This document shows positions 1 to 64,000 of a stretch of 64,000 nucleotides of DNA, one piece after another. The translations under genes and the position numbers were made by a program. The stretch spans positions 5,862 through 69,861 of the forward strand of contig CAZNSM010000002.1 of assembly GCA_964575615.1 (NCBI GenBank), given 5' to 3'. Source of the DNA: an uncultured Pirellulales bacterium. GTDB taxonomy: Bacteria > Planctomycetota > Phycisphaerae > Sedimentisphaerales > Anaerobacaceae. The notes beneath the pieces were generated by a model, which saw only the letters and a list, made by a program, of their open reading frames with translations, was not told where the DNA came from and did not search any database. Within the stretch, counting starts at the first letter, position 1, and each line of letters opens with the position of its first letter.

Positions 1-393
1 AGTCCTTGCCATAGCAGCAGTAAAAAAATTTTCGATGTCACGCGCGTTTTGTCGTTTGCCTGTTGCGTGTTTGGGACGAAATCGCATCTCTTCCCGGCGA
101 CATCAAGACCGCTGCGCAACCTGAAATCCGCGACGCCTTCCAGCTCTGAACCCACCAGATTGCGAACCTTCAATCAGTGAGGCGGCGCTCTTTCGGCCTG
201 CGTTGGTGGAGGCAGCCGCAGGGACGGAGCGCTTAGGGGCTCTTCGGCGACCGAGAATCTGGGGTAGGTTCCACATCGGCGCGGGCGATAAGCGAACTCG
301 ACACCTATGCCACTGAATCCGGCTTGGGGGACAATTTCACAAGGGCGAGATTTCCAGCCGCCGCTGTGGGTGTTGCTGCTTCTGGGGTTAATG

Positions 394-837
394 TCACAGG
401 TGGACGATTTCGATGTGGCCGAGCTTGCTTCTGAAATACTCCGCGACGAGACGGCGATGGCATTTGTCCGCTTTTGGTTCACTGCACAAGAGGCAAGCTT
501 GGTCCAGCGTGGCCAGATCGACGCGGTTCTCCGCCTGTCGTTCTCTCAAGAGCGCGCTGAACCCCTCTTCGTATTCGGTCCAGTCCATCGCCTTCTTCTT
601 GTAGGCGTCGAGAATCGCCTCTGTGGGGGCGAGAGCCGGTTCATGCCGATAGTCGCATTGGCAGATCTCACGCAGGAAGAAGGCCAAGTCGTCTCGTTTT
701 GTGAAACCGGCCAATTGGGATATGTTGTTGAGGCGGACATCGATCAAGCTCTTGACGTGAGCCTTCCGCAGAGTCGTGAAGAACTCCTCTGCAGTTTTCT
801 TGGTAAATCCGATGGTGTACAGCCTGATCTCACGCAT
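394..837 (-). CDS. DUF488-family protein (147 aa)
   Basis: The translation has the DUF488-type layout: N-terminal 'IRLYTIGFTKKTAEEFF..L....V..LIDVR' and C-terminal 'LLCSEPKADKCHRRLV'. The ATG at 835-837 overlaps the upstream gene's stop (830-832). Confidence 0.75.
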   Translation of the reverse strand: MREIRLYTIGFTKKTAEEFFTTLRKAHVKSLIDVRLNNISQLAGFTKRDDLAFFLREICQCDYRHEPALAPTEAILDAYKKKAMDWTEYEEGFSALLRERQAENRVDLATLDQACLLCSEPKADKCHRRLVAEYFRSKLGHIEIVHL

Positions 838-1456
838 GCTTCACCCGAACCGTCTCTTCCGCATCATCATCCGCGTGATGCGCGATTCGCTCGGCCTGGC
901 GCCTGTAGGCTTCGTCAAGGCGTTCCTCGTAAGACCTTCCAAACCCGGGGAGTTCTTCCGACGCCAAATCGTAGACCCGTAACAGACGAGCTTCCGCCTC
1001 TTGCTGGTCTTCGCACGACCCGTTGCTCAGGATGTGCTGGACCGTCACGTGCGACGCGTGGTAGAGATGACGCGATATCAACACCATGCGATGGCACGTA
1101 ATGGGGTCCTTTTCGGCGCACATCACAGACAGGCGGAATCGCCTCATCCCTTGCTGGAGACGTTCGATGCCCTGCCGAAACTCCGGGCGGTCGGCGAGAA
1201 TGTCCAGACGGACAACACCATCGATGTAGCATGCCGGTATGTTCGGCCTGGCGCCGCACAGGTCGCCAACAAAGACGTAGGCGATGCCCATCTTGCGCAG
1301 AGTCACCATGAGGTTCTCCCGGTTGAACTCGGGCTTGAACCTGCTATGAGGATTCGATCGCACGTCGGCGACGGCCGTAATACCGTGTTGGTTCAGGACG
1401 TCGCAGAAGGATGCGATTGTGTGAGGAGCGTATCCGATTGTGAAGATATGGCCCAT
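830..1456 (-). CDS. DUF488-family protein with acidic/helical C-terminal extension (208 aa)
   Basis: 'HIFTIGYAPHTIASFCDVL..HGITAVADVRS.P.SRF.PEF' and 'VMCAEKDPITCHR' match the same family as the downstream paralog. The start lies 1 nt after the upstream gene's stop, indicating operon coupling. Confidence 0.75.
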   Translation of the reverse strand: MGHIFTIGYAPHTIASFCDVLNQHGITAVADVRSNPHSRFKPEFNRENLMVTLRKMGIAYVFVGDLCGARPNIPACYIDGVVRLDILADRPEFRQGIERLQQGMRRFRLSVMCAEKDPITCHRMVLISRHLYHASHVTVQHILSNGSCEDQQEAEARLLRVYDLASEELPGFGRSYEERLDEAYRRQAERIAHHADDDAEETVRVKHA

Positions 1457-1457
1457 G

Positions 1458-2168
1458 TCAACACGGTCTTCTATGGTAGCACCTTATGTCTGCTGGGCAG
1501 CCCGGAAACGTGTAAATCCCGTTCGCCTGTATCCAAAACCCCCTCCTGCCGTCAGGGGACTGGTATTCACGGCTCAGTCCCACACGGACAAAGACCTCTT
1601 CCTGCGAGTGGAGAAAACCATTCAGCCTGTCCAATGCACCGTGCTCGGCAGCGTGACTCATGGCATATTCGTAGAAGCCCAAATCTGTTATCGATATGTA
1701 CCTGAATTCCCTGCCGGAGTTCTCCATGATATGAACTCGGAGCTTGCTATCATTATAGCAATCTTTGACGACCTGCAAACCCCGCGGCTCGATGCGGAGT
1801 GTGATGATAGAAGTATTCGGTGGCGTTTCTGTGGGTATGTACTTCTGGCCTTGTGGAATCCGAACAGAGAACCCATCTTCCACAGATTCAGCCGCACGGC
1901 CCGCCAGGATGTGATGGAATGTCACCGAAGAACAGGGACCGCAAGCGGCCAGATTTTCGCAAGAGTGATCCTCCAAATGGGGCGGCGAGCACCGTCTCGG
2001 GGTGAACTGCCCCGTGAGAATTGCGCCGGGCAGGATGTTCAGTTCCCTGCACTTGGCCTTGGAAAGGTAGGGCAGGGGCGGGATACAGACGCCGGTCGCG
2101 GGGCATATACCCGCGATGCAGACATTTTGGTTTTCGAACCTTGTCAGGTCGGTGACGATGATCTCCAT
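1458..2168 (-). CDS. Hypothetical Cys-rich protein (about 236 aa), first gene of the DUF488 trio
   Basis: Long ORF with GC-rich third codon positions. The ATG at 2166-2168 is preceded by AAGGTGG. The track's GTG start at 2177 is an alternative. I recognise no confident family. Confidence 0.55.
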   Translation of the reverse strand: MEIIVTDLTRFENQNVCIAGICPATGVCIPPLPYLSKAKCRELNILPGAILTGQFTPRRCSPPHLEDHSCENLAACGPCSSVTFHHILAGRAAESVEDGFSVRIPQGQKYIPTETPPNTSIITLRIEPRGLQVVKDCYNDSKLRVHIMENSGREFRYISITDLGFYEYAMSHAAEHGALDRLNGFLHSQEEVFVRVGLSREYQSPDGRRGFWIQANGIYTFPGCPADIRCYHRRPC

Positions 2169-2599
2169 AGCAGCCACCTTTCCCTCGCATAACTAATGGC
2201 TCCACACTTCGTCTCGTCGCGCTGCGTTCCGTCCGTGGGGTCTGTGTGCTTCGGTGAGCCGCATCAAGGGTGCTTCCATCTTCCTCGTCCATCGGTCATT
2301 TCAGGCCGGGAGTTGAATGGAAACAGGCCGCTCGACAGATGTGGGCAGGCTCCAACCCTGTAAACACTTGTGCAGGTGGGTTTAACGGAGAATTGACGGG
2401 GGGCTCATGGGATTGTAACGCGAGGGGGCGATGCTGGGGTCGAGCCGTCGCGGGGATGGCGGTCAGACGGAATAGAATTCAGGAGTCAGAGATGGACGAG
2501 CGCTGCATTGGATGTCCGTGGTTCGATCGGGAGACCGAGACCTGCTTCCGCAAATCGCCCAGGTTCTGTGAAGTGGATCAGACCGCGCTGGGCGTGGGG

Positions 2600-2800
2600 T
2601 CAGCCATAGGTTTTGCCGGCATCGTCGACGTACAGCTCGCCTTTGGCCTGGTTGACGATGGCGGCGGCCTCGGGGACCTCGGTCAGGTCGGGAACCTTCA
2701 ATAGGCGGAAGCACTTTCGGCATCGCAGCCGACGGTCGGCGGCGCTGCCGTCCAGCCACCAGTGGTAGCCGCAACGGGGGCATTGGGCGATGATGTGCAT
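2600..2800 (-). CDS. Small zinc-ribbon protein (66 aa)
   Basis: Two CxxC pairs ('CPRCGYHWW...LRCRKC'). ATG with an AGAGG RBS about 8 nt upstream. Coding-like codon usage. Confidence 0.5.
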   Translation of the reverse strand: MHIIAQCPRCGYHWWLDGSAADRRLRCRKCFRLLKVPDLTEVPEAAAIVNQAKGELYVDDAGKTYG

Positions 2801-3001
2801 CCGATAACCTCTGTCGCAAACGTTACTTAGAGTTTCCTGCCTCTATATAGTCGTCCGGCGAGGCGGTTTATTTTGAGCCGGATTGCGATTTCCTGCTCGC
2901 GTGCCGAATGCACTGGTCTAATAATAAAGAGGCCGCCAGGGCAGGATCGGTAACAGGCGATTTGCGAAAAACTTCTCGGACCTGCGGCCCGTAGAATCCA
3001 C

Positions 3002-3030
3002 TTGAATCGAGCCCATAATTGTGGTACGAT
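3002..3030 (+). promoter_or_regulatory. Candidate sigma-70-type promoter (TTGAAT-N17-TACGAT with TGn extended -10)
   Basis: Read directly: ttgaat cgagcccataattgtgg tacgat. It lies about 25 nt upstream of the small ORF's ATG at 3054. Confidence 0.3.
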
Positions 3031-3053
3031 AAGTGCTACTGGGGGCAGAAGTA

Positions 3054-3278
3054 ATGAACGGCTGGATCGGATACAAATCGTTGGGTGTTTTTGATGTTGC
3101 GGCTGCCTCGATGCCATTTTCGCGGCGTCTGCTGGTCGGCCACAGCGAAGCGTCCGGTCCTGTCCACGTCGACGTCCACGTCCGATCCTACGACGATTCG
3201 TGCCCCCTGGCCTTTCCGGCTCCAGCGCCGCTACCCGGCCGCCTGCCGGTCGGAACCATCCTCGACTGCTACGTTTGA
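3054..3278 (+). CDS. Possible small protein (74 aa), unknown function
   Basis: ATG preceded by GGGGG/GAAG. Third codon positions are mostly G/C. It is the only plausible coding frame in an otherwise unassigned 600-nt gap. Confidence 0.35.
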   Translation: MNGWIGYKSLGVFDVAAASMPFSRRLLVGHSEASGPVHVDVHVRSYDDSCPLAFPAPAPLPGRLPVGTILDCYV

Positions 3279-3358
3279 CAACGTAAGCGGTTTTTCCAAA
3301 AGCCTTTAAGAGTTGATCGCTCCGTTTCTGCGCGGGGCGTGTCGGCCTCGGGCAGCGC

Positions 3359-3398
3359 AAAAAAACGGGGGCCTTTGCGCCATCCTTGGCAGGCCCCA
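3359..3398 (-). terminator. Rho-independent terminator downstream of flgM
   Basis: On the minus strand the stem GGGGCC...GGCCCC is followed by a run of seven U (plus strand aaaaaaa at 3359-3365). Confidence 0.5.
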
Positions 3399-3426
3399 CG
3401 ACTCGATCTGTCTTTCTATAAAGTCT

Positions 3427-3696
3427 TTATATTCCGAAGCTTAGGATATTCCTCGCGGCCGCTTGCACGTTCTCCAGGCTGGTCAGTTGACCTGAGGCGA
3501 GTAGCTGGCGAGCCTCTTCGACGGCAACGGCATCGGCCTGGGCGGAATTCTTGGCCTGATTGATCAGGTCTTCGAAGCTCACGTGCAGCGAAGCGTCGGC
3601 CTGGCTGCCTCGCGGCGTATTGACGGGGTCGGGAGTTGGGAAGGATGCCTGTCCCATGAGGGGGCCGACTCGGTTGATGTCAATGTTGTTTATCAT
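3427..3696 (-). CDS. flgM: Anti-sigma-28 factor FlgM (89 aa)
   Basis: Small protein with a disordered N-terminus and a C-terminal helical segment, 'AVEEARQLLASGQLTSLENVQAAARNIL', resembling the FlgM sigma-28-binding region. AAGGAA RBS. It sits next to the fliA operon and has terminators on both sides. Confidence 0.6.
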   Translation of the reverse strand: MINNIDINRVGPLMGQASFPTPDPVNTPRGSQADASLHVSFEDLINQAKNSAQADAVAVEEARQLLASGQLTSLENVQAAARNILSFGI

Positions 3697-3769
3697 TTCA
3701 CGTTCCTTAGTATCCGTGTTTCCATGTTTGTTTTCGTATGATCGGCCGGAATCTTAAGGGCCTTCCTGC

Positions 3770-3797
3770 AAAAAAAACCGGCCCATAATAGGGGCCT
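3770..3797 (-). terminator. Rho-independent terminator ending the flhA-fliA operon
   Basis: Minus strand reads GGCCC-ctattat-GGGCC followed by eight U (plus strand aaaaaaaa at 3770-3777). It lies 45 nt downstream of the lipoprotein gene's stop. Confidence 0.6.
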
Positions 3798-3841
3798 CAC
3801 CACTCGTGGCGGACCGTCCGGCCCTGAAGGCGGACCGGCCG

Positions 3842-4528
3842 CTATTGCTCCGACCGCTCGAACGTCTCGGCCACCTCGTAGGCGACGAACTTGCCGAATT
3901 TCAACGGACTGACGACCACCAGCTCTTCGCGCAGCGACGCAAAGCCGGTCCGCAGGTCGTCCTTGAAGTAGCGCTTGATTCGCTTCTGAATGTCGCGGTC
4001 GGAGCTGTCCCAGACCTGTTCGAGGCCCCAGATCAGTTGCCCGTCGGTCAGATCGATCAGCTTCAGACGCAGGCCGAGCGACATGTGCGGGTAGGGCGTA
4101 TATTCGGTGACGGTCCCGACGAGCAGGCCGTTGCACTTGAGGGTCTGGCGCAAGGCCAGCAGTTGTCGCATCGCCTGGAGCGAATCGAGGTTCTCCTGGA
4201 GGCCCCTCCAGTCGGGATTGTCCTGATGGACGATGGTCAGGCCAAAGACCTGCTTTTTCTGGAGGGCAACGAAGAGCGCCTCGGTCAGGTCGGCGGAGAT
4301 CTGGGGGTGGCCGGAGTTGTTGTCCAGTTCGACCAGTGCGATGCGGCCGAGGTTGGCGAGGTCTTTGTAGGGGTTCAGGTAGAACGAGCCGGCCATGCCG
4401 TTGCCGTTCTGAGGCGATTCGCAGCCAGCCTGCAAGGCGGCTACGACCACGGCGGCAACGAGCAACAAGGCCCGGCGTCCGACGGACGCGGAGCTTCGGC
4501 GGCCCGATTCGTTTAGGCTACGGTACAT
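3842..4528 (-). CDS. Lipoprotein (228 aa), possible periplasmic flagellar accessory component
   Basis: Signal peptide with lipobox 'ALQAGC'. GGGAGGAA RBS. The start overlaps the upstream gene by 11 nt. It is the last gene of the fliA operon. The mature part loosely resembles LpoB/CsgG-N-like lipoprotein folds, judged by eye only. Confidence 0.7.
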   Translation of the reverse strand: MYRSLNESGRRSSASVGRRALLLVAAVVVAALQAGCESPQNGNGMAGSFYLNPYKDLANLGRIALVELDNNSGHPQISADLTEALFVALQKKQVFGLTIVHQDNPDWRGLQENLDSLQAMRQLLALRQTLKCNGLLVGTVTEYTPYPHMSLGLRLKLIDLTDGQLIWGLEQVWDSSDRDIQKRIKRYFKDDLRTGFASLREELVVVSPLKFGKFVAYEVAETFERSEQ

Positions 4529-5117
4529 TCGGTTCCTCCCTCACCGGCGCGTTGCTGACGTTGGAGTCCCCCTGGGGCTTGGCGCTGAGCGTCGCGGCGT
4601 GAAGACGTTCGAGGTTGGCGGCGTCCGCTTCCCCCCCGAGAATCTCCAGCACCTTCAGCAGCGCTTCTAACTGCGCCTTGGCGGCGTCGCGCATCTCCCC
4701 TCGAAAACCAAGGATGTTGCTCTTCCATGTGTTCAGCTCGGTGAGCATCTCGATGAGAAGCTCGTTGGCTTCGCCCAATTCCTTCTGCGTCTGTTTGAGC
4801 TTGGCCTCGAGGGCCGCGATCTGCTGCAAGAGGGCCTCGTTGTCGGCGGTCAGACGCTTGTTTTCCTCGCGCAGCGCGACGGTCTGGTCTGAGAGACGGG
4901 CATACTTCTCCGACAATTCGATGGCCGACTCGACGGCGGTCCGTCCTTCGAGCGGGGTATCCTGGAAGCGTTTCGCACTCGATCCGCCTGTCTGGGGGTT
5001 GGGTGCGTTCTCGGTGGTCATCGGGCGGATCGGTCGCTGCGGAGGGTTGCAGCCGCAGAAGGTGGCGGCCAGGCACGATACCGCGAACAGTGAAACGATT
5101 TGTCTGATCCTGCACAT
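4518..5117 (-). CDS. Coiled-coil lipoprotein (about 199 aa)
   Basis: 'MCRIRQIVSLFAVSCLAATFCGC' is a lipoprotein signal with a lipobox. It is followed by long heptad-like segments ('ALREENKRLTADNEALLQQIAALEAKLKQTQKEL'). GAGGAG RBS lies 7 nt upstream of the ATG at 5117. The track's start at 5147 is an alternative. Confidence 0.7.
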   Translation of the reverse strand: MCRIRQIVSLFAVSCLAATFCGCNPPQRPIRPMTTENAPNPQTGGSSAKRFQDTPLEGRTAVESAIELSEKYARLSDQTVALREENKRLTADNEALLQQIAALEAKLKQTQKELGEANELLIEMLTELNTWKSNILGFRGEMRDAAKAQLEALLKVLEILGGEADAANLERLHAATLSAKPQGDSNVSNAPVREEPNVP

Positions 5118-5143
5118 CGGATATCTCCTCGCAAAGCAACGTC

Positions 5144-5404
5144 TCATGAAGCCACCGTTGCGGCCGACGCGGGGGCGCCATCCGGCCGGGCATATTCACA
5201 TCGGACCAACGTGGTCTTGCCGCAGGAACAGGTCACCTCCACGAGGGCGTACTGTGGATGGTTCTCGGCAATGCGAATCCGCGTCGGCGCTGCGCCGCAT
5301 GAGGCGCCCGTCTTCGGAGCGGCCTTCGGGTGCAGATCCAGTCGGAACGAACCGTGCCACTGCACCTGGCTGGCTTTGAGAACACGTCTTGTTGGTTTCG
5401 GCAT
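5144..5404 (-). CDS. Small hypothetical protein (86 aa)
   Basis: The internal ATG at 5404 has an AAGGAAAAG RBS. The remainder of the 141-aa track ORF upstream of it is Arg/Pro low-complexity sequence. Coding-like codon usage. Confidence 0.5.
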   Translation of the reverse strand: MPKPTRRVLKASQVQWHGSFRLDLHPKAAPKTGASCGAAPTRIRIAENHPQYALVEVTCSCGKTTLVRCEYARPDGAPASAATVAS

Positions 5405-5450
5405 CGGCGTTTCTTTTCCTTGCTGTTTATTCCACCCGGGGCCAACGGCG

Positions 5451-5672
5451 TCAAGCACAATAATCGATCGAGTGCGGGTCGTCCTGATTGGGCGGGTTCG
5501 CCTTGGGCTCTTCGGCCTCTTCCGTCTCGGTCTCGGTCTCGGGCTCGGAGTGGGATTCCGACTTCGCATCCTGGCGGCGTTTGCGTTCCTCCTGCCTCTG
5601 GATCGGCGTCAGGCCCTGGATCGTCTGCAGCCCTTCAACTGGCCGGATGGCACTGTAATCACTATCCGTCAT
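5451..5672 (-). CDS. Small acidic protein (73 aa)
   Basis: ATG with a GGGGGAA RBS that overlaps the fliA stop by 11 nt. Contains a 'SEPETETETEEAEEP' acidic tract. GC3-rich codons. Confidence 0.5.
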   Translation of the reverse strand: MTDSDYSAIRPVEGLQTIQGLTPIQRQEERKRRQDAKSESHSEPETETETEEAEEPKANPPNQDDPHSIDYCA

Positions 5673-6483
5673 CGCGGTATTCCCCCAATTTGGCCGAGAG
5701 AATCACCAGCGCACTGGCGTGCAACTGGCTGACACGGGATTCGGTGATCTCGAGCAGATCGGCGATCTGCTTCATGGTCAGGTGCTTGTGGTAATAGAGC
5801 ACGATAATCTGAAGCCGGCGTCCGTCGAGCTCCTGCATGGCCGCCGTCAGCTTCTTGAGCATCTCGTCTTTTTCCATCCGACTGTCGGGAGCCGCGGTGT
5901 CGGCCGACGCCAGAATCTCTCCGAGGGCCGGTTGTTCCTCGCCGGACCCGTCGATGGAGACGAAGTGTTGGGCCCGCGCGCTCTCGAAGAGCGTTCCCAC
6001 CTCGTCGACGGAGATGCCCAGCTCATCGGCCAGTTGCTCGTCGGTAGGGGCGCTGCCGGTCCGCTGGGCGATGCTCTGGCTGACGCGCAGCGCGTGGCGC
6101 ACCTGTCGATTGACGTTGGAGGGCAGAGGCGAAGCCCTGCGCAGCTCATCGAGCACGGCGCCCTTGATTCGGATGTAGGCGTAGGTCCTGAACTCCGCCT
6201 GACGCGAGGCGTCGAAATCGCGGGCGGCCTTCAGCAGGCCCACCGTGCCGGCCGAGACCAGGTCGTCGAACGACAGCGGAGGATGCAGATAGCTGGCGGC
6301 GCGATGCGCGATCTGGCGGACCATCGGCAGCAGCTCGACGATCTCGTGTTCCGCGATCGAGCGGGTCTTGTGTCCCGAGTAGGCGCGCAGGGCGACGGCC
6401 TTGAGGTGGTCGCTCCTCTCGGCGGTCTGCCCGGCGGTGGTCTCGTCGGTTGCTTCCAGAAGATCGTCAGTTTTTGCGGTCAC
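5662..6483 (-). CDS. fliA: Flagellar sigma factor FliA (sigma-28, 273 aa)
   Basis: Sigma-70 family regions 2-4 are recognisable: 'FRTYAYIRIKGAVLDELRR' and the region 4 HTH 'LTMKQIADLLEITESRVSQLHASAL'. GTG start. Located downstream of flhA. Confidence 0.9.
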   Translation of the reverse strand: MTAKTDDLLEATDETTAGQTAERSDHLKAVALRAYSGHKTRSIAEHEIVELLPMVRQIAHRAASYLHPPLSFDDLVSAGTVGLLKAARDFDASRQAEFRTYAYIRIKGAVLDELRRASPLPSNVNRQVRHALRVSQSIAQRTGSAPTDEQLADELGISVDEVGTLFESARAQHFVSIDGSGEEQPALGEILASADTAAPDSRMEKDEMLKKLTAAMQELDGRRLQIIVLYYHKHLTMKQIADLLEITESRVSQLHASALVILSAKLGEYRDDG

Positions 6484-6706
6484 CGGTCTGATCCTTGCTT
6501 ATCTGGCTGGCAATCATCGCCGCGGTCACAATGGCGTCCACGGCGCGCATGGCCACGGAGGCGACCAGGTACGTCACGACCGCGCCGAGCACGGCGCGTT
6601 TGCAGCAGGTGTCGGGCGACAGGCTTACCACGCATCCGACGATGCTCAGGACGAAGAAGGCGATCACCGCGGCGGTGAATGCGATGGGTCGTGTCTGCAG
6701 CAGCAT
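6467..6706 (-). CDS. Small two-TM membrane protein (79 aa)
   Basis: Two hydrophobic helices. ATG with a GGAGGAAA RBS. It occupies the flhA-fliA interval. Confidence 0.55.
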   Translation of the reverse strand: MLLQTRPIAFTAAVIAFFVLSIVGCVVSLSPDTCCKRAVLGAVVTYLVASVAMRAVDAIVTAAMIASQISKDQTGDRKN

Positions 6707-6773
6707 AAGTCAGTCGTTTCCTCCGTCGAGTGTGCACCGCACACCAGGGCCTTTTGTCTTGTGGGTCTTGTCG

Positions 6774-8909
6774 TTACGCATGGGCATAGGCCGGTGCGGC
6801 CTTCTCCTGGGGCAGGATGGTTTCGATCGATTCGACCTCGGTGCCGAGCACGATCTCGTCATAGGCCACCACCGGCAGCATCGGCAGCGTCCGCGCCAGC
6901 ATCCGCGCCAGCGGGGCTCGCAGTCGCGCATCGCAGAGCAGCACGAGCTTCTCGCTGCCCTGATCCATTCCGGATCGCCACGCGTCGGCCATCTTTCGGT
7001 TCAGCTCCATGGCCAGATCGGCCGGAAGGTTCAGCGTCAGCTCGCCGCCTTCCTGGCTCAGACTGCCGGTCAACTGATGCTCGAAGGACGGATCGAACGT
7101 GATGGCCACGATCTTGCCGGCCGCGTTGCGGTATTGCTCGGTGATGGTCCGGCTCAGCGACTTGCGAACCACCTCGGTCAGCGTGTTGGCGTTCTTGGTC
7201 TTCGAGGCGTTCTCCGCCAGCGACTCGAGAATCGCCGTCAGTTCCCGCACGGGGATGCCGCCCTTGAGCAGGTTCTTCAGGACCCGCTGGAGCAGGGCGA
7301 TGGAGACGTCGCTGTCGGCGCCGACGATTTCTCCGACGAGCGACGGCTGGTTCTTGCGGAGACGGTCCACGAGCAGTTGCACGTCTTCGCGGGTCAGCAG
7401 CTCGTCGGCGTGTCTCTTGAGCGTCTCGGACAGATGGGTGATGAAGACCGACTCCGGATCGATGACGGTGTAGCCGTTCAGTTCGGCGGTTTCCTTCTTG
7501 CCGGCCGAGACCCAGATGGCGGGCAGTCCGTAAACCGGTTCGGTTGTCTTGATGCCCTCGACCTTTTCGCGGACGCCGCCGGGGTCCATGGCCAGGAACA
7601 TCTCCGGTTCGAGCCGGCCCTTGGCCACCGGGATCTCCGAGAGGCGGATCTCGTAGGCGTTCGGTTCGAGGTTCAGATCGTCGCGCAGGCGCACCAGGGG
7701 GATGACGATCCCCAGGTGCTGGGCGAACTGCCGGCGCAGGGCGCCGATCCGCTCGAAGATCGTGTTGCTCTTCCTGGGGTCCACCAGCGTGATCAGGCGC
7801 ACGCCGACGTGGACGGAGATCCGATCCATGTCCAGCAGCTCCTCGACCGGTTCCTTCTCGGTCTTCTTGGCGGGTGTTTCCGGCGCCGACAGCGGCTTCT
7901 TCTCGGCCCGGGAGGCGGTCCGCCCGACCAGAGCGACGGCGCCGCCCAGGAGCAGGAACTGGACCTTGGGCATGCCGGGAACGAAGGCCATCGCGCCGAT
8001 GATGCAGGCGGCCGCCAGAAGAGGCTGGCCGGCCTTGAGAAACTGCCTGGAGATGTCCTGGCCGACGCTGTGGCTGGAGGAGATCTTCGTGACAAGGAAG
8101 CCCGAGCTGACCGAGATGACCAGCGAGGGAATCTGGCTGACCAGACCGTCGCCGATCGAGAGGATCGAGTAGGTCTTGATGGCGTCGGTGATGCCCATGC
8201 CGTGGGAGTAGCCCATGGCGATGCCGCCGACGATGTTCACAGCGGTGATGACCAGGCCGGCCTTGGCGTCGCCGCGGATGAATTTGCTGGCTCCGTCCAT
8301 GGCCCCGTAGAATTCGCTCTCCTTGACGATCTTGGCGCGCCGCTCGTTGGCCTGGCTTTCGGTGATGACGCCGGCGTTGAGGTCGGCGTCGATGGCCATC
8401 TGCTTGCCGGGCATGGCGTCCAGGGTGAATCGCGCCGACACTTCGCTGATGCGCTCGGCGCCCTTGGTGATGACGATGAACTGGATGATGACGAGGATCA
8501 GGAAGATGACCATGCCGACGACGAAGCTGCCGCCGGCGACGAAGCCGCCGAAGGTCTGGATGATCTTGCCGGCGTCGCCCTGGAGCAGGATCAGACGCGT
8601 GGAGGCGACGTTGAGCGAGAGGCGAAACAGTGTGGTGAACAGCAGCAGGGAGGGGAAGGTGGACAGTTCGAGCGGCTCGGTGGACGAGAGCGTTACGATG
8701 AGCACGGCGATGGCCAGAGAAATGCTGCACGCCAGGAGCAGGTCGAGCACCGTGGTGGGCAGCGGGATGATCAGGGTGGCCAGGACGGCCACCAGTCCGA
8801 AGGCCATGATGATGTTGCTGTGGGCGGCCAGAGGGACATTCATCAGATCCCGATGTCCGGCGGGGTCGCCCGTGGCGGAATGCGGCGTTTTGGAGCGATC
8901 AGATGCCAT
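6774..8909 (-). CDS. flhA: Flagellar export gate protein FlhA (711 aa)
   Basis: FHIPEP-type N-terminal membrane domain ('FPSLLLFTTLFRLSLNVASTRLILLQGDAG') and the conserved cytoplasmic domain. Confidence 0.95.
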   Translation of the reverse strand: MASDRSKTPHSATGDPAGHRDLMNVPLAAHSNIIMAFGLVAVLATLIIPLPTTVLDLLLACSISLAIAVLIVTLSSTEPLELSTFPSLLLFTTLFRLSLNVASTRLILLQGDAGKIIQTFGGFVAGGSFVVGMVIFLILVIIQFIVITKGAERISEVSARFTLDAMPGKQMAIDADLNAGVITESQANERRAKIVKESEFYGAMDGASKFIRGDAKAGLVITAVNIVGGIAMGYSHGMGITDAIKTYSILSIGDGLVSQIPSLVISVSSGFLVTKISSSHSVGQDISRQFLKAGQPLLAAACIIGAMAFVPGMPKVQFLLLGGAVALVGRTASRAEKKPLSAPETPAKKTEKEPVEELLDMDRISVHVGVRLITLVDPRKSNTIFERIGALRRQFAQHLGIVIPLVRLRDDLNLEPNAYEIRLSEIPVAKGRLEPEMFLAMDPGGVREKVEGIKTTEPVYGLPAIWVSAGKKETAELNGYTVIDPESVFITHLSETLKRHADELLTREDVQLLVDRLRKNQPSLVGEIVGADSDVSIALLQRVLKNLLKGGIPVRELTAILESLAENASKTKNANTLTEVVRKSLSRTITEQYRNAAGKIVAITFDPSFEHQLTGSLSQEGGELTLNLPADLAMELNRKMADAWRSGMDQGSEKLVLLCDARLRAPLARMLARTLPMLPVVAYDEIVLGTEVESIETILPQEKAAPAYAHA

Positions 8910-8957
8910 AGAGAGAATTCAGTTCCTCTGGGTCCCGGTGTCTTTTCTGCCGTCCGG

Positions 8958-9341
8958 TCAGCTTGCCGCGGCGGCGGTGCCGGTGATCGTCTTGATCCGC
9001 ACGGCGAACCGATTGTCCACCACGACCACCTCGGCCTCGGCGAACTTCGAATCCTTCAGGTACAGATCGACCGGCGCGTCGATGGACTTCTCGAGCTGGA
9101 TCACCGCGCCCGGTCCGAGCTGGAGCAGGCGCCGGACGGGAACCTGCGTGGTGCCCAACGCCACAGTCACGGGCACGTCCATGTCCAGCAGGATGTCGAG
9201 TTGCCCGCCGGAAGCGGTGGCCTGTCCCTCCGGGGCTTCGGGAAACTCCACCGGCTGGGCCTGCGTCTTTCCGTCGGTCGGGATCTGTCCCGGTGCTTGT
9301 TGGGACTCGTTCTGGATTTCTGCTTCGGCCGTTTCAGGCAT
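8958..9341 (-). CDS. fliN: Flagellar motor switch protein FliN (127 aa)
   Basis: C-terminal SpoA/FliN domain: 'LDMDVPVTVALGTTQVPVRRLLQLGPGAVIQLEKSIDAPVDLYLKDSKFAEAEVVVVDNRFAVRI'. Confidence 0.9.
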   Translation of the reverse strand: MPETAEAEIQNESQQAPGQIPTDGKTQAQPVEFPEAPEGQATASGGQLDILLDMDVPVTVALGTTQVPVRRLLQLGPGAVIQLEKSIDAPVDLYLKDSKFAEAEVVVVDNRFAVRIKTITGTAAAAS

Positions 9342-9357
9342 AGCCGCATTTCCTTTC

Positions 9358-10359
9358 TTACGCTTGCTTGGCGTTGCGACCCCGGGGCGCGTCGGGATGG
9401 GAGTCCGCGGCGCGTTCGGTAATCAACACCGCATACTGCCCGTCCTTCTGGGCGGGGCGGCCGCGGAAGACGGTTTCGTTGCGGAGGATCAGGTCGACCG
9501 GCTCGTCCAGGCCCTTGTCGAGCAGAAGGACGTCGCCGGGCGCCAGATCGAGGACCTCCTCGAACGACAAACGCATCGAGGCCAGCCGGGCACACATCGT
9601 CACGGGCATCCGGTGCACGTGCTCCATGAGCAGACGCGACAGTTCATCCTGTTTGACGTTCGGCTTGGCCGGGATAGACTTGCCCAGGACCGGGGCCAGC
9701 GTCGGGCCGCCCACCATGAAGGTCACCTCGGAAGCGGTCTCGGCCTCGGCTCTTCGGATCCGAAAGACGATCCGGCAGATCGGGTCGGTGGGTTCGAAAG
9801 ACACCGGGGCCGCCTCGCGGCTCACCTGGCTTGCCGCTTTGAGGTCCTGATGCGGGCGAAGCGAATCGAGAAACGCTTCGGTGATCGCGCCGGCCAGATC
9901 CGAAAGAAGGGACTCCTCCAGCGAAGAGAGAGGCCGATTCGGGTCCTGGTCGGATTCGGAATCGCCCAGCAGACGCGTGACCCAGTCCAGAGCCACGGCG
10001 GCGCCGATCGCCAGGAACCCGCAAGGCGGCTTCTGGGCCGGGCCGAACGTCAGGGCGAAGCTCTGCTCGACCTTCGCGTGACGAGCCGCATCCGCGGCGA
10101 AGTGCTGGGTGATCGACGCGGGGACGACCTCGAACTCGCTGTTGAAGAAATGGACGCATCGTTCGGACAGCACCGCGGCGACCTGGCTCATGATGGCGGC
10201 CAGACGGTTGCGCTGGTCCTCATCGAAGTAATGAGGGTCCCGCCAGTCGTAGAGCGCTGCTTCGGCGGTCACCTCCGCCGGAACAGGGGTCGAGCCGACC
10301 GCCGCCAGCAGGCGGTGCAGCCGCACGCGATTCAGATGGACGCCGGACGAAGCGGTCAT
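9358..10359 (-). CDS. fliM: Flagellar motor switch protein FliM (about 333 aa)
   Basis: The FliM middle domain and the C-terminal FliN-like domain ('LAPGDVLLLDKGLDEPVDLILRNETVFRGRP') are present. The ATG at 10359 forms an ATGA overlap with the fliL stop. The 160-aa upstream extension in the track is Arg-rich junk overlapping fliL. Confidence 0.85.
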   Translation of the reverse strand: MTASSGVHLNRVRLHRLLAAVGSTPVPAEVTAEAALYDWRDPHYFDEDQRNRLAAIMSQVAAVLSERCVHFFNSEFEVVPASITQHFAADAARHAKVEQSFALTFGPAQKPPCGFLAIGAAVALDWVTRLLGDSESDQDPNRPLSSLEESLLSDLAGAITEAFLDSLRPHQDLKAASQVSREAAPVSFEPTDPICRIVFRIRRAEAETASEVTFMVGGPTLAPVLGKSIPAKPNVKQDELSRLLMEHVHRMPVTMCARLASMRLSFEEVLDLAPGDVLLLDKGLDEPVDLILRNETVFRGRPAQKDGQYAVLITERAADSHPDAPRGRNAKQA

Positions 10360-10925
10360 TGGATCGACAACTCCTTGAACAGGACGCGCTTGATGCACGG
10401 CGGGGCGTTGGGAAACAGTCCCTGGTTGAAGGTGTCGGCAATCTGGCTCTGCACGCTGCGCAGGTTGCGCTCGCCTCGAATGTCCTCCAGCGTCAGGTTG
10501 GCCACGAACAACGTCAGCCAGTTCTTCAAGAGGGGCTTGCGCTGCTCGAGGAAGGGGGTCCCGTCCTTTTCGGACAGCTTGTCTCCGACTTCGAGCGTCA
10601 AGGTGATCCGCACGTAGCGTGTCACGCCGGGCTCGTTGAGATTGGCGACGACGGGTTCCAGGTCGTAGTACCAGCTCGAACCGGTGGCGGCCGCGTTGAC
10701 CGGCGGCAATACCGGGGCCGTTGCCGTCGGCGCCTCGGAGGCCGCTGCGTTCTGGGCTTGGCCCCGCGTCCCGAAGAGCCGTCCGACGACGAAGCCGCCG
10801 CCGGCGCAGAGCGCGACCGTGACCACCGGGATCAGGCACGGCATCAGCTTCGAGGACTTGCCCTTCTTGTCCTGGGCCTCTGACTCGGAAGCCTTCTCAT
10901 TCTTCTTCTTTTCGGGTTCAGCCAT
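10356..10925 (-). CDS. fliL: Flagellar basal-body-associated protein FliL (about 189 aa)
   Basis: Single TM segment followed by the FliL-type periplasmic domain ('YYDLEPVVANLNEPGVTRYVRITLTLEV...LRSVQSQIADTFN'). The ATG at 10925 has an AGGAAGGA RBS. Confidence 0.8.
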   Translation of the reverse strand: MAEPEKKKNEKASESEAQDKKGKSSKLMPCLIPVVTVALCAGGGFVVGRLFGTRGQAQNAAASEAPTATAPVLPPVNAAATGSSWYYDLEPVVANLNEPGVTRYVRITLTLEVGDKLSEKDGTPFLEQRKPLLKNWLTLFVANLTLEDIRGERNLRSVQSQIADTFNQGLFPNAPPCIKRVLFKELSIQ

Positions 10926-10969
10926 GGGTGGCAAATCCTTCCTTGCGTTCGAGCCCTGTCCCGAGATGT

Positions 10970-12502
10970 TCAGGAGACCGGCTGGAGACATTCCTGCTGA
11001 CGGTAACGCCGCATCTTCTCACGGAGCGTGCGATCGCTGATTCCGAGGACCTTGGCGGCTTTCGTCTGGTTGCCGGAGGTCTGGCGGAGGGTTTCGAGGA
11101 TCGCCTGACGTTCGAGATCGGCCAGGGGGATTCCGCCGACGCCGGCGGCGGTGTCGGCAGCCGGATCGGCGGTCACGCCGGCGTTGGCGACTGTGCGGTG
11201 CGGCCGGTCGCACTGGGGCAGAGGCTGAAGCTCGTCGAACAACCACGAAACGTCGGCCAGCGACAGGGTCGGCCCGGTCCCCAGAATCAGACTGGTCAGT
11301 ACCACATTGCGGAGCTGGCGGATGTTGCCGGGCCAGGGGTACTCCGCAAAGATCTCCATCATCGCCGGGTCCAGGCGGGCGATGCGCCGCTGCGCTTCAC
11401 GGGCATACAGATTGACGAAGTGCCAGACCAGTTCGGTCAGGTCCTCGCGTCGCTCCCGCAAGGGCGGGACCACAATCCGTGCGGCGCTGAGCCGATAGTA
11501 GAGGTCCGGGCGGAAACGCCCCATCTGCACCTCGCCCAGCAGGTCGCGATTGGTCGTGCTGATGAGGCGGACGTTGATCTTGATGTTCTCGCTGCCTCCG
11601 ACCCGCTCGAATTCCTGCTGCTCGAGGATGCGCAGCAGCTTGGCCTGAAACTGAGGCGGCGTCTCGGTGATCTCATCGAGCAGCAGCGTGCCACCGTGGG
11701 CCCTTTCGAAGCGGCCCTTGCGTTGGGTGTACGCTCCCGTGAAGGCGCCTTTCTCGTGTCCGAACAGCTCGCTTTCGAGCAGCGTGTCACTGAGGGCGGC
11801 GCAGTTGACGTGGACGAACGGTCCCAGGGCCCGCTTGCTGTTGTGATGGATCAGCATGCTGATCAGCTCTTTGCCGGTACCGCTCTCGCCGTTGATGAGG
11901 ACGGGCACGGAAGTCGGCGCGATGCGTTCGGCCAGCGTGACGGTCTGCACGAGCCGGGCGCTGCGTCCGACGATCTGATAGAGGCAGCGGTCCCCTTCGC
12001 AGGCCGACGCGGCGGTGGCGACGCGCCGGTTGGGCAGCATGGTTTCGAGAACACCTTCGATCGTCTGTTGCGACAGAGGCTTGAGCAGGAAATCGCGACA
12101 GCCGGCCTGGATGGCCCGGACCGCGGTCTGCGTTCCGAGGCGCAGCAGGTGATGGCCGTCGGCCGGACGATTCCCGGCGCCGGACGGTTCCTGCGGTCCG
12201 GCGAGCATGACGATCGGCATCTCCGGCGCGGCGGCGCGAATAGTCGCCAGCAGTTCGAAGCCGTCCAACCGGTTGGGGGCGTATCCCAGAGACGTGCTGA
12301 GAAAGACCAGGTCGCAGCGGTTCTTGTCGAGCGCGGCCAGGGCGGCTTTGGCGTTGCCGGCCAGTTGCGCGCGGACGCCCTTGCGGGCGAGAGTCGCGAG
12401 CATGAGTCTTGCCGTCTCCGGCTCGTCCTCGACGATCAGCACGTTGACGCTGTCGTACTGGGCCGGGGTCCTGCGGTTGCTTTCGATGTCGATGTCACTC
12501 AC
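10970..12502 (-). CDS. Sigma-54-dependent enhancer-binding protein with pseudo-receiver domain (510 aa)
   Basis: REC-like N-terminus. AAA+ domain with Walker A 'GESGTGKE' and the sigma-54 contact loop 'GAFTGA'. C-terminal Fis-type HTH 'NQTKAAKVLGISDRTLREKMRRY'. GTG start with an AGGAG RBS. Confidence 0.9.
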   Translation of the reverse strand: MSDIDIESNRRTPAQYDSVNVLIVEDEPETARLMLATLARKGVRAQLAGNAKAALAALDKNRCDLVFLSTSLGYAPNRLDGFELLATIRAAAPEMPIVMLAGPQEPSGAGNRPADGHHLLRLGTQTAVRAIQAGCRDFLLKPLSQQTIEGVLETMLPNRRVATAASACEGDRCLYQIVGRSARLVQTVTLAERIAPTSVPVLINGESGTGKELISMLIHHNSKRALGPFVHVNCAALSDTLLESELFGHEKGAFTGAYTQRKGRFERAHGGTLLLDEITETPPQFQAKLLRILEQQEFERVGGSENIKINVRLISTTNRDLLGEVQMGRFRPDLYYRLSAARIVVPPLRERREDLTELVWHFVNLYAREAQRRIARLDPAMMEIFAEYPWPGNIRQLRNVVLTSLILGTGPTLSLADVSWLFDELQPLPQCDRPHRTVANAGVTADPAADTAAGVGGIPLADLERQAILETLRQTSGNQTKAAKVLGISDRTLREKMRRYRQQECLQPVS

Positions 12503-12538
12503 TCTGGGAGTCTCCTGTCAGCGCGTAGAATGCATCCA

Positions 12539-13483
12539 TCATTCGGGTTTCCCCGGCATGAGCTGTTGCGGCTTGGCGCTCTGGTACCAGGTGATCAATC
12601 GGCCGTGCGCCTTGGCCAATTCCGTCCAGGCCGAACCCGGATGCTCCGACACGAGCTTCATGTACAGGTCCTTGGCGCGGGCCATGTCGGTCTCGCGCAG
12701 GCAGTTGGCCAACTGGAACAGGATCCAGGCCCGGTCGTCCTGTTTCGACGAGTCGTGGGGTGCGATCCGAGCCAGCGCCCGCTCGTAGAAGACGGCGGCC
12801 TCGGGTCGGTGTCCGCTGAGGAACAGCAGTTCCGCCATCTCGAGCGGATCGCCGATCTGGTTGGGGTCCTGCAACACGTCTTCGAGTTTCTTCATGGTCT
12901 TGGGCGCCAGCGCGTTGGGCGGTTCGGACAGCTTTGAAGGAACGGCGACGGGCTCGGCCGGCGGTGTCTGCGGCGTCGGTGCGGCGCTGATGGCCGGCGT
13001 CAGATTGGTCGGGACCGCCGGCTCCGCGGGCGCCGAGAATGCCGGCTCCAGGGAGCTGTCTTCGAATCGCACGGTGCGAATGCGGCGGATCAGGTCGTCC
13101 AGGGCGGCCCGCGTCTCGGCGTCCTCGTTCGGATCGGGGGCCGCCATGCGACTCTCCCAGAGGCGGCGCGTCAGGCCGGTGCTCCAGGGGAGATTGGCGT
13201 CGGCCTCCTCGTTTCGCGTCGTCGTGCGGCTCAGAAGACCGGTCACCGCGTAATCGGCGTCCGGCGAGGAGTACTCCGGAGTCACGTTGTTCTCCGGCGT
13301 GGTCTGCCGGTTGGTGTTTTGCCGGGCCGGCGCTTTCGCCGGGCGGCGGTTCGCCGGCGGCTTTGGCATTGCCTGTCCCCAGATCGGGTCCAGCGGCAAT
13401 CCCACGACCAGACAGAGGATCGCTGCGGCCAACGTGCCGGTCCGCCATCCGCCATCGAGAGGCACGTGTCGGTCTGTGGTCAT
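12539..13483 (-). CDS. Membrane-anchored Pro-rich/TPR-like protein (about 314 aa)
   Basis: The ATG at 13483 forms an ATGA overlap with the upstream stop. One TM segment ('GTLAAAILCLVVGL'), a Pro-rich linker and a helical-repeat C-terminus. The 247-aa track extension upstream is Arg-rich and overlaps the previous gene. Confidence 0.7.
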   Translation of the reverse strand: MTTDRHVPLDGGWRTGTLAAAILCLVVGLPLDPIWGQAMPKPPANRRPAKAPARQNTNRQTTPENNVTPEYSSPDADYAVTGLLSRTTTRNEEADANLPWSTGLTRRLWESRMAAPDPNEDAETRAALDDLIRRIRTVRFEDSSLEPAFSAPAEPAVPTNLTPAISAAPTPQTPPAEPVAVPSKLSEPPNALAPKTMKKLEDVLQDPNQIGDPLEMAELLFLSGHRPEAAVFYERALARIAPHDSSKQDDRAWILFQLANCLRETDMARAKDLYMKLVSEHPGSAWTELAKAHGRLITWYQSAKPQQLMPGKPE

Positions 13484-16050
13484 ATTCCCACCCCCGGATT
13501 GGGCAGCGCGCCGCCGGAACTCGAAGAAGCCGTCGGGGCCTCCAGCAGCACCGAGACCGCCCGGTCGTATTGTTCTTGCTGACGGTATGCCTCCGCCAGC
13601 AGCGTCTGTATCTGTCTCTTCTCTGCGGAATCGTCCGTGTGTTCGAGCAACTGCAAGCAGACCGAGATCGCCTGGCTGCTCTGGCCCACGCGAAGGCAAA
13701 TGCGCGCCAGCTCGCAGCCGATCTGCTGGGCCAGCGGCCCGGGCTCGACCAGGGTGAGCGTTTCGCTCAGCGTCTTGCGGGCCCGCTCCAGATCGCCGGC
13801 GTCGACGCAACAGCCCGCCAGCTCCAGCGCCACCCTGCCTCGAAGCTCGGAGCTGGGAAGGAACTGCCCTTTCTCTCCGAGGATCGCGATCGCCTTGTTC
13901 TGGAGGCCGATGGACCGCAGAATCCTTGCGCGAATCAGCAGCAGCTCGATGGCCTCCTGCTGCGACAGTTGCCAGGCGTTGGCGCCCTCGAGCGTATTCA
14001 AGGCCTCGACGTAGAGTCCCTGCTGCATGTAGGCGCGAACCAGGGCGACGACGGTATCGACGTGCTGCTGCTGCGACAGATCGCCCTTGAGCGCGAGGTT
14101 CAGCACGGCGTGGGCCTCCTGCGGTCTTTCGAGCGCCAGATAGGTCTTGCCGAGGAGCAGACAAGCGGCGTGGAACTCCCGACGGTTCTGGTTCTGGGCC
14201 AGCGTGACATAGCGGCTCAGCCATGTGGCCGCGTCTTCATACCGCTCGGTCTCGTAGAAGCCGCGTCCGGCCCCCAGCGCCGATTCCGTCTGCGTGTCGC
14301 GCGACAGGCCCATGTTGTACACCTTGCGGTACAGATTCGTCGCCTCCTCGTACAGCCCGGCCTTCAGGGTTGCATCGGCCAGATACAGGCAGGCGCGGTC
14401 CGCCAGATCGGTCTCGGGATAGAGGTCCACCAGTTGCTTCAGGTCGCCCTGGGCGCCCGCGTAGTCGCGCAGCGCCACCTTGAGCCGGCCCGAACACAGC
14501 AGGGCGTGAGGCGCCAGGGCGTCCTTCGGGAATCGATTGGCGATCAGCCTGTATTCGGCGATCGCCTCGTTGGTCCGATCGCGTGCGGCGTAGAGCAGCC
14601 CCAGGGCGAAATGGCTGCTGGAGACCCGGGTGTCGTCTTCGGCGGTCAGGAGGAACCGCTGCCAGAGCGAGACGGACTCCTCGGCGAGCAGTTCGGTGTG
14701 TTCCGCCAGAGAGATATAAGAGGATGGATCGACGATGCGGACACTGCCCTTCGTATCCATCCGGGCGAGCAAACCGACGCTGCCGGCCGCAATCGTCATC
14801 ACCTGCTGCGTCGTCGCGGATCGCAGATAGAGGTAGGCCGGCCGCCGGCGGAGCGTCTCCTCCTCCAGAGCCACGCGGCTGCTCTCCGGCCACTGGATGT
14901 TGTAGCCCGTGTTCGTGGCGAACCGGGACAGCAGTTCCTCGATCGGGGCGCCGTTGCAGATCACCGACCAATGGCCTTTTTCCCCGGTCGGTCGGATCTG
15001 CGGCCCCAGCAGCGCTTCGTCGAGTTTCTCGGACCCCGAGGTCAGGAAGACCTTCAGTTGGGCTTCGTCGAGGTTGACGAAGGGGTCGATGTCCGGGTGC
15101 CGCATCCACAGCTCCGCCGGCAGGTCGCCGTCGGCGTCGCGCAGGGACAGCAGGCTTCGCGTCAACGCCTCGGAGATCAGGAAGGAGCATTGGCGCTGGA
15201 CCGCCCGCACCCATTTCTGGTCGTAGTCCACCACCTCGACCAGCGCGATGGTCTGATACGCTCGCGTGGCCGCCTCCAGGTAGCGCTCGCGTTCCATCAG
15301 CGTCGTGCTCTGATGGTATCGCGCCAGGGCGCGAAGCATGGGGAAACGGCTGAGCGAGACGGTTCGGAGCATGTTGTCGGCTTGCTGCGCGTTGCCGGCG
15401 TTGCGGCTGCACAAGGCCATGCGAAGCAGCAGGAAGTCCCGCAGCGGTTGCTGCTCCTCGGTGGGAGGAAGACGCCGGTAGAGTTTGTCGTACGTCGCCA
15501 GGGCGCTCTCATAGTCGGCGCCCAGATAGAGCTTGTTGGCGATCTGCAGGGACAACGGTTCGACCGTCGGCAGGTTGATCTCCGCCCTTGGAGGAATCGC
15601 GGCCGGTTCGGGCGCCGGTGGGTTCGGTTCACGGGACTGGAGCGGCGACTGCGCCGGCGGGTCCGTGTAGGACGGCTGAAACGACGTGTACTGGTTCTGC
15701 GCCGCATCCGGCTGGACAGGAACCTGCTCCTGTGACGCCGACGGCACGATCCGGAGCACCGCATAGGTCACCAGCGCCGCAACGAAGACGATTCCGGCGA
15801 ACAGCCCTTTCTGCACGTTGGTGAATCGTGGACGAGGCAGACGCAGCGCCGTCGTCAGCGGGCTTTCCAGGGGATCGCCAAACTCGGAGGGCCCGGCCTC
15901 TGAGGCGAGGTCGAGGAAGGAGGCGAAGATGTCGCCGTACTCCGGCTGGTTGACCGGGGTCGCGAAAAGCTCCTCGTGGAGCGGTCCGGATGGACCATCA
16001 GATGCCTGCGTCTTCTTCTTGCGATTGAGTTGTGGCCGTTTCATCGGCAT
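13480..16050 (-). CDS. Large membrane-anchored TPR-repeat protein (about 856 aa)
   Basis: One TM segment ('GLFAGIVFVAALVTYAVL') followed by many TPR-like 34-aa repeats. The start at 'MPMKRPQLNRKKK' (16050 or 16044) is preferred because a sigma-54 promoter lies at 16136-16150, inside the longer track ORF. Confidence 0.8.
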   Translation of the reverse strand: MPMKRPQLNRKKKTQASDGPSGPLHEELFATPVNQPEYGDIFASFLDLASEAGPSEFGDPLESPLTTALRLPRPRFTNVQKGLFAGIVFVAALVTYAVLRIVPSASQEQVPVQPDAAQNQYTSFQPSYTDPPAQSPLQSREPNPPAPEPAAIPPRAEINLPTVEPLSLQIANKLYLGADYESALATYDKLYRRLPPTEEQQPLRDFLLLRMALCSRNAGNAQQADNMLRTVSLSRFPMLRALARYHQSTTLMERERYLEAATRAYQTIALVEVVDYDQKWVRAVQRQCSFLISEALTRSLLSLRDADGDLPAELWMRHPDIDPFVNLDEAQLKVFLTSGSEKLDEALLGPQIRPTGEKGHWSVICNGAPIEELLSRFATNTGYNIQWPESSRVALEEETLRRRPAYLYLRSATTQQVMTIAAGSVGLLARMDTKGSVRIVDPSSYISLAEHTELLAEESVSLWQRFLLTAEDDTRVSSSHFALGLLYAARDRTNEAIAEYRLIANRFPKDALAPHALLCSGRLKVALRDYAGAQGDLKQLVDLYPETDLADRACLYLADATLKAGLYEEATNLYRKVYNMGLSRDTQTESALGAGRGFYETERYEDAATWLSRYVTLAQNQNRREFHAACLLLGKTYLALERPQEAHAVLNLALKGDLSQQQHVDTVVALVRAYMQQGLYVEALNTLEGANAWQLSQQEAIELLLIRARILRSIGLQNKAIAILGEKGQFLPSSELRGRVALELAGCCVDAGDLERARKTLSETLTLVEPGPLAQQIGCELARICLRVGQSSQAISVCLQLLEHTDDSAEKRQIQTLLAEAYRQQEQYDRAVSVLLEAPTASSSSGGALPNPGVGI

Positions 16051-16135
16051 AGCGTTCAGCTCTCTCAGTGCGGGCGACGCTCCGAACCGTTTTCGGCGTT
16101 CGCAGAGCATGGCCCACGACCCTATCGAGACCATA

Positions 16136-16150
16136 GCAACAGGCGTGCCA
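16136..16150 (-). promoter_or_regulatory. Sigma-54 (-24/-12) promoter TGGCACGCCTGTTGC
   Basis: The reverse complement of gcaacaggcgtgcca matches the TGGCACG-N4-TTGC consensus. It lies about 86 nt upstream of the TPR gene start. Confidence 0.65.
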
Positions 16151-16394
16151 GGGAGACGGTCGCGGGGCGGCGGCAGCGGTCGAACGGCCCGCAGAGGGCG
16201 GAGGGGCCGAGGAAAGGGCCTTTCTTCTATGGCGCATCGTTTCCGGCCGATGTCAGGATTCTATACGGGCCGCCCGATTTTCTGACAGCGGCGTTGCGGT
16301 GACCCAGCGGAGGCGTTTCAGGGAGAGTGTGTGACGTCGGATCGCAGCGGGGACGAATGCGGCAGGCCGGACGGGCCGGCGCCCGGTGCGGCGG

Positions 16395-17843
<1,449 letters not shown>

Positions 17844-18315
17844 ACCACCCCGATGTCACTGAGTCGTTTCTGGTGTCGTGTTGCATCCGTTCCTGCACGA
17901 TACCGCCCCCATCGACTGCCGATTTCCGACAACTTTAATTTTTATTGGACGGGTATCCATGTCACGTCAGGAGCGAACCGCGCGCGGCAGGGGTGATCTC
18001 CGTGTTTTATAGGACACGTTTCGGCCGGGCTGCCGACGCGGTGCGAGGGCGCGCCCATATAGGACTCATCCGATAATTCTTATGGGACGCGGAAATTCTC
18101 GCGGGATCGGCGAATAGAAATCATCCGTCTGTATTTTTTTCCGGCGCTGCGCCGCAGGCAGGATTCTCTGGATCGCAGGAAGATTCGTCGCCTTCCGCCG
18201 CGTCCCGGCGCGACCGGTTCTCGCCTGCAAGAAAACATTCCCGACGCCTAAGTGCCTGTTTGAACGCGAGGTACGATCCCCGCGCACGCCGGCGAACGGA
18301 AGCGCGGGGCGTCTG

Positions 18316-18331
18316 TGGCACGACAATTGCA
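18316..18331 (+). promoter_or_regulatory. Sigma-54 (-24/-12) promoter TGGCACGACAATTGCA
   Basis: Full match to the TGGCACG-N4-TTGCW consensus. It lies about 95 nt upstream of the flgD ATG. Confidence 0.75.
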
Positions 18332-18425
18332 AAGCTTGGCCACGGACCGTCGGCCGACGTGGATGCGTGTCGCGCAGAAACGGAGCGGCCGCCGAACGCA
18401 ATGGTTTGTATCGAAGGGAACGCAC

Positions 18426-18806
18426 ATGAGCACCACGGGTACCGTCACGTCGGCCAGCGAGTTGCAGATGAACTTCATGACGCTGCTGGTTACGCAGTTG
18501 CAGAATCAGAACCCGCTGGAACCGATGGACAATCAGGACATGGCGGCACAACTGGCGCAGTTCTCGCAGCTCCAGCAACTGGAGAGCATGAACAATTCCT
18601 TCAGCCAGGTGCTGGCGTCCCTCCAGCAGGGATACGCCAGTTCGCTGATCGGCAAGGACGTGTCGTTTGCGACGACGGCCGACGACGGGACGCAGGAGAC
18701 CCAGACGGGAGAAGTGGAGGAGGTGGTTCTCGACGACGGTGCGATCGAACTGATCGTCGGCGATCATCAGGTCCGTCTGGCGGACGTGCTTTCGGTTCGA
18801 GACTAA
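18426..18806 (+). CDS. flgD: Flagellar hook capping/assembly protein FlgD (about 126 aa)
   Basis: 'FMTLLVTQLQNQNPLEPMDNQDMAAQLAQFSQLQQLE' is the conserved FlgD N-terminal motif. The ATG at 18426 has a GAAGGGA RBS. The protein is short and lacks most of the usual C-terminal Ig-like part. Confidence 0.85.
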   Translation: MSTTGTVTSASELQMNFMTLLVTQLQNQNPLEPMDNQDMAAQLAQFSQLQQLESMNNSFSQVLASLQQGYASSLIGKDVSFATTADDGTQETQTGEVEEVVLDDGAIELIVGDHQVRLADVLSVRD

Positions 18807-18845
18807 CGAGACAATCGGCGTTTTCAGTAGTAGGAGAGCAGTGCG

Positions 18846-20534
18846 ATGAGTTATGCGTTGTCATCTGGGGTGACGGGACTCCAGGCCCATCAGAAGATGC
18901 TCGATGTGGCCGGCAACAACCTGGCCAACGTCAACACCACGGCGTTTAAGGCGAGCACGATCACGTTCAGCGAGTTGCTCGGGGAGACCCTCCAGCAGGC
19001 GTCGCAGCCCACGGATCGGATCGGCGGAACGAATCCGCAGCAGATGGGAAGCGGCGTGGGCGTCGCGGGCATTTCCGCGAACATGGCCCAGGGCAACATC
19101 GTGAACACGGGCAATTCGCTGGACGTGGCGATTGAAGGGGCGGGGTACTTCGTGGTCAGCGACGGCCAACAGTCCCTCTATACGCGGGCCGGCACGTTCG
19201 GCGTCGATGAGGCTGGATATCTGGTCGATCCGTCCACGGGGTACCGTGTGCAGCGGCTGGGACTGGTGGGGGAGGCCGATGGATTCCAGATTCCCGGCAG
19301 CAGCAACATCCGGGTCCCCTACGATGTGGCTCTGGCGGCCCGTCAGACTACGGAGATCGTCGTCAGCGGCAACCTCAGCGCCGATGCCACCGGCACTGCC
19401 ACGGCGCAGTTGCTGATGGCTTCCTCGAAATTCACGGTCGGCGACGCCGATGCGACCGCCACGACACAGATCGATCAGCTCGATCAGTTCTCCGGCGGTT
19501 CGGGCGCCGGCGGCGAACTGGGCGCCGCTCAGACGGGGACGATCAGCTTTGAAGGGTATCATCCCGATGGCACCGCGTTCAGCGGGGCCGCCCTGGACTT
19601 CACGGTCGGCGCCGACACCACGCTGGACGATCTGATCACCCACTTGAACACCAACGTGCTCAGCGGTGCGACCGCCTCGCTGGCCAACGGATACATCCGC
19701 ATCACCGACAACGCCACCGGCTATAGTCGATCGGACATCACCATGTCTTACAGCGGCGACGGCGCGCTGGACCTGCCCGGGTACTTCGAATTGAAGACGG
19801 TGGGCGGCGACGAAGTCAAGGGGGTCAACATTGCCGTGTACGACTCGCAGGGCGGCAAGCACGTCATGTCCGCCGCCTTCGTGCGGACCGACGCCGTCAA
19901 CACCTGGGATATGGTCCTGACGTCCATGACCGGGAACATCGCCTCCATGGACCTGGACAGCCGGCGTATCGAAGGCATCACATTTGATGCGCAGACCGGC
20001 GCCTTCAATGGTGTGCCCGATGGCACGAGCATGGAGTTCACCGTAACGTTTGCCCACGATGTCGACCATTCGCAGACGATCCAACTGCAGCTCGGCACCG
20101 TCGGTTCGTTCGACGGTCTGACCCAGTTCGCCGGCAACTCGACGGCGGTGGCGCGCGAGCAGGACGGCTACGAGGCCGGCAGCTTGTCGGCGGTGTCGAT
20201 CGACAACGAAGGCGTGCTGATCGGCAGCTTCAGCAACGGCATCAAGAAGGATCTGGCGACGATGGCGGTGGCCCTGTTCAAGAACGCGGCCGGCCTGGAA
20301 GGCGCCGGCGACGGGTATTACGTTCCGTCGGCCAACTCGGGAGCGCCGGTGATCACGCAGGCGAACACCGCCGGAGCCGGTTCCATCCACGGCGGGGCGC
20401 TGGAGAAGTCCAACGCCGACGTCGCGACCGAATTCGTGACGCTGATCCAGGCCCAGAATGGGTTCCAGGCAAACGCGCGAACGATCACGGTGGCCAATCA
20501 GATTCTCCAGGAGTTGACCAATCTGATTCGGTAA
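18846..20534 (+). CDS. flgE: Flagellar hook protein FlgE (562 aa)
   Basis: N-terminal 'GVTGLQAHQKMLDVAGNNLANVNTTAFK' and C-terminal 'EFVTLIQAQNGFQANARTITVANQILQEL' are rod/hook-family termini. Confidence 0.95.
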   Translation: MSYALSSGVTGLQAHQKMLDVAGNNLANVNTTAFKASTITFSELLGETLQQASQPTDRIGGTNPQQMGSGVGVAGISANMAQGNIVNTGNSLDVAIEGAGYFVVSDGQQSLYTRAGTFGVDEAGYLVDPSTGYRVQRLGLVGEADGFQIPGSSNIRVPYDVALAARQTTEIVVSGNLSADATGTATAQLLMASSKFTVGDADATATTQIDQLDQFSGGSGAGGELGAAQTGTISFEGYHPDGTAFSGAALDFTVGADTTLDDLITHLNTNVLSGATASLANGYIRITDNATGYSRSDITMSYSGDGALDLPGYFELKTVGGDEVKGVNIAVYDSQGGKHVMSAAFVRTDAVNTWDMVLTSMTGNIASMDLDSRRIEGITFDAQTGAFNGVPDGTSMEFTVTFAHDVDHSQTIQLQLGTVGSFDGLTQFAGNSTAVAREQDGYEAGSLSAVSIDNEGVLIGSFSNGIKKDLATMAVALFKNAAGLEGAGDGYYVPSANSGAPVITQANTAGAGSIHGGALEKSNADVATEFVTLIQAQNGFQANARTITVANQILQELTNLIR

Positions 20535-20569
20535 GACCGGTCGCCGTGATGGGCCGATGAGGAAATAAG

Positions 20570-21853
20570 ATGATCGTCAGTGACGTACTATGGGATACGA
20601 GCCGGGCGGCGATGGGCGTGCTGACGCCAATCGAGCGGTGGTCGGCGGCGCGCCGGATGAGCGGCGATTCGCCCTCGTATGCGTCACGGTACGAATTCGT
20701 CCTGGTGGCGTCGGTGATCCTGGTGGTTCTGGTCTTTCTGTTGTGGTGGATCAGTCACCGTCGTCGGACGCGGAGTCGAGACCTGACGCGGGAGCTGTTT
20801 GCGGAGAATGCCGTGCGACGGGGGCTCAACGGCCGCGATCGTCAGATCCTGCTGGCGATCGTCATGCGAAGCGGCCTGGGACGCAGCCATGACATCTTTA
20901 CGACGGTCGACGCCTTCGATCGCGGCGCCGCCAAGCTTCTGGCGGAGTGCGCGCGCACGCGAACGGTCGAGGAGAATGAGCGGCTCAAGACGGAGGTGGC
21001 CTATCTTCGGGAGCGGCTGGGCTTCCGGGCCGTGCGGTCGCTCGGTGGGATGGCCGCCACTCACCGGCCGAGCAGCCGTGACATTCCGGTCGGCAAGATC
21101 GTGGAGGTGACCCGTCGTCGGCGCCATCATGCCGGCGTTCCGGTCCGGGCCGAGGTGGTGCGCAACGACGATCTCGAATTGGCGGTGGAATTGGAGGAGC
21201 CCGTGGAGACGCGCGCCGGCGACCTCTGGTGCGCGCGATACGCGTTTGGCGTATACGTCTGGGAATTTGACACGACTGCGGTGACGTGCGATCGAACGCG
21301 GCTGGTGCTCAACCACACCGACAGCGTGCGGTTCGTCAACCGTCGGCGTTTTCCTCGCGTGGCGGTGCAGATGCCGGCCCTGGTGGCCCGCTTTCCTTTC
21401 GCCAGGAAGGGACCGTCGCAGGCGGCGCCCGAGGCGGGTTCCGATCGCGTCGGTGTGGCTCACGAGCCCGGCGCGCCGGAGTTCGTTTCCGGGACGATTA
21501 CGGAACTGGCCGGCCCCGGACTGCGGATCGAGCTTCCGACCCCTTTTCGTCCTGGGGAGAGAGTCCTGGTGATGTTCCGTCCGGCCGGGATCGGCGGGGG
21601 TGAAAACGAACCGGTCGCCGACGAGACCTGCGTCGTGGAGGACGTGGGCCTGGTGCGGCACAGCCGCGTCGCCGGCACAGGCGTCTCCATTGCGGTCGAG
21701 TTGTCGGGACTGAACGAATCCGAGGTGGATGTATTGGTGCGCATGACGAATGTGATTGCTTCCAGGGCCGGCGTCCAGGGCGAGACGGACGACGTGACGA
21801 CCGAGCCGGCGACGGTCGCGTCGGACGGCACGGTGGTGGAGCAGGGAGCGTAG
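20570..21853 (+). CDS. Membrane-anchored YcgR-like PilZ-domain protein (427 aa)
   Basis: N-terminal TM segment ('FVLVASVILVVLVFLLWWI'), a helical segment, a PilZN-like beta region and then 'NRRRFPRV' (RRxxxR). The second PilZ motif position reads 'TELAGPG' instead of (D/N)xSxxG. Confidence 0.7.
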   Translation: MIVSDVLWDTSRAAMGVLTPIERWSAARRMSGDSPSYASRYEFVLVASVILVVLVFLLWWISHRRRTRSRDLTRELFAENAVRRGLNGRDRQILLAIVMRSGLGRSHDIFTTVDAFDRGAAKLLAECARTRTVEENERLKTEVAYLRERLGFRAVRSLGGMAATHRPSSRDIPVGKIVEVTRRRRHHAGVPVRAEVVRNDDLELAVELEEPVETRAGDLWCARYAFGVYVWEFDTTAVTCDRTRLVLNHTDSVRFVNRRRFPRVAVQMPALVARFPFARKGPSQAAPEAGSDRVGVAHEPGAPEFVSGTITELAGPGLRIELPTPFRPGERVLVMFRPAGIGGGENEPVADETCVVEDVGLVRHSRVAGTGVSIAVELSGLNESEVDVLVRMTNVIASRAGVQGETDDVTTEPATVASDGTVVEQGA

Positions 21854-21854
21854 C

Positions 21855-22556
21855 ATGGCCGATGTCACAAGCCAGGTCAGTGCAAGCCTGAGGGCGTTGA
21901 CGCGAGAGTTCGACGTCATCGCGCACAATCTGGCCAACGTCAGCACCAGCGGATACAAGCGCCGGTGCAGCTTGTTCTCGAGCATGCTGGACGATCAGCA
22001 GAATGCGGCCGCGAGCGCTCTGGATTTCTCGCAGGGCAATCTGGTCGAGACGGGGCGGACGCTCGACGTGGCGCTCTATGGAAAAGGGTTCTTCGTCATC
22101 GAGACTCCGGACGGACCGCTATACACCCGGCACGGCGTGTTTCGCGCCAATCAGAACGGGCAGATCGTGGATTCAGAGGGACGCGCGGTGGCCGGCGCCT
22201 TCGGTCCGTTGGCCGTTCCAGCGGGGATCGATGTTTCTCAGATCACCGTCGGTCAGACCGGGCAGATCAACGCGGGCGGCGGCTCGATCGGGCAGTTCCG
22301 GATCGTGGATTTTGCGGGAAAGGAAGACCAGCTCGAGGCGGCCGGGTTCTGCTGCTACCGGGCCCCGCAGGATGTGCCGCCCAGGGACGTCGAGGACGTG
22401 GTGGTCAAACAGGGGTACCAGGAAGCGTCCAACGTGCAGATCATCGACGAGGTGGTCAGCATGATCATGGTCTCGCGGATGTACGAATCGAACATGAAGC
22501 TGGTGAACACCAAGAAGGATACGACGAACAGCGTGATCGGCGTGGCCATGGGATAA
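21855..22556 (+). CDS. flgF: Flagellar basal-body rod protein FlgF (233 aa)
   Basis: 'FDVIAHNLANVSTSGYKR' at the N-terminus and 'KQGYQEASNVQIIDEVVSMIMVSRMYESN' at the C-terminus. Located immediately upstream of flgG. Confidence 0.85.
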   Translation: MADVTSQVSASLRALTREFDVIAHNLANVSTSGYKRRCSLFSSMLDDQQNAAASALDFSQGNLVETGRTLDVALYGKGFFVIETPDGPLYTRHGVFRANQNGQIVDSEGRAVAGAFGPLAVPAGIDVSQITVGQTGQINAGGGSIGQFRIVDFAGKEDQLEAAGFCCYRAPQDVPPRDVEDVVVKQGYQEASNVQIIDEVVSMIMVSRMYESNMKLVNTKKDTTNSVIGVAMG

Positions 22557-22598
22557 GGCTGCGCCGCCGATTCGCTGTCCAGACAAGGAGAGTTGCCC

Positions 22599-23381
22599 AT
22601 GATCCGAGCTTTCTCCACAGCCTCCACGGGCATGATGGCCCAGCAGACGCTGGTGGATGTGATCGCCAACAACCTGGCGAACGTCAACACCACCGGTTTC
22701 AAGCAGAGCCAGGTCGAGTTTCAAGACCTGCTGTACGCCCGGCAGAAGGAGGCGGGCACGGAAGTGGCCCCGGGCATCAACGCGCCGACCGGTCTGGAGA
22801 TCGGCAGCGGGGTCCGCGTGGCCTCGACGCTGAAGATCTTCAGTCTGGGGGAGTTCCGCAACACGGGCCGGAACATGGACATCGCGATTCGCGGCGAAGG
22901 TTTCCTCCAGGTTGTCATGCCCAACGGGGACATCCGGTACACGCGCGACGGCTCGTTGCAGACCAACGCCAACGGGCAGGTGGTCACCATGACCGGCTAC
23001 ATGATCGAGCCGGCTCTGACGATCCCCACCGAGGCCGCCTCGGTGGACATCGGCGCCGACGGAGGCATCAACGTCACCGATCAGGCGGGCGTCCGCTCCG
23101 TGATCGGCCAGATCCAACTGGTCCGTTTCTCCAATCCGTCGGGCCTGCAAAGCCAGGGCGACAACCTGTACGCCCCGACGGACGCCAGCGGCGAGGCCGT
23201 GGTCGGCATTCCCGCGCAGGACGGCTTCGGATCGATTCAGTCCGGCTTTCTGGAGAAATCGAACGTGCACATGGTCAACGAGCTGGTGAACCTGATTACG
23301 GCCCAGCGCGCGTACGAAATCAACTCGCGCGCCATCAAGGCCGGTGACGAAATGCTGCGCAACACCAACAACATCTTCTGA
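22599..23381 (+). CDS. flgG: Flagellar distal rod protein FlgG (260 aa)
   Basis: 'MIRAFSTASTGMMAQQTLVDVIANNLANVNTTGFK' and 'GFLEKSNVHMVNELVNLITAQRAYEINSRAIKAGDEML'. ATG with an AAGGAG RBS. The track start at 22593 is TTG. Confidence 0.95.
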   Translation: MIRAFSTASTGMMAQQTLVDVIANNLANVNTTGFKQSQVEFQDLLYARQKEAGTEVAPGINAPTGLEIGSGVRVASTLKIFSLGEFRNTGRNMDIAIRGEGFLQVVMPNGDIRYTRDGSLQTNANGQVVTMTGYMIEPALTIPTEAASVDIGADGGINVTDQAGVRSVIGQIQLVRFSNPSGLQSQGDNLYAPTDASGEAVVGIPAQDGFGSIQSGFLEKSNVHMVNELVNLITAQRAYEINSRAIKAGDEMLRNTNNIF

Positions 23382-23393
23382 CGGGAGCCGGCG

Positions 23394-24395
23394 ATGAAGC
23401 GTAGGGTACTCCTTCTGGTTGGGATGGCGGCGGGCCTCCTGCCGCTCGGCGTCGTCACGAGCGCCGCGACGGCGGCGGCCGACGATGCGCCCGACGAAAT
23501 GCGTCTGCAAGTCCACCTGCCCCGCGAGGTGACGGTGGAAGGCAACCAGTTGAGCCTCGAACAGATCAGCGTGATCCGCGGATCGTCGCCGCTCGTCGCC
23601 AAGGCCCGCCAGGTGCTTCTGGGTCGTCTCTCGGCGCCGGGCCAGAAACTGGTTCTGGATCGTCCCACCATCCTCAGTCGTCTGGCCACCTGCGGGATTG
23701 GGGCCGATCAGGTGCGTCTGACCGGCGCCGATTCCGTGACCGTGCGCCGCCAGCAGCAGATCATCGAGGTGGAAGACTTCGTCGAGATCGGACGGCAGTT
23801 CGTCCAGCAGTTGGGCGGCTCGCATTCGGTGTGTGAGATCATCGCGGTCGCGCGGCCGAAAGACCTCGTTCTCTCGGAACGGCCGCAGGAGGTGCAGTTG
23901 AGACCCGAGTTGGTTCGCGGCGCGGTTCGCGGCCACGTGACCGTACGCGTGCAGGTGACGGCGGACGGCCGGGACGTGGGGACGCGCGACGTCTCGTTCC
24001 GTCTGAAGTACCGGACGCATCGTGTCGTCGCGACGGTACAGATTGCCGAGGGGACGGCCCTGACGCCGGACAACGTGACGATCGAAGCGGCCGTGTCGGA
24101 CCAGCCGGAGCCGTCCGGGTGGAAGCCCCCGTACGGACTGGTGGCCACGCGCGCCGTCGCCGCCGGGGCCGAGATTCGTGACAGCATGCTCAGTGCGGCG
24201 CCGACGGCGGTGCAGGTGCGACGCAACGAAACGGTGCTCATCCGCATCGAGCGTCCCGGCATCCTGGTCACCGCCATGGGCACTTCGCTCCAGGACGGCC
24301 GCCTGGGCGAACTGGTCAAGGTGCGAAACGCCGACTCGTCGAGGATCATCGTTTGCCGGATCATGCCCGACGGTTCGGTGGAACCGGCCCTCTGA
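23394..24395 (+). CDS. flgA: P-ring assembly chaperone FlgA (333 aa)
   Basis: Signal peptide and a SAF/FlgA C-terminal domain ('VRRNETVLIRIERPGILVTAMGTSLQDGRLGELVKVRN'). Conserved position before flgH. Confidence 0.8.
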   Translation: MKRRVLLLVGMAAGLLPLGVVTSAATAAADDAPDEMRLQVHLPREVTVEGNQLSLEQISVIRGSSPLVAKARQVLLGRLSAPGQKLVLDRPTILSRLATCGIGADQVRLTGADSVTVRRQQQIIEVEDFVEIGRQFVQQLGGSHSVCEIIAVARPKDLVLSERPQEVQLRPELVRGAVRGHVTVRVQVTADGRDVGTRDVSFRLKYRTHRVVATVQIAEGTALTPDNVTIEAAVSDQPEPSGWKPPYGLVATRAVAAGAEIRDSMLSAAPTAVQVRRNETVLIRIERPGILVTAMGTSLQDGRLGELVKVRNADSSRIIVCRIMPDGSVEPAL

Positions 24396-24455
24396 GGCCG
24401 AGGATGGATCGCGGGCGCATTTCGCAGGCCCGACCCGGATATGGAAGGAAGACGA

Positions 24456-25067
24456 ATGAAGAAGACGACACTATGGCTGGCAATGGCCCTGGCGCTCGGC
24501 GCCGCCGAGACGCTCCAGGCCGGCTCGATCTGGGCCAAGCGCGACACGAACATGAGGACGGTGTACGCCGACGACGTGGCGCGCAACATCGGCGACGTGC
24601 TGACGATCACGATCGTCGAAGACAGCAAGGTGGACAACAAGGCCAAGCGAGACCTCCAGAAGGAGACGGAACGGTCCAGCGCGTTCAACGGCGATCTGAA
24701 CATCGACCACCTTCTGCCCAGCATCCCGGGCTTTACGATGAATGCCTCGTCGGAAAACGAGCTGAAGAGCAAAGCGGATTACAAGGACGAGCGGAGCTTC
24801 GAAGACCGGGTCAGCGTGGTGGTCGTGGACATCCTGCCCAACGGGAATCTGGTGGTGATCGGGACGCGCGACCGGAACATCGCGGGCGACGTGCAGACGA
24901 TCGAGGTCAGCGGCATCGTTCGGCCCAGCGACATTGCGTTTGACAACACGGTCAAGAGCGCGCAGGTGGCGAACTTCCGCATCGTCACGCAGAACGGCGG
25001 AGTGGCGGCCCCCTATACGAGAACGGGATGGCTCGGCCGGGTGTTCGACGTCCTGTGGCCCTGGTGA
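24456..25067 (+). CDS. flgH: L-ring protein FlgH (about 203 aa), apparently non-lipidated
   Basis: 'ADDVARNIGDVLTITIVE', 'ILPNGNLVVIGTRD' and 'IEVSGIVRPSDI' are FlgH hallmarks. The ATG at 24456 has a GGAAGGAAG RBS. The protein contains no Cys at all. Confidence 0.9.
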   Translation: MKKTTLWLAMALALGAAETLQAGSIWAKRDTNMRTVYADDVARNIGDVLTITIVEDSKVDNKAKRDLQKETERSSAFNGDLNIDHLLPSIPGFTMNASSENELKSKADYKDERSFEDRVSVVVVDILPNGNLVVIGTRDRNIAGDVQTIEVSGIVRPSDIAFDNTVKSAQVANFRIVTQNGGVAAPYTRTGWLGRVFDVLWPW

Positions 25068-25112
25068 GGGCGGGGGCGGAGGTTCCTGCGGCTTCTTTGG
25101 AGAAACCCAACG

Positions 25113-26288
25113 ATGGAATTCATGAGCGCTCATAGCCCGGCCGTTCCGGTCGCCGGATCGGAACGTCTCCTCCGGATCCTCAGGAGCAGAGGCATCGGCG
25201 CACTGCTTGTGCTGCTTGCGATGGCCTGCGTTCCGGTTCAGGCCGAACGCATCAAGGACATCGTCGAGATCCAGGGCGTGCGCGGCAACCCGCTGACGGG
25301 CGTAGGGCTCGTGATCGGTCTGGCGGGCACCGGCGACTCGGGCCTTCTGTCGCGACAGATGCTGACGAACATCCTGCGAGAGTCCGGATTGGTGCTGATG
25401 CCGAACGAATTGACCGGCGGCAACATCGCGGTGGTGATGGTGACCGCCGAACTCGGGCCTTTCGATCGCGAGGGAATGCGCGTCGACGTGGACGTCTCGG
25501 CGCTGGGCGACGCCAAGAGCCTGCAAGGGGCCATGCTTCTGCCGACGCCGCTGAAAGGTCTGGACGGTCAGGTCTATGCGGTTGCGCAGGGAGGCATCTC
25601 GCTCGGCGGCTGGTCCGTCGCGGGAAAGCAGGCGTCGATGTCGAAGAACCATCAGACGGTCGGGCGCGTCGCGGACGGGGCGATCGTGGAGAAGTCGGAA
25701 CTGGCCAGCTTCATCGAGCAGGTGGCCGGCCGGCGCTTCATCACGTTCAGCCTGCGCAACAACGATTTCTCGACGGCCCAGCGCATCAGCGAGATCATCA
25801 ATCAATCGTACGCCGACAGCGCCGTGGTTCTGGACGCCGCCAGCATCCGGGTGATGGTCCCCGCCGAGGTCACGCAGAAGGACGTCATTGCGTTCCTCGA
25901 CGAGATCATGCAGAAAGAGGTCACGGTGGACATGCCCGCGACGGTGGTGATCAACGAGCGCACCGGCACGATCGTGGTCGGCGAAAACGTCGGTATCTCG
26001 TCGGTGGCGATCTCCCAGGGCAGTCTGGTGGTGAAGGTCAAGGAAACCGCCCAGGTCTCACAGCCGACGGCGCCCTTCTCCGAGGCGGGTTCCACCGAGG
26101 TGGTCCCGGAGACGATGGTCGGCGTGGAGGAGCAGAACGCCTACCTGATTCCGGTCGAACGGGCGGTGACGGTGTCCGAGCTGGCCAAGACGCTGAACGC
26201 CATCGGGGCGTCGCCTCGCGATCTGATTGCGATCTTCAACGCGTTGAAAGAGGCGGGCGCCCTGCAGGCCAAGCTGGTGATCATGTAA
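25113..26288 (+). CDS. flgI: P-ring protein FlgI (391 aa)
   Basis: 'RIKDIVEIQGVRGNPLTGVGLVIGLAGTGD' and 'LNAIGASPRDLIAIFNALKEAGALQAKLVIM' are highly conserved FlgI segments. Confidence 0.95.
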   Translation: MEFMSAHSPAVPVAGSERLLRILRSRGIGALLVLLAMACVPVQAERIKDIVEIQGVRGNPLTGVGLVIGLAGTGDSGLLSRQMLTNILRESGLVLMPNELTGGNIAVVMVTAELGPFDREGMRVDVDVSALGDAKSLQGAMLLPTPLKGLDGQVYAVAQGGISLGGWSVAGKQASMSKNHQTVGRVADGAIVEKSELASFIEQVAGRRFITFSLRNNDFSTAQRISEIINQSYADSAVVLDAASIRVMVPAEVTQKDVIAFLDEIMQKEVTVDMPATVVINERTGTIVVGENVGISSVAISQGSLVVKVKETAQVSQPTAPFSEAGSTEVVPETMVGVEEQNAYLIPVERAVTVSELAKTLNAIGASPRDLIAIFNALKEAGALQAKLVIM

Positions 26289-26298
26289 GGAAACCGAG

Positions 26299-26682
26299 AT
26301 GGACGGCATCGAATCGATCGCACTGCCTCTGGCGGTGCCGCCGGCGGCCCTTCGCCAGGTCGCGTCCGCCGCCTCCGACCCGATCGAGGGGATGGATGCG
26401 GAGGCGATCCGCAGAGCCTCCGACGAGGAAAAGAAGCAACTGGCCAAGGATTTCGAATCGGTTCTCCTGACCAAGCTGTTCGAGGAGGTCAAGAACTCCA
26501 TCGAGGATTCCGGCTTCGACGACGACGTCGCCGCCGACCAGGTCCACGGCATGTTCTGGTCGTATCTGGCCCAGGATGTGGCGAACAAAGGAGGGTTCGG
26601 GTTGTGGCAGGACCTTTACCAGCATTTCCAGGCGATGGACGGGGTTGACGCCGGCGGTGGATCGGTGAACGAGGAACTCTGA
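26299..26682 (+). CDS. flgJ: Rod-binding protein (FlgJ N-terminal domain only, 127 aa)
   Basis: The 'AKDFESVLLTKLFEEV' Rod_binding-type motif is present. The ORF contains no muramidase domain. Confidence 0.75.
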   Translation: MDGIESIALPLAVPPAALRQVASAASDPIEGMDAEAIRRASDEEKKQLAKDFESVLLTKLFEEVKNSIEDSGFDDDVAADQVHGMFWSYLAQDVANKGGFGLWQDLYQHFQAMDGVDAGGGSVNEEL

Positions 26683-26684
26683 CG

Positions 26685-27200
26685 ATGATATCGAGCGTGG
26701 CAGAAATCAAGGTGGACGCCCTGTTGGCGGCCCTGGATGAGGATATCCGCAGCACACAGAGCACGTTGTCTCAACTGGATGTTCTGCGCAGTCTGATCAT
26801 CAAGCGAGACGACAAGGCGCTGGAAGCGCTTCTCCGTGATCTTCAGGAGGAGGCGGAGTCGCGCCTGGCGGCGATCCAGCGGCGCCAGGCCATCCGCAAG
26901 GAGCTGGCCGACGAGTTGGGATGCGAGCCGGGCGCGATGACGCTGTCGGCGTTGCGGCGTCTGCTCGTCGATCCGCGGCGCCGGGCGGTGGAGGATCGGC
27001 AGACCCGTCTGAAGGACCTGGTCGCTCAACTGAGAGGGGAATATGCGCTGACCACCGCGCTGGTGGCGGATTGCGCCCGCTTCAATCGCTCGTTGATGCG
27101 GGTGTTCTTCGGGCAGGACGCCCAGGGCAAAGCCACGTACAACGCCCGGGGGACGGTGCATCGTCAGGCGAATGTGAGCCTGGTCAATCTGCACTATTAG
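26685..27200 (+). CDS. flgN: FlgN-like export chaperone (171 aa)
   Basis: All-helical protein with a FlgN-like N-terminal pattern. Located directly upstream of flgK-flgL. Confidence 0.65.
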   Translation: MISSVAEIKVDALLAALDEDIRSTQSTLSQLDVLRSLIIKRDDKALEALLRDLQEEAESRLAAIQRRQAIRKELADELGCEPGAMTLSALRRLLVDPRRRAVEDRQTRLKDLVAQLRGEYALTTALVADCARFNRSLMRVFFGQDAQGKATYNARGTVHRQANVSLVNLHY

Positions 27201-27265
27201 CGGCACAAGGGAATGTCATGGCCGCCGGTGCGGTCTTTTGCCGGACGGCGGTTGAGGATCAGCCT

Positions 27266-29236
27266 ATGCAGAGCTTCTCGATTGGATTGAGCGGTCTGAG
27301 TGCGGCGTACGCGGCGATGGACGTGATCGGCAACAACATCGCCAACGCGTCGACCGACGGCTACCACCGTCAACGCATTGAGCTGAGTCCGTCGAAAGCG
27401 ACACAGACCGGGGCGGCGGCGGTCGGCGCGGGCGTGGACATCGTCGGCGTCACGCGCATGATCGACAGCCTCCTGGAGCGGGAGATCGTCAGCCAGACCT
27501 CCTCCAACGCGCAGATCTCTCAGGAACTGTCCACGCTGAGCTCCGTGGAAACGACGTTCGGAGAATTCGGCGCCAGCGGTGGATTGAACGAGACGCTGGA
27601 CACGTTCTTCGATGCGTTGCGCGGCTTGGCGGCCAACCCGCTCGAGCAAACCTGGCGCAACGAGGTCATCAGCTCGGCCCAGATCCTGACGACGGAATTC
27701 CGGCGGTTGGGCGACTCGCTGACCAGTCTCGAAGACCAGGTAGTGCTCGAGGCGCAGAATGTCGCCGAATCCATCAACGCGTTGACGGCACAGATTGCCG
27801 AGCTGAACGGCAAGATCCAGGGCGTGGAGATCAACGGCGGACAAGCGAACAACCTGCGCGACAGTCGGGATCAGTTGATCGCCGAACTGGCGGCGTTGAC
27901 GGGCATTGAAACGCAGACCCGAGAGTACGGCGGGGTCGACGTCTCCATTGACGGGCTTCCCGTGGTCACGGGGGCGATCACTTTGGAGGTCTCCGTCACG
28001 ATGCAGAACAACGGATCGCTGGCCCTGCAAGCCGCGGGAACCGAGGGCTACGGCCTGCTTGTGGAAGGAGGGCGTCTCGGGGGACTGCTCTCGCTCAAGA
28101 ACGAACTGCTGCCGGAGCTTCAGGAGCAACTCGACACGCTGGCCAAGGGCATTGTGGTCCAGATCAACGCATGCCATGTTCAGGGGGTCGGGCTGGACGG
28201 GGCGTTCACGGAGATGGACGGCTGGGCGATGAACAGCGACCAACTGAGCGAGGTCGAACCGCCGATCACCGACGGGACCTTTTACATTCGCGTCACCAAC
28301 ACGGACACCGGCGAGATCCGGCGACACGCCGTGACTGTGGATGTGTCCGGCGCCTTGCCCGACACACTGGATTCGATTGCCGCCAAGATCAACGCCATTC
28401 CGGGTTTGAACGGATCGTCAGACTCGTCGAAGCTCCACATTGTGTCCGATCTCGGGTACGAGTTCGACTTCATTCCGGCCGTGCTGCCCCAACCGACGGC
28501 CAGCAATCTGACCGCGGCGGTTCCGCCGACGATCTCCGTTTCGGGCACGTATGATGAAGAGTCCAATGAGACGCTCCGTTTCACGGTCAGCGGCTCCGGC
28601 GCCGTCGGAAACGGGGTCGTTCGTCTGACGGTCACGAATTCCGGCGGCGATGTGATTGCCACGCTGAACGTCGGCGATGGTTACGCCGCCGGCGACGTGA
28701 TCGAGATGACCAACGGGATCAAGATCGCGCTGAGCACGGGCGATCTCAACGACGGAGACACCTTCGACGTCGACGTCTTTCAGACCACGGACACCTCGGG
28801 TTTTCTGGCGGCGGCGGGCATGAACGTGTTCTTCTCCGGCGCCAGCGCCTCGGAGATGAGCGTCTGCGCCGACATAGCCAACCACCCGAACCGGGTGGCC
28901 ACGGCCCTGGGCGCGGACCTGAGCGACAATGAGGCGGCGCTGCGGATGGCCCGCGTTCATGATGCGTCGGTGGAGAGCCTCGGGGGCATGACCGCCAACG
29001 AGTACTACCAGCGGACGATGGCCACTATCGGACAGCAGGTGGCGCTGCGGCAGTCGAGACAGGACAACATTGAGGCGGTCATTCAGGACCTGAAGAAGCA
29101 GCAGAGCGAGATCAGCGGTGTCAATATCAACGATGAGGCGGCCCAATTGATCGTCTTTGAGACGATGTTCCAGGCGATGGCCAAGTTCCTCACGACGCAG
29201 CAGACGGTGCTGATGTCGCTGATGGACATGGTTTGA
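27266..29236 (+). CDS. flgK: Hook-associated protein 1 FlgK (about 656 aa)
   Basis: 'MQSFSIGLSGLSAAYAAMDVIGNNIANASTDGYHRQR' at the N-terminus and 'ISGVNINDEAAQLIVFETMFQAMAKFLTT' at the C-terminus. Confidence 0.9.
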   Translation: MQSFSIGLSGLSAAYAAMDVIGNNIANASTDGYHRQRIELSPSKATQTGAAAVGAGVDIVGVTRMIDSLLEREIVSQTSSNAQISQELSTLSSVETTFGEFGASGGLNETLDTFFDALRGLAANPLEQTWRNEVISSAQILTTEFRRLGDSLTSLEDQVVLEAQNVAESINALTAQIAELNGKIQGVEINGGQANNLRDSRDQLIAELAALTGIETQTREYGGVDVSIDGLPVVTGAITLEVSVTMQNNGSLALQAAGTEGYGLLVEGGRLGGLLSLKNELLPELQEQLDTLAKGIVVQINACHVQGVGLDGAFTEMDGWAMNSDQLSEVEPPITDGTFYIRVTNTDTGEIRRHAVTVDVSGALPDTLDSIAAKINAIPGLNGSSDSSKLHIVSDLGYEFDFIPAVLPQPTASNLTAAVPPTISVSGTYDEESNETLRFTVSGSGAVGNGVVRLTVTNSGGDVIATLNVGDGYAAGDVIEMTNGIKIALSTGDLNDGDTFDVDVFQTTDTSGFLAAAGMNVFFSGASASEMSVCADIANHPNRVATALGADLSDNEAALRMARVHDASVESLGGMTANEYYQRTMATIGQQVALRQSRQDNIEAVIQDLKKQQSEISGVNINDEAAQLIVFETMFQAMAKFLTTQQTVLMSLMDMV

Positions 29237-29316
29237 CGCCAGGAGACCTCGGGCCGAAGGATGGAGCGGCCGGCAAGCCTGTTGGGCAGTTTGTAGAAGA
29301 CGACTGTGAGGCAACT

Positions 29317-30504
29317 ATGAGCGGTTCATTAGCCAGCATATGCGACAATGTCAGTTATGCCCTGTCTCTCCATACCCGGGCGATCACCACGTTGCAGGAG
29401 CAGGCCTCCACGGGCAACCGGGTCAATCGGGCCTCCGACAGCCCCTCGGAGGCCTATCGGATTCTCGGCCTGAACACGCAGGATCGTTCGTTGGCCGGCT
29501 ACATCGAGAACATCCAGAACCTCATCGGCACGCTCGAGATTTCCTCAACCGTCATCGAGAACATGGCGTCCGAGCTGGCCGACAGCCGAACGGTCCTGAC
29601 CGAAATCGTCGGCGGTGTTTACGACAACGAAGGACAGGAGCGAATCGCCGAGAAACTCAACAGCACGCTGGAACAACTGGTCTCGCTGGCGAACACCAAG
29701 CACGCGAACCAGTACCTGTTTTCCGGAAACAACACCAGCGCTCCACCCTACGCGGTGGAGTACTCCGGCGGGCAGATCGTCAGCGTAACCTATCAAGGGG
29801 GCGAGGAATCCCGTCGAATCGACGTGGCCCCGGCGGTGGAAATCGAGGCGTTTCGCGTCGGCGACGACATCTTTCAAGCCAACCAACGCGAGGCCCCGAT
29901 CTTCCTCGGCGGCACCGGGGCCCAGAACGGAACCGGCACCTCGAACGTGCGCGGAGATGTTTGGCTGGTGGTCGAGCATGATGGAAGCAATTACCGAATC
30001 TCCATCGACGACGGCGCCACGTTCGTCACGGTGCCCGCCGGCGGGGCAACCAACCAGGCGGTGACGGATTCGCGCACGGGATGCGTTCTCTATGTCGATA
30101 CCACGCAGATTACCGCCACCGGCGTCGAACTGGTCCGCGTCCCTGGAACCTACGATGTCTTCAGCACCCTGATGAGCCTGCGAGACATCCTGAAGAACGA
30201 CCGCGAGGTTTCCCCCCAGCAGTTGCTCAGCTACGTGGATCAGTGCGTCCAGGCGGTGGAGGAAGTGCGAAGCCTCCTGATCCAGTCCGACGTCTCCACG
30301 GGATCGAAGGTCGGGTTCCTCACCGCCCTGCAGGACACTCTCGAAAACATGCAGTTTGACACGCAGGACGAGACCACGCGGCTCCAGGAGGCCGATATTG
30401 CCCAGATTTCCATCGACCTTTCGCGACGTGAGATTCTCTACCAGATGTCGCTGTCGGTCGCCGCGAAGCTGATGGGCATGTCACTGCTGGACTACATCAG
30501 TTGA
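29317..30504 (+). CDS. flgL: Hook-associated protein 3 FlgL (about 395 aa)
   Basis: Flagellin-superfamily termini: 'LQEQASTGNRVNRASDSP' at the N-terminus and 'EADIAQISIDLSRREILYQMSLSVAAKL' at the C-terminus. Located after flgK. Confidence 0.85.
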   Translation: MSGSLASICDNVSYALSLHTRAITTLQEQASTGNRVNRASDSPSEAYRILGLNTQDRSLAGYIENIQNLIGTLEISSTVIENMASELADSRTVLTEIVGGVYDNEGQERIAEKLNSTLEQLVSLANTKHANQYLFSGNNTSAPPYAVEYSGGQIVSVTYQGGEESRRIDVAPAVEIEAFRVGDDIFQANQREAPIFLGGTGAQNGTGTSNVRGDVWLVVEHDGSNYRISIDDGATFVTVPAGGATNQAVTDSRTGCVLYVDTTQITATGVELVRVPGTYDVFSTLMSLRDILKNDREVSPQQLLSYVDQCVQAVEEVRSLLIQSDVSTGSKVGFLTALQDTLENMQFDTQDETTRLQEADIAQISIDLSRREILYQMSLSVAAKLMGMSLLDYIS

Positions 30505-30619
30505 CCCGGACCATCCCGAGGGGGGATTCACGGTCGTTTTGCAGACGGCGGTGTCTGATTTCTATCCAGACGATCCGTCCCGATGGGCCTTGCGCCAAAT
30601 AAACCCCGTTTCACCACAC

Positions 30620-30635
30620 CGGCACGCCGTTTGCA
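30620..30635 (+). promoter_or_regulatory. Sigma-54-type promoter CGGCACGCCGTTTGCA upstream of the modification island
   Basis: GG-N10-GC spacing is exact, and the sequence matches the consensus at all positions but the first. It lies 52 nt upstream of the ATG at 30687. It nearly duplicates the element at 61449-61465. Confidence 0.55.
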
Positions 30636-30686
30636 CACATCGGCCAAGAGTCGCGTTCTACTCCGTTGTCCAAAAGGAGCACACAT

Positions 30687-32198
30687 ATGACCGCACAAAC
30701 CGTTGTGAATGCCCACCAGCGTGGGCTGGAACTGGCCGAGGCCGGAAAATACGAAGCCGCATTGAGCTGCATCCGCGAGCACTTGCGGGCGGCTCCGCAG
30801 GATGCCCAGGCCCTGAACGATGCCGGGGCGATCCTCCATTGCCTGGGGCGCTCCGAGGATGCCGTTGCGCATCTGGTCAAGGCGCATGCGCTGCGCCCGG
30901 ACAGCGGGGAGATCGTCTGGAATCTCGTCGAGGCCTATCTTGCGGCGGGCATGGCCGGTGAGGCCGCCTCCCTGCTCGAGACGATGGAGCGGATGGACAT
31001 CCTCAATATCGAGGTGCTCAACCGCGTCGCCACGATGTTGCTCGATCAGGGCCAGAAAGGTCCGGCTGTCGAGGTCCTGCTGCGGTCGCGTCACCGATGG
31101 CCCGAACAGGACGTGCTCAATCCGATTCTGAGCGTGATCCAGAGCAAACGTCCGAAAATCGCGTTGTTCCGGGTTGGCCAGGGCGTGGACGGCGCTCTGG
31201 CGGAGGCATGGGCATTCGTCCAGGAGCGGTTCCAGACGGAGTTTTGCACGGGCCGCACGCCCGAGGAGCTGTCGCGTCTGATGCAGTGGTGTGACATCGC
31301 CTGGTTCGACGGCGGTGGTCCGATCGTGGCCGAGGCGCTGCAATCGCCGGCGCCGGGCAAGATCCTCGTGAGTCTGCGCTGCTCGGACGTCCGCGACGAC
31401 TGGGCGCGGCGGGTTCGATGGGAGAATGTGGACATCGTGATTCAGATTGGCAGCTCGGCCGTCGAGGAGGCGCTGCTGAGGTGGGTGCCCGACATTCGGA
31501 ATCGGACGCGCCTGGCGGTCGTGCCCCACGGAATCGACCCGACGCGATACGCGTTTCAGCAGCGCGGTCGCGGCAGGAACCTCGCGTGCATGGGCCGGCT
31601 GTCGATGGAATCGAATCCGGCTTTTCTCCTCCAGTGCATGCAGAAGCTGCACTACCTCGACGGAAGTTATCGGCTGTTCTTCTGTGGCGATTTCGAGAAT
31701 CCCATGCTCGAACAATACACGCACCACATGGTTCAGACGCTCGGCCTGACCGGCGTGGTGTCGTTCGATCCCTATGTGGGCGACCAGAACGCGTGGCTTG
31801 GCGACAAGCACTTCATCGTCTCCGGCGGCATCGGCGAGAGCCAGATCGAGTCGCTGCTGACGGGCATGGCCTGCGGGCTGAAGCCCATCGTGCACCATTT
31901 CGCCGGCGCCGACCGTCTGTTCCCGGCGCCGAGTCTGTTCCGCATCGCCGAGGAGTTTTGCGAATGTGCGCTCGGCGGCGAGTATGATCCGGCGGGCTAT
32001 CGGCGGTTCGTGGAAGAACGCTATCCGATTCGCAGGCAACTGCACCAGGTGGGCGGCATCTTGAATCAGCTCGAAAGCGAGATTGACGCCCGGCGTCTCG
32101 GCGTCGGTTCGTGTCGTTCCGGCGGGATTTGCGACGTTCCGACGCCGCGTGGCCGTCGACCCGGTGTGGAAGCCCCCGCCAGCCCGTTCACCCTGTAA
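30687..32198 (+). CDS. TPR + GT-B (group-1-like) glycosyltransferase, FlmG-like architecture (about 503 aa)
   Basis: N-terminal TPR repeats ('AQALNDAGAILHCLGRSEDAVAHLVKAHALRPD') are followed by a glycosyltransferase-like C-terminal half ('FIVSGGIGESQIESLLTGMACGLKPIV'). AAGGAG RBS. Confidence 0.75.
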   Translation: MTAQTVVNAHQRGLELAEAGKYEAALSCIREHLRAAPQDAQALNDAGAILHCLGRSEDAVAHLVKAHALRPDSGEIVWNLVEAYLAAGMAGEAASLLETMERMDILNIEVLNRVATMLLDQGQKGPAVEVLLRSRHRWPEQDVLNPILSVIQSKRPKIALFRVGQGVDGALAEAWAFVQERFQTEFCTGRTPEELSRLMQWCDIAWFDGGGPIVAEALQSPAPGKILVSLRCSDVRDDWARRVRWENVDIVIQIGSSAVEEALLRWVPDIRNRTRLAVVPHGIDPTRYAFQQRGRGRNLACMGRLSMESNPAFLLQCMQKLHYLDGSYRLFFCGDFENPMLEQYTHHMVQTLGLTGVVSFDPYVGDQNAWLGDKHFIVSGGIGESQIESLLTGMACGLKPIVHHFAGADRLFPAPSLFRIAEEFCECALGGEYDPAGYRRFVEERYPIRRQLHQVGGILNQLESEIDARRLGVGSCRSGGICDVPTPRGRRPGVEAPASPFTL

Positions 32199-32233
32199 TA
32201 CTGGCGCCATACGTGAGATTGAACACTCGTCCA

Positions 32234-33907
32234 ATGTCCACAGACCGTCAGGAGAATCTGTCGCAATCCTCCGCTCCGGACGGCCGCGATCGAAGCGGTC
32301 CTCTGGTCAGTGTGTTGCTGCCCACGTACAATCGGCGCCGCTATCTGCCCTACGCTCTGGCCAGCGCCGTGCGGCAGACCTATCGGAACCTGGAAATCTT
32401 CGTGGTCAACGACGGCGGCCACGACGTGCGTGACATTGTTGCATCCTTCGACGATCCGCGAATCCTCTTCATCGATCGGCGCGAGAACCGGGGCAAGCCC
32501 CATTCGCTCAACGAGGCGCTGGCCCGCGCTCGCGGCAAGTACGTCGCCTATCTCGATGATGACGACATCTACTATCCGAACCATGTGCAGGTGCTGGTCG
32601 AAGCGCTGGAGGGGCCGACCGATTGTCAGGTGGCCTACAGCGACCTGTACAAGACCTACTGTCGGGTGCTGTCCAACGGCGATCGGGAGATCCTGAGCAA
32701 GCACGTGGAAATCAGCCGGGATTTCGACCGTTTTCTGATGCTCTACTTCAACCATGCGTTGCACGTGTCCCTGATGCATCGCCGGGATCTGCTGGACCGG
32801 ACGGGTCTCTATAACGAGAATCTGAACATTCTGATCGATTGGGACATGACGCGCCGCCTGGCGTTCTTCTCGGACTTCCAGCACCTGCCCACGATTACGG
32901 GGGAGTTCTACAGTCCGATCGAGGAGTCGGACCGCATCTCGATTCAGCGCCGCAAGGACCCCCAGGAGTATCTGCGGAACGTGCTGGCCATCCGGACCAC
33001 GCACCCTCCGAAGCCGTGGGACAAGCTTGAGGAGCTGGCGATCATCCTGCTCGTCGACCGGCTGGACCGGCGCATCGCAGAAACGTGCGGGCGCCTCTGG
33101 CGGCACACATTCTATCCCTACCGGCTCTATATTCCGCTGTCGCCTCACGACATCGGGCGGCTGAACAGCGAGATGCCGAACATGGTCCTGGTTCCCGTCG
33201 ATCCCCAGAGTTCGGCGCAGCAGAAGGTGGATGCGGCGCTGCAACGGATCGAAAGCGCTTATGTGGCGATTGCGCCCGGCACTCTGCCGATCGAGGAGAT
33301 GTGGGTGGAGGATCCGCTCTACGTGTTGATTCACAGCGCGTCTGATCGGGAAGCGCTTCTGCTGGAGGGCGGTGGTGCAGGACTATGGGGCGCCGTGTTG
33401 AAAGAGGGCGATCTGCGGCAGGCCAGGCGGGCTCACCCTGGCTTGTCGGTGGAAGCCTCGCTGGCGGCCTGCGGCATCCGGGTGCGGCGTCCGCAGCCCG
33501 AAGAGCTGCCGTTTCAGTTCGACGAGTTGTTGCGGCAGGCGTGGCAGGCGGAGGCGGACGGCGATTGGCCGCTGGCGGCCCGGGCCTATGAGTATCTGGC
33601 CGCCCACCATCGCAATGAACTGTGGATGAAGTCTTTGGCGGCCGGCGCCCATTTCCACGCGGGCCATCACGCACAGGCCGCCCGGCTCAGTCGCCAGGTC
33701 AATCAGGTGCGATCGACCGTGGAGACCCTCCTGCTGGAGGCCAGGGTGTGCCGCCGGAAACGGAACTTCACAGACGCCATTGGATTGCTCGAACAAGCCG
33801 AGAGGGGACTTCAAGGTCATCTTCCGATACCTGCACGCACGCCGATGGTCTCAGCGCAAGGGTGGCAGGAAACTGGGGAAACGCAGACATGGATACGGCG
33901 CCAATGA
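32234..33907 (+). CDS. Family-2 glycosyltransferase with helical C-terminal domain (557 aa)
   Basis: 'VSVLLPTYNRRRYLPYALASAVRQTYRNLEIFVVNDGG' and 'YVAYLDDDDIYYPNH' are a classical GT2 N-terminus and a DxD motif. Confidence 0.85.
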   Translation: MSTDRQENLSQSSAPDGRDRSGPLVSVLLPTYNRRRYLPYALASAVRQTYRNLEIFVVNDGGHDVRDIVASFDDPRILFIDRRENRGKPHSLNEALARARGKYVAYLDDDDIYYPNHVQVLVEALEGPTDCQVAYSDLYKTYCRVLSNGDREILSKHVEISRDFDRFLMLYFNHALHVSLMHRRDLLDRTGLYNENLNILIDWDMTRRLAFFSDFQHLPTITGEFYSPIEESDRISIQRRKDPQEYLRNVLAIRTTHPPKPWDKLEELAIILLVDRLDRRIAETCGRLWRHTFYPYRLYIPLSPHDIGRLNSEMPNMVLVPVDPQSSAQQKVDAALQRIESAYVAIAPGTLPIEEMWVEDPLYVLIHSASDREALLLEGGGAGLWGAVLKEGDLRQARRAHPGLSVEASLAACGIRVRRPQPEELPFQFDELLRQAWQAEADGDWPLAARAYEYLAAHHRNELWMKSLAAGAHFHAGHHAQAARLSRQVNQVRSTVETLLLEARVCRRKRNFTDAIGLLEQAERGLQGHLPIPARTPMVSAQGWQETGETQTWIRRQ

Positions 33908-34506
33908 ACGAGGTCGAAAAACGCAAGAGAACCCAGCACTATGAAGTGCTGCGCGAGCTGGGCGACTGCTACACGTCGGTGGGCAACTACGCGCAAGCCC
34001 AGCGCTGCTACGAGAAAGCGGCGTCGATCGGGCCGGATGAGCCGGGACCTTATGTGGGTCTGGGGGCGGCCGCCCTTCAGAGAGGCCAGTGCGAGGATGC
34101 CGAGATTGCGTTTCGCGTCGCCTGCCGGCTGGATCCCAACTGCGCCAAGGCCTACACCGGTCTGGCCATGGTCGCACAGCAGCGCCGAGAATACGCGCCG
34201 GCCTTCGATCTTTACATGAAGTCGCTCGAACTGGACAGCGACAACATCACCGCACTGCTCGGATTGTTCCAGGTCTCCTGTGAGATGGGTTCCTTCGCCA
34301 AAGTGATCTACTACCTGGAGGTCTACCTGCACATGCACCCGGGAGACGCCTCGGTGATGTTCGCGCTGGCGGCATTGTACCTCAAGGACGGGCGTCCGGG
34401 AGAGTCGCGGGAAATGCTGCTCAATCTGCTGGCGCTGGAGCCGACGAATGAAGATGCGACGAACCTGCTGGAAGAAGTGGACCACAGCCTGGCGGGAGCA
34501 CGATAG
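33889..34506 (+). CDS. TPR-repeat protein (about 205 aa)
   Basis: Several canonical TPRs ('LGDCYTSVGNYAQAQRCYEKAASIGPDEP', 'AKAYTGLAMVAQQRREYAPAFDLYMKSLELD'). An alternative ATG at 33904 forms an ATGA overlap with the GT2 stop. Confidence 0.75.
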   Translation: MDTAPMNEVEKRKRTQHYEVLRELGDCYTSVGNYAQAQRCYEKAASIGPDEPGPYVGLGAAALQRGQCEDAEIAFRVACRLDPNCAKAYTGLAMVAQQRREYAPAFDLYMKSLELDSDNITALLGLFQVSCEMGSFAKVIYYLEVYLHMHPGDASVMFALAALYLKDGRPGESREMLLNLLALEPTNEDATNLLEEVDHSLAGAR

Positions 34507-34509
34507 CCC

Positions 34510-34908
34510 ATGAGCGCCAGCGACGACCACACGAAGCGTGCACCCGACCGGATGGCAGAGCGGCTGGACGAGTTGAGCCGCCTGCTGCGGGGGCAGATCG
34601 ACGGGGTGCGCGAAGGCCAGTTCGATCGGGTCGACCGGCTGGCGGCCCGCGCCGAGACGCTGGTGGCCGGAATGATCCAGGACCGGCAGCGTACGGGGAC
34701 GCTGGCCGAATCGCAAAGAGCGCATCTGGCGCGGTTATACGAGGAGCTGGCCCTCGCCCTGCGAGCCGAACGAGGCGACGTACAGGCGAAGCTCAGGCAG
34801 CTCAGACAGGTCAAGAGGGCCATCGCCGCCTATGGACGAAAGGCCCGGACAGGATCTCCGTCGCCGGCGACCTTCGGCGGCGGGGCACGTATTAAGGTCA
34901 CCAAGTAA
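34510..34908 (+). CDS. Helical hypothetical protein (132 aa), possibly chaperone-like
   Basis: Predicted to be all-helical and Arg/Leu/Gln-rich ('AKLRQLRQVKRAIAAY'). No family assigned. A loose resemblance to FlgN/FliT-type proteins is only an impression. Confidence 0.55.
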   Translation: MSASDDHTKRAPDRMAERLDELSRLLRGQIDGVREGQFDRVDRLAARAETLVAGMIQDRQRTGTLAESQRAHLARLYEELALALRAERGDVQAKLRQLRQVKRAIAAYGRKARTGSPSPATFGGGARIKVTK

Positions 34909-34920
34909 GGAGCGTTCCCG

Positions 34921-36345
34921 ATGAACCTATCTTGTGTCGGTCTCGGAAAGCTGGGCCTTTGCTCGGCGGCGTGCTTCGCCGGCAAGGGACATCACGTCAT
35001 CGGCGTGGATTCCAGCGCCGAGCACATGGAGGCACTCGCCAGCGGACGATGTCCCGTCGACGAGACTGGACTGCCGGCGCTGCTGGACGGGTGCCGAGCG
35101 CGCATGGAGTTCACCCCCGACTACGGGTATGCCGTGAAGCACAGCGACATCACGCTGATCACGGTGCCGACCCCGAGCGACTCGAACGGCCGATTCTCCA
35201 ACGCGTATGTCGAAGCGGTTCTCGATCGCATCGCCGGGGGCCTGAAGGCCAAGAAGTCGTTTCACGTGGTGGCCCTGGTCTCGACGGTCATGCCGACGAC
35301 GTGTGAACACGTCTTCGTGCCCATCCTCGAGAAGCTCACGGGCAAGGTGTGCGGGCGGGACTTCGGGTTCGTCTATAATCCCGAGTTCGTCGCGCTGGGT
35401 TCGGTGATTCACGACTTCCTCCATCCGGACATGCTGCTCATCGGCGCCTCCGACGAGCGGTCGGCGCAACTGTGCCGGGAGCTGTACTCGTCCGTGGTGG
35501 AGAACGATCCGTACTATGCGGTCATGAACCTGACCAACGCGGAGATCACCAAGCTGAGCCTCAACTGCTACGTGACCATGAAGATCAGTTTCGCCAACGA
35601 GTTGGCGTCGATCTGCGAACGGATTCCGGGCGCGGATGTCGACGTGGTGACCACGGCGGTCGGGTCCGATACGCGCGTGGGCCGTCGGTACCTCAAGGGC
35701 GGGCTGGGCTTCGGCGGTCCGTGTTTTCCTCGCGACAACCTGGCGTTTCAGCGATGTGCCGAGGATGCCGGGGCGGATGCGAACCTGAGCCCGCGCGTCG
35801 TCAAGGTCAATGGCGAAGTAGTCAACCGGCTGTTCACCATGATCAGCGAGCACGCCCGGCCCGGATCGAGCGTGGCCTTGCTGGGCCTTTCCTACAAGCC
35901 GGGCACGCACATCATCGAAGAGTCTCAGTCGGTCATGCTCGCAGCGCAGCTCCTCAAGGCGGGCTACGTGGTCCGCATGCACGACCCCAAGGCGCTGGGA
36001 AGCGTCCGCGAGGCGCTTCAGGGACGGGGCATCTACTGCGAAGATCCGTACGACGCCGTCTCCGGGGCCGGCGTGGTGGTGATGCTGACGAACTGGCCGC
36101 AATACAACGAACTGGACGTCGCCCGATTGGAGGAAAGGGCCGGCACGGCGCCGCTGATGATCGATTGCTGGAGAATCTATCGGAACGCCACGCTGAAGAA
36201 ATTCACCTACCGCGCGTTCGGGATGGTGACCGCACCTGCAGGGGGAATCGCACATGACAGTCGCGCAGACATTCTCTACCAGGACCGTCGAGGACGTGCG
36301 CCGGTACTGGAACGCACGTCCGTGCAACATCCGGCACTCACCTAA
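34921..36345 (+). CDS. UDP-glucose/GDP-mannose dehydrogenase-family nucleotide-sugar dehydrogenase (474 aa)
   Basis: N-terminal Rossmann motif 'VGLGKLGLCSAACFA', a central catalytic-Cys region ('GGLGFGGPCFPRD') and the C-terminal UDP-binding domain. AAGGAG RBS. The last 37 or so aa overlap the next gene. Confidence 0.9.
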   Translation: MNLSCVGLGKLGLCSAACFAGKGHHVIGVDSSAEHMEALASGRCPVDETGLPALLDGCRARMEFTPDYGYAVKHSDITLITVPTPSDSNGRFSNAYVEAVLDRIAGGLKAKKSFHVVALVSTVMPTTCEHVFVPILEKLTGKVCGRDFGFVYNPEFVALGSVIHDFLHPDMLLIGASDERSAQLCRELYSSVVENDPYYAVMNLTNAEITKLSLNCYVTMKISFANELASICERIPGADVDVVTTAVGSDTRVGRRYLKGGLGFGGPCFPRDNLAFQRCAEDAGADANLSPRVVKVNGEVVNRLFTMISEHARPGSSVALLGLSYKPGTHIIEESQSVMLAAQLLKAGYVVRMHDPKALGSVREALQGRGIYCEDPYDAVSGAGVVVMLTNWPQYNELDVARLEERAGTAPLMIDCWRIYRNATLKKFTYRAFGMVTAPAGGIAHDSRADILYQDRRGRAPVLERTSVQHPALT

Positions 36346-37102
36346 GCCGGTCGGCACGCGGGCGTACTTCGACGAGGTGGAAGCCCGCAAGTATTTCGTG
36401 GAGCCGCACATCCCGGCCTTCGCCCAGTTCGATCGGTGGGCGGGCAAGAAGGTGCTGGAAATCGGTTGCGGCATCGGGACCGATACGATGGGCTTCGCCC
36501 GGGCGGGCGCCCAAGTCACGGCGGTGGACCTGTCCGATGCGTCGCTGGCGGTGGCGAAGGAACGCGCATCGGTCTTCGGTCTGGCCGATCGCATCCGGTT
36601 CTATCAGGCGAACGTCGAGCGGCTCAGCGAGTCCGTCCCGGTCGAGGAATACGACCTGGTCTACTCCTTCGGCGTCATTCATCACACGCCGCACCCGCAG
36701 GACGCCATCCGCGAGATTCGCAAGTACATGGGACCGCAGAGCGTGTTCAAGATGATGGTGTACCATCGCCATTCCTGGAAGGTGCTCTGGATCCTGCTGA
36801 AGTTCGGGAAAGGGGCCTTCTGGAAGCTCGACGAGCTGATTGCCCGCCACTCCGAGGCCCAGACGGGTTGCCCGGTGACGTACAGCTACTCCCGCCGGAC
36901 CGTGCGCGACCTGTTGCAGGGATTCCGCGTCCGCGCCGCCAGGGTGGACCACATCTTCCCCTACTCGATCCCGGAATACCGGCAGCACAAATACAGGAAG
37001 GTGTGGTACTTCCGCATCCTGCCCGCATGGGCATTTCGCCGGCTGGAACAGAGCCTGGGTTGGCATCTCCTGGTGGATGCCGCGCCGGCAGACAGGTTGT
37101 GA
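36254..37102 (+). CDS. Class I SAM-dependent methyltransferase (282 aa)
   Basis: Motif I 'VLEIGCGIGTDTMGFARAGAQVTAVDLS', followed by 'YDLVYSFGVIHHTP'. Confidence 0.85.
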   Translation: MTVAQTFSTRTVEDVRRYWNARPCNIRHSPKPVGTRAYFDEVEARKYFVEPHIPAFAQFDRWAGKKVLEIGCGIGTDTMGFARAGAQVTAVDLSDASLAVAKERASVFGLADRIRFYQANVERLSESVPVEEYDLVYSFGVIHHTPHPQDAIREIRKYMGPQSVFKMMVYHRHSWKVLWILLKFGKGAFWKLDELIARHSEAQTGCPVTYSYSRRTVRDLLQGFRVRAARVDHIFPYSIPEYRQHKYRKVWYFRILPAWAFRRLEQSLGWHLLVDAAPADRL

Positions 37103-37104
37103 CC

Positions 37105-39441
37105 ATGATGACTATCACCCGCGTCAGTCCCGCAGATCGACCGGCTCCGGTCGTCGAGAAGATCCCTCTGAACCCGGAGGGGCGTCGCTCTCCGATTCAA
37201 CGGATGAAAGACCTCCCGACGATCCAGTTGTTTGCGTCGACGTACTGCAACCTGAAGTGCCCGTATTGCAGTCAGGGACAGCGTCGCAAGCCGGAATTGG
37301 CGGAGGACTTCCTGTCTGACCCGGCTTTGCTGCGCGCGCTGGAACAATGGCAGCCGACGCACTTCTATGTCAGCGGCGGCGAACCCCTGTTGCATCCGGG
37401 CCTGACCCGCTTCCTGCAAAAGGCGGCGCAGTGCCACCACTATGTTTCGTTCGACACCAACGGAGTGGTGCCGACGGAGACCGTCAGCGAGATCCTCGAC
37501 GTCTTTCCGCACGAGCAGTTCGGGTTCTTCAATATCAGCCATCATCTGCTGGCGGGCGTCAAGCTCGGGCACATCACGCCCCTGATCTCGCGCCTGAAGC
37601 AGGCCGGCATCCCGCATTTCGTCAAGTACATCGGCGCCCCGGAGAGCATCGGGACCATCCGCGACCACATGCGGTCGCTCCAGAAGGAGCAGGTGGGCGT
37701 CGCGGTAACTCTGCTGGAGACCTATGCCAACCCCTGGCGGGGCCGGCATCTGCCGCGAGACTACAGCGAGCAGGAACTGCGCGATTTGCTGGAGCTGGTC
37801 ACGCTCGACGTGCACGGGATGCAATTCTTTGGAGGGATCGAGAGCCAGGGGCTGCCGTGCTCGGCCGGGTACAGGTACTTCACGCTGAACATGCGCGAGC
37901 AGCGCGAGCTGTGCGCGTGCTGCCATCGCTCCGATCCGGTCGATTGGAAGCAGACCGTCTTCCTGCGGCCCGCGGCGACAAAGACCATGTATCCTTGCAC
38001 GACGTCGAAGTGCCTGGGTGACCTGATGTTCATTATCGGTTGCCAGGGCCTCGGCGATGAAATCGATCGATTCGAACAGGTGTGTCGCGGGATCTCTCCG
38101 CCCGTCGGGATCGAGTCGGTCCTGCGCTATACGAAGGCCATCGCGCAGCAGCGTCGTCTTGTGCTCCAGGACCGGTTCGACGCCTTCTGCCAGCGATTCC
38201 ACAGCGAGCGGACCGCGCCACAGCCGGAGGCGCCTTGTGCTGCCGTCGCCGCTGGGCCCGCCCCGTTCCGTGAGAAGGTCCTGTCGCCTGAATCGGCGAA
38301 GGGCACAAAGAAGCTCTCCGAGTATCTTGTCGCCTTCCATTCGCTGGCGCAGAAGAGCGAGGCGGAAATCCAGCAGATCTTCCGCGCCATCCCGTTGCGA
38401 GGATACTACTACGATCAGCGACGTTGGCCCGGGTGGCAGAAGCACAACCAGTTGAAGTACTTCCTCAACAAGGCGTACGGCTTCCCGATGAAGTTCAACG
38501 TCGAGGTGGCGACCCAGTGCGTCTTCAAATGCGAGTTCTGCGTGCTGCACAGCGGCCGGCTGGCGCAGAAACGAACCCAGCGCTTCCTTCGCTTCGAGGA
38601 CTTCGCCCGGCTGTTCCTTCAGATCCAGCCGTTTGTGACGCACGTCGAGTTCACCGGAGGCGAGCCTCTGCTGAACGCGGATCTCGGCAAGATGGTCCGC
38701 TTGTGCAACGACTGGAGCGTCAAGACGGTCATTGCCACGAATGCCAAGCTGCTCGACGAGAAACGGATCGACGCGCTGCTGACGGACCCGCCGTCGGAGC
38801 TGCTGGTCGCCTATGAAACCGGGCAGGTCGAAGCCTACGAGAAACATCGCCGCGGCGGCAACCTGGAACTGCTTGTCCACAACATCAAAGGGTTCGTCGA
38901 GGAGCGCAACCGGCGGGGGCAGCCGTCTCCTCGCGTGAAGCTCCAGACCGTGGTCAGCCGCGAAACCGTGTCGCACATGGAGGAGTTCTGGAGGGACGCG
39001 GAACTGCTGGGTGTCGACGAAGCCTGCTCCAAGCCCATCTTTGTCTGGCCCGATGGGGACGATGCGCACTGGCAGATGATGAAGGACAAGTACCTGATCC
39101 CGAACCACCCGCTGAGCTACTACCGAGCCGATGCCCAGGGTCGCCTGCTGCCGACGGGGCGGGAAGGGTTCTGCCCGAACGTCGAGAACGTGCACGTCGG
39201 CGCCGGCGGCGAAGTGGTTCCCTGCTGGTATAACCTCCTGGCGTCGCCGTCGATGGGCAACGCGCTGACCGAGTCGTTCGTCGACATCTGGTTCTCGCCG
39301 ACGTACGATCAGTTCCGCCAGCGCATGGTCGCCCACACCGCCTACGAGCACGGCTGCAAATACTGCATCGGCGTCCATGATCCGAAGTTGTTCGAAACCA
39401 GAGTCTTCGCCGGCAAGACGGAGTCGAAGGTTCCGGCATGA
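37105..39441 (+). CDS. Fusion of two radical-SAM domains, each with a Cys-rich SPASM/twitch-like extension (about 778 aa)
   Basis: Two CxxxCxxC clusters ('STYCNLKCPYCS' and 'ATQCVFKCEFCV') and two Gly-rich SAM-binding-like motifs ('FYVSGGEPLLHP' and 'VEFTGGEPLLNAD'). Cys-rich tails are present ('CACCHRS...', 'GEVVPCWYN...HGCKYCIG'). The ATG at 37105 lies 2 nt after the previous stop. Confidence 0.85.
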   Translation: MMTITRVSPADRPAPVVEKIPLNPEGRRSPIQRMKDLPTIQLFASTYCNLKCPYCSQGQRRKPELAEDFLSDPALLRALEQWQPTHFYVSGGEPLLHPGLTRFLQKAAQCHHYVSFDTNGVVPTETVSEILDVFPHEQFGFFNISHHLLAGVKLGHITPLISRLKQAGIPHFVKYIGAPESIGTIRDHMRSLQKEQVGVAVTLLETYANPWRGRHLPRDYSEQELRDLLELVTLDVHGMQFFGGIESQGLPCSAGYRYFTLNMREQRELCACCHRSDPVDWKQTVFLRPAATKTMYPCTTSKCLGDLMFIIGCQGLGDEIDRFEQVCRGISPPVGIESVLRYTKAIAQQRRLVLQDRFDAFCQRFHSERTAPQPEAPCAAVAAGPAPFREKVLSPESAKGTKKLSEYLVAFHSLAQKSEAEIQQIFRAIPLRGYYYDQRRWPGWQKHNQLKYFLNKAYGFPMKFNVEVATQCVFKCEFCVLHSGRLAQKRTQRFLRFEDFARLFLQIQPFVTHVEFTGGEPLLNADLGKMVRLCNDWSVKTVIATNAKLLDEKRIDALLTDPPSELLVAYETGQVEAYEKHRRGGNLELLVHNIKGFVEERNRRGQPSPRVKLQTVVSRETVSHMEEFWRDAELLGVDEACSKPIFVWPDGDDAHWQMMKDKYLIPNHPLSYYRADAQGRLLPTGREGFCPNVENVHVGAGGEVVPCWYNLLASPSMGNALTESFVDIWFSPTYDQFRQRMVAHTAYEHGCKYCIGVHDPKLFETRVFAGKTESKVPA

Positions 39442-40277
39442 TCGCTATTCGCGAATACGATACGAAAGTCGCGGTGCCCACGACGCCTCCTGACGACGAA
39501 GGATGGATCCGGCAGTGGCACGGGCTGTACATGCTGGCCGAATCGTTCTCGCAGGAGAGTTGGCAGGGTCACGCGCAGTTGTTTTCGGGTCCTTCCTATC
39601 CGGCGCACGCACTGGAGGCCTTTGCCCTGATCTCGATCCTGCGTCACTTTGCTGGGCTCGATCGCTTCCACTTCATCGAACTGGGCAGCGGGCGGTCACC
39701 CTGGTGCCTGACCGTGGCCAGCGTGGTCGCGAACCGCCTGTTCGAGACGCGAATCGCTGACTACTTCGCGCTGGCGGTCGAGGCGGAGCCGCATCATTAC
39801 ATCTGGTCGGCGCTGCACTTTCTGCGACAGGACATTCACGGCGAGGTCGTTCACGGCGCGGTGGGCCGCAGCCGAGGGACCTGTCGTTTCAAGGCCGACA
39901 CCGACCCGGCGGCCCACATGGGACAGGCGGTCCGGCCCGACGGCAACATCGTGGTCGAATGCTACACGATCGAGGACCTGATGCGCGTCCACGGTCTGGC
40001 GCGCGTTCACGCAGTGCACATGGACATCCAGGGCGAGGAGGTCAACGCGGTGATCGGAGCGCAATCCTCGCTGGACGCCATCGACTTCTTTATCATTGGA
40101 ACGCACGGATCGCAGATCGAAGCCGAACTGAAACGATGGCTCGGGCGCACGCATCGGCTGGTGCTGGAGCTGCCGCGAGGTGGATCGCTGCACCTGGCCG
40201 GCATCGATCGGCCCTTCGTCTCTGCGGATGACGGCGTTCAAGTTTATCAGCGAGAAGCATTGTGTCGGGGAACCTGA
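39438..40277 (+). CDS. FkbM-family methyltransferase-like protein (279 aa)
   Basis: 'FIELGSGRSPW' and 'VHAVHMDIQGEEVNAVIGA' resemble FkbM-family motifs. ATGA overlap with the upstream stop. Confidence 0.7.
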   Translation: MIAIREYDTKVAVPTTPPDDEGWIRQWHGLYMLAESFSQESWQGHAQLFSGPSYPAHALEAFALISILRHFAGLDRFHFIELGSGRSPWCLTVASVVANRLFETRIADYFALAVEAEPHHYIWSALHFLRQDIHGEVVHGAVGRSRGTCRFKADTDPAAHMGQAVRPDGNIVVECYTIEDLMRVHGLARVHAVHMDIQGEEVNAVIGAQSSLDAIDFFIIGTHGSQIEAELKRWLGRTHRLVLELPRGGSLHLAGIDRPFVSADDGVQVYQREALCRGT

Positions 40278-42334
40278 GAACCCAGGAGCCAACTCCTCCC
40301 TGGCGTCTGGGCGAAGACGTGAAGACCGAACGGCTCCTTGCCTATCTGGCGGAGTGCTCGGACCGGTTGCGAGCCGCGCTCGGACGGCAGGACCACGTCG
40401 GCATTTGCAGCGCTTTGCGCGAACACGTCTATCGCGTGGTCAACTGGTCCAACTGCGGGCTCAACACCAGGCGTTTCTTCCACCGGTTCGCGGACGTCTC
40501 GATTTCGGATCTGATCCTGCTTTCCCATGCCAAGGAAGTCGGGTTCCTGTGCGGGGGCACGTCGGAGTTCCTGCGGAAACTCTACGTCGCCCTCGGGTAT
40601 GACGCATACGTCTACAATTACGGTCTGCCGGGCGTATCCACGCACGTGACGACCCTGGTGATGATACCCTGCGGCCGCGAGACCATGCCGGTGTTTCAGG
40701 ACGCCACGTTCAATTTCACTCTTGAAGCGAAAGGCACATCCGACGCCGTTGCTGTGTTTCGGGCGGTTGCGCGGGCAGATTTCGCCGATCTGCGCATTGT
40801 CAAGGGCGCCATCGGGCCGAGGAATATCTATTTCCTCGCGGATGCCGTCCATGAGTCGTTTGATTACTACCAGGCGAACGATGTCTTCCTCGGTCCGGCC
40901 CGGGCGGAGCGGTCGGCCATCACGCACACGAACCTGCTGGTGGCGCCGGCGGACCTCGACTACGACACGAGCTACCGAAGGCGAAGAGAGGCAGGCGTGC
41001 TCGATGCCCTTTCCGCACGATTGGGTCGTCCACGTTCGGAGGTCCATCTCTCGCAACTGATGCTCTTCCCGATCGACATCGGCCCGACCCACCGAGCCGA
41101 CCACCGCAGAGTGTTTGACACGTTGCTGACGATCGCGGCCGAGGCGCGGAAAGCCTCGTGCCCGCAGGAAGGTGGCGCGACAGAGGATACAGGGAGTGTC
41201 CCGATGAACGTTGGACAGATGGTCAGTGCCGGCATCGACATGTACCACAAGGGCGACGTGCCCAACGCCACGAGCGTGTTCCGTCACGCGGTGGCGGCCG
41301 ATCCCGAGCACGCGAATGCGTGGAACAACCTGGGCGTGCTGCTGGTCCAGCAGAACCAGATCTCCGAGGGCCTGCGTTGTTTCCAGAACGCCTTTCGGAG
41401 GGACCGCACCAACGGCGCCCTCGTGTCGAACTACGTCAGCGTGTTGCGCAAAGCCGGTCGGTCGGATGAGGCCCACGACGTCGTCGATCAGTATCTTCGG
41501 GCCGGCGGCGATCCGCAGCGCTTCGGCGGCGTGGCCGACAAACCGGCCGAAGCGCCCGCCGATTCTATGCCCCTCGACGACAGGACTGTTCCCTTCGTTC
41601 CGGTCCAGGAACTGCACCGCGCCCTCGGATTCCAGACGCCGATCGAGTACCCCGCGTCGTCGCTGACCAAATCGCTCAGCGCCTGGAAGATGGAAATCGA
41701 CGACATGCCGATCTTCCGCTACCTCTATCGCCACTTTCGGCCGCGACGCCATCTGGAGTTCGGCACCTGGCAGGGCGCCGGCGTCGTCTACTGCCTCCAG
41801 GAGTGTGACGCCACCGTCTGGACGCTGAACCTGCCGTTCGGGGAATCGCAACCCAACGGCGAGCCGGCCTATTCCGGCGACGGCGACTCCTACGGCCTGG
41901 GCACCTCGCTGGTAGGTGAATGGGCGCGGCGCATCGGGCTGCCCGAGCGGCGCGAACACCCGACGGACTCGTTCGGCTTCATCGGCCGCTTCTATCTGGA
42001 GAAGCAGCTTGGACATCGCGTCTGCCAGATCTTCTGCGATTCGCGGCAGTGGGACACCTCGAACTATCCGCCGGGGTTCTTCGACACGGCTCTCATCGAC
42101 GGCGGCCATTTCCCCGAGATCGTCGCCTCCGACAGCCGCAAGGCGCTGTCCCTGCTCCGGCCCGGCGGCCTGATCCTCTGGCACGATTTCTGCCCCTCGA
42201 TGCGCGACCGCAGTCCCGTGGTCCAGGGAGTGATGCAGGGCGTGGAAAGCATCCGTGACCTGCTTGCGGATCAGCTCGAACGATGGTTCTGGATCAAGCC
42301 CAGCCATATCCTCGTGGGGAGGAAGAAGGCATGA
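40262..42334 (+). CDS. Three-part protein: unknown N-domain + TPR + class I methyltransferase-like C-domain (690 aa)
   Basis: Central TPRs ('ANAWNNLGVLLVQQNQISEGLRCFQNAFRRD'). C-terminal 'HLEFGTWQGAGVVYCL...ALIDGGHFPEIVASDSRKALSLLRPGGLILWHDF' is methyltransferase-like. GTG start overlaps the upstream gene by 16 nt. Confidence 0.75.
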   Translation: MSGNLRTQEPTPPWRLGEDVKTERLLAYLAECSDRLRAALGRQDHVGICSALREHVYRVVNWSNCGLNTRRFFHRFADVSISDLILLSHAKEVGFLCGGTSEFLRKLYVALGYDAYVYNYGLPGVSTHVTTLVMIPCGRETMPVFQDATFNFTLEAKGTSDAVAVFRAVARADFADLRIVKGAIGPRNIYFLADAVHESFDYYQANDVFLGPARAERSAITHTNLLVAPADLDYDTSYRRRREAGVLDALSARLGRPRSEVHLSQLMLFPIDIGPTHRADHRRVFDTLLTIAAEARKASCPQEGGATEDTGSVPMNVGQMVSAGIDMYHKGDVPNATSVFRHAVAADPEHANAWNNLGVLLVQQNQISEGLRCFQNAFRRDRTNGALVSNYVSVLRKAGRSDEAHDVVDQYLRAGGDPQRFGGVADKPAEAPADSMPLDDRTVPFVPVQELHRALGFQTPIEYPASSLTKSLSAWKMEIDDMPIFRYLYRHFRPRRHLEFGTWQGAGVVYCLQECDATVWTLNLPFGESQPNGEPAYSGDGDSYGLGTSLVGEWARRIGLPERREHPTDSFGFIGRFYLEKQLGHRVCQIFCDSRQWDTSNYPPGFFDTALIDGGHFPEIVASDSRKALSLLRPGGLILWHDFCPSMRDRSPVVQGVMQGVESIRDLLADQLERWFWIKPSHILVGRKKA

Positions 42335-43170
42335 GAGTGCTGCAAGTCATGCCGAAGCGCAAAGGCGCCGGCAATATCCTGCTGCAATACCGCAACAAGG
42401 TCACGTCCAGCAACGGCGAAGACGGCATCATCGAGTACATCGCGGCGAGGATGAACGTCGCTCCGGGCTATTGCGTCGAATTCGGCGCCTGGGACGGCCG
42501 CCTGGGAAGCAACACGTGGAACCTTCTGAATCATCGAGAGTGGAAGGGCCTGCTGATCGAAGCGGACCCCGCCAAGTACGCCCAATTGGAGAACCTGTAC
42601 CGCAACCATCCCGGCGTGGTGACCGCCAACGCCTTCGTCGGCTGGCAGGGCGACGCGGCGCTGGACCGGCATTTGGAGCGGTACGGCGTGCCTGCCGACT
42701 TCGCACTGCTGAGCATCGACATCGACGGAAACGATTGGCACGTCTGGCGGTCTCTGACGCGGTTTCGGCCGCGGATCGTTGTGATCGAGTTCAACAACCA
42801 CGTTCCCAACGACATTCTCTTCATCCAGGAAGCGGATATCGCGGTGAACCAGGGCAGTTCACTTCTGGCGATGATCGAGCTGGGCAAGCAGAAGGGATAC
42901 GAGTTGGTCTGCACTCTGGGGTGCAACGCCTTCTTCGTGCCCCGGGAGTATTTTGCCCTGTTCGGCATCGAGAACAACCATATCGATGCCATGTTCGACG
43001 ACACGCGGACGGAAACGAGAGTGTTCCAGTGCTACGACGGTACGCTGGTCCTGGCGGGGAAGAAGTCGCTGAACTGGCACAAGATCGACTTCTGTGACGA
43101 GGACATCCAGATTCTGCCCGCTTCGCTGCGACGGTACGGCAAGCGGCTGGATGTCTCCCCCACGACCTGA
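42331..43170 (+). CDS. FkbM-like/SAM-methyltransferase-like protein (about 279 aa)
   Basis: 'SNGEDGIIEYI...YCVEFGAWDGRLGSNTWNL...WKGLLIEADP' and 'LLSIDIDGNDWHVW...PRIVVIEFN'. ATGA overlap with the upstream stop. Confidence 0.65.
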   Translation: MRVLQVMPKRKGAGNILLQYRNKVTSSNGEDGIIEYIAARMNVAPGYCVEFGAWDGRLGSNTWNLLNHREWKGLLIEADPAKYAQLENLYRNHPGVVTANAFVGWQGDAALDRHLERYGVPADFALLSIDIDGNDWHVWRSLTRFRPRIVVIEFNNHVPNDILFIQEADIAVNQGSSLLAMIELGKQKGYELVCTLGCNAFFVPREYFALFGIENNHIDAMFDDTRTETRVFQCYDGTLVLAGKKSLNWHKIDFCDEDIQILPASLRRYGKRLDVSPTT

Positions 43171-43223
43171 CGAACGAGGACGCACACCCGGGACAGCGCG
43201 ATGCGAAGGCCCGAGAAGTGAGG

Positions 43224-46200
43224 ATGCACGCAGTGAACGATACACCCTACTTGAGCGTGGTGGCCACGTCGCGAAACGACGATCACGGCGGCAATCTGGT
43301 GCTGCGCATGCAGTTGTTCGTCCAGTGCCTGATGGCCCAGGCGAAGCGGCACCGCCTGAAGACGGAACTGATCCTGGTGGAATGGAATCCGCCCGCCGAC
43401 CGTCCCCGGCTGAGGGAGGCGCTGCGCTTCGACGCCCATCATCCGTTCTGCTCGGTGCGCATCGTCGAGGTCCCGGCGGCGATCCACGCTCGCTATCGGC
43501 ACGCGCAGGCCTTGCCGGTGTACCAGATGATCGCCAAGAACGTGGGCATTCGCCGGGCGCGCGGCCGTTTCGTCCTGGCGACGAACGTGGACATCGTGTT
43601 CTCCGATCCGCTGTTTGCCCGCCTGGCGAAGCAGGATCTTCAGTCCGGGCGCTGCTATCGCAGCATCCGCCACGATGTGGACAACGCATTGACGTCCGGG
43701 ATGCCTGTCGAAGCGGTCCTGGACTATTGCCAGAGCCATTTGATCCGCGTGAACCAGCGAGAGTGCTCGCTCAACGTGCGTGACGGGTCCAGACATGTCG
43801 TCTACCGTCCGGGTGTGAGTGAGGCGCAGCTTGGGCACCCGAAGCTGTTCACCAACGGTTGCGGCGATTTCACCCTTCTGGCGCAGGAGGACTGGTCTCG
43901 TCTGCGCGGCTACGCGGAACTGGACATGTTCTCCTTCCATCTGGATTCACTGTTCCTGCACTGTGCGTACTACGCCGGGATCGCCGAACACGTGTTTCCC
44001 GACGACCACGTGCACTACCACATCGAGCACCAGGAGGGGTGGACCCCGGAGATTCATCGCGACCGAACGCTGGACGCCCGGTTGGACAAGGGACAGATCG
44101 ATCGTCTGGACAACGCCTCCCTGCGCCGGCTGCTGGACCGCATGCGAAACGAGGGAAAACCGCTGATCTTCAACGACGCGAACTGGGGCCTGGCCAACGA
44201 CCATTTGGCCGAAGAGCGCGTGACCATTGCGGATTGGGAACGAACGGAACCGCAGGAGGCCGCGAGCGCGGGCAAAGCGGCCGATACAGCGTGGGCTAAA
44301 GCCCATCCTACGTATCTGAGCGTCGTGGTGACGACGCGGAACGATGACCACGGCGGGAATCACCTCCATCGGTTCCAGGTCTTCCTCGACCATCTGGCCG
44401 ACATGTGCGCGCGGCATCGCCTCGCGGCCGAGCTGATCGTGGTGGAATGGAACCCCGACCCCTCGCGGCCGTCGCTGGTCCAGGCGATGCGCTGGCCCGA
44501 TCCGTCGCGACTGGCGAGCCGGGTGATCGTTGTTCCTCCTGAGATTCATCGATCGTACCGGAACTCCGACAAGTTCCCGTTGTTCCAGATGATCGCCAAG
44601 AACGTGGGAATTCGGCGGGCCCGAGGGCAATACGTTCTGGCGACCAACATGGACGTGCTCTTCTCTGACGAACTGGCCGCCTGGCTGGCCCGGCGGGAGC
44701 TGCGGGAGGACTGTGTCTACCGCATCGACCGGCACGATGTGGGCCAGACCGCGATCCCGTCGGGATTGTCGCGCGACGAGGTCCTGGAGTTCTGCGCCCG
44801 TCACGTGGTGCGCGTCCACGGGCAGCATGGCACCTGTGCGTGGGGCGATCCGCCGCGGGTCGGCGATCCGGACCGACTGCACAGCCATGCCTGCGGCGAC
44901 TTCACCCTGATGGCGCGCACCCAGTGGGAGCGGCTCAAAGGCTATCCGGAATTCCCCCTGTGGTCGATCTATCTGGACGGCCTGCTGCTTCATGCGGCGC
45001 GCGCCGTCGGTCTGGAGCAGAAGATCCTTCGCGAGCCACTGCGCCTCTACCATGTCGAGCATTCGCTCGGCTGGGCGGTGAACCAGGACACCGTCAAAGA
45101 GCGACCGAGCCTGGATTACCACAAGGAATACCAGCCCCTGTGCGCGGAGATGCTGCGTACTCACAAGGCGCTGGACGTGAATTCGGAGAACTGGGGCCTG
45201 AAGGATAAGGCGCTGGAAGAGTGTGAGCCTGGAGCGCGCGGTTTGCCGCCGGCGTCGATGACGTGCACTGCCGGCGAGCGGCCGGACGGCTTGTCGGACA
45301 AGATCGTCCGCTCCTGGATCGACCGCATCAGCTCCACGGAGAATCGACTCTACTACCGAGACCAGTCCGCACAGACCCTGATCGCTCTGGCCCGCTATGC
45401 CCGCACAATGAATCCCACGGTGGTCGTGGAGCTGGGAACGCTGGCCGGGCTTTCGCTGCGCACCTGGATCGCCGCGGCCGAACGCGCCAGGATCTACGCG
45501 GTCGATCTGAGCTTCCAGACCTTGCAGGAGACCGGACGCGTTCTGCCCCTGGACCTGTCGCGCGTCACTCTGCTGGAGCAGGACATCCTCAAGACGGATT
45601 TTGCATCCCTCTGGACCGCGCAGGACCGGGTGATCTTCTTCGTGGATGCGCACGATCTGCCCGGCGTGCCGATCATGGAGCACGTGCTGACGAGGGCGCT
45701 TCCGGCCTTGCCGGACGGCAGCCTGGTGGTCGTGGACGATCTGTGGTTCAGCGCCGAAAGACTGACGCGCGACAACGCCAAGGCGTTTCTGGACAGCCGC
45801 GTGGTTGCAGAGATCGACGAGCTGCAATGCTTCGAAGGGTATTACGCGCCGTACCACGAAGGCGGCTCGTTCATGGGCTTTGCCGAGGTTATCCCGCTGC
45901 TGAAATTCGTCAACGCGCACGGCATTCTGCTGGCCTGCGAGAAAGGGGGCAAGCAGGTCTCGTTCGTGTGGCGAAGCGCCTTGCGAGAGGCAGTCAGATC
46001 GCGCGGGGCAGGTTCAACGGAGCCGGCCGAGTGCTACGGTTCGGTGTTGCACAATCCGCTGACCTCTGTTCCCGTGCCGGCGCCGCTGCGGGAAATGATG
46101 GACGGCCTCGCCCAGGAGTACCGGCAGAAGAAGATCGTGCCGGTAGCGGAACGCCTGGCCAGGCTCCTGGAGCAGTATCCCAACGATCCGGGTTTGTCCT

Positions 46201-49200
46201 ATGCCCTGGCAGTTTGCCTGGCCCGCTGCCGCGAGCTGACGCGCGCCAGAGACATCCTCGGTCGCGTCGTCCGCGACGGTGCCGATCCGCGTTGCCGTCG
46301 GCTGTTCGACGATCTTGTCGCGCGGGTTGGACCCGGTGGCACGGCGTCGTCCCGAGTTCCTTCCTCGCCGCCGCAGGACGGAGAGGGGCTGACGATCTTC
46401 GCGATGCCCAAGCCGTTTGAGGGACACATCGCGACCATCCAGAAGAACGCGATCCGAAGCTGGGCCCGGCTGCGGCCGGCCCCGCAGATCATCCTCTTCG
46501 GCGACGAGCCGGGGACACGTCAGATCGCGCAGGAGGTCGGCGCCTGTCACGTGCCCGACATCGAGCGCAACGAATTCGGAACGCCCCTGGTCAATAAGCT
46601 GTTCGAGGAGGCCCAGAAGCGCGCTTCGCATCGGATCGTCGCTTACGTGAACGCCGACATCATTCTTTTTGAGAGCTTCGTAAAGGGCGTGCGGGAGGTC
46701 CAGTCGCGTCTTGCGAAGTTCCTTCTCATCGGCCAGCGCTGGGACCTCACGGTGCTCGACGAGATCGACTTCGGCCGGCCCGACTGGCCCAGCATGCTGC
46801 AAGCCCAGATGCAGGAACGTGCGATGCTGCACGGCGAGTGCGGCCTGGACTACTTCGTGTTTCCCAAAGGGGTGTACCCCGAGATTCCACCGTTTGCGAT
46901 CGGGCGAATCGCCTGGGACAACTGGCTGGTCATGGCTCCGCACCGGGCCGGCGTTCCGGTCGTCGACGGCACCGAGTTCATCACGGCGGTCCATCAGGAC
47001 CACGATTATGGACACGTCGCCGGAGGCCGGCGTGGCGCCTGGAGCGGCGCAGAGGCCTCGCGCAACCGCGCCTTGGCCGGAAAGGTGGATGATTCGGCCT
47101 ATGCCTCCGGGGCCGAGTGGGTCCTGCGGCGAGATGGGCGGCTGGCCGAATCGCGGCCGCGAGAACCGGTGTTCGGCAGCACGGCGTACCGGGAGTATCG
47201 CCATGCCTGGCTGGCGAAGGAGGCGCGACGATTGATGGCCCTCGACCGAATGGAGCTGGCGGCGGCCAAGTGGGAGGAGACGCTCCCGATTCTCGAGCGC
47301 CTGCTGATTGCGGCACGGCGCAAGGGAAGCTCTCCGGACTCGGACGGTGTCCGACTGGCCGAATGCTATGCGACCGCGTGCGTGTCACTGGCCCAGTGTC
47401 ATATGCAACTGGGTTGCCACGATCGAGTCGTGGCGGACTACACGCGGCTGCTGGAGACCTCCCTTTTCGAGATTCCGCAGAAGCAGCGTGACGACATCCA
47501 GCGGGTGTGCGATCGGCTGCGCGAGCGTCTGCCGCAGAGCAAAGACCCTCTGGTGCATTCGCCCGTCGATCGACAGAAGCGATCCGCTCCGGCCGAAACG
47601 GTTCAGCCCTCGAGATGCTGTGGGGCGGCGAGACCGGGCCTCGGTGAGAAGCGGCTGGCCCTGATCGTCTCGATTCCGGATCGCGCCGACGATTTGCGCC
47701 GTCTCCTCGTGGACCTCGAAGACCAGGTGGACGATATCCGCATTCTGCTGAACGAGTACGAAACGGTCCCGGAGGACCTGTATCGTTTCGCCAAGGTCAC
47801 TCGCGTCGAAGCCAGTCCGAAGGGCGAGTTGTATGCCAGCGGGGCCTGGGACTTGCTGATGCCGGATGACGAGGGGTATGTGCTCGTGATGGACGACGAC
47901 ATCAAGTATCCGCCGGATTATGCCGACACGATGATCGCGAAGATCGAGGAGCATCAGCGTCGCGCCGTCGTCGTGGTCCACGGGATGGATTTCCGTCCGC
48001 CGTTTGCCGACTTCGTCGTGGATCGGAACATGTATCATTTCGAAACCGCTTGTCGTCAGGATCGTGTGGTGCATGCCGGAGGCGTGGGGACGCTGGTGTT
48101 CCACACCAGCACGATTCGCCCCCGGAGCCGTGACTTCCCGAACCCTAATTTCCGCGACCTGTGGTTTGCCGTTCTGGCGGCCAAACATGAGGTGCCCATC
48201 GTGTGCATCGCGCACGACGCCGGCTGGCTGCTTGCCAAAAGGATGCGCGGCAGACAACTGTGGCGCATGGCCTACGAACAAGGCCAGAGGGACCTGAAGA
48301 ATGAGGTCTTCCGAACCCGCCTTCTGCCTTTGCTGAACATCGACGTGCTCCAGACCCACGCGACCGATCATCGCTTCACCATCTTCTGCTTCACCAACGG
48401 TCGTAGCACGTTCGACTACTGCGTCCGATCGCTGACGGATTCCTGGGACCAGCACGAGAAGACCGTCGTGCTGCGAGATATGGACTTCTTCGAGGCCACT
48501 GCCCAATGCCTCGAAGATTGTGAGACACCGTACTTCTTCAAGGTCGACGACGATTTTCTCCTCCACCCCCAAGCCATCGCCTACATGCGAAAGAAGGTGC
48601 TGGAGTATCCTTGTCCGGAGGAACTGGGGATCTACTACTGCCATCTGTGGGAGGACTGGACCAGCCGCGTGCGACAGAGCATCAAGGTCTACCGGGCCGA
48701 GGCCCTGCGTCGGATCGGCGGGTTCCAGGCGAACGATCAGGGGAAGGTGGACGAGGCGACCAAAGCAGCGCTGGAGCGGGCCGGGTTCAAGGTTGTTGAG
48801 GACCCCAGCGTGGTGGCACTTCATGCCTGCGGCACTTGGGAAGAGCAGTTGGAGTACGAGCGGCTCTGGAGCGCGATGGCCGATGCGCCCTACAAGAAGC
48901 CCACACATGATGCGATGAAGGCTTACTGCGGAACCAAATCGCTCGATACGCAATACGCCATGAGGTTGGGGACGCTGGAGTCCATCAACCGGCAGTTGAA
49001 CACTCCGTTCCACCGCTTTCTGGTCGAGAGCGCAGCGGACTCTCCCAGCAGCGCGCTACCGGAGAGCGAGGTATCCGACTCCTCGGCGCATGTGGCGGAG
49101 GATACTGCGGCCGGCGGAAGCCTGCTTCATCCGTCCTCCCGCCCTCGGCGACAGAGGGTACGCGATCGCCTTCTGCGGGCAGAGCCGACGGCGCGACGCG

Positions 49201-52200
49201 GATCGCAACCCGACGCCGGACGTCGGCCACGAGTCACCGTGGTGCTGGCGTGCCGCGATGGGGAGCGACACCTGCCGGAATGTCTGGACAGCATTCTGAA
49301 GCAGACCCTGTCGGAGTGGGAGCTGTTCTTGCTCGACGACGGCAGCACGGACGGCACGCGGCAGGTCATGGAAAAGTACGCCGCCCGCGATGCGCGCATC
49401 CGGCCCTTCTACTTCGACCAGAGCGCCGGGCCGTACATTCGCCGCAATTTCGCCATCGAGCGCGCCGGCGCTCCTTTCGTCGTGATCCAGGACGCCGACG
49501 ACCTCATGTGCCCCGAGAAGCTGGAGCGGCTGTGGTTGGCCATCACCCAGGACGACCGTCTTGGCGTGGTCGGCTCGTTCTACCACATGTTTCTCGATGA
49601 GTACCAGGGGGCGGAACACAGCGATACGGTCGTCCTGAAGACGACGCACGAGCAGATCCTGGAAGAATACCGAAACGCGGCCGTCTGTGATTTCTGCTGG
49701 CATGGCTCGGCCATCATCCGCAAGCGCCTCTTTGAGGATATCGGGCCCTACGACGAGAACCCCTTCGCCTCGGACTCCTTCTGGCTGGCCAAGGTCGCGG
49801 AGTATGCGTGCCGAAGCGAGGCGGTTCGCTTGATGAATCTGCCGGAGGTGCTGACGCTGCGACGGATGCACGTCAGCTCTCAAACGGGCAGCCTGCCGGC
49901 GTTCGATCCACGCAGTCGGCGGGCGCACTTCAAGGAGCACCGCCGCCAGAAACTGTCGGAATTGATTCGAACGCTCCATGCCGACCCTCGTGCCGATATC
50001 AAGGCGGTCCTGCGTCGCACCGTTTGTGGCGACTTCATCAAGCAGAACGCACGGCTCTTCCCCGAATGGGAAAACGCGCCTTTGACCGGTCCGATCGTCC
50101 AGGGTTTCCTCGGACGGATTTACAGTCACTTCACGAAGGGGCAGTTCGTTCAATGCCTCTGGACGAGCCGGATCGTGGAACAACTGGTGACGGGCATCGC
50201 GCAGAACGTGCGAAGCTACGAACTGATCAAGGGTCTGGCCTATTTCGCACTCGGGTACCCTTGCGAGAGTCGGGAATGCCTGGACCGGGAATGTGACATT
50301 CATGGGACCCCTGTGGCGATGCAGTTCCGCGCGGACTGGCTCGATCGGGGCAACGGTCTCCAGCCGCGAGCCCAGCGTTTGAGCCTCATCGAAAGGGCCC
50401 TCTTTCATCCGGACGGCAGACGAACGGAGCCGGTCGAGTGTCTTCCGGACAGCGGCGCCAAAGGACCGACGGGCGTGTCGGTTATCGTGTCTCTCGCGGG
50501 GGATGCGGCGTCGTGGGCCGATGTGATCGCTTCTTTCGACGCACAGACGGAGAAGGACTTTGAGGTCATCGCACTGGTTCCAGCGCCTTTGGCGGAGGAC
50601 CTGGCGCGTCGGGCCGCACACGTCGGCTTTCGTCTCTCCGTCCTCGGCACGAGGGAGGGAGCGAGCCCGTGTCGCTACAGGAATGCGGCAGCCGAGCAGG
50701 CGCAGGGCCGCTGCCTTGCGTTCCTGGGAGAGTACGTGGCGCCGGACCGTGACTTCGTCGCACGTGTACAGCAGCATTTCCAGGAGAAGGACCTCTGCGG
50801 CCTGCGAGGCCGGATTCTCTGTGAGGGCCGTTCCTCCACTCCCCTCCGATTCGACTTGGGGCCGGACCAGATGGCCGCTGCATGGGACATCGACGAATTG
50901 TGTGTCTTTGACAGAGAGACCTTCTTCCGCCTCGGCGGGTTCCCCGCCGTGCCGTTCGATCACGGGGCGATTCACCTCTCGCATCGGGCGTACGCCGATC
51001 TGCGTGACGGTCGGCGTCGTATTCTCTATTGCCCCGATGTGCTCTGTCGCTACCGTGGACCGGAGGAGGCGCGGGTTGGTCTCGTAGATCGGTTCGCCAT
51101 GGAGAATCGCTTCGCGGTCAGTCAAGCGCTGCTCGCGGTCGATCTCCAGGAGGACCAGGAACGTCATGTATGGGGATTCCGCGAGTTCCTGGAGGGGTTG
51201 TACTGGCGAGACACCGGTACGCCGGAAGAGTGCTTCCGACGGTTTCTCCGGACCAGCCTGTTTTTCCGGGAGCGCGACCCTCGCCTGGCAAGCGAGTGGG
51301 CGCGGATGGCGCTGCGGCTGCGTCCGGACTGCATTGAGGCCCGTTGTGTCCTGGGTTCTGCGCAGGCGATGCTGGGCCAGCCCGGTGACGCATGCGTTCT
51401 TCTCGAAACGTGCCTTGAGCCGTTGGAGGAATTGATCGCCTTGGAGCGGCTGGATCGCGCGCGAAGCGAGTTCAGAGGCTATGCCGATATCGTGGAATGT
51501 TACGTTGCCAGTTGTACGCTTCTGGCCGAGTGCTATATGAAGACGGGCCGGTACGATCGCGTGGGCGTCACCTATGCGCGACTGCTTGGGAACCCCCATG
51601 TCCATCTCGATCCGGCTCAGCGGCAGAACATGGAACGCATACGAGACCGCCTGGTTTCGTCGCACCGGGCCGAGATCGTGCCCGTGCCCTCGCATGGGGC
51701 CGGATGCGGACGCGATGTGGCGCCGGTGAATTCTGCTCCGCCACGCAGGATGGAGCCGCAAAGCCCGGCGGTGCCATCGACAGATGGGTCAGGCCGGGAT
51801 CGTGCGTCGGAAAACCCGTGCGTTGCGAAGCTGACGGAGCTGGAACGCATGTATCGATCGATGCCGCCAGGATCGGCGTCCCGACATGCGGTGGCCAGCC
51901 GGCTCGCCAAACTGTTCCGCAAGGCCGGCGCGACCGACAAGAGCAGGATGCTGGAGATGGAAGCCCGGGCCATCGGCAACACCATGGCCTACGAAGAGGC
52001 CCGGCGGACCAAACCGGACGTCTGTTCCCATCGCCCCGTGACCGTGGAGTTCAACGTGATCACCCGGTGCAACGGCGGCTGCGTCATGTGCAGCTACGGC
52101 ACAGACGGCGAGATTATGGACCTGGCACAGTTCCAGCATCTCGCGGACGAGTGGCTGCCGGCCGCCCGCGATGCCCATCTGATCGGCGGCGAGGTCCTGC

Positions 52201-55200
52201 TGCACCCGCAGTTCTACGAGCTCTGCGAATACGCCAATCGTTTTGGCGTGTGCCTCGGTATGACGACCAACCTGTCGACGCTGGCGGGACGGAGGGCAGA
52301 GGCGATCACGAGGTTCTTCCACACGGTTCGGGTCTCTGTGGATGGGGCCACCCGACAAACCTATGAATCCATACGTCGGCGTCTGAGCTTCGAGCGACTC
52401 TGTCAGAACCTGGCGGTTCTGGCGGACATCAAGCGAAGCAGGCCGGAACTCGAGATGGAACTGGCCTTTGTCGCGATGCGCCAGAATATTGCGGAATTGC
52501 CCGACGTGATCGAAATGGCCGCCCGGTACGCCTTCGATAGCGTCGCCGTCAATTTCGTCCATGTGTACAATGCTCAGACCTTGGACGATTCGCTGCTGTT
52601 TCACCGAGAACTGGCGAACAAGCACCTCGACCTGGCCCGGGCGGCAGCGGCCCGACTCGGCCTGGCTCTGGACATTCCCGACAACTTCGACCTGAGCCGG
52701 ACGCCCTACGTGGCCTCGCAACAACTGACGGAAGGCCACAGACAATGCACCCGGCCCTGGCAGCGCGTTCGACTGCTCATCCATGGCGAGGTCATTCCCT
52801 GCTGTCATCTCCACGACCTTCCGATGGGCAATGCGCTGGCGGAGTCCTTTGAGGGGGTGTGGAATGGCGAGAAGTTCAGAGGACTGCGACAGGCCATCCG
52901 GGACAGTCGCGATGAAATGCCCGAGCGATGTAAGCACTGCCGCATACTCATGCGAGGAGCCGATTCCAACGACGCGATGATGCACGTCAATCCGGCTCTT
53001 GTGCCCGAACTGAAGCAGCGCCTCCAGACGCGGGCCAGTACGCCGGCGGTGGCTGTATCCACTGCGTCCGCGCCGCGTGTATCCGTGCTGGCAGTCAGCG
53101 TGGTGTTGGCGTGCCGCAATGGGGCCGAGCACCTGCCGGAATGTCTGGACAGCGTCTTGGCGCAGACCCTGTCGGAGTGGGAATTGCTGCTTCTCGACGA
53201 CGGGAGCACCGACAGTACGCGCGGGATCATGGAGGCGTACGCCGCCCGCGATGCGCGCATCCGGCCCTTCTACTTCGACGAAAGCGCCGGACCGTACGTC
53301 CGTCGCAATTTCGCCATCCGACAGGCCCGTGCACCGTTTGTCTCGATTCAGGACGCTGACGACATCATGTGTCCGGACAAGCTCCGGCGTCTGTATGACG
53401 CAATCGGCGGCGACGAGCGTCTCGCGGTCGTGGGTTCGTTCTACCGGAAGTTCCTGGATGATTTCACCGGCATCGAATCCACGGAGGCCGTGACGTTGCC
53501 GGCAACGCACGAAGAGATTCTAAAGGCATACGACGCCCGGTCCATGTGGGATTTCTCCTGGCACGGCTCGGCGATCGTCCGGCGGATGCTGTTCGAGGAG
53601 ATCGGGCTGTACGACGAGAACCCCTTCGGCGCCGACTCGTTCTGGCTGGCCAAGGTAGCCGAATACGCCCGCCGCACGGAGCGTATCCGGTTGTGCAATA
53701 TTCCGGAGTCTCTCACTCTGCGGCGGGTGCACAGCGAATCGCAGGTGGGGCAACTGCCGGCGATGGACCCCCGCAGCCGACGAACGCGCTATTCGCAGTA
53801 CTGCCTCAGCCGGCTCCAGGAGGTGGTCAACACGGTGGCGCGCGACCCCTCGATGGATGTCGCCCGGGCGCTGCGCGAATGCACCTGCGCCGACTTCCTC
53901 CCGCGCTTCGGCGCGCAGATCGCCGAATGGGAGCGCGCGCCGATGGACGAAGGGATCGTGGTTCGCTTCCTTCAGCGTGCCACAGAGTGCTTCCGAATGC
54001 AGCGTTACGTCAGTTGCGTGCAGACCCTGTCCGCGTTGGAAGGCATGGACCCGGAACTGCCGCATCGCCTCGCCAATGTCGATCTGGTCCGCGCGCTAGC
54101 GCTCTATGGGCTGGGGCAGAAAGAGCGGTGTCAGATTTATCTGCGCAGGGAGATGGCCCATCACGACAACCCGGTCGCCCGGCAGTTTTACGAGGAGGCC
54201 TTCACGCGAGGCGTGCCGATCGACGTGCACCAGTGGGGCGCTGAGCATGTGGACGCCGTCGCATTGCGAATCACGGATGCAAGGCTTTCGGCCCCGTCTG
54301 CGCCGGCAGGGCCCGGCGTCGAGACGGCGGCGGGCGAGTCGCCCAAGGTCACGGTGATCACCGCGTGCCGGAATGCCGCTCGGTTCCTCCCGGAGTGCCT
54401 GGACAGCATTCTGGCCCAAACGCTGGGCCAGTGGGAGCTGTTTCTGCTCGACGATGCCAGCACGGACGACACCCGCCGGATCATCGAGGAATACGCGCGA
54501 CGGGATGGACGCATCCATGCCCATTTCTTCGACGACCAGAAGGGACCGTACGTCCGGCGGAATTTTGCCATCGAGCGGGCCCGCGCGGATTTCATCGTGA
54601 TTCACGATGCCGATGACCTGATGTGCTCCACCAAGCTGGAGACTCTGTACGACGAGATCAGCCGGGACGACCGGCTGGCGATGGTGGGCTCGAACTACCG
54701 TACATTCCTCGAAGCGTATCGCGGTCCGGAATACAGCGAATGCAGCCAACTGCCGTTGAAGGACGACGAGATTCTGACCCGGTTCAAATCCTGGCAGCAC
54801 GGGATGAGTCACGGATCGGCGATCATCCGCAAGACCCTCTTCGCCGAGATCGGTCTCTACGACGAAAATCCATTCTCCGCCGACTCCTTCTGGTCGGCGA
54901 AACTGGCTTTGTATGCCGAGGCCGGCCGGCCCATCTTCGTGAAGAATGTGCCCGAGAGCCTGACCCTGATCCGTCTGCACGCGATGAACCACACGCGGGT
55001 CGTCTCGACACTCGATCCGCGCAACCGAAGGACGCGGTACCGGCAATACTGCGAAGGCCGGCTGTGGCGCATCCGTGAGCGGCTGAAGTCGGAACCCGGC
55101 ATGGATATCGGACGGGAACTGCGCCAGTGTGCCTGCGGCGACTTCCTGACCCGTTTCCAGGCCCAGATCCTCGCCTGGGAGAGTGAGCCTTTGAACGATC

Positions 55201-55577
55201 GAGTGGTCCCGGAGTATCTGGACATCGCCTTGTTGCTGTTCAACAGGGGCTGTCACGTCAGTTGCGTCAATGTCCTCAACAACGTGGAGGCATTCGATCC
55301 GGGCGTGGCCGCTCGTGTGGCCGGCTATGATCTGCTTCGAGGTCTGGCGTTCTTCGCGCTGCGGATGAACGGGCCAGCGCGGCTGTGTTTGGATCGCGAG
55401 ATTCGTCGTCACGGCACGGCCGCGGCCCGCCGATTTGTCGCAGATGCCTTCGAGTCCACCAAGCCGGTCGATCTGGCGTCCTGGTGTCAGGAGTGCGGGG
55501 AGCGATTCGGTCTGCGCCTGGTGGAGGCCGGACCGCCAAAATCGCGGCAGACGACGCTTTCGTCCGTCGGGGTCTGA
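43224..55577 (+). CDS. Giant multidomain glycosyltransferase/methyltransferase/radical-SAM polyprotein (about 4,117 aa)
   Basis: Uninterrupted 12.35-kb ORF with recognisable enzyme-like motifs along its whole length. These are two 'YLSVV..(S/T)RNDDHGGN' GT-A-like modules, an MT-like module, 'IFAMPKPFEGH', 'VMDDDIKYPPDY' and 'FFKVDDDFLLHP' GT-like modules, three 'ACR(D/N).....LPECLDS.L.QTL..WEL.LLDD.STD' GT2 modules, one divergent GT2-like module, a 'CNGGCVMC' radical-SAM/SPASM domain, and TPR-like spacers. Confidence 0.85.
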   Translation: MHAVNDTPYLSVVATSRNDDHGGNLVLRMQLFVQCLMAQAKRHRLKTELILVEWNPPADRPRLREALRFDAHHPFCSVRIVEVPAAIHARYRHAQALPVYQMIAKNVGIRRARGRFVLATNVDIVFSDPLFARLAKQDLQSGRCYRSIRHDVDNALTSGMPVEAVLDYCQSHLIRVNQRECSLNVRDGSRHVVYRPGVSEAQLGHPKLFTNGCGDFTLLAQEDWSRLRGYAELDMFSFHLDSLFLHCAYYAGIAEHVFPDDHVHYHIEHQEGWTPEIHRDRTLDARLDKGQIDRLDNASLRRLLDRMRNEGKPLIFNDANWGLANDHLAEERVTIADWERTEPQEAASAGKAADTAWAKAHPTYLSVVVTTRNDDHGGNHLHRFQVFLDHLADMCARHRLAAELIVVEWNPDPSRPSLVQAMRWPDPSRLASRVIVVPPEIHRSYRNSDKFPLFQMIAKNVGIRRARGQYVLATNMDVLFSDELAAWLARRELREDCVYRIDRHDVGQTAIPSGLSRDEVLEFCARHVVRVHGQHGTCAWGDPPRVGDPDRLHSHACGDFTLMARTQWERLKGYPEFPLWSIYLDGLLLHAARAVGLEQKILREPLRLYHVEHSLGWAVNQDTVKERPSLDYHKEYQPLCAEMLRTHKALDVNSENWGLKDKALEECEPGARGLPPASMTCTAGERPDGLSDKIVRSWIDRISSTENRLYYRDQSAQTLIALARYARTMNPTVVVELGTLAGLSLRTWIAAAERARIYAVDLSFQTLQETGRVLPLDLSRVTLLEQDILKTDFASLWTAQDRVIFFVDAHDLPGVPIMEHVLTRALPALPDGSLVVVDDLWFSAERLTRDNAKAFLDSRVVAEIDELQCFEGYYAPYHEGGSFMGFAEVIPLLKFVNAHGILLACEKGGKQVSFVWRSALREAVRSRGAGSTEPAECYGSVLHNPLTSVPVPAPLREMMDGLAQEYRQKKIVPVAERLARLLEQYPNDPGLSYALAVCLARCRELTRARDILGRVVRDGADPRCRRLFDDLVARVGPGGTASSRVPSSPPQDGEGLTIFAMPKPFEGHIATIQKNAIRSWARLRPAPQIILFGDEPGTRQIAQEVGACHVPDIERNEFGTPLVNKLFEEAQKRASHRIVAYVNADIILFESFVKGVREVQSRLAKFLLIGQRWDLTVLDEIDFGRPDWPSMLQAQMQERAMLHGECGLDYFVFPKGVYPEIPPFAIGRIAWDNWLVMAPHRAGVPVVDGTEFITAVHQDHDYGHVAGGRRGAWSGAEASRNRALAGKVDDSAYASGAEWVLRRDGRLAESRPREPVFGSTAYREYRHAWLAKEARRLMALDRMELAAAKWEETLPILERLLIAARRKGSSPDSDGVRLAECYATACVSLAQCHMQLGCHDRVVADYTRLLETSLFEIPQKQRDDIQRVCDRLRERLPQSKDPLVHSPVDRQKRSAPAETVQPSRCCGAARPGLGEKRLALIVSIPDRADDLRRLLVDLEDQVDDIRILLNEYETVPEDLYRFAKVTRVEASPKGELYASGAWDLLMPDDEGYVLVMDDDIKYPPDYADTMIAKIEEHQRRAVVVVHGMDFRPPFADFVVDRNMYHFETACRQDRVVHAGGVGTLVFHTSTIRPRSRDFPNPNFRDLWFAVLAAKHEVPIVCIAHDAGWLLAKRMRGRQLWRMAYEQGQRDLKNEVFRTRLLPLLNIDVLQTHATDHRFTIFCFTNGRSTFDYCVRSLTDSWDQHEKTVVLRDMDFFEATAQCLEDCETPYFFKVDDDFLLHPQAIAYMRKKVLEYPCPEELGIYYCHLWEDWTSRVRQSIKVYRAEALRRIGGFQANDQGKVDEATKAALERAGFKVVEDPSVVALHACGTWEEQLEYERLWSAMADAPYKKPTHDAMKAYCGTKSLDTQYAMRLGTLESINRQLNTPFHRFLVESAADSPSSALPESEVSDSSAHVAEDTAAGGSLLHPSSRPRRQRVRDRLLRAEPTARRGSQPDAGRRPRVTVVLACRDGERHLPECLDSILKQTLSEWELFLLDDGSTDGTRQVMEKYAARDARIRPFYFDQSAGPYIRRNFAIERAGAPFVVIQDADDLMCPEKLERLWLAITQDDRLGVVGSFYHMFLDEYQGAEHSDTVVLKTTHEQILEEYRNAAVCDFCWHGSAIIRKRLFEDIGPYDENPFASDSFWLAKVAEYACRSEAVRLMNLPEVLTLRRMHVSSQTGSLPAFDPRSRRAHFKEHRRQKLSELIRTLHADPRADIKAVLRRTVCGDFIKQNARLFPEWENAPLTGPIVQGFLGRIYSHFTKGQFVQCLWTSRIVEQLVTGIAQNVRSYELIKGLAYFALGYPCESRECLDRECDIHGTPVAMQFRADWLDRGNGLQPRAQRLSLIERALFHPDGRRTEPVECLPDSGAKGPTGVSVIVSLAGDAASWADVIASFDAQTEKDFEVIALVPAPLAEDLARRAAHVGFRLSVLGTREGASPCRYRNAAAEQAQGRCLAFLGEYVAPDRDFVARVQQHFQEKDLCGLRGRILCEGRSSTPLRFDLGPDQMAAAWDIDELCVFDRETFFRLGGFPAVPFDHGAIHLSHRAYADLRDGRRRILYCPDVLCRYRGPEEARVGLVDRFAMENRFAVSQALLAVDLQEDQERHVWGFREFLEGLYWRDTGTPEECFRRFLRTSLFFRERDPRLASEWARMALRLRPDCIEARCVLGSAQAMLGQPGDACVLLETCLEPLEELIALERLDRARSEFRGYADIVECYVASCTLLAECYMKTGRYDRVGVTYARLLGNPHVHLDPAQRQNMERIRDRLVSSHRAEIVPVPSHGAGCGRDVAPVNSAPPRRMEPQSPAVPSTDGSGRDRASENPCVAKLTELERMYRSMPPGSASRHAVASRLAKLFRKAGATDKSRMLEMEARAIGNTMAYEEARRTKPDVCSHRPVTVEFNVITRCNGGCVMCSYGTDGEIMDLAQFQHLADEWLPAARDAHLIGGEVLLHPQFYELCEYANRFGVCLGMTTNLSTLAGRRAEAITRFFHTVRVSVDGATRQTYESIRRRLSFERLCQNLAVLADIKRSRPELEMELAFVAMRQNIAELPDVIEMAARYAFDSVAVNFVHVYNAQTLDDSLLFHRELANKHLDLARAAAARLGLALDIPDNFDLSRTPYVASQQLTEGHRQCTRPWQRVRLLIHGEVIPCCHLHDLPMGNALAESFEGVWNGEKFRGLRQAIRDSRDEMPERCKHCRILMRGADSNDAMMHVNPALVPELKQRLQTRASTPAVAVSTASAPRVSVLAVSVVLACRNGAEHLPECLDSVLAQTLSEWELLLLDDGSTDSTRGIMEAYAARDARIRPFYFDESAGPYVRRNFAIRQARAPFVSIQDADDIMCPDKLRRLYDAIGGDERLAVVGSFYRKFLDDFTGIESTEAVTLPATHEEILKAYDARSMWDFSWHGSAIVRRMLFEEIGLYDENPFGADSFWLAKVAEYARRTERIRLCNIPESLTLRRVHSESQVGQLPAMDPRSRRTRYSQYCLSRLQEVVNTVARDPSMDVARALRECTCADFLPRFGAQIAEWERAPMDEGIVVRFLQRATECFRMQRYVSCVQTLSALEGMDPELPHRLANVDLVRALALYGLGQKERCQIYLRREMAHHDNPVARQFYEEAFTRGVPIDVHQWGAEHVDAVALRITDARLSAPSAPAGPGVETAAGESPKVTVITACRNAARFLPECLDSILAQTLGQWELFLLDDASTDDTRRIIEEYARRDGRIHAHFFDDQKGPYVRRNFAIERARADFIVIHDADDLMCSTKLETLYDEISRDDRLAMVGSNYRTFLEAYRGPEYSECSQLPLKDDEILTRFKSWQHGMSHGSAIIRKTLFAEIGLYDENPFSADSFWSAKLALYAEAGRPIFVKNVPESLTLIRLHAMNHTRVVSTLDPRNRRTRYRQYCEGRLWRIRERLKSEPGMDIGRELRQCACGDFLTRFQAQILAWESEPLNDRVVPEYLDIALLLFNRGCHVSCVNVLNNVEAFDPGVAARVAGYDLLRGLAFFALRMNGPARLCLDREIRRHGTAAARRFVADAFESTKPVDLASWCQECGERFGLRLVEAGPPKSRQTTLSSVGV
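43245..45240 (+). repeat. Tandem duplication of a GT-A-like module of about 330 aa inside the giant ORF (copy 1 about 43245-44290, copy 2 about 44309-45240)
   Basis: Collinear protein similarity ('YLSVVATSRNDDHGGNLVLRMQLF...LILVEWNP' vs 'YLSVVVTTRNDDHGGNHLHRFQVF...LIVVEWNP'; 'YQMIAKNVGIRRARGRFVLATNVDIVFSD' vs 'FQMIAKNVGIRRARGQYVLATNMDVLFSD'). A 23-nt identical run, cagatgatcgccaagaacgtggg, is shared. Confidence 0.8.
49230..50460 (+). repeat. GT2 + helical-tail module, copy 1 of 3 (inside giant ORF)
   Basis: Paralogous to 53090-54300 and 54344-55574. It shares a 43-nt identical run with copy 2 (49376-49418 = 53237-53279). Confidence 0.8.
52030..52960 (+). other. Radical-SAM/SPASM domain embedded in the giant ORF
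   Basis: 'VEFNVITRCNGGCVMCSYG' is a CxxxCxxC cluster. It is followed by 'IGGEVLLHP' and the tail 'CTRPWQRVRLLIHGEVIPCCHLHDLPMGNALAESFEGVW...CKHCRI'. Confidence 0.8.
53090..54300 (+). repeat. GT2 + helical-tail module, copy 2 of 3
   Basis: 'VVLACRNGAEHLPECLDSVLAQTLSEWELLLLDDGSTDSTRGIMEAYAARDARIRPFYFDESAGPYVRRNFAI...IQDADDIMCP' is collinear with copy 1 over about 400 aa. Confidence 0.8.
54344..55574 (+). repeat. GT2 + helical-tail module, copy 3 of 3 (C-terminus of giant ORF)
   Basis: 'VTVITACRNAARFLPECLDSILAQTLGQWELFLLDDASTDDTRRIIEEYARRDGRIHAHFFDDQKGPYVRRNFAIERA...IHDADDLMCS'. It sits directly in tandem with copy 2. Confidence 0.8.
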
Positions 55578-55703
55578 AAAAACGGATCAGCGGCTTTAGG
55601 ACGATGCGAGTCCGAACGATAACACTATCGGGGTCGATCGTTCCGACAGCCCTGGGGATTTCTGTGCGCCGCCGGGTCGGCGGCCAATGAAGGGTCGATA
55701 ATC

Positions 55704-57731
55704 ATGGGCGAATTGCGGCTTTCCGGCCTGTCGACGGGCATTGACACCGAGACACTGGTCAAGCAACTGGTCGCGATTGAAGGGCAACGGCGCGACAAGT
55801 ACGTCGAACGAAAAGAGACTTGGGACGAGCGCCGGGAGGCCTTGAACACGCTGGAAACGAAGCTGGAGGCCCTGCAAAAGGCGGCCGAAGGTCTTTCCGA
55901 CGCCAAGAAGCTGCGTTCCTTCGGAACCAAGACCAGCGATGAGGATATCCTTTCGGCCGAATCGTCCAACACGGCTTATGAGGGCAGCCATTCGGTCGTC
56001 GTGAATCGGCTGGCGAATGCGGAACGCTGGGTGCACACCAGCGGCCTGGAATATGCGGAAAGCCTCGTTGGGGCCGGCACGTTCATCTTCTCATACAACA
56101 ACGAAGAGATGGTCATCACCACCACGGAGGACACGACGCTGGAGGAACTCGTGGGGCTGATCAACAACGACGCGAGTAACCCGGGCGTGACCGCGAATTT
56201 GCTGTCCTATAATGACGCGTATCATCTCGTGCTGAACGGCAACGACGCCGGCTCGGACTACGAGATCAAGATCAACACCAGCAACACGGAGGTGTGGCAA
56301 ACGGCCTCGGCCCTGACGGTCGGGGGCGAAAACGTCGCCCTGTCCGATAAGATCCGCAAGCTCGATCAATTCAGCGGCGTGCTGGCGGGCGACGAGTCCA
56401 TCACCATCTCGGGCACGATGCACGACGGCACGGTGGTCAACCACACGCTGAACGTCAACGAGAATACGACCCTGGATCATCTCCTCGGAGAGATCAATGA
56501 CGCCTTCGCAGGCACTGCGACCGCGACGCTGGTCAACGGCCAGATCCGGCTGACCAGCGAGACCAGCGGCGTCAGCCAGATGACGCTCAGCCTGGCGTAC
56601 GATTCCGGATCGGGGTCCACTACGCTGGACCTGCCGGCGATCAGCCAGTCCACGCAGGGGGGCAGTGTGACGGCCAGCCTGGCGGGCTTTGCCGGGTCGG
56701 ATTTCGTCGAGACGCAATCCGCCCAGGATTCTCAGATCAAGGTGGATGGCTTTCCGCCGGGCGCCGATGAGTGGATCAGTCGCAGTTCGAACACGGTTGA
56801 CGACGTCATTTCCGGCGTGACGCTGCATCTGCACGACGCCGGGACCGTGCAAGTGAGCCTGACCCGCGACACCGAATCGGTCAAGGACAAGCTCCAGTCG
56901 TGGGTGGACGCCTACAATGACGTGGTGGCGTTCATCGCGGCAAACACCGGATACGACAGCACACAGGGGATCGCGGGCCTTCTGATGAGCGACTCGACCG
57001 TCACGAGCATTGCCAACAACCTGCGGACGTCCCTGGTTCGGCGAACCAGCGGCTTCGTTATGGACGTGGACAGCTTCCTCATGCCGGGACAGATTGGTCT
57101 CGAACTCGACCGCGACGGTCTGCTCTCGCTGGATTCGACGGCGTTCGATGAAGCAATCGCGAAGGACTACATGGGCGTGCTTTCTCTGATCGGGGCCGAC
57201 AAGACGGGCAGCTCCGACAGCAACGTGGTTCAGTTCTACAGCGCCTCGAGCAAGAACACGCAAGGCGGGACGTACAGCGTGCAGGTGACGGTTTCCGGAG
57301 GAGTCATCACCAGCGCCAAGATTAAGCCGGAAGGCGAATCCGCCTATCGCGATGCGATATTCGCCGGCAACATTGTCACCGGAGACCGAACGTTCGATAA
57401 CAATGGAGCGCCGCTGTACGCGGAGAATGGCCTGACGCTCAGCGTCGATCTCAGCCAGGACGGCACCTTCAACGCCACGGTCCGCGTCAAGCAGGGATTC
57501 ACCGGGGCGATGAAGGACGTGCTCGAGCGGTTCCTGAAGCCCACGAACGGATGGCTCACACTGGACCAGGAGTCGGTCGAGTCGCAGATTGAGAACCTGG
57601 AGGACCGCATCGCGACAGAGGAAAACCGCCTGTCGCGCGTGGAGGCGCGTCTGGTTGCGAAGTATGCACGGCTCGAGAGGACTCTGACCCTGCTGCAAAG
57701 CCAGATGTCGGGGCTTCTGTCGAACGAGTAG
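55704..57731 (+). CDS. fliD: Flagellar filament cap protein FliD (675 aa)
   Basis: 'LSGLSTGIDTETLVKQLVAIEGQR' at the N-terminus and a C-terminal coiled coil ('RIATEENRLSRVEARLVAKYARLERTLTLLQSQ'). Confidence 0.9.
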   Translation: MGELRLSGLSTGIDTETLVKQLVAIEGQRRDKYVERKETWDERREALNTLETKLEALQKAAEGLSDAKKLRSFGTKTSDEDILSAESSNTAYEGSHSVVVNRLANAERWVHTSGLEYAESLVGAGTFIFSYNNEEMVITTTEDTTLEELVGLINNDASNPGVTANLLSYNDAYHLVLNGNDAGSDYEIKINTSNTEVWQTASALTVGGENVALSDKIRKLDQFSGVLAGDESITISGTMHDGTVVNHTLNVNENTTLDHLLGEINDAFAGTATATLVNGQIRLTSETSGVSQMTLSLAYDSGSGSTTLDLPAISQSTQGGSVTASLAGFAGSDFVETQSAQDSQIKVDGFPPGADEWISRSSNTVDDVISGVTLHLHDAGTVQVSLTRDTESVKDKLQSWVDAYNDVVAFIAANTGYDSTQGIAGLLMSDSTVTSIANNLRTSLVRRTSGFVMDVDSFLMPGQIGLELDRDGLLSLDSTAFDEAIAKDYMGVLSLIGADKTGSSDSNVVQFYSASSKNTQGGTYSVQVTVSGGVITSAKIKPEGESAYRDAIFAGNIVTGDRTFDNNGAPLYAENGLTLSVDLSQDGTFNATVRVKQGFTGAMKDVLERFLKPTNGWLTLDQESVESQIENLEDRIATEENRLSRVEARLVAKYARLERTLTLLQSQMSGLLSNE

Positions 57732-57776
57732 GCACCGGCCAGGAAAAGCGGCGTGGTTCTCGTCGGTCGCCTCGTA

Positions 57777-58853
57777 CTACTTGCGAGCCTTTCGGCTCTG
57801 CCGCAGCCGGTAGATCATCGCCAAGACTTCCGCCACCGCCATGTAGAGCGATTCCGGTATGCGCTGTCCCGGCTGGACGGAGGCGTAGATGGCGCGGGCG
57901 ACTTCCGGCCGTCGGACGATCGGAATCCCGTACGAACGCCCGATGGCGATGATCTTCTGCGCCACGTGGTCGGCGCCCTTGGCCAGCAGGACAGGCGCGT
58001 CCATGGTCCTGGCTTCATACCGCAGCGCGACCGCGACGTGGGTCGGGTTCACCAGGATGACGCTGGCCTTGGGCACCTCGCGGATCAGGCGTTTCATCGA
58101 CATCTGGATCTGAATGCGGCGGATTCGGCCCTTGATTTCCGGGGAGCCTTCGCTGTCTTTGCGCTCCTGTTTGACCTCCTGGCGGGTCATCTTCAGCTCT
58201 TGAATGTACTGCCACTTCTGATAGAGCGCATCGGCCAGCCCGAGCACGACAATCGCGATGCCCACCCGGATCCCGAGGCCGAAGGTCATCGAGGCAATGG
58301 AGCCGATCAACTGCGAGGACCAGGCCCAACGGAGGCTGGCCATGGTCTCCAGCTTGTCCCGCAGGTAGAGCCAGACGATCAGGCCGACGATGAGCAGCTT
58401 GGCGATCGAGCTGATCAGGCGGACCAGCGATCGCACGTTGCCGAGTCTCTGGATGACGGAAACGGGATTGATGGCGTCCCACTTGAATCCCACGGCGCCG
58501 GCGCTGAACGTTACGCCCCCGATGGCGATGCTCGCGGCGATTCCGGCCACACTGATGGCGGCCAGGATGGGCAACATGACGACGACCGCATCCACGATGT
58601 TGGCGTTCAGGTACGCCGCAAACGTGGCGGCGTCGGCCATGGGGCCGATCTGCCCGGACACGCTCGCTTCGACCTGACCCTTGAACCAGCGCAGCAGGCC
58701 GGGTGCCAGCAGCGCGACACTCAGAAATAACACCAGAAGTGTAACTGCCGAGCCCAGGTCCTGGCTCTGCGGGACCTGCCCTTTTTCGCGGGCCTTCCCC
58801 AGCTTCCGCGGGGTCGGTTGCTCTGTCCTTTCGGCAGCAGGTTTGTCGGCCAT
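57777..58853 (-). CDS. flhB: Flagellar export switch protein FlhB (358 aa)
   Basis: 'ERTEQPTPRKLGKAREKGQVPQSQDL' at the N-terminus, four TM segments and the NPTH autocleavage site ('VILVNPTHVAVAL'). Confidence 0.95.
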   Translation of the reverse strand: MADKPAAERTEQPTPRKLGKAREKGQVPQSQDLGSAVTLLVLFLSVALLAPGLLRWFKGQVEASVSGQIGPMADAATFAAYLNANIVDAVVVMLPILAAISVAGIAASIAIGGVTFSAGAVGFKWDAINPVSVIQRLGNVRSLVRLISSIAKLLIVGLIVWLYLRDKLETMASLRWAWSSQLIGSIASMTFGLGIRVGIAIVVLGLADALYQKWQYIQELKMTRQEVKQERKDSEGSPEIKGRIRRIQIQMSMKRLIREVPKASVILVNPTHVAVALRYEARTMDAPVLLAKGADHVAQKIIAIGRSYGIPIVRRPEVARAIYASVQPGQRIPESLYMAVAEVLAMIYRLRQSRKARK

Positions 58854-58869
58854 CGTCGAAACTGACTAT

Positions 58870-58934
58870 GGATCATTGATGATTGGGAGAACGTCTCGCT
58901 TCTGCCATCGTCAATCATCCATAATCAATCATCC
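58870..58934. repeat. AT-rich repeat cluster in the fliR-flhB spacer: TCAATCATCC x2 (58911-58920, 58925-58934) plus inverted near-copies (58870-58885)
   Basis: Read directly: ggatcattgatgattg ... tcaatcatcc ataa tcaatcatcc. On the mRNA strand this can form an imperfect hairpin of about 16 bp just upstream of the flhB start. Confidence 0.5.
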
Positions 58935-58936
58935 TT

Positions 58937-59680
58937 CTAAAGCGGCAGCAGCTTCGCCATCCAACCGGCCATCTCCGTCACATACCCATTGAGGAAGGGC
59001 AGAAACGTCGCGGCCATGATCAGCCCCAGACCGATGCGCACCGGCATACTGATGAAGAGAATGTTCATCTCGGGAACCAGCCGCGCCAGCAGGGCCAACG
59101 CCACCATGAGGACCATGAACGCCGCCAGCATGGGAGCCGCCAGACGCAGCGCCGCGATCAGCATGGCCGAGCCGGCCGTGAGCACTCCTCCGGTCAGCGT
59201 CTGGATCGTCGGGATCGTGCCGGCCGGGAAGGCGGTGTAGCTCTTCGAGAGGATCAGCAGGAACAGATGGTGCCCGTTGGCACTGAGGAACAACAGGACG
59301 AAGATCATCTCCAGCAGACCGCCGAGCGGCTGGCCGTTCTCTCCGGTCAACGGGTCCAGAATCTCGGCCATCGTCAGTCCCATCTCACGCTCGACAATCT
59401 GGCCGCTGAGCCTGACCACGGAAAACAGCGAGGTGACGATCACTCCGAGGGCCAGGCCGTAGGTGGCTTCGCCGGCCAGCAACAGCATCGCCTTGAGCGT
59501 GGAGATCTCGGCCACGTCGATGCCGAGCGGCACGACGGCGGCGAAGAAGACCGAGAGAACCACGGTCGCGGCCACCTTGATCTGCATCGGGATCGCCTGC
59601 CACCCGAAGACGGGAAGGATCAGGAAGAAGGCGCTGATGCGCGTCAGGACCAGGGTGAAGCCGAGCAGGATTTCGAGCAT
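58937..59680 (-). CDS. fliR: Flagellar export apparatus protein FliR (about 247 aa)
   Basis: Polytopic membrane protein beginning 'MLEILLGFTLVLTRISAFFLILPVFG' (FliR-type N-terminus). GGAGG RBS lies 6 nt upstream of the ATG at 59680. Confidence 0.9.
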   Translation of the reverse strand: MLEILLGFTLVLTRISAFFLILPVFGWQAIPMQIKVAATVVLSVFFAAVVPLGIDVAEISTLKAMLLLAGEATYGLALGVIVTSLFSVVRLSGQIVEREMGLTMAEILDPLTGENGQPLGGLLEMIFVLLFLSANGHHLFLLILSKSYTAFPAGTIPTIQTLTGGVLTAGSAMLIAALRLAAPMLAAFMVLMVALALLARLVPEMNILFISMPVRIGLGLIMAATFLPFLNGYVTEMAGWMAKLLPL

Positions 59681-59694
59681 CGGGGCCTCCGCCG

Positions 59695-59964
59695 TCAGTA
59701 CTTGATATGCTGAATCTGGGCGAAGATTTCGGCGGTGAACCGCAAGGCGATCTGGAGCATCCAACTGCCGAACAGCAGGCTGACGGCGCAGACGGCCAGC
59801 AGCTTCGGCACGATGGTCAGCGTCATGTCGCGAATGGACGTGACCGCCTGGAGCAGGGTGACGATGACGCCCACGGCCATGCAGGTGATCAGGATCGGCG
59901 CCGACAGGAGCAAGGCGGTCTCCAGCGTATGTCTTCCGAGGTAGAGCACGTAGCTGCTATCCAT
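59695..59964 (-). CDS. fliQ: Flagellar export apparatus protein FliQ (89 aa)
   Basis: 'LLLSAPILITCMAVGVIVTLLQAVTSIRDMTLTIVPKLLAV' is typical FliQ. It is the last 89 codons of a spurious 450-aa track ORF. Confidence 0.9.
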   Translation of the reverse strand: MDSSYVLYLGRHTLETALLLSAPILITCMAVGVIVTLLQAVTSIRDMTLTIVPKLLAVCAVSLLFGSWMLQIALRFTAEIFAQIQHIKY

Positions 59965-60014
59965 AGATTCCAGTCCTCTTTGTCTGGGTGTGCCGTTGCG
60001 CCCGGGGCCGGTCA

Positions 60015-60857
60015 TCACTGGAACCCGAGGCTGAGGCTCTTGGCCAGCAGCCCCCAGCCGTCGACCAGGATGAACAGGATCAGCTTGAACGGCAGCGAAA
60101 TCATCACGGGCGGTAGCATCATCATGCCCGCGCTGAGCAGTACGCTGGCGATGACCATGTCGATCAGCAGAAACGGGATGAACAGGAGGCAGCCGATCTC
60201 GAAGGCAGTGCGGAATTCGCTGATGATGAAGGCCGGGATGACGATGTGCAGCGGGATGCCCATGGGCGTGGTCGGCGGAGCGACCTTGGCCATCTGGACG
60301 AAGAGCGCCAGGTCGTTGCGCCGGCTCTGACGCAGCATGAACTCCTTGATGCACCCGGCCGCGGTGTCGGTGGCCTTCGTGAAGTCGATCTTGTCGGCGA
60401 GGTAGGGCTGGATGGCTTCCGTGTTGACCTTGGCGTACGTCGGGGCCATCGTGTACAGCGTCAGAAACAGCGCCAGGCCGATGACCGCCACCGTCGGGGG
60501 TATGCTCTGGGTGCTCAAGGCCCGCCGCGCGAAGGACAACACGATCACGATCCGGGTGAAAGACGTCATCATCATCAGCAGGCTCGGCAGAATCGCCAGG
60601 CCGCTGAAGATGATGACGAGCTTGACGGGCGTGGACCAGTCGCGGCCCTCTGTCTCTTTGGCGGTGGCCTTGTCGAGGACGGTCGCCAGGTCGTTCAGGC
60701 TCGGCACGTTGTTCGATGGCGGAACGGTGGTCGAGTCGGATGGCGTCCCGGGCAATGGCAGCGGCGCGATCGGGCCGGCCATCTGCCCGTGCGACGTTGT
60801 GACCGCTGCCCCAAGGACCAGCAGCAGTGCCGTCAGGGTGGTTCGAATCGCCATCAT
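60015..60857 (-). CDS. fliP: Flagellar export apparatus protein FliP (280 aa)
   Basis: Signal peptide plus the conserved 'LLMMMTSFTRIVIVLSFARRALSTQSIPP' and 'FIISEFRTAFEIGCLLFIPFLLIDMVIASVLLSAGMMMLPP'. Confidence 0.95.
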   Translation of the reverse strand: MMAIRTTLTALLLVLGAAVTTSHGQMAGPIAPLPLPGTPSDSTTVPPSNNVPSLNDLATVLDKATAKETEGRDWSTPVKLVIIFSGLAILPSLLMMMTSFTRIVIVLSFARRALSTQSIPPTVAVIGLALFLTLYTMAPTYAKVNTEAIQPYLADKIDFTKATDTAAGCIKEFMLRQSRRNDLALFVQMAKVAPPTTPMGIPLHIVIPAFIISEFRTAFEIGCLLFIPFLLIDMVIASVLLSAGMMMLPPVMISLPFKLILFILVDGWGLLAKSLSLGFQ

Positions 60858-61343
60858 CTATGCACTCACCGGATTGTCGATGTCCTGCCTGGGCAGGTCC
60901 AGCCAGGTGTCCCCGATGTGGGCCAGGGCGGCAATGCTCTCGTTGGTGCTGCCGATCAGCAGCCTCTGGTTGCCGATCTCCACCAGGTGCAGCGCCTTGC
61001 GCGGTCCGAGATAGGTGGTCTCGACGACGCGAATCTCTTTGCCGCACGCCTTGGTGAGGTTGGGAAGCACCCTCTTGGACAGGTACAGGGCGCCGACGCC
61101 CAGGCCCACGACGAGCAGGACCGAGAGCATCATCTTGAAGAACAGCTCCTTGTTGCCGAGATTGCCTGACGCTTCGGGACCCGGCTGGGCGAAGTTGGGA
61201 TCATCGAACAGGGTTCTCTGCGCCGGCGGGACAGGGGCCGCTTTCTCCTGATCGGTCGCGCGGGCGGCAAAGCCGATCAGCCCGCCGGCGACGACGACCG
61301 CGGCGAACATCACCAGTGTTTTCCTTTTCTTCAGATCGTTCAC
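60858..61343 (-). CDS. fliO: FliO-like export apparatus accessory protein (about 161 aa)
   Basis: TM segment(s) and the 'IRVVETTYLGPRKALHLVEIGNQRLLIGST' FliO-type C-terminal segment. The stop abuts the fliP start. A GTG start at 61343 (GAGG RBS, 'VNDLKKRKTLV' then a TM segment) is preferred because a sigma-54 promoter at 61449-61465 predicts a transcription start near the track's ATG at 61439. Confidence 0.65.
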   Translation of the reverse strand: MNDLKKRKTLVMFAAVVVAGGLIGFAARATDQEKAAPVPPAQRTLFDDPNFAQPGPEASGNLGNKELFFKMMLSVLLVVGLGVGALYLSKRVLPNLTKACGKEIRVVETTYLGPRKALHLVEIGNQRLLIGSTNESIAALAHIGDTWLDLPRQDIDNPVSA

Positions 61344-61448
61344 ACGGACCTCGAAAGTGTTCTGGCCGGTACGGCTCGCGAAGGAGCTTTGCCGGCGGCG
61401 GCCTGACGCGTCCCAATGACGGTCGAGGTGCCGCATCATGAGCAGATG

Positions 61449-61465
61449 TGCAAACGGTGTGCCGG
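61449..61465 (-). promoter_or_regulatory. Sigma-54-type promoter CGGCACACCGTTTGCA upstream of fliOPQR-flhB
   Basis: The reverse complement of tgcaaacggtgtgccgg has exact GG-N10-GC spacing. It differs by 1 nt from the element at 30620-30635. Confidence 0.5.
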
Positions 61466-61563
61466 GACCCTGGGGCCTGTCAAAGAGGGCGTTTCGATGG
61501 CGTCAGAGGGATATCGGCCGTTCCGCCGGACGTCGAAGCGACTGAAGAATGGTCAGACTGTCG

Positions 61564-61587
61564 AAAAACTTGACACGATCGATGTCA
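61564..61587 (-). terminator. Weak candidate terminator after the second motB paralog
   Basis: Minus strand reads GACAUCGAUCGUGUC (4-5 bp stem) followed by AAGUUUUUC. The stem overlaps the stop codon. Confidence 0.25.
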
Positions 61588-62355
61588 GGGGCCCGATTTC
61601 AGCATGGCGATGAGAATCTGGGATTGTCCGGGATCGGGGCGGTCCTGGCCTGCCCAGTTGCCGCCCGGGCCGGCTCCCCACCACAGAATGCGCCATGGGG
61701 GGGCCTCCTGGGGCGCAGAAGCTCCCGGCCGGGCAACGAAGGTCTGGGCCAACTGTTCCTCCAGGAACCCGGCGACCGCCTGCGCGCGGCGGGCCGAGAG
61801 CATCCACTGTTGTCGCTCCGTCGATTCGTCGCCTGCCAGCCCGAGGACATACAGGGTACAGGTTTCGGCACGGAGGTTCTGCTGGAGGTCGAGGCAGTAT
61901 CTCGACAGATACTGACGGGCCTCCTCGTTGAGCAGGGCTTGGCCGGGCTCAAACCGCACGGCGGTGATCGAGAAGTCGAGGCGACGACCGACGATCTGCG
62001 AAGGCAGGGTGGTCATCGATTGGTTGAGACGTTCGAAGATCCGGCGGAGCTTTTCGCGGTATTCATCGAGGGTCCGGTCCGATGTCGTCTCCGGGTCGGA
62101 GGTGCGGTACTTTGTTGCAGGGGCGTCCAGATTCGGGACCGGTTTGCTGCCCAGAAGCACTCCCAGGCCGCACAGATTGATGGCCTCCCGGAAGGAATCG
62201 CGACCCTGATTGAACAGCTCCGGATCCTGCACGGTCGCCAGCGACAGCAGCAGCACGAAGAACGTCAGCAGCAGCGTCACCATGTCGGAGAAGGTGACGA
62301 TGTAGGCCGGAACCTTCGGCTTCTCTTCCGGAGGTGAGGAAATCCGCGATCTCAA
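61585..62355 (-). CDS. MotB-like stator protein, paralog 2 (256 aa), OmpA-like C-domain
   Basis: 'AYIVTFSDMVTLLLTFFVLLLS' is the MotB TM segment with the proton-relay Asp. The C-terminal 'WMLSARRAQAVAGFL' is an OmpA-type peptidoglycan-binding motif. TTG start forms a TTGA overlap with the upstream stop. Confidence 0.8.
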   Translation of the reverse strand: MRSRISSPPEEKPKVPAYIVTFSDMVTLLLTFFVLLLSLATVQDPELFNQGRDSFREAINLCGLGVLLGSKPVPNLDAPATKYRTSDPETTSDRTLDEYREKLRRIFERLNQSMTTLPSQIVGRRLDFSITAVRFEPGQALLNEEARQYLSRYCLDLQQNLRAETCTLYVLGLAGDESTERQQWMLSARRAQAVAGFLEEQLAQTFVARPGASAPQEAPPWRILWWGAGPGGNWAGQDRPDPGQSQILIAMLKSGP

Positions 62356-63056
62356 TTGTATGTGCTCCGTTCCAGAATGACGATCTCGACCACCCGGGAG
62401 ACTCCCGCATTCAGAGCGGCCAGCCCGCTGTGACGCAGCGTCTCGGGGTCCACGGTGGCCGCCGAAGTGATGCTCAGCCGGGTTTTGGCGATGCCCTGAC
62501 CGTCTGTCAGGAACTGGGCGATCGTCCAGGCCCGGCCCAGCCCGATTTCGTCGGAGGCCTCCTGGCCGGCCTCCAGCGCGTGCTCGCTGACGATGACTCG
62601 ATTGGGCACCGCCTTCAGCAGGGCCGCCACGTCGGCCAGCATTTGGCGGCCGTGACCGCTGGTCCGGGTCCCGCGCCCCAGAAAGACGTCTTCCGACGGC
62701 ACCAGAAACACCTTCTGATCCTGGAAATCCATGAAATCCAGACTCTCGCTCGGATTCGATTCGTATTGTCCGTCCACCGTCGGCTTGTCACTGCCTTTCT
62801 CGGGGTCCTGCTGGTAGACCACGCGCGGTATGGGCAGCAACGCCTCGTTGGTGCGGGTCAGACGCACCCCGATCGACGAGAGTCCCTCGGCAAACGCCGA
62901 CTCCATTCTCTGAAAGACCTTATTGTCGAACGAGGAGAAGCTCAGCAGCAGGACGAAGAACGTCAGCAGGAGGGTCATGCAGTCGCTGAACGTGACCATC
63001 CATTCCGGAGCGCCCGGATCGTCTTCCTGCGGTTTCTGTCTGCCTTTGGGGGCCAT
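62352..63056 (-). CDS. motB: MotB-like stator protein, paralog 1 (about 234 aa)
   Basis: 'EWMVTFSDCMTLLLTFFVLLLSF' is the MotB TM segment with the Asp. The C-domain is divergent and OmpA-like ('GLGRAWTIAQFL'). The ATG at 63056 overlaps the motA stop by 1 nt. The 222-aa track extension upstream is Arg/Pro junk antisense-shifted over motA. Confidence 0.8.
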   Translation of the reverse strand: MAPKGRQKPQEDDPGAPEWMVTFSDCMTLLLTFFVLLLSFSSFDNKVFQRMESAFAEGLSSIGVRLTRTNEALLPIPRVVYQQDPEKGSDKPTVDGQYESNPSESLDFMDFQDQKVFLVPSEDVFLGRGTRTSGHGRQMLADVAALLKAVPNRVIVSEHALEAGQEASDEIGLGRAWTIAQFLTDGQGIAKTRLSITSAATVDPETLRHSGLAALNAGVSRVVEIVILERSTYN

Positions 63057-63826
63057 CAGACGGTCGCCTTGATTTCCTTCCGTCGGCTGTGCGAGACGAA
63101 TGCCTGCATCCGCTCGCGGACAATGGTGGGGTTGTCGCCCTGGGCGATGGAGCAGACGCCTTCGAGAATCATCTCCATGGCCAGCGATTCCTCCTTGGAG
63201 TAGATGCCGAGTTTTCCGGCCAGGGGAATGAATACGAGGTTGGAGGCAAATGCCCCGTAAAACGTCGTGATGAGGGCCACCGCCATGCCGGCCCCGATCT
63301 GGTCGGGCGAGCTGAGGTTCTGGAGCATCTGGACCAGACCGATGAGGGTGCCGATCATGCCGAAGGCGGGGGCGGCGGCTCCCATGAATTCGAGGATCTT
63401 CTTGCCTCCGGCGTGGCGCTCCTGGAGATACTGAATCTCCGGCTCCAGAAGGTCCCGGATGGCCTCGGAATCCTGCCCGTCCACGAGCAGTTGCAGGCCC
63501 TTGGCGAAGAAATGATCGCTCAGTTTGCCGATCTCCGGCTCCAGCGCCAGCGTGCCGTCGCGCCGATTGATAGCCGCGAAGTTGACCATCTTCTGGACCA
63601 GTTCGGATTGCGCCGGGATCTTGGCGATGATCGTCTTCTTGATGATCGAGAAAATGCTGAGGAACTGCGGCAGCGAGAAGTGAATCATTGTTGCGCAGAG
63701 CATCCCGCCGATCGTGATGCACAGCGAGGGAACGTGGAAAAAGATGGCGGCGCCGCCGCCCATGATGATCGCGCCGATGATCACGACCAGGCCGAGCAGG
63801 GTTCCGATGATGGTTGCGATGTCCAT
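63056..63826 (-). CDS. motA: Flagellar stator protein MotA (256 aa)
   Basis: MotA/TolQ/ExbB-family four-TM protein with the conserved C-terminal 'PAFGMIGTLIGLVQML...GAGMAVALITTFYGAFASNLVFIPLAGKL'. AGGAGG RBS. Confidence 0.9.
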   Translation of the reverse strand: MDIATIIGTLLGLVVIIGAIIMGGGAAIFFHVPSLCITIGGMLCATMIHFSLPQFLSIFSIIKKTIIAKIPAQSELVQKMVNFAAINRRDGTLALEPEIGKLSDHFFAKGLQLLVDGQDSEAIRDLLEPEIQYLQERHAGGKKILEFMGAAAPAFGMIGTLIGLVQMLQNLSSPDQIGAGMAVALITTFYGAFASNLVFIPLAGKLGIYSKEESLAMEMILEGVCSIAQGDNPTIVRERMQAFVSHSRRKEIKATV

Positions 63827-63833
63827 GGACGCG

Positions 63834-64000
63834 TTATCCTCCTGTGACCTGTTTGAGCTTCTGACACAACAAGGCAGCCAGGGCCGGCTCGCTCGTCGCC
63901 AGTTCGGCCAGCACCTTCGCCTTGGTCCGATCCTGCATGAAGAAGAGGATCTTGACGGCGTCGTCGATGTTGGTGTTGCGTGCGGCCCCGCCGCTCGTCG
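63834..64000 (-). CDS. 3' end of an upstream gene (partial, truncated by the window edge), helical, MgtE-N/MotE-like impression
   Basis: Reverse-strand frame reads '...NIDDAVKILFFMQDRTKAKVLAELATSEPALAALLCQKLKQVTGG*' with the TAA stop at 63834-63836, 7 nt before the motA RBS. The family assignment is tentative. Confidence 0.4.
   Translation of the reverse strand, partial: TSGGAARNTNIDDAVKILFFMQDRTKAKVLAELATSEPALAALLCQKLKQVTGG

Follow-up and report, generated by a model that had tools for sequence, protein, structure and literature searches.

What does a radical-SAM domain do inside a giant multi-glycosyltransferase protein encoded among flagellar genes? The question is raised by a 64,000-nt window (the whole stretch of DNA analysed here) from an anaerobic planctomycete of the Sedimentisphaerales (Planctomycetota). 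Its flagellar cluster contains, between flgK/flgL upstream and fliD downstream, one uninterrupted 4,117-codon ORF (alternative start GTG 43218; ORF scan of the window), an arrangement that, with a radical-SAM module inside the multi-glycosyltransferase giant, is undescribed. Our best reading is that this module, R, may perform a carbohydrate-tailoring step (oxidation, epimerisation or similar) in a flagellin-directed glycosylation megaenzyme. The full form of this reading, in which R tailors the growing glycan inside a flagellum-associated assembly-line glycosyltransferase, has in our estimate a probability of roughly 0.4; that R acts on a carbohydrate of some kind, growing glycan or nucleotide sugar, is probable.

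Table 1. Features of the locus, in window coordinates.
Feature	Position	Strand	Basis or remark
flgK and flgL (hook-filament junction)	26921..30504	+	Pfam FlgK_D1, Flagellin_N; gene calls in L090
Remaining island genes	30666..43170	+	Pfam; independent gene calls in L090
Double radical-SAM protein, 778 aa	37105..39441	+	99% identical to P0172, called as one 778-aa gene
Giant ORF	43224..55577	+	4,117 aa from ATG 43224; stop-free, GC3 0.79
Module G1, GT2 + helical domain	49206..50483	+	Pfam Glycos_transf_2 / Glyco_tranf_2_2; G2/G3 repeat
Module E, GT2-like without DxD	50511..51323	+	hhalign against G modules: probability 92%, E 5e-7
Module T3, TPR-like block just before R	51321..51803	+	Internal repeat with T2
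Module R, radical-SAM core + Twitch domain	51978..53024	+	aa 2919-3267
CNGGCVMC, CxxxCxxC (C2949, C2953, C2956)	52068..52091	+	Invariant in alignments A1, A2
IGGEVLLHP, GGE motif	52182..52208	+	G67/E68 invariant in A2
Twitch auxiliary-cluster region of R	52746..52940	+	Invariant columns C253, C271, C314, C317 (A1, A2)
GEVIPCCHLHDLPMGNALAESFEGVW tail motif of R	52785..52862	+	Same frame of giant ORF
CKHC of R	52929..52940	+	Same frame of giant ORF
Module G2, canonical GT2 (DDGSTD, DADD) + helical domain	53076..54308	+	Pfam
Module G3, second C-terminal GT2 + helical domain	54321..55574	+	Pfam; G1/G2 repeat; orthologs
fliD (filament cap)	55704..57731	+	Pfam FliD_N, FliD_C; directly 3' of giant ORF

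Pfam domains and internal repeats resolve the giant ORF into the module order A1-A2, MT, TPR, B, TPR, C, D in its N-terminal part and G1, E, T3, R, G2, G3 in its C-terminal part, where A1-A2 are tandem unknown modules and MT is a class I methyltransferase. Altogether the protein holds four or more GT2-type modules, other GT-like modules, the methyltransferase, three TPR blocks and the radical-SAM module; module C matched heparosan synthase B (E 9e-26) and KfiA (E 8e-17). The original prediction placed R between glycosyltransferase modules. This is accurate downstream, where the canonical GT2 of module G2 (best Pfam GT2 stretch aa 3292-3460) follows directly, as a GT2 does in every ortholog. 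The immediate upstream neighbour is instead a TPR block, T3, which keeps its position in all orthologs and is joined to R by a linker of ~64 aa (nt 51804-51995); before it lies the GT2-like module E, which has 'FLGEYV' in place of 'IQDADD' and 'VIALVPAP' in place of 'LLDDGSTD', and a weak Pfam GT2 score (E 0.028).

The other island genes encode TPR-GT1, GT2-TPR and TPR proteins, a 132-aa unknown protein, a UDP-glucose dehydrogenase and a methyltransferase, followed by the double radical-SAM protein, an FkbM methyltransferase, a TPR-Methyltransf_24 protein and an FkbM-like protein. The flgK and flgL genes form the upstream edge of the island. No flagellin gene was found within the window, which counts against the best reading.

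The motifs that the original prediction quotes for R are all in place in a single frame of the stop-free giant ORF, and those quoted for the second domain of the double radical-SAM protein are likewise in place in that protein. The homologous unit is slightly wider than the 52030-52960 first delimited, reaching from nt ~51,978 to 53,024 (tblastn with stand-alone P0001, 47% identity). R matches Pfam Radical_SAM at 39.9 bits (cutoff 29.5) over aa 2944-3072 and SPASM at 45 bits (cutoff 21.5) over aa 3175-3239, and its relatives are matched at phmmer E-values of 1e-98 to 1e-178. Its AlphaFold2 model (pLDDT 91.6, pTM 0.89), with the Twitch region formed by a beta-hairpin plus helix, matched radical-SAM/SPASM-twitch structures at E 8e-15 in Foldseek. 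At levels well above chance, Pfam, NCBIfam, AlphaFold2 and Foldseek agree that the giant ORF contains a radical-SAM domain whose tail belongs to the SPASM family, and neither profile nor fold searches assign the region to another fold.

CxxxCxxC binds the radical-SAM [4Fe-4S] cluster, and GGE is the SAM-binding motif of the superfamily. Fused and free members alike keep all seven cluster cysteines, GGE and additional SAM-site positions unchanged. The Twitch cysteines are C3175 (nt 52746), C3193 (52800), C3236 (52929) and C3239 (52938); C3194 is invariant too, within the close clade. Only four cysteines are invariant in the tail and no CX5CX3C follows CKHC (A1, A2), so the tail is of the Twitch type rather than a full seven-cysteine SPASM. 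The radical-SAM/SPASM label thus needs correcting for the tail, which by its sequence is a four-cysteine, BtrN-like Twitch with predicted space for one auxiliary cluster. With only ~25-35 residues before the core (alignment, model), there is no room in R for a RiPP recognition element. It is, in our estimate, very highly probable that R functions as a radical-SAM/Twitch module and that the fusion holding it is conserved.

The radical-SAM-glycosyltransferase fusion is genuine and conserved. An intact giant ORF lies directly upstream of fliD in nine further loci, with the core order GT2, DxD-less GT2-like module, TPR, radical SAM, GT2 (intact giants with G1-E-T3-R-G2/G3 in P0025-P0028, L007-L009, L011 and L012). 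Orthologous intact ORFs in L003-L009, L011 and L012 have 2,913-4,156 codons (stop-to-stop spans included), and in L090 the gene call, 3,963 aa long, extends past the end of the locus. The frame is uninterrupted in each of the independent assemblies that were examined. N-terminal module content differs among the relatives, and in the tree the R domains of the fused proteins group as a single clade, sister to stand-alone P0029. R is under strong purifying selection and among the most constrained modules: in the three closest comparisons its dN/dS was below that of every other module (0.079, 0.107 and 0.149; other modules 0.13-0.5), and it was low wherever it could be measured. R has been swapped as a whole module by recombination, yet it is intact. 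The predicted covalent tethering to transferases is thereby borne out.

All NCBIfam equivalog models scored far below their cutoffs on R, for which there is no close characterised enzyme; the BlsE model TIGR04466, for example, reached 28.9 bits, with its cutoff at 400. The best curated family model, NF033640 ('twitch domain-containing radical SAM protein', N_Twi_rSAM), matched in two stretches (best, model positions 161-311 of 398) at 92.5 bits (E 3e-26), below its cutoff of 170, so by the curators' criterion R is not a member. The only two PDB sequence matches, BtrN and BlsE (E ~6e-4), are both sugar-acting radical-SAM enzymes. BtrN is the butirosin 2-deoxy-scyllo-inosamine dehydrogenase (PDB 4M7S/4M7T), the first Twitch enzyme among the radical-SAM proteins. 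Its substrate is carbohydrate-like and, like R, it joins a radical-SAM core to a shortened SPASM (Twitch) with four cysteines for one auxiliary cluster. Its residues 161-237 align with the R tail (aa 3167-3241), the four cysteines and 'G-V-PC...MGN...W...CxxC' matching (4m7s_A). The likeness is limited to the Twitch region (E 6e-4), BtrN is outside the top 50 fold matches, and it is a free 250-aa antibiotic-pathway enzyme, whereas R is a module in a 4,117-aa flagellar-locus protein.

BlsE (7VOB), the cytosylglucuronate decarboxylase, DesII (8HZV) and the Twitch epimerases NeoN and HygY use radical hydrogen abstraction from a sugar carbon, and the outcome in sugar-acting radical-SAM enzymes is decarboxylation, deamination/oxidation or epimerisation. 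BlsE (sequence E 7e-4; fold TM 0.67/0.68) and DesII (fold E 2e-13) are among the top Foldseek matches of R, at 16-18% identity in structural alignments; unlike R, none of the four is known to be joined to glycosyltransferases or to have a link with flagella. The RiPP maturases SuiB, SkfB and CteB are also among the top fold matches, at the same TM-score as the sugar enzymes (~0.67), so structure does not discriminate between the substrates.

For the giant as a whole, the nearest known systems are of two kinds. Multi-module polysaccharide synthases (PmHS2/KfiA, WbdA, WbbB) likewise have several GT modules acting in sequence in one polypeptide. These possess two or three GT modules and are not known to include a radical-SAM module, and their products are capsule or O-antigen, not flagellar glycan. 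FlmG-type flagellin O-glycosyltransferases resemble the giant in combining TPR and GT domains (by domain composition) and in being encoded in a flagellar cluster, but FlmG has 596 aa, with one GT-B domain for pseudaminic acid transfer, while the giant has many modules including radical SAM. FlmG binds flagellins through its TPR domain, which their glycosylation requires (PMC7591256).

The nearest stand-alone relatives of R (41-52% identity) all adjoin glycosyltransferase genes in glycan loci. P0029 (52%) has a GT2 on one side and a carbamoyltransferase on the other, with GT61 and GT29 near; P0001 (47%) lies within a Wzm/Wzt glycan cluster, its downstream GT1 gene overlapping by 4 nt; and P0031 (41%) also has an overlapping GT1 gene. 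P0097 is an independent GT2-GT2-GT4/1-rSAM-rSAM fusion. The next-closest group, P0034 and P0036, is fused to class-III aminotransferases, by analogy the same alcohol-to-ketone-to-amine logic that BtrN follows with its partner aminotransferase. Against the best reading, a relative at 34% identity lies outside any glycan context, and in the family at ~25-35% identity glycosyltransferases account for only ~8% of the immediate neighbours, among which further radical-SAM proteins, TPR proteins and methyltransferases prevail. Also against it, the sugar-precursor genes upstream of the giant gene vary between relatives and so do not single out one sugar for R.

The analysis shows the fold, the cluster motifs, the conserved fusion and module order, strong purifying selection, the glycan-locus context and the fliD adjacency; we infer a carbohydrate substrate, action on the growing glycan instead of a nucleotide sugar, the type of chemistry and flagellin as the target. 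R, with one auxiliary [4Fe-4S] cluster, would have become a fixed module of an assembly-line glycosyltransferase in anaerobic Sedimentisphaerales. The megaenzyme may dock on flagellin by its TPR blocks, as FlmG does by its TPR domain, and the GT modules before R would build a glycan intermediate, G1 with help or guidance from the DxD-less E. R could then reductively cleave SAM and abstract a hydrogen from a sugar carbon of this intermediate, most likely for two-electron oxidation to a keto-sugar or for epimerisation, less likely for deoxygenation or decarboxylation. The modified glycan would be extended by the GT2 module(s) fused directly downstream.

R might instead act on a nucleotide-activated sugar, turn it into a keto, deoxy, epimerised or decarboxylated NDP-sugar, and hand this unusual and perhaps labile donor to the GT2 fused directly behind it. 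This is essentially the original idea that a radical-modified intermediate is channelled into glycan assembly, which is plausible and fits the genomic context. We regard it in this donor form as rather unlikely, although each ortholog has a canonical GT2 after R, in P0001 and P0031 the GT1 gene downstream overlaps that of the radical-SAM protein, and DesII and BlsE, among the best structural or sequence matches, use a TDP-sugar and a nucleoside-linked glucuronate, respectively. A UDP-GlcA-derived donor is conceivable given the UDP-glucose dehydrogenase in the island and the KfiA/heparosan synthase-like module C, but both lie outside the conserved core. BtrN, the best likeness for the auxiliary-cluster domain, uses a free aminocyclitol rather than a nucleotide sugar, and the TPR and GT2-like modules upstream of R appear more acceptor-presenting than part of a donor pathway.

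It is less likely still that R modifies flagellin or another flagellar protein, presented by the TPR block, through residue oxidation, epimerisation or cross-linking. SPASM proteins are mostly peptide maturases, the top Foldseek matches include the peptide-modifying SuiB, SkfB, CteB, anSME, EpeE and PqqE, a TPR protein-binding block directly precedes R in all orthologs, and TPR proteins are frequent neighbours in the broader family. Yet R has no RiPP recognition element and differs from anSME and most sactisynthases in its single auxiliary cluster; its sequence-level PDB matches are sugar enzymes; and its closest stand-alone relatives are in O-antigen-type or other glycan clusters with Wzm/Wzt and glycosyltransferases, none beside a flagellin or precursor-peptide gene. 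That R is an inactive relic or a module with a purely structural or a redox-sensing (Fe-S) role, or that the giant ORF is not one polypeptide, is very improbable. The ~450-kDa product is predicted from the reading frame, the N-terminal modules are variable, and this protein tolerates degenerate catalytic modules, as E shows; the invariant cluster and SAM-site positions, the dN/dS of R (lowest among the modules in the closest comparisons), the open frames and the recombination of R as an intact whole argue the other way.

The island does carry three radical-SAM domains, as originally counted, since exactly three CxxxCxxC motifs occur among the called genes of the window. The other two are in the double radical-SAM protein (N-half, CNLKCPYC; C-half, CVFKCEFC and a four-cysteine tail with its motifs at 39208-39291 and CKYC at 39355-39366). 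The claim that R and this C-half are clearly related paralogs did not hold: their kinship is at the superfamily level only, with 22% identity, 53 bits in BLASTP and 34.7 bits in phmmer (E 9e-4, library scale). At least as high a score is reached by 21,215 public cluster representatives, and in the reciprocal search R ranks 126th of 155. At the DNA level there is no sign of gene conversion between the two, the longest exact word in common being 12 nt. The shared 'G-V-PC...MGN...W...CxxC', considered as a mark of paralogy, is a family-wide Twitch signature, invariant across A1 and present in BtrN.

The radical-SAM domain under study (module R) lies in a giant ORF that runs in a single frame with no stop in 4,119 codons. 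The GC3 of this ORF is 0.79, and G+C varies over its codon positions as in a real gene; the window as a whole has a G+C content of ~63%. Residues are numbered here from the ATG at 43224. All of the motifs quoted in the original prediction, including the CxxxCxxC motif that binds the SAM [4Fe-4S] cluster, were found in this frame at the expected positions, and Pfam also recognizes three strong GT2 domains, one Methyltransf_24 domain and TPR repeats. R had been described as embedded between glycosyltransferase modules, which is accurate on the downstream side, where canonical GT2 modules follow. On the upstream side its immediate neighbor is instead a TPR block (T3), and a GT2-homologous module (E) comes before that. 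Module E is related to GT2 enzymes (hhalign probability 92%, E 5e-7) and has lost both acidic motifs: IQDADD is replaced by FLGEYV, and LLDDGSTD by VIALVPAP. Every ortholog keeps this module directly ahead of the TPR block and the radical-SAM module, where it could bind a sugar or nucleotide without being catalytic.

Features of the flagellar region, the island and the giant ORF (positions in nucleotides of the window)
Feature	Position	Strand or frame	Remarks
fliA, flhA, two sigma-54 activators, flgD, flgE, flgA, flgI, flgK, flgL			upstream of island
427-aa ORF	20570-21853		between flgE and rod/ring genes
TPR-GT1, GT2-TPR, TPR protein, UDP-glucose dehydrogenase, several methyltransferases, double radical-SAM protein, giant ORF			island content
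ugd (UDP-glucose dehydrogenase)	34921-36345		in island
Double radical-SAM protein	37105-39441	+	778 aa, stand-alone
FkbM gene	39438-40277		next gene
TPR-Methyltransf_24 gene	40262-42334		second next gene
Giant ORF	43218 (GTG) or 43224 (ATG) to 55577	+	4,117 aa from ATG
Modules A1 and A2	43224-45323	giant ORF	tandem
Methyltransferase module	45321-46013	giant ORF
Module B	46326-47243	giant ORF
Module C	47601-48428	giant ORF
GT2 repeat, first copy	49269-49523	giant ORF	aa 2016-2100
Module E	50511-51323	giant ORF
T3 (TPR block)		giant ORF	immediately upstream of R, preceded by E
R	51978-53024	giant ORF	aa 2919-3267
CNGGCVMC	52068-52091	giant ORF	CxxxCxxC
IGGEVLLHP	52182-52208	giant ORF
GEVIPCC...MGNALAESFEGVW	52785-52862	giant ORF	tail stretch
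CKHC	52929-52940	giant ORF
G2 and G3		giant ORF	canonical GT2 plus helical module, twice; downstream of R
GT2 repeat, second copy	53130-53384	giant ORF	aa 3303-3387
fliD, then flhB, fliR, fliP, fliO, motB, motA		flhB-motA on other strand	downstream of island

The assignment of R to radical SAM is borne out by its motifs, by profiles and by structure. The Pfam Radical_SAM profile (PF04055) scores 39.9 bits against a gathering threshold of 29.5 (residues 2944-3072), and the three cysteines of the SAM cluster are invariant in alignments of 16 and 13 sequences. A ColabFold/AF2 model computed with 13 relatives has high confidence (pLDDT 91.6, pTM 0.89) and consists of alternating beta and alpha elements, in keeping with the partial TIM barrel of solved radical-SAM enzymes; it has 154 matches in the PDB at E ≤ 1e-3 (best E 8e-15), and the best 50 of these are all radical-SAM enzymes. 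Assignment to a different fold had been named beforehand as the outcome that would count against the domain; the profile searches placed the region in radical SAM.

The tail is another matter. It had been taken for a SPASM domain, which in its full form carries two auxiliary clusters, and the Pfam SPASM profile does match (45 bits against a cutoff of 21.5, residues 3175-3239), since that profile also covers the shortened form. The complete seven-cysteine pattern CX9-15GX4C ... CX2CX5CX3C ... C is absent from the tail of R, which has only C-x12-G-x4-C and CxxC and no cysteine past CKHC, as in all close relatives. Exactly seven cysteines are invariant across the free and fused relatives, three of the SAM cluster and four in the tail (C3175, C3193, C3236 and C3239), and these four are in register with the twitch region of BtrN. 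The modeled tail has the hairpin (E259-262/E267-269) and helix (H294-305) expected of a Twitch domain. Judged by sequence and model, it is of the Twitch type, BtrN-like and with a single predicted auxiliary cluster, rather than a complete SPASM domain with two clusters. The best curated family, NCBIfam NF033640 (N_Twi_rSAM, 'twitch domain-containing radical SAM protein'), scores 92.5 bits, under its cutoff of 170, so R is not a member. Characterized equivalogs are all far under their cutoffs (BlsE TIGR04466 28.9/400, PqqE 51.6/381, MftC 55.1/265, W_rSAM_matur 70.1/380), as are NirJ, AhbD, MoaA and the other function-defined NCBIfam models. A methyltransferase-type radical-SAM enzyme was rejected as a reading, since the domain content includes no B12-binding, HemN-like or RlmN-like features.

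R had further been proposed as a paralog of the C-terminal half of the double radical-SAM protein, with which it shares a tail string. The two align over their full length at 22% identity (53 BLAST bits), and phmmer gives the pair 34.7 bits, equivalent to E 9e-4 at the scale of a representative library in which R reaches 21,215 cluster representatives at E ≤ 1e-3 and 5,264 at 1e-10. In the reciprocal search R ranks 126th of 155, though that set was picked for likeness to R. The G, PC, GN, W and CxxC of the tail string are invariant or nearly so in an alignment of free and fused relatives of R and also occur in BtrN, which marks the string as a general signature of R's family. The additional 'NAL.ESF' agreement is not common to the giant orthologs. 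Gene conversion between the two tails was considered and rejected: their 'MGNAL.ESF' DNA is identical at 25 of 36 nt, and the longest common word is 12 nt. Nor is the double radical-SAM gene co-conserved with the giant gene: three related loci (L003, L004 and L006) lack it in the 10 kb before the giant gene. Taken together, the low score, the reciprocal rank, the family-wide signature, the differing codons and the lack of co-conservation indicate that the two domains share a superfamily branch (radical SAM with a four-cysteine tail) and are not a specific pair; the paralog argument should be dropped.

The fusion of R to glycosyltransferase modules proved real and conserved. An indexed word search of 5.8 billion proteins with R gave 23 matches, none of them fused and the best a stand-alone protein at 47% identity; it missed all of the giant orthologs and falsely implied that the fusion is unique. 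Exhaustive HMMER searches recovered them, and the five best matches, at 59-77% identity, are parts of giant proteins 1,946-4,014 aa long; NCBI labels the 4,014-aa protein just 'glycosyltransferase'. Contigs encoding these orthologs keep the synteny of the window (giant gene, fliD, flhB-fliR-fliQ-fliP-fliO-motB-motA), and further MAG contigs have intact giant ORFs of 2,913-4,156 codons, a range that includes stop-to-stop spans. In all nine other loci with enough sequence, fliD directly follows the giant gene. When the modules of the window are mapped onto the orthologs, the core G1-E-T3-R-G2/G3 (G1 being the first GT2 module) is constant and the N-terminal part varies. A neighbor-joining tree computed without support values groups the fused R domains into a single clade whose sister is a stand-alone 368-aa protein, a topology that fits a single fusion event.

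The region is flagellar, with a 25-kb island bordered by flgK/flgL and fliD, and genes called independently in an assembly of 99% identity are in agreement with the gene content of the island. With glycan genes inside a flagellar cluster and a conserved linkage to fliD, the island has the makeup of a putative flagellar glycosylation island; no flagellin gene occurs within the window. The host belongs to the Sedimentisphaerales (Phycisphaerae, Planctomycetota), and R is 98% identical to a domain in the MAG AnMBR.bin504. Module C matches heparosan synthase B (residues 305-513, E 9e-26) and KfiA (E 8e-17), which, with the ugd gene of the island, hints at a glycan containing GlcA/GlcNAc in this lineage. 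L007 and P0025, the closest relatives, were the only ones with matches to modules C and D, and three relatives showed no Ugd within 10 kb upstream of the giant gene.

All three stand-alone relatives of R at 41-52% identity adjoin glycosyltransferase genes. The first (P0001) lies in a Wzm/Wzt O-antigen-type cluster, where the next gene, a GT1, overlaps the radical-SAM gene by 4 nt; the second (P0029) has a GT2 on one side and a carbamoyltransferase on the other, with GT61 and GT29 close by; and the third (P0031) is overlapped by a GT1 gene. The P0001 locus is not a collinear 'unfused' version of the giant protein, as its radical-SAM gene (47%) and one weakly matching GT2 are all that corresponds to the giant's modules. 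One relative at 34% identity occurs without such glycan context. Among the 136 immediate neighbors at 68 loci of the broader family, taken from crude ORF calls, glycosyltransferases account for ~8%, behind other radical-SAM proteins (19%, 26/136), TPR proteins and methyltransferases. Glycosyltransferases are thus only modestly enriched beside the broader family, and we claim the glycan link solely for the clade at ≥41% identity. Independent fusions also occur, namely GT2-GT2-GT4/1-rSAM-rSAM (P0097) and rSAM-rSAM-aminotransferase class III (P0034 and P0036). BtrN and its partner aminotransferase convert an alcohol to a ketone and then to an amine, a logic that the aminotransferase fusions recall.

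Because no characterized enzyme is close, the role of R has to be inferred from context. A search of PDB sequences with R returned only BtrN and BlsE, both sugar enzymes, at marginal values (E ~6e-4) that are suggestive and do not amount to membership. FlmG, a flagellin glycosyltransferase, docks on its substrate through TPR domains (PMC7591256). The neighbors of the close relatives, the fusions, the PDB matches, the FlmG docking and the lack of space ahead of the R core for a RiPP recognition element together make a carbohydrate-tailoring module in a flagellin-directed, multi-step glycosylation enzyme the best-supported reading of R.

How such a module would work can be ranked. We put at about 40% the probability that R acts on the nascent glycan, between upstream and downstream glycosyl-transfer steps, with oxidation or epimerization as its likeliest chemistry. 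Next comes action on the nucleotide-sugar donor for the adjacent GT2 module; it would draw on the same glycan context and the same marginal matches to sugar enzymes, and we consider it rather unlikely. A protein substrate ranks lower and seems improbable. Fold comparison does not discriminate here: peptide maturases score as high as DesII and BlsE, both among R's best fold matches, so that a chemistry cannot be read from the fold, and TM values of 0.55-0.68 are shared by peptide maturases, sugar enzymes, viperin and MoaA alike. The missing space for a RiPP recognition element bears against a protein substrate. That R is an inactive relic is very improbable. Against three orthologous loci (L007, L008 and L009), its dN/dS values of 0.079, 0.107 and 0.149 are in each case lower than those of any other module of the giant ORF (0.13 to 0.5), and R is among the most constrained modules of the protein. 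Returning to action on the nascent glycan, a fuller and more speculative version, which we regard as doubtful, would be a protein-templated glycan assembly line: the protein would be docked on flagellin through its TPR blocks, R would perform in-line C-H functionalization of the glycan between two glycosyl-transfer steps, and E would act as R's sugar-binding 'recognition element'. If so, R would be a carbohydrate counterpart of the tailoring domains of PKS/NRPS megasynthases.

The domain type of R is already known. What is new is its occurrence as a conserved module of a ~4,000-residue multi-glycosyltransferase adjoining fliD, the lineage (anaerobic Planctomycetota), and the implied link of an unnamed Twitch radical-SAM clade to glycan assembly. 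Literature searches combining radical SAM with flagellin glycosylation, O-antigen or twitch-glycosyltransferase, and searches for Sedimentisphaerales flagellar glycosylation, found no such system described. To our knowledge, radical-SAM chemistry on sugars occurs almost only in antibiotic pathways, on free-standing enzymes, and we know of only conventional transferases and nucleotide-sugar pathways in flagellin glycosylation. A conserved and highly constrained R between glycosyltransferase modules beside fliD may mean that strict anaerobes diversify a surface glycan via radical chemistry, and the module order of the giant protein may encode the order of reactions. As a 'Rosetta stone', the fusion points to a glycan-tailoring role for unannotated stand-alone Twitch radical-SAM genes of O-antigen-type loci, and T3-R-G2 is a defined construct in which to seek a new sugar radical reaction.

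The giant protein also shows signs of rearrangement. Two GT2 stretches of 85 codons share 82% identity at the protein as well as the DNA level, far above the 35-60% of the remaining repeat, which suggests a recent intragenic duplication or gene conversion. In comparison with the 4,014-aa ortholog (P0025; L003/L012), G1, E, T3 and G2 have a dS of 0.10-0.21 and 89-96% amino acid identity and fliD is 95.6% identical, whereas R has a dS of 1.0 (77% identity) and the methyltransferase module a dS of 1.08; the R module of this ortholog resembles that of another protein (P0024). Whole modules thus seem to have been exchanged between lineages by recombination, with the frame staying open. The tandem modules A1 and A2 (~340 aa each, 45-60% mutual identity) start with SVV.T.RNDDHGGN, and module B, kept in most orthologs, starts with IFAMPKPF. 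Neither A1/A2 nor B has a Pfam or PDB sequence match, and these modules and D belong to no recognizable family.

Elsewhere in the window, the 427-aa ORF has a weak C-terminal PilZ match (E 4e-7) and may encode a c-di-GMP-responsive flagellar regulator. Among more distant relatives (27-29% identity to R), four proteins (P0034, P0036, P0038 and P0059) contain two to four tandem radical-SAM/SPASM units, some with a class-III aminotransferase end, and cassettes that combine several radical-SAM units with TPR proteins and methyltransferases seem to be widespread among uncultured lineages. In other organisms (P0178-P0183), proteins homologous to the double radical-SAM protein carry fused Methyltransf_24, TPR or FkbM methyltransferase domains, the same domains that are encoded by the next two genes in the window; these Rosetta-stone fusions suggest a functional partnership of the window's double radical-SAM protein with these methyltransferases.
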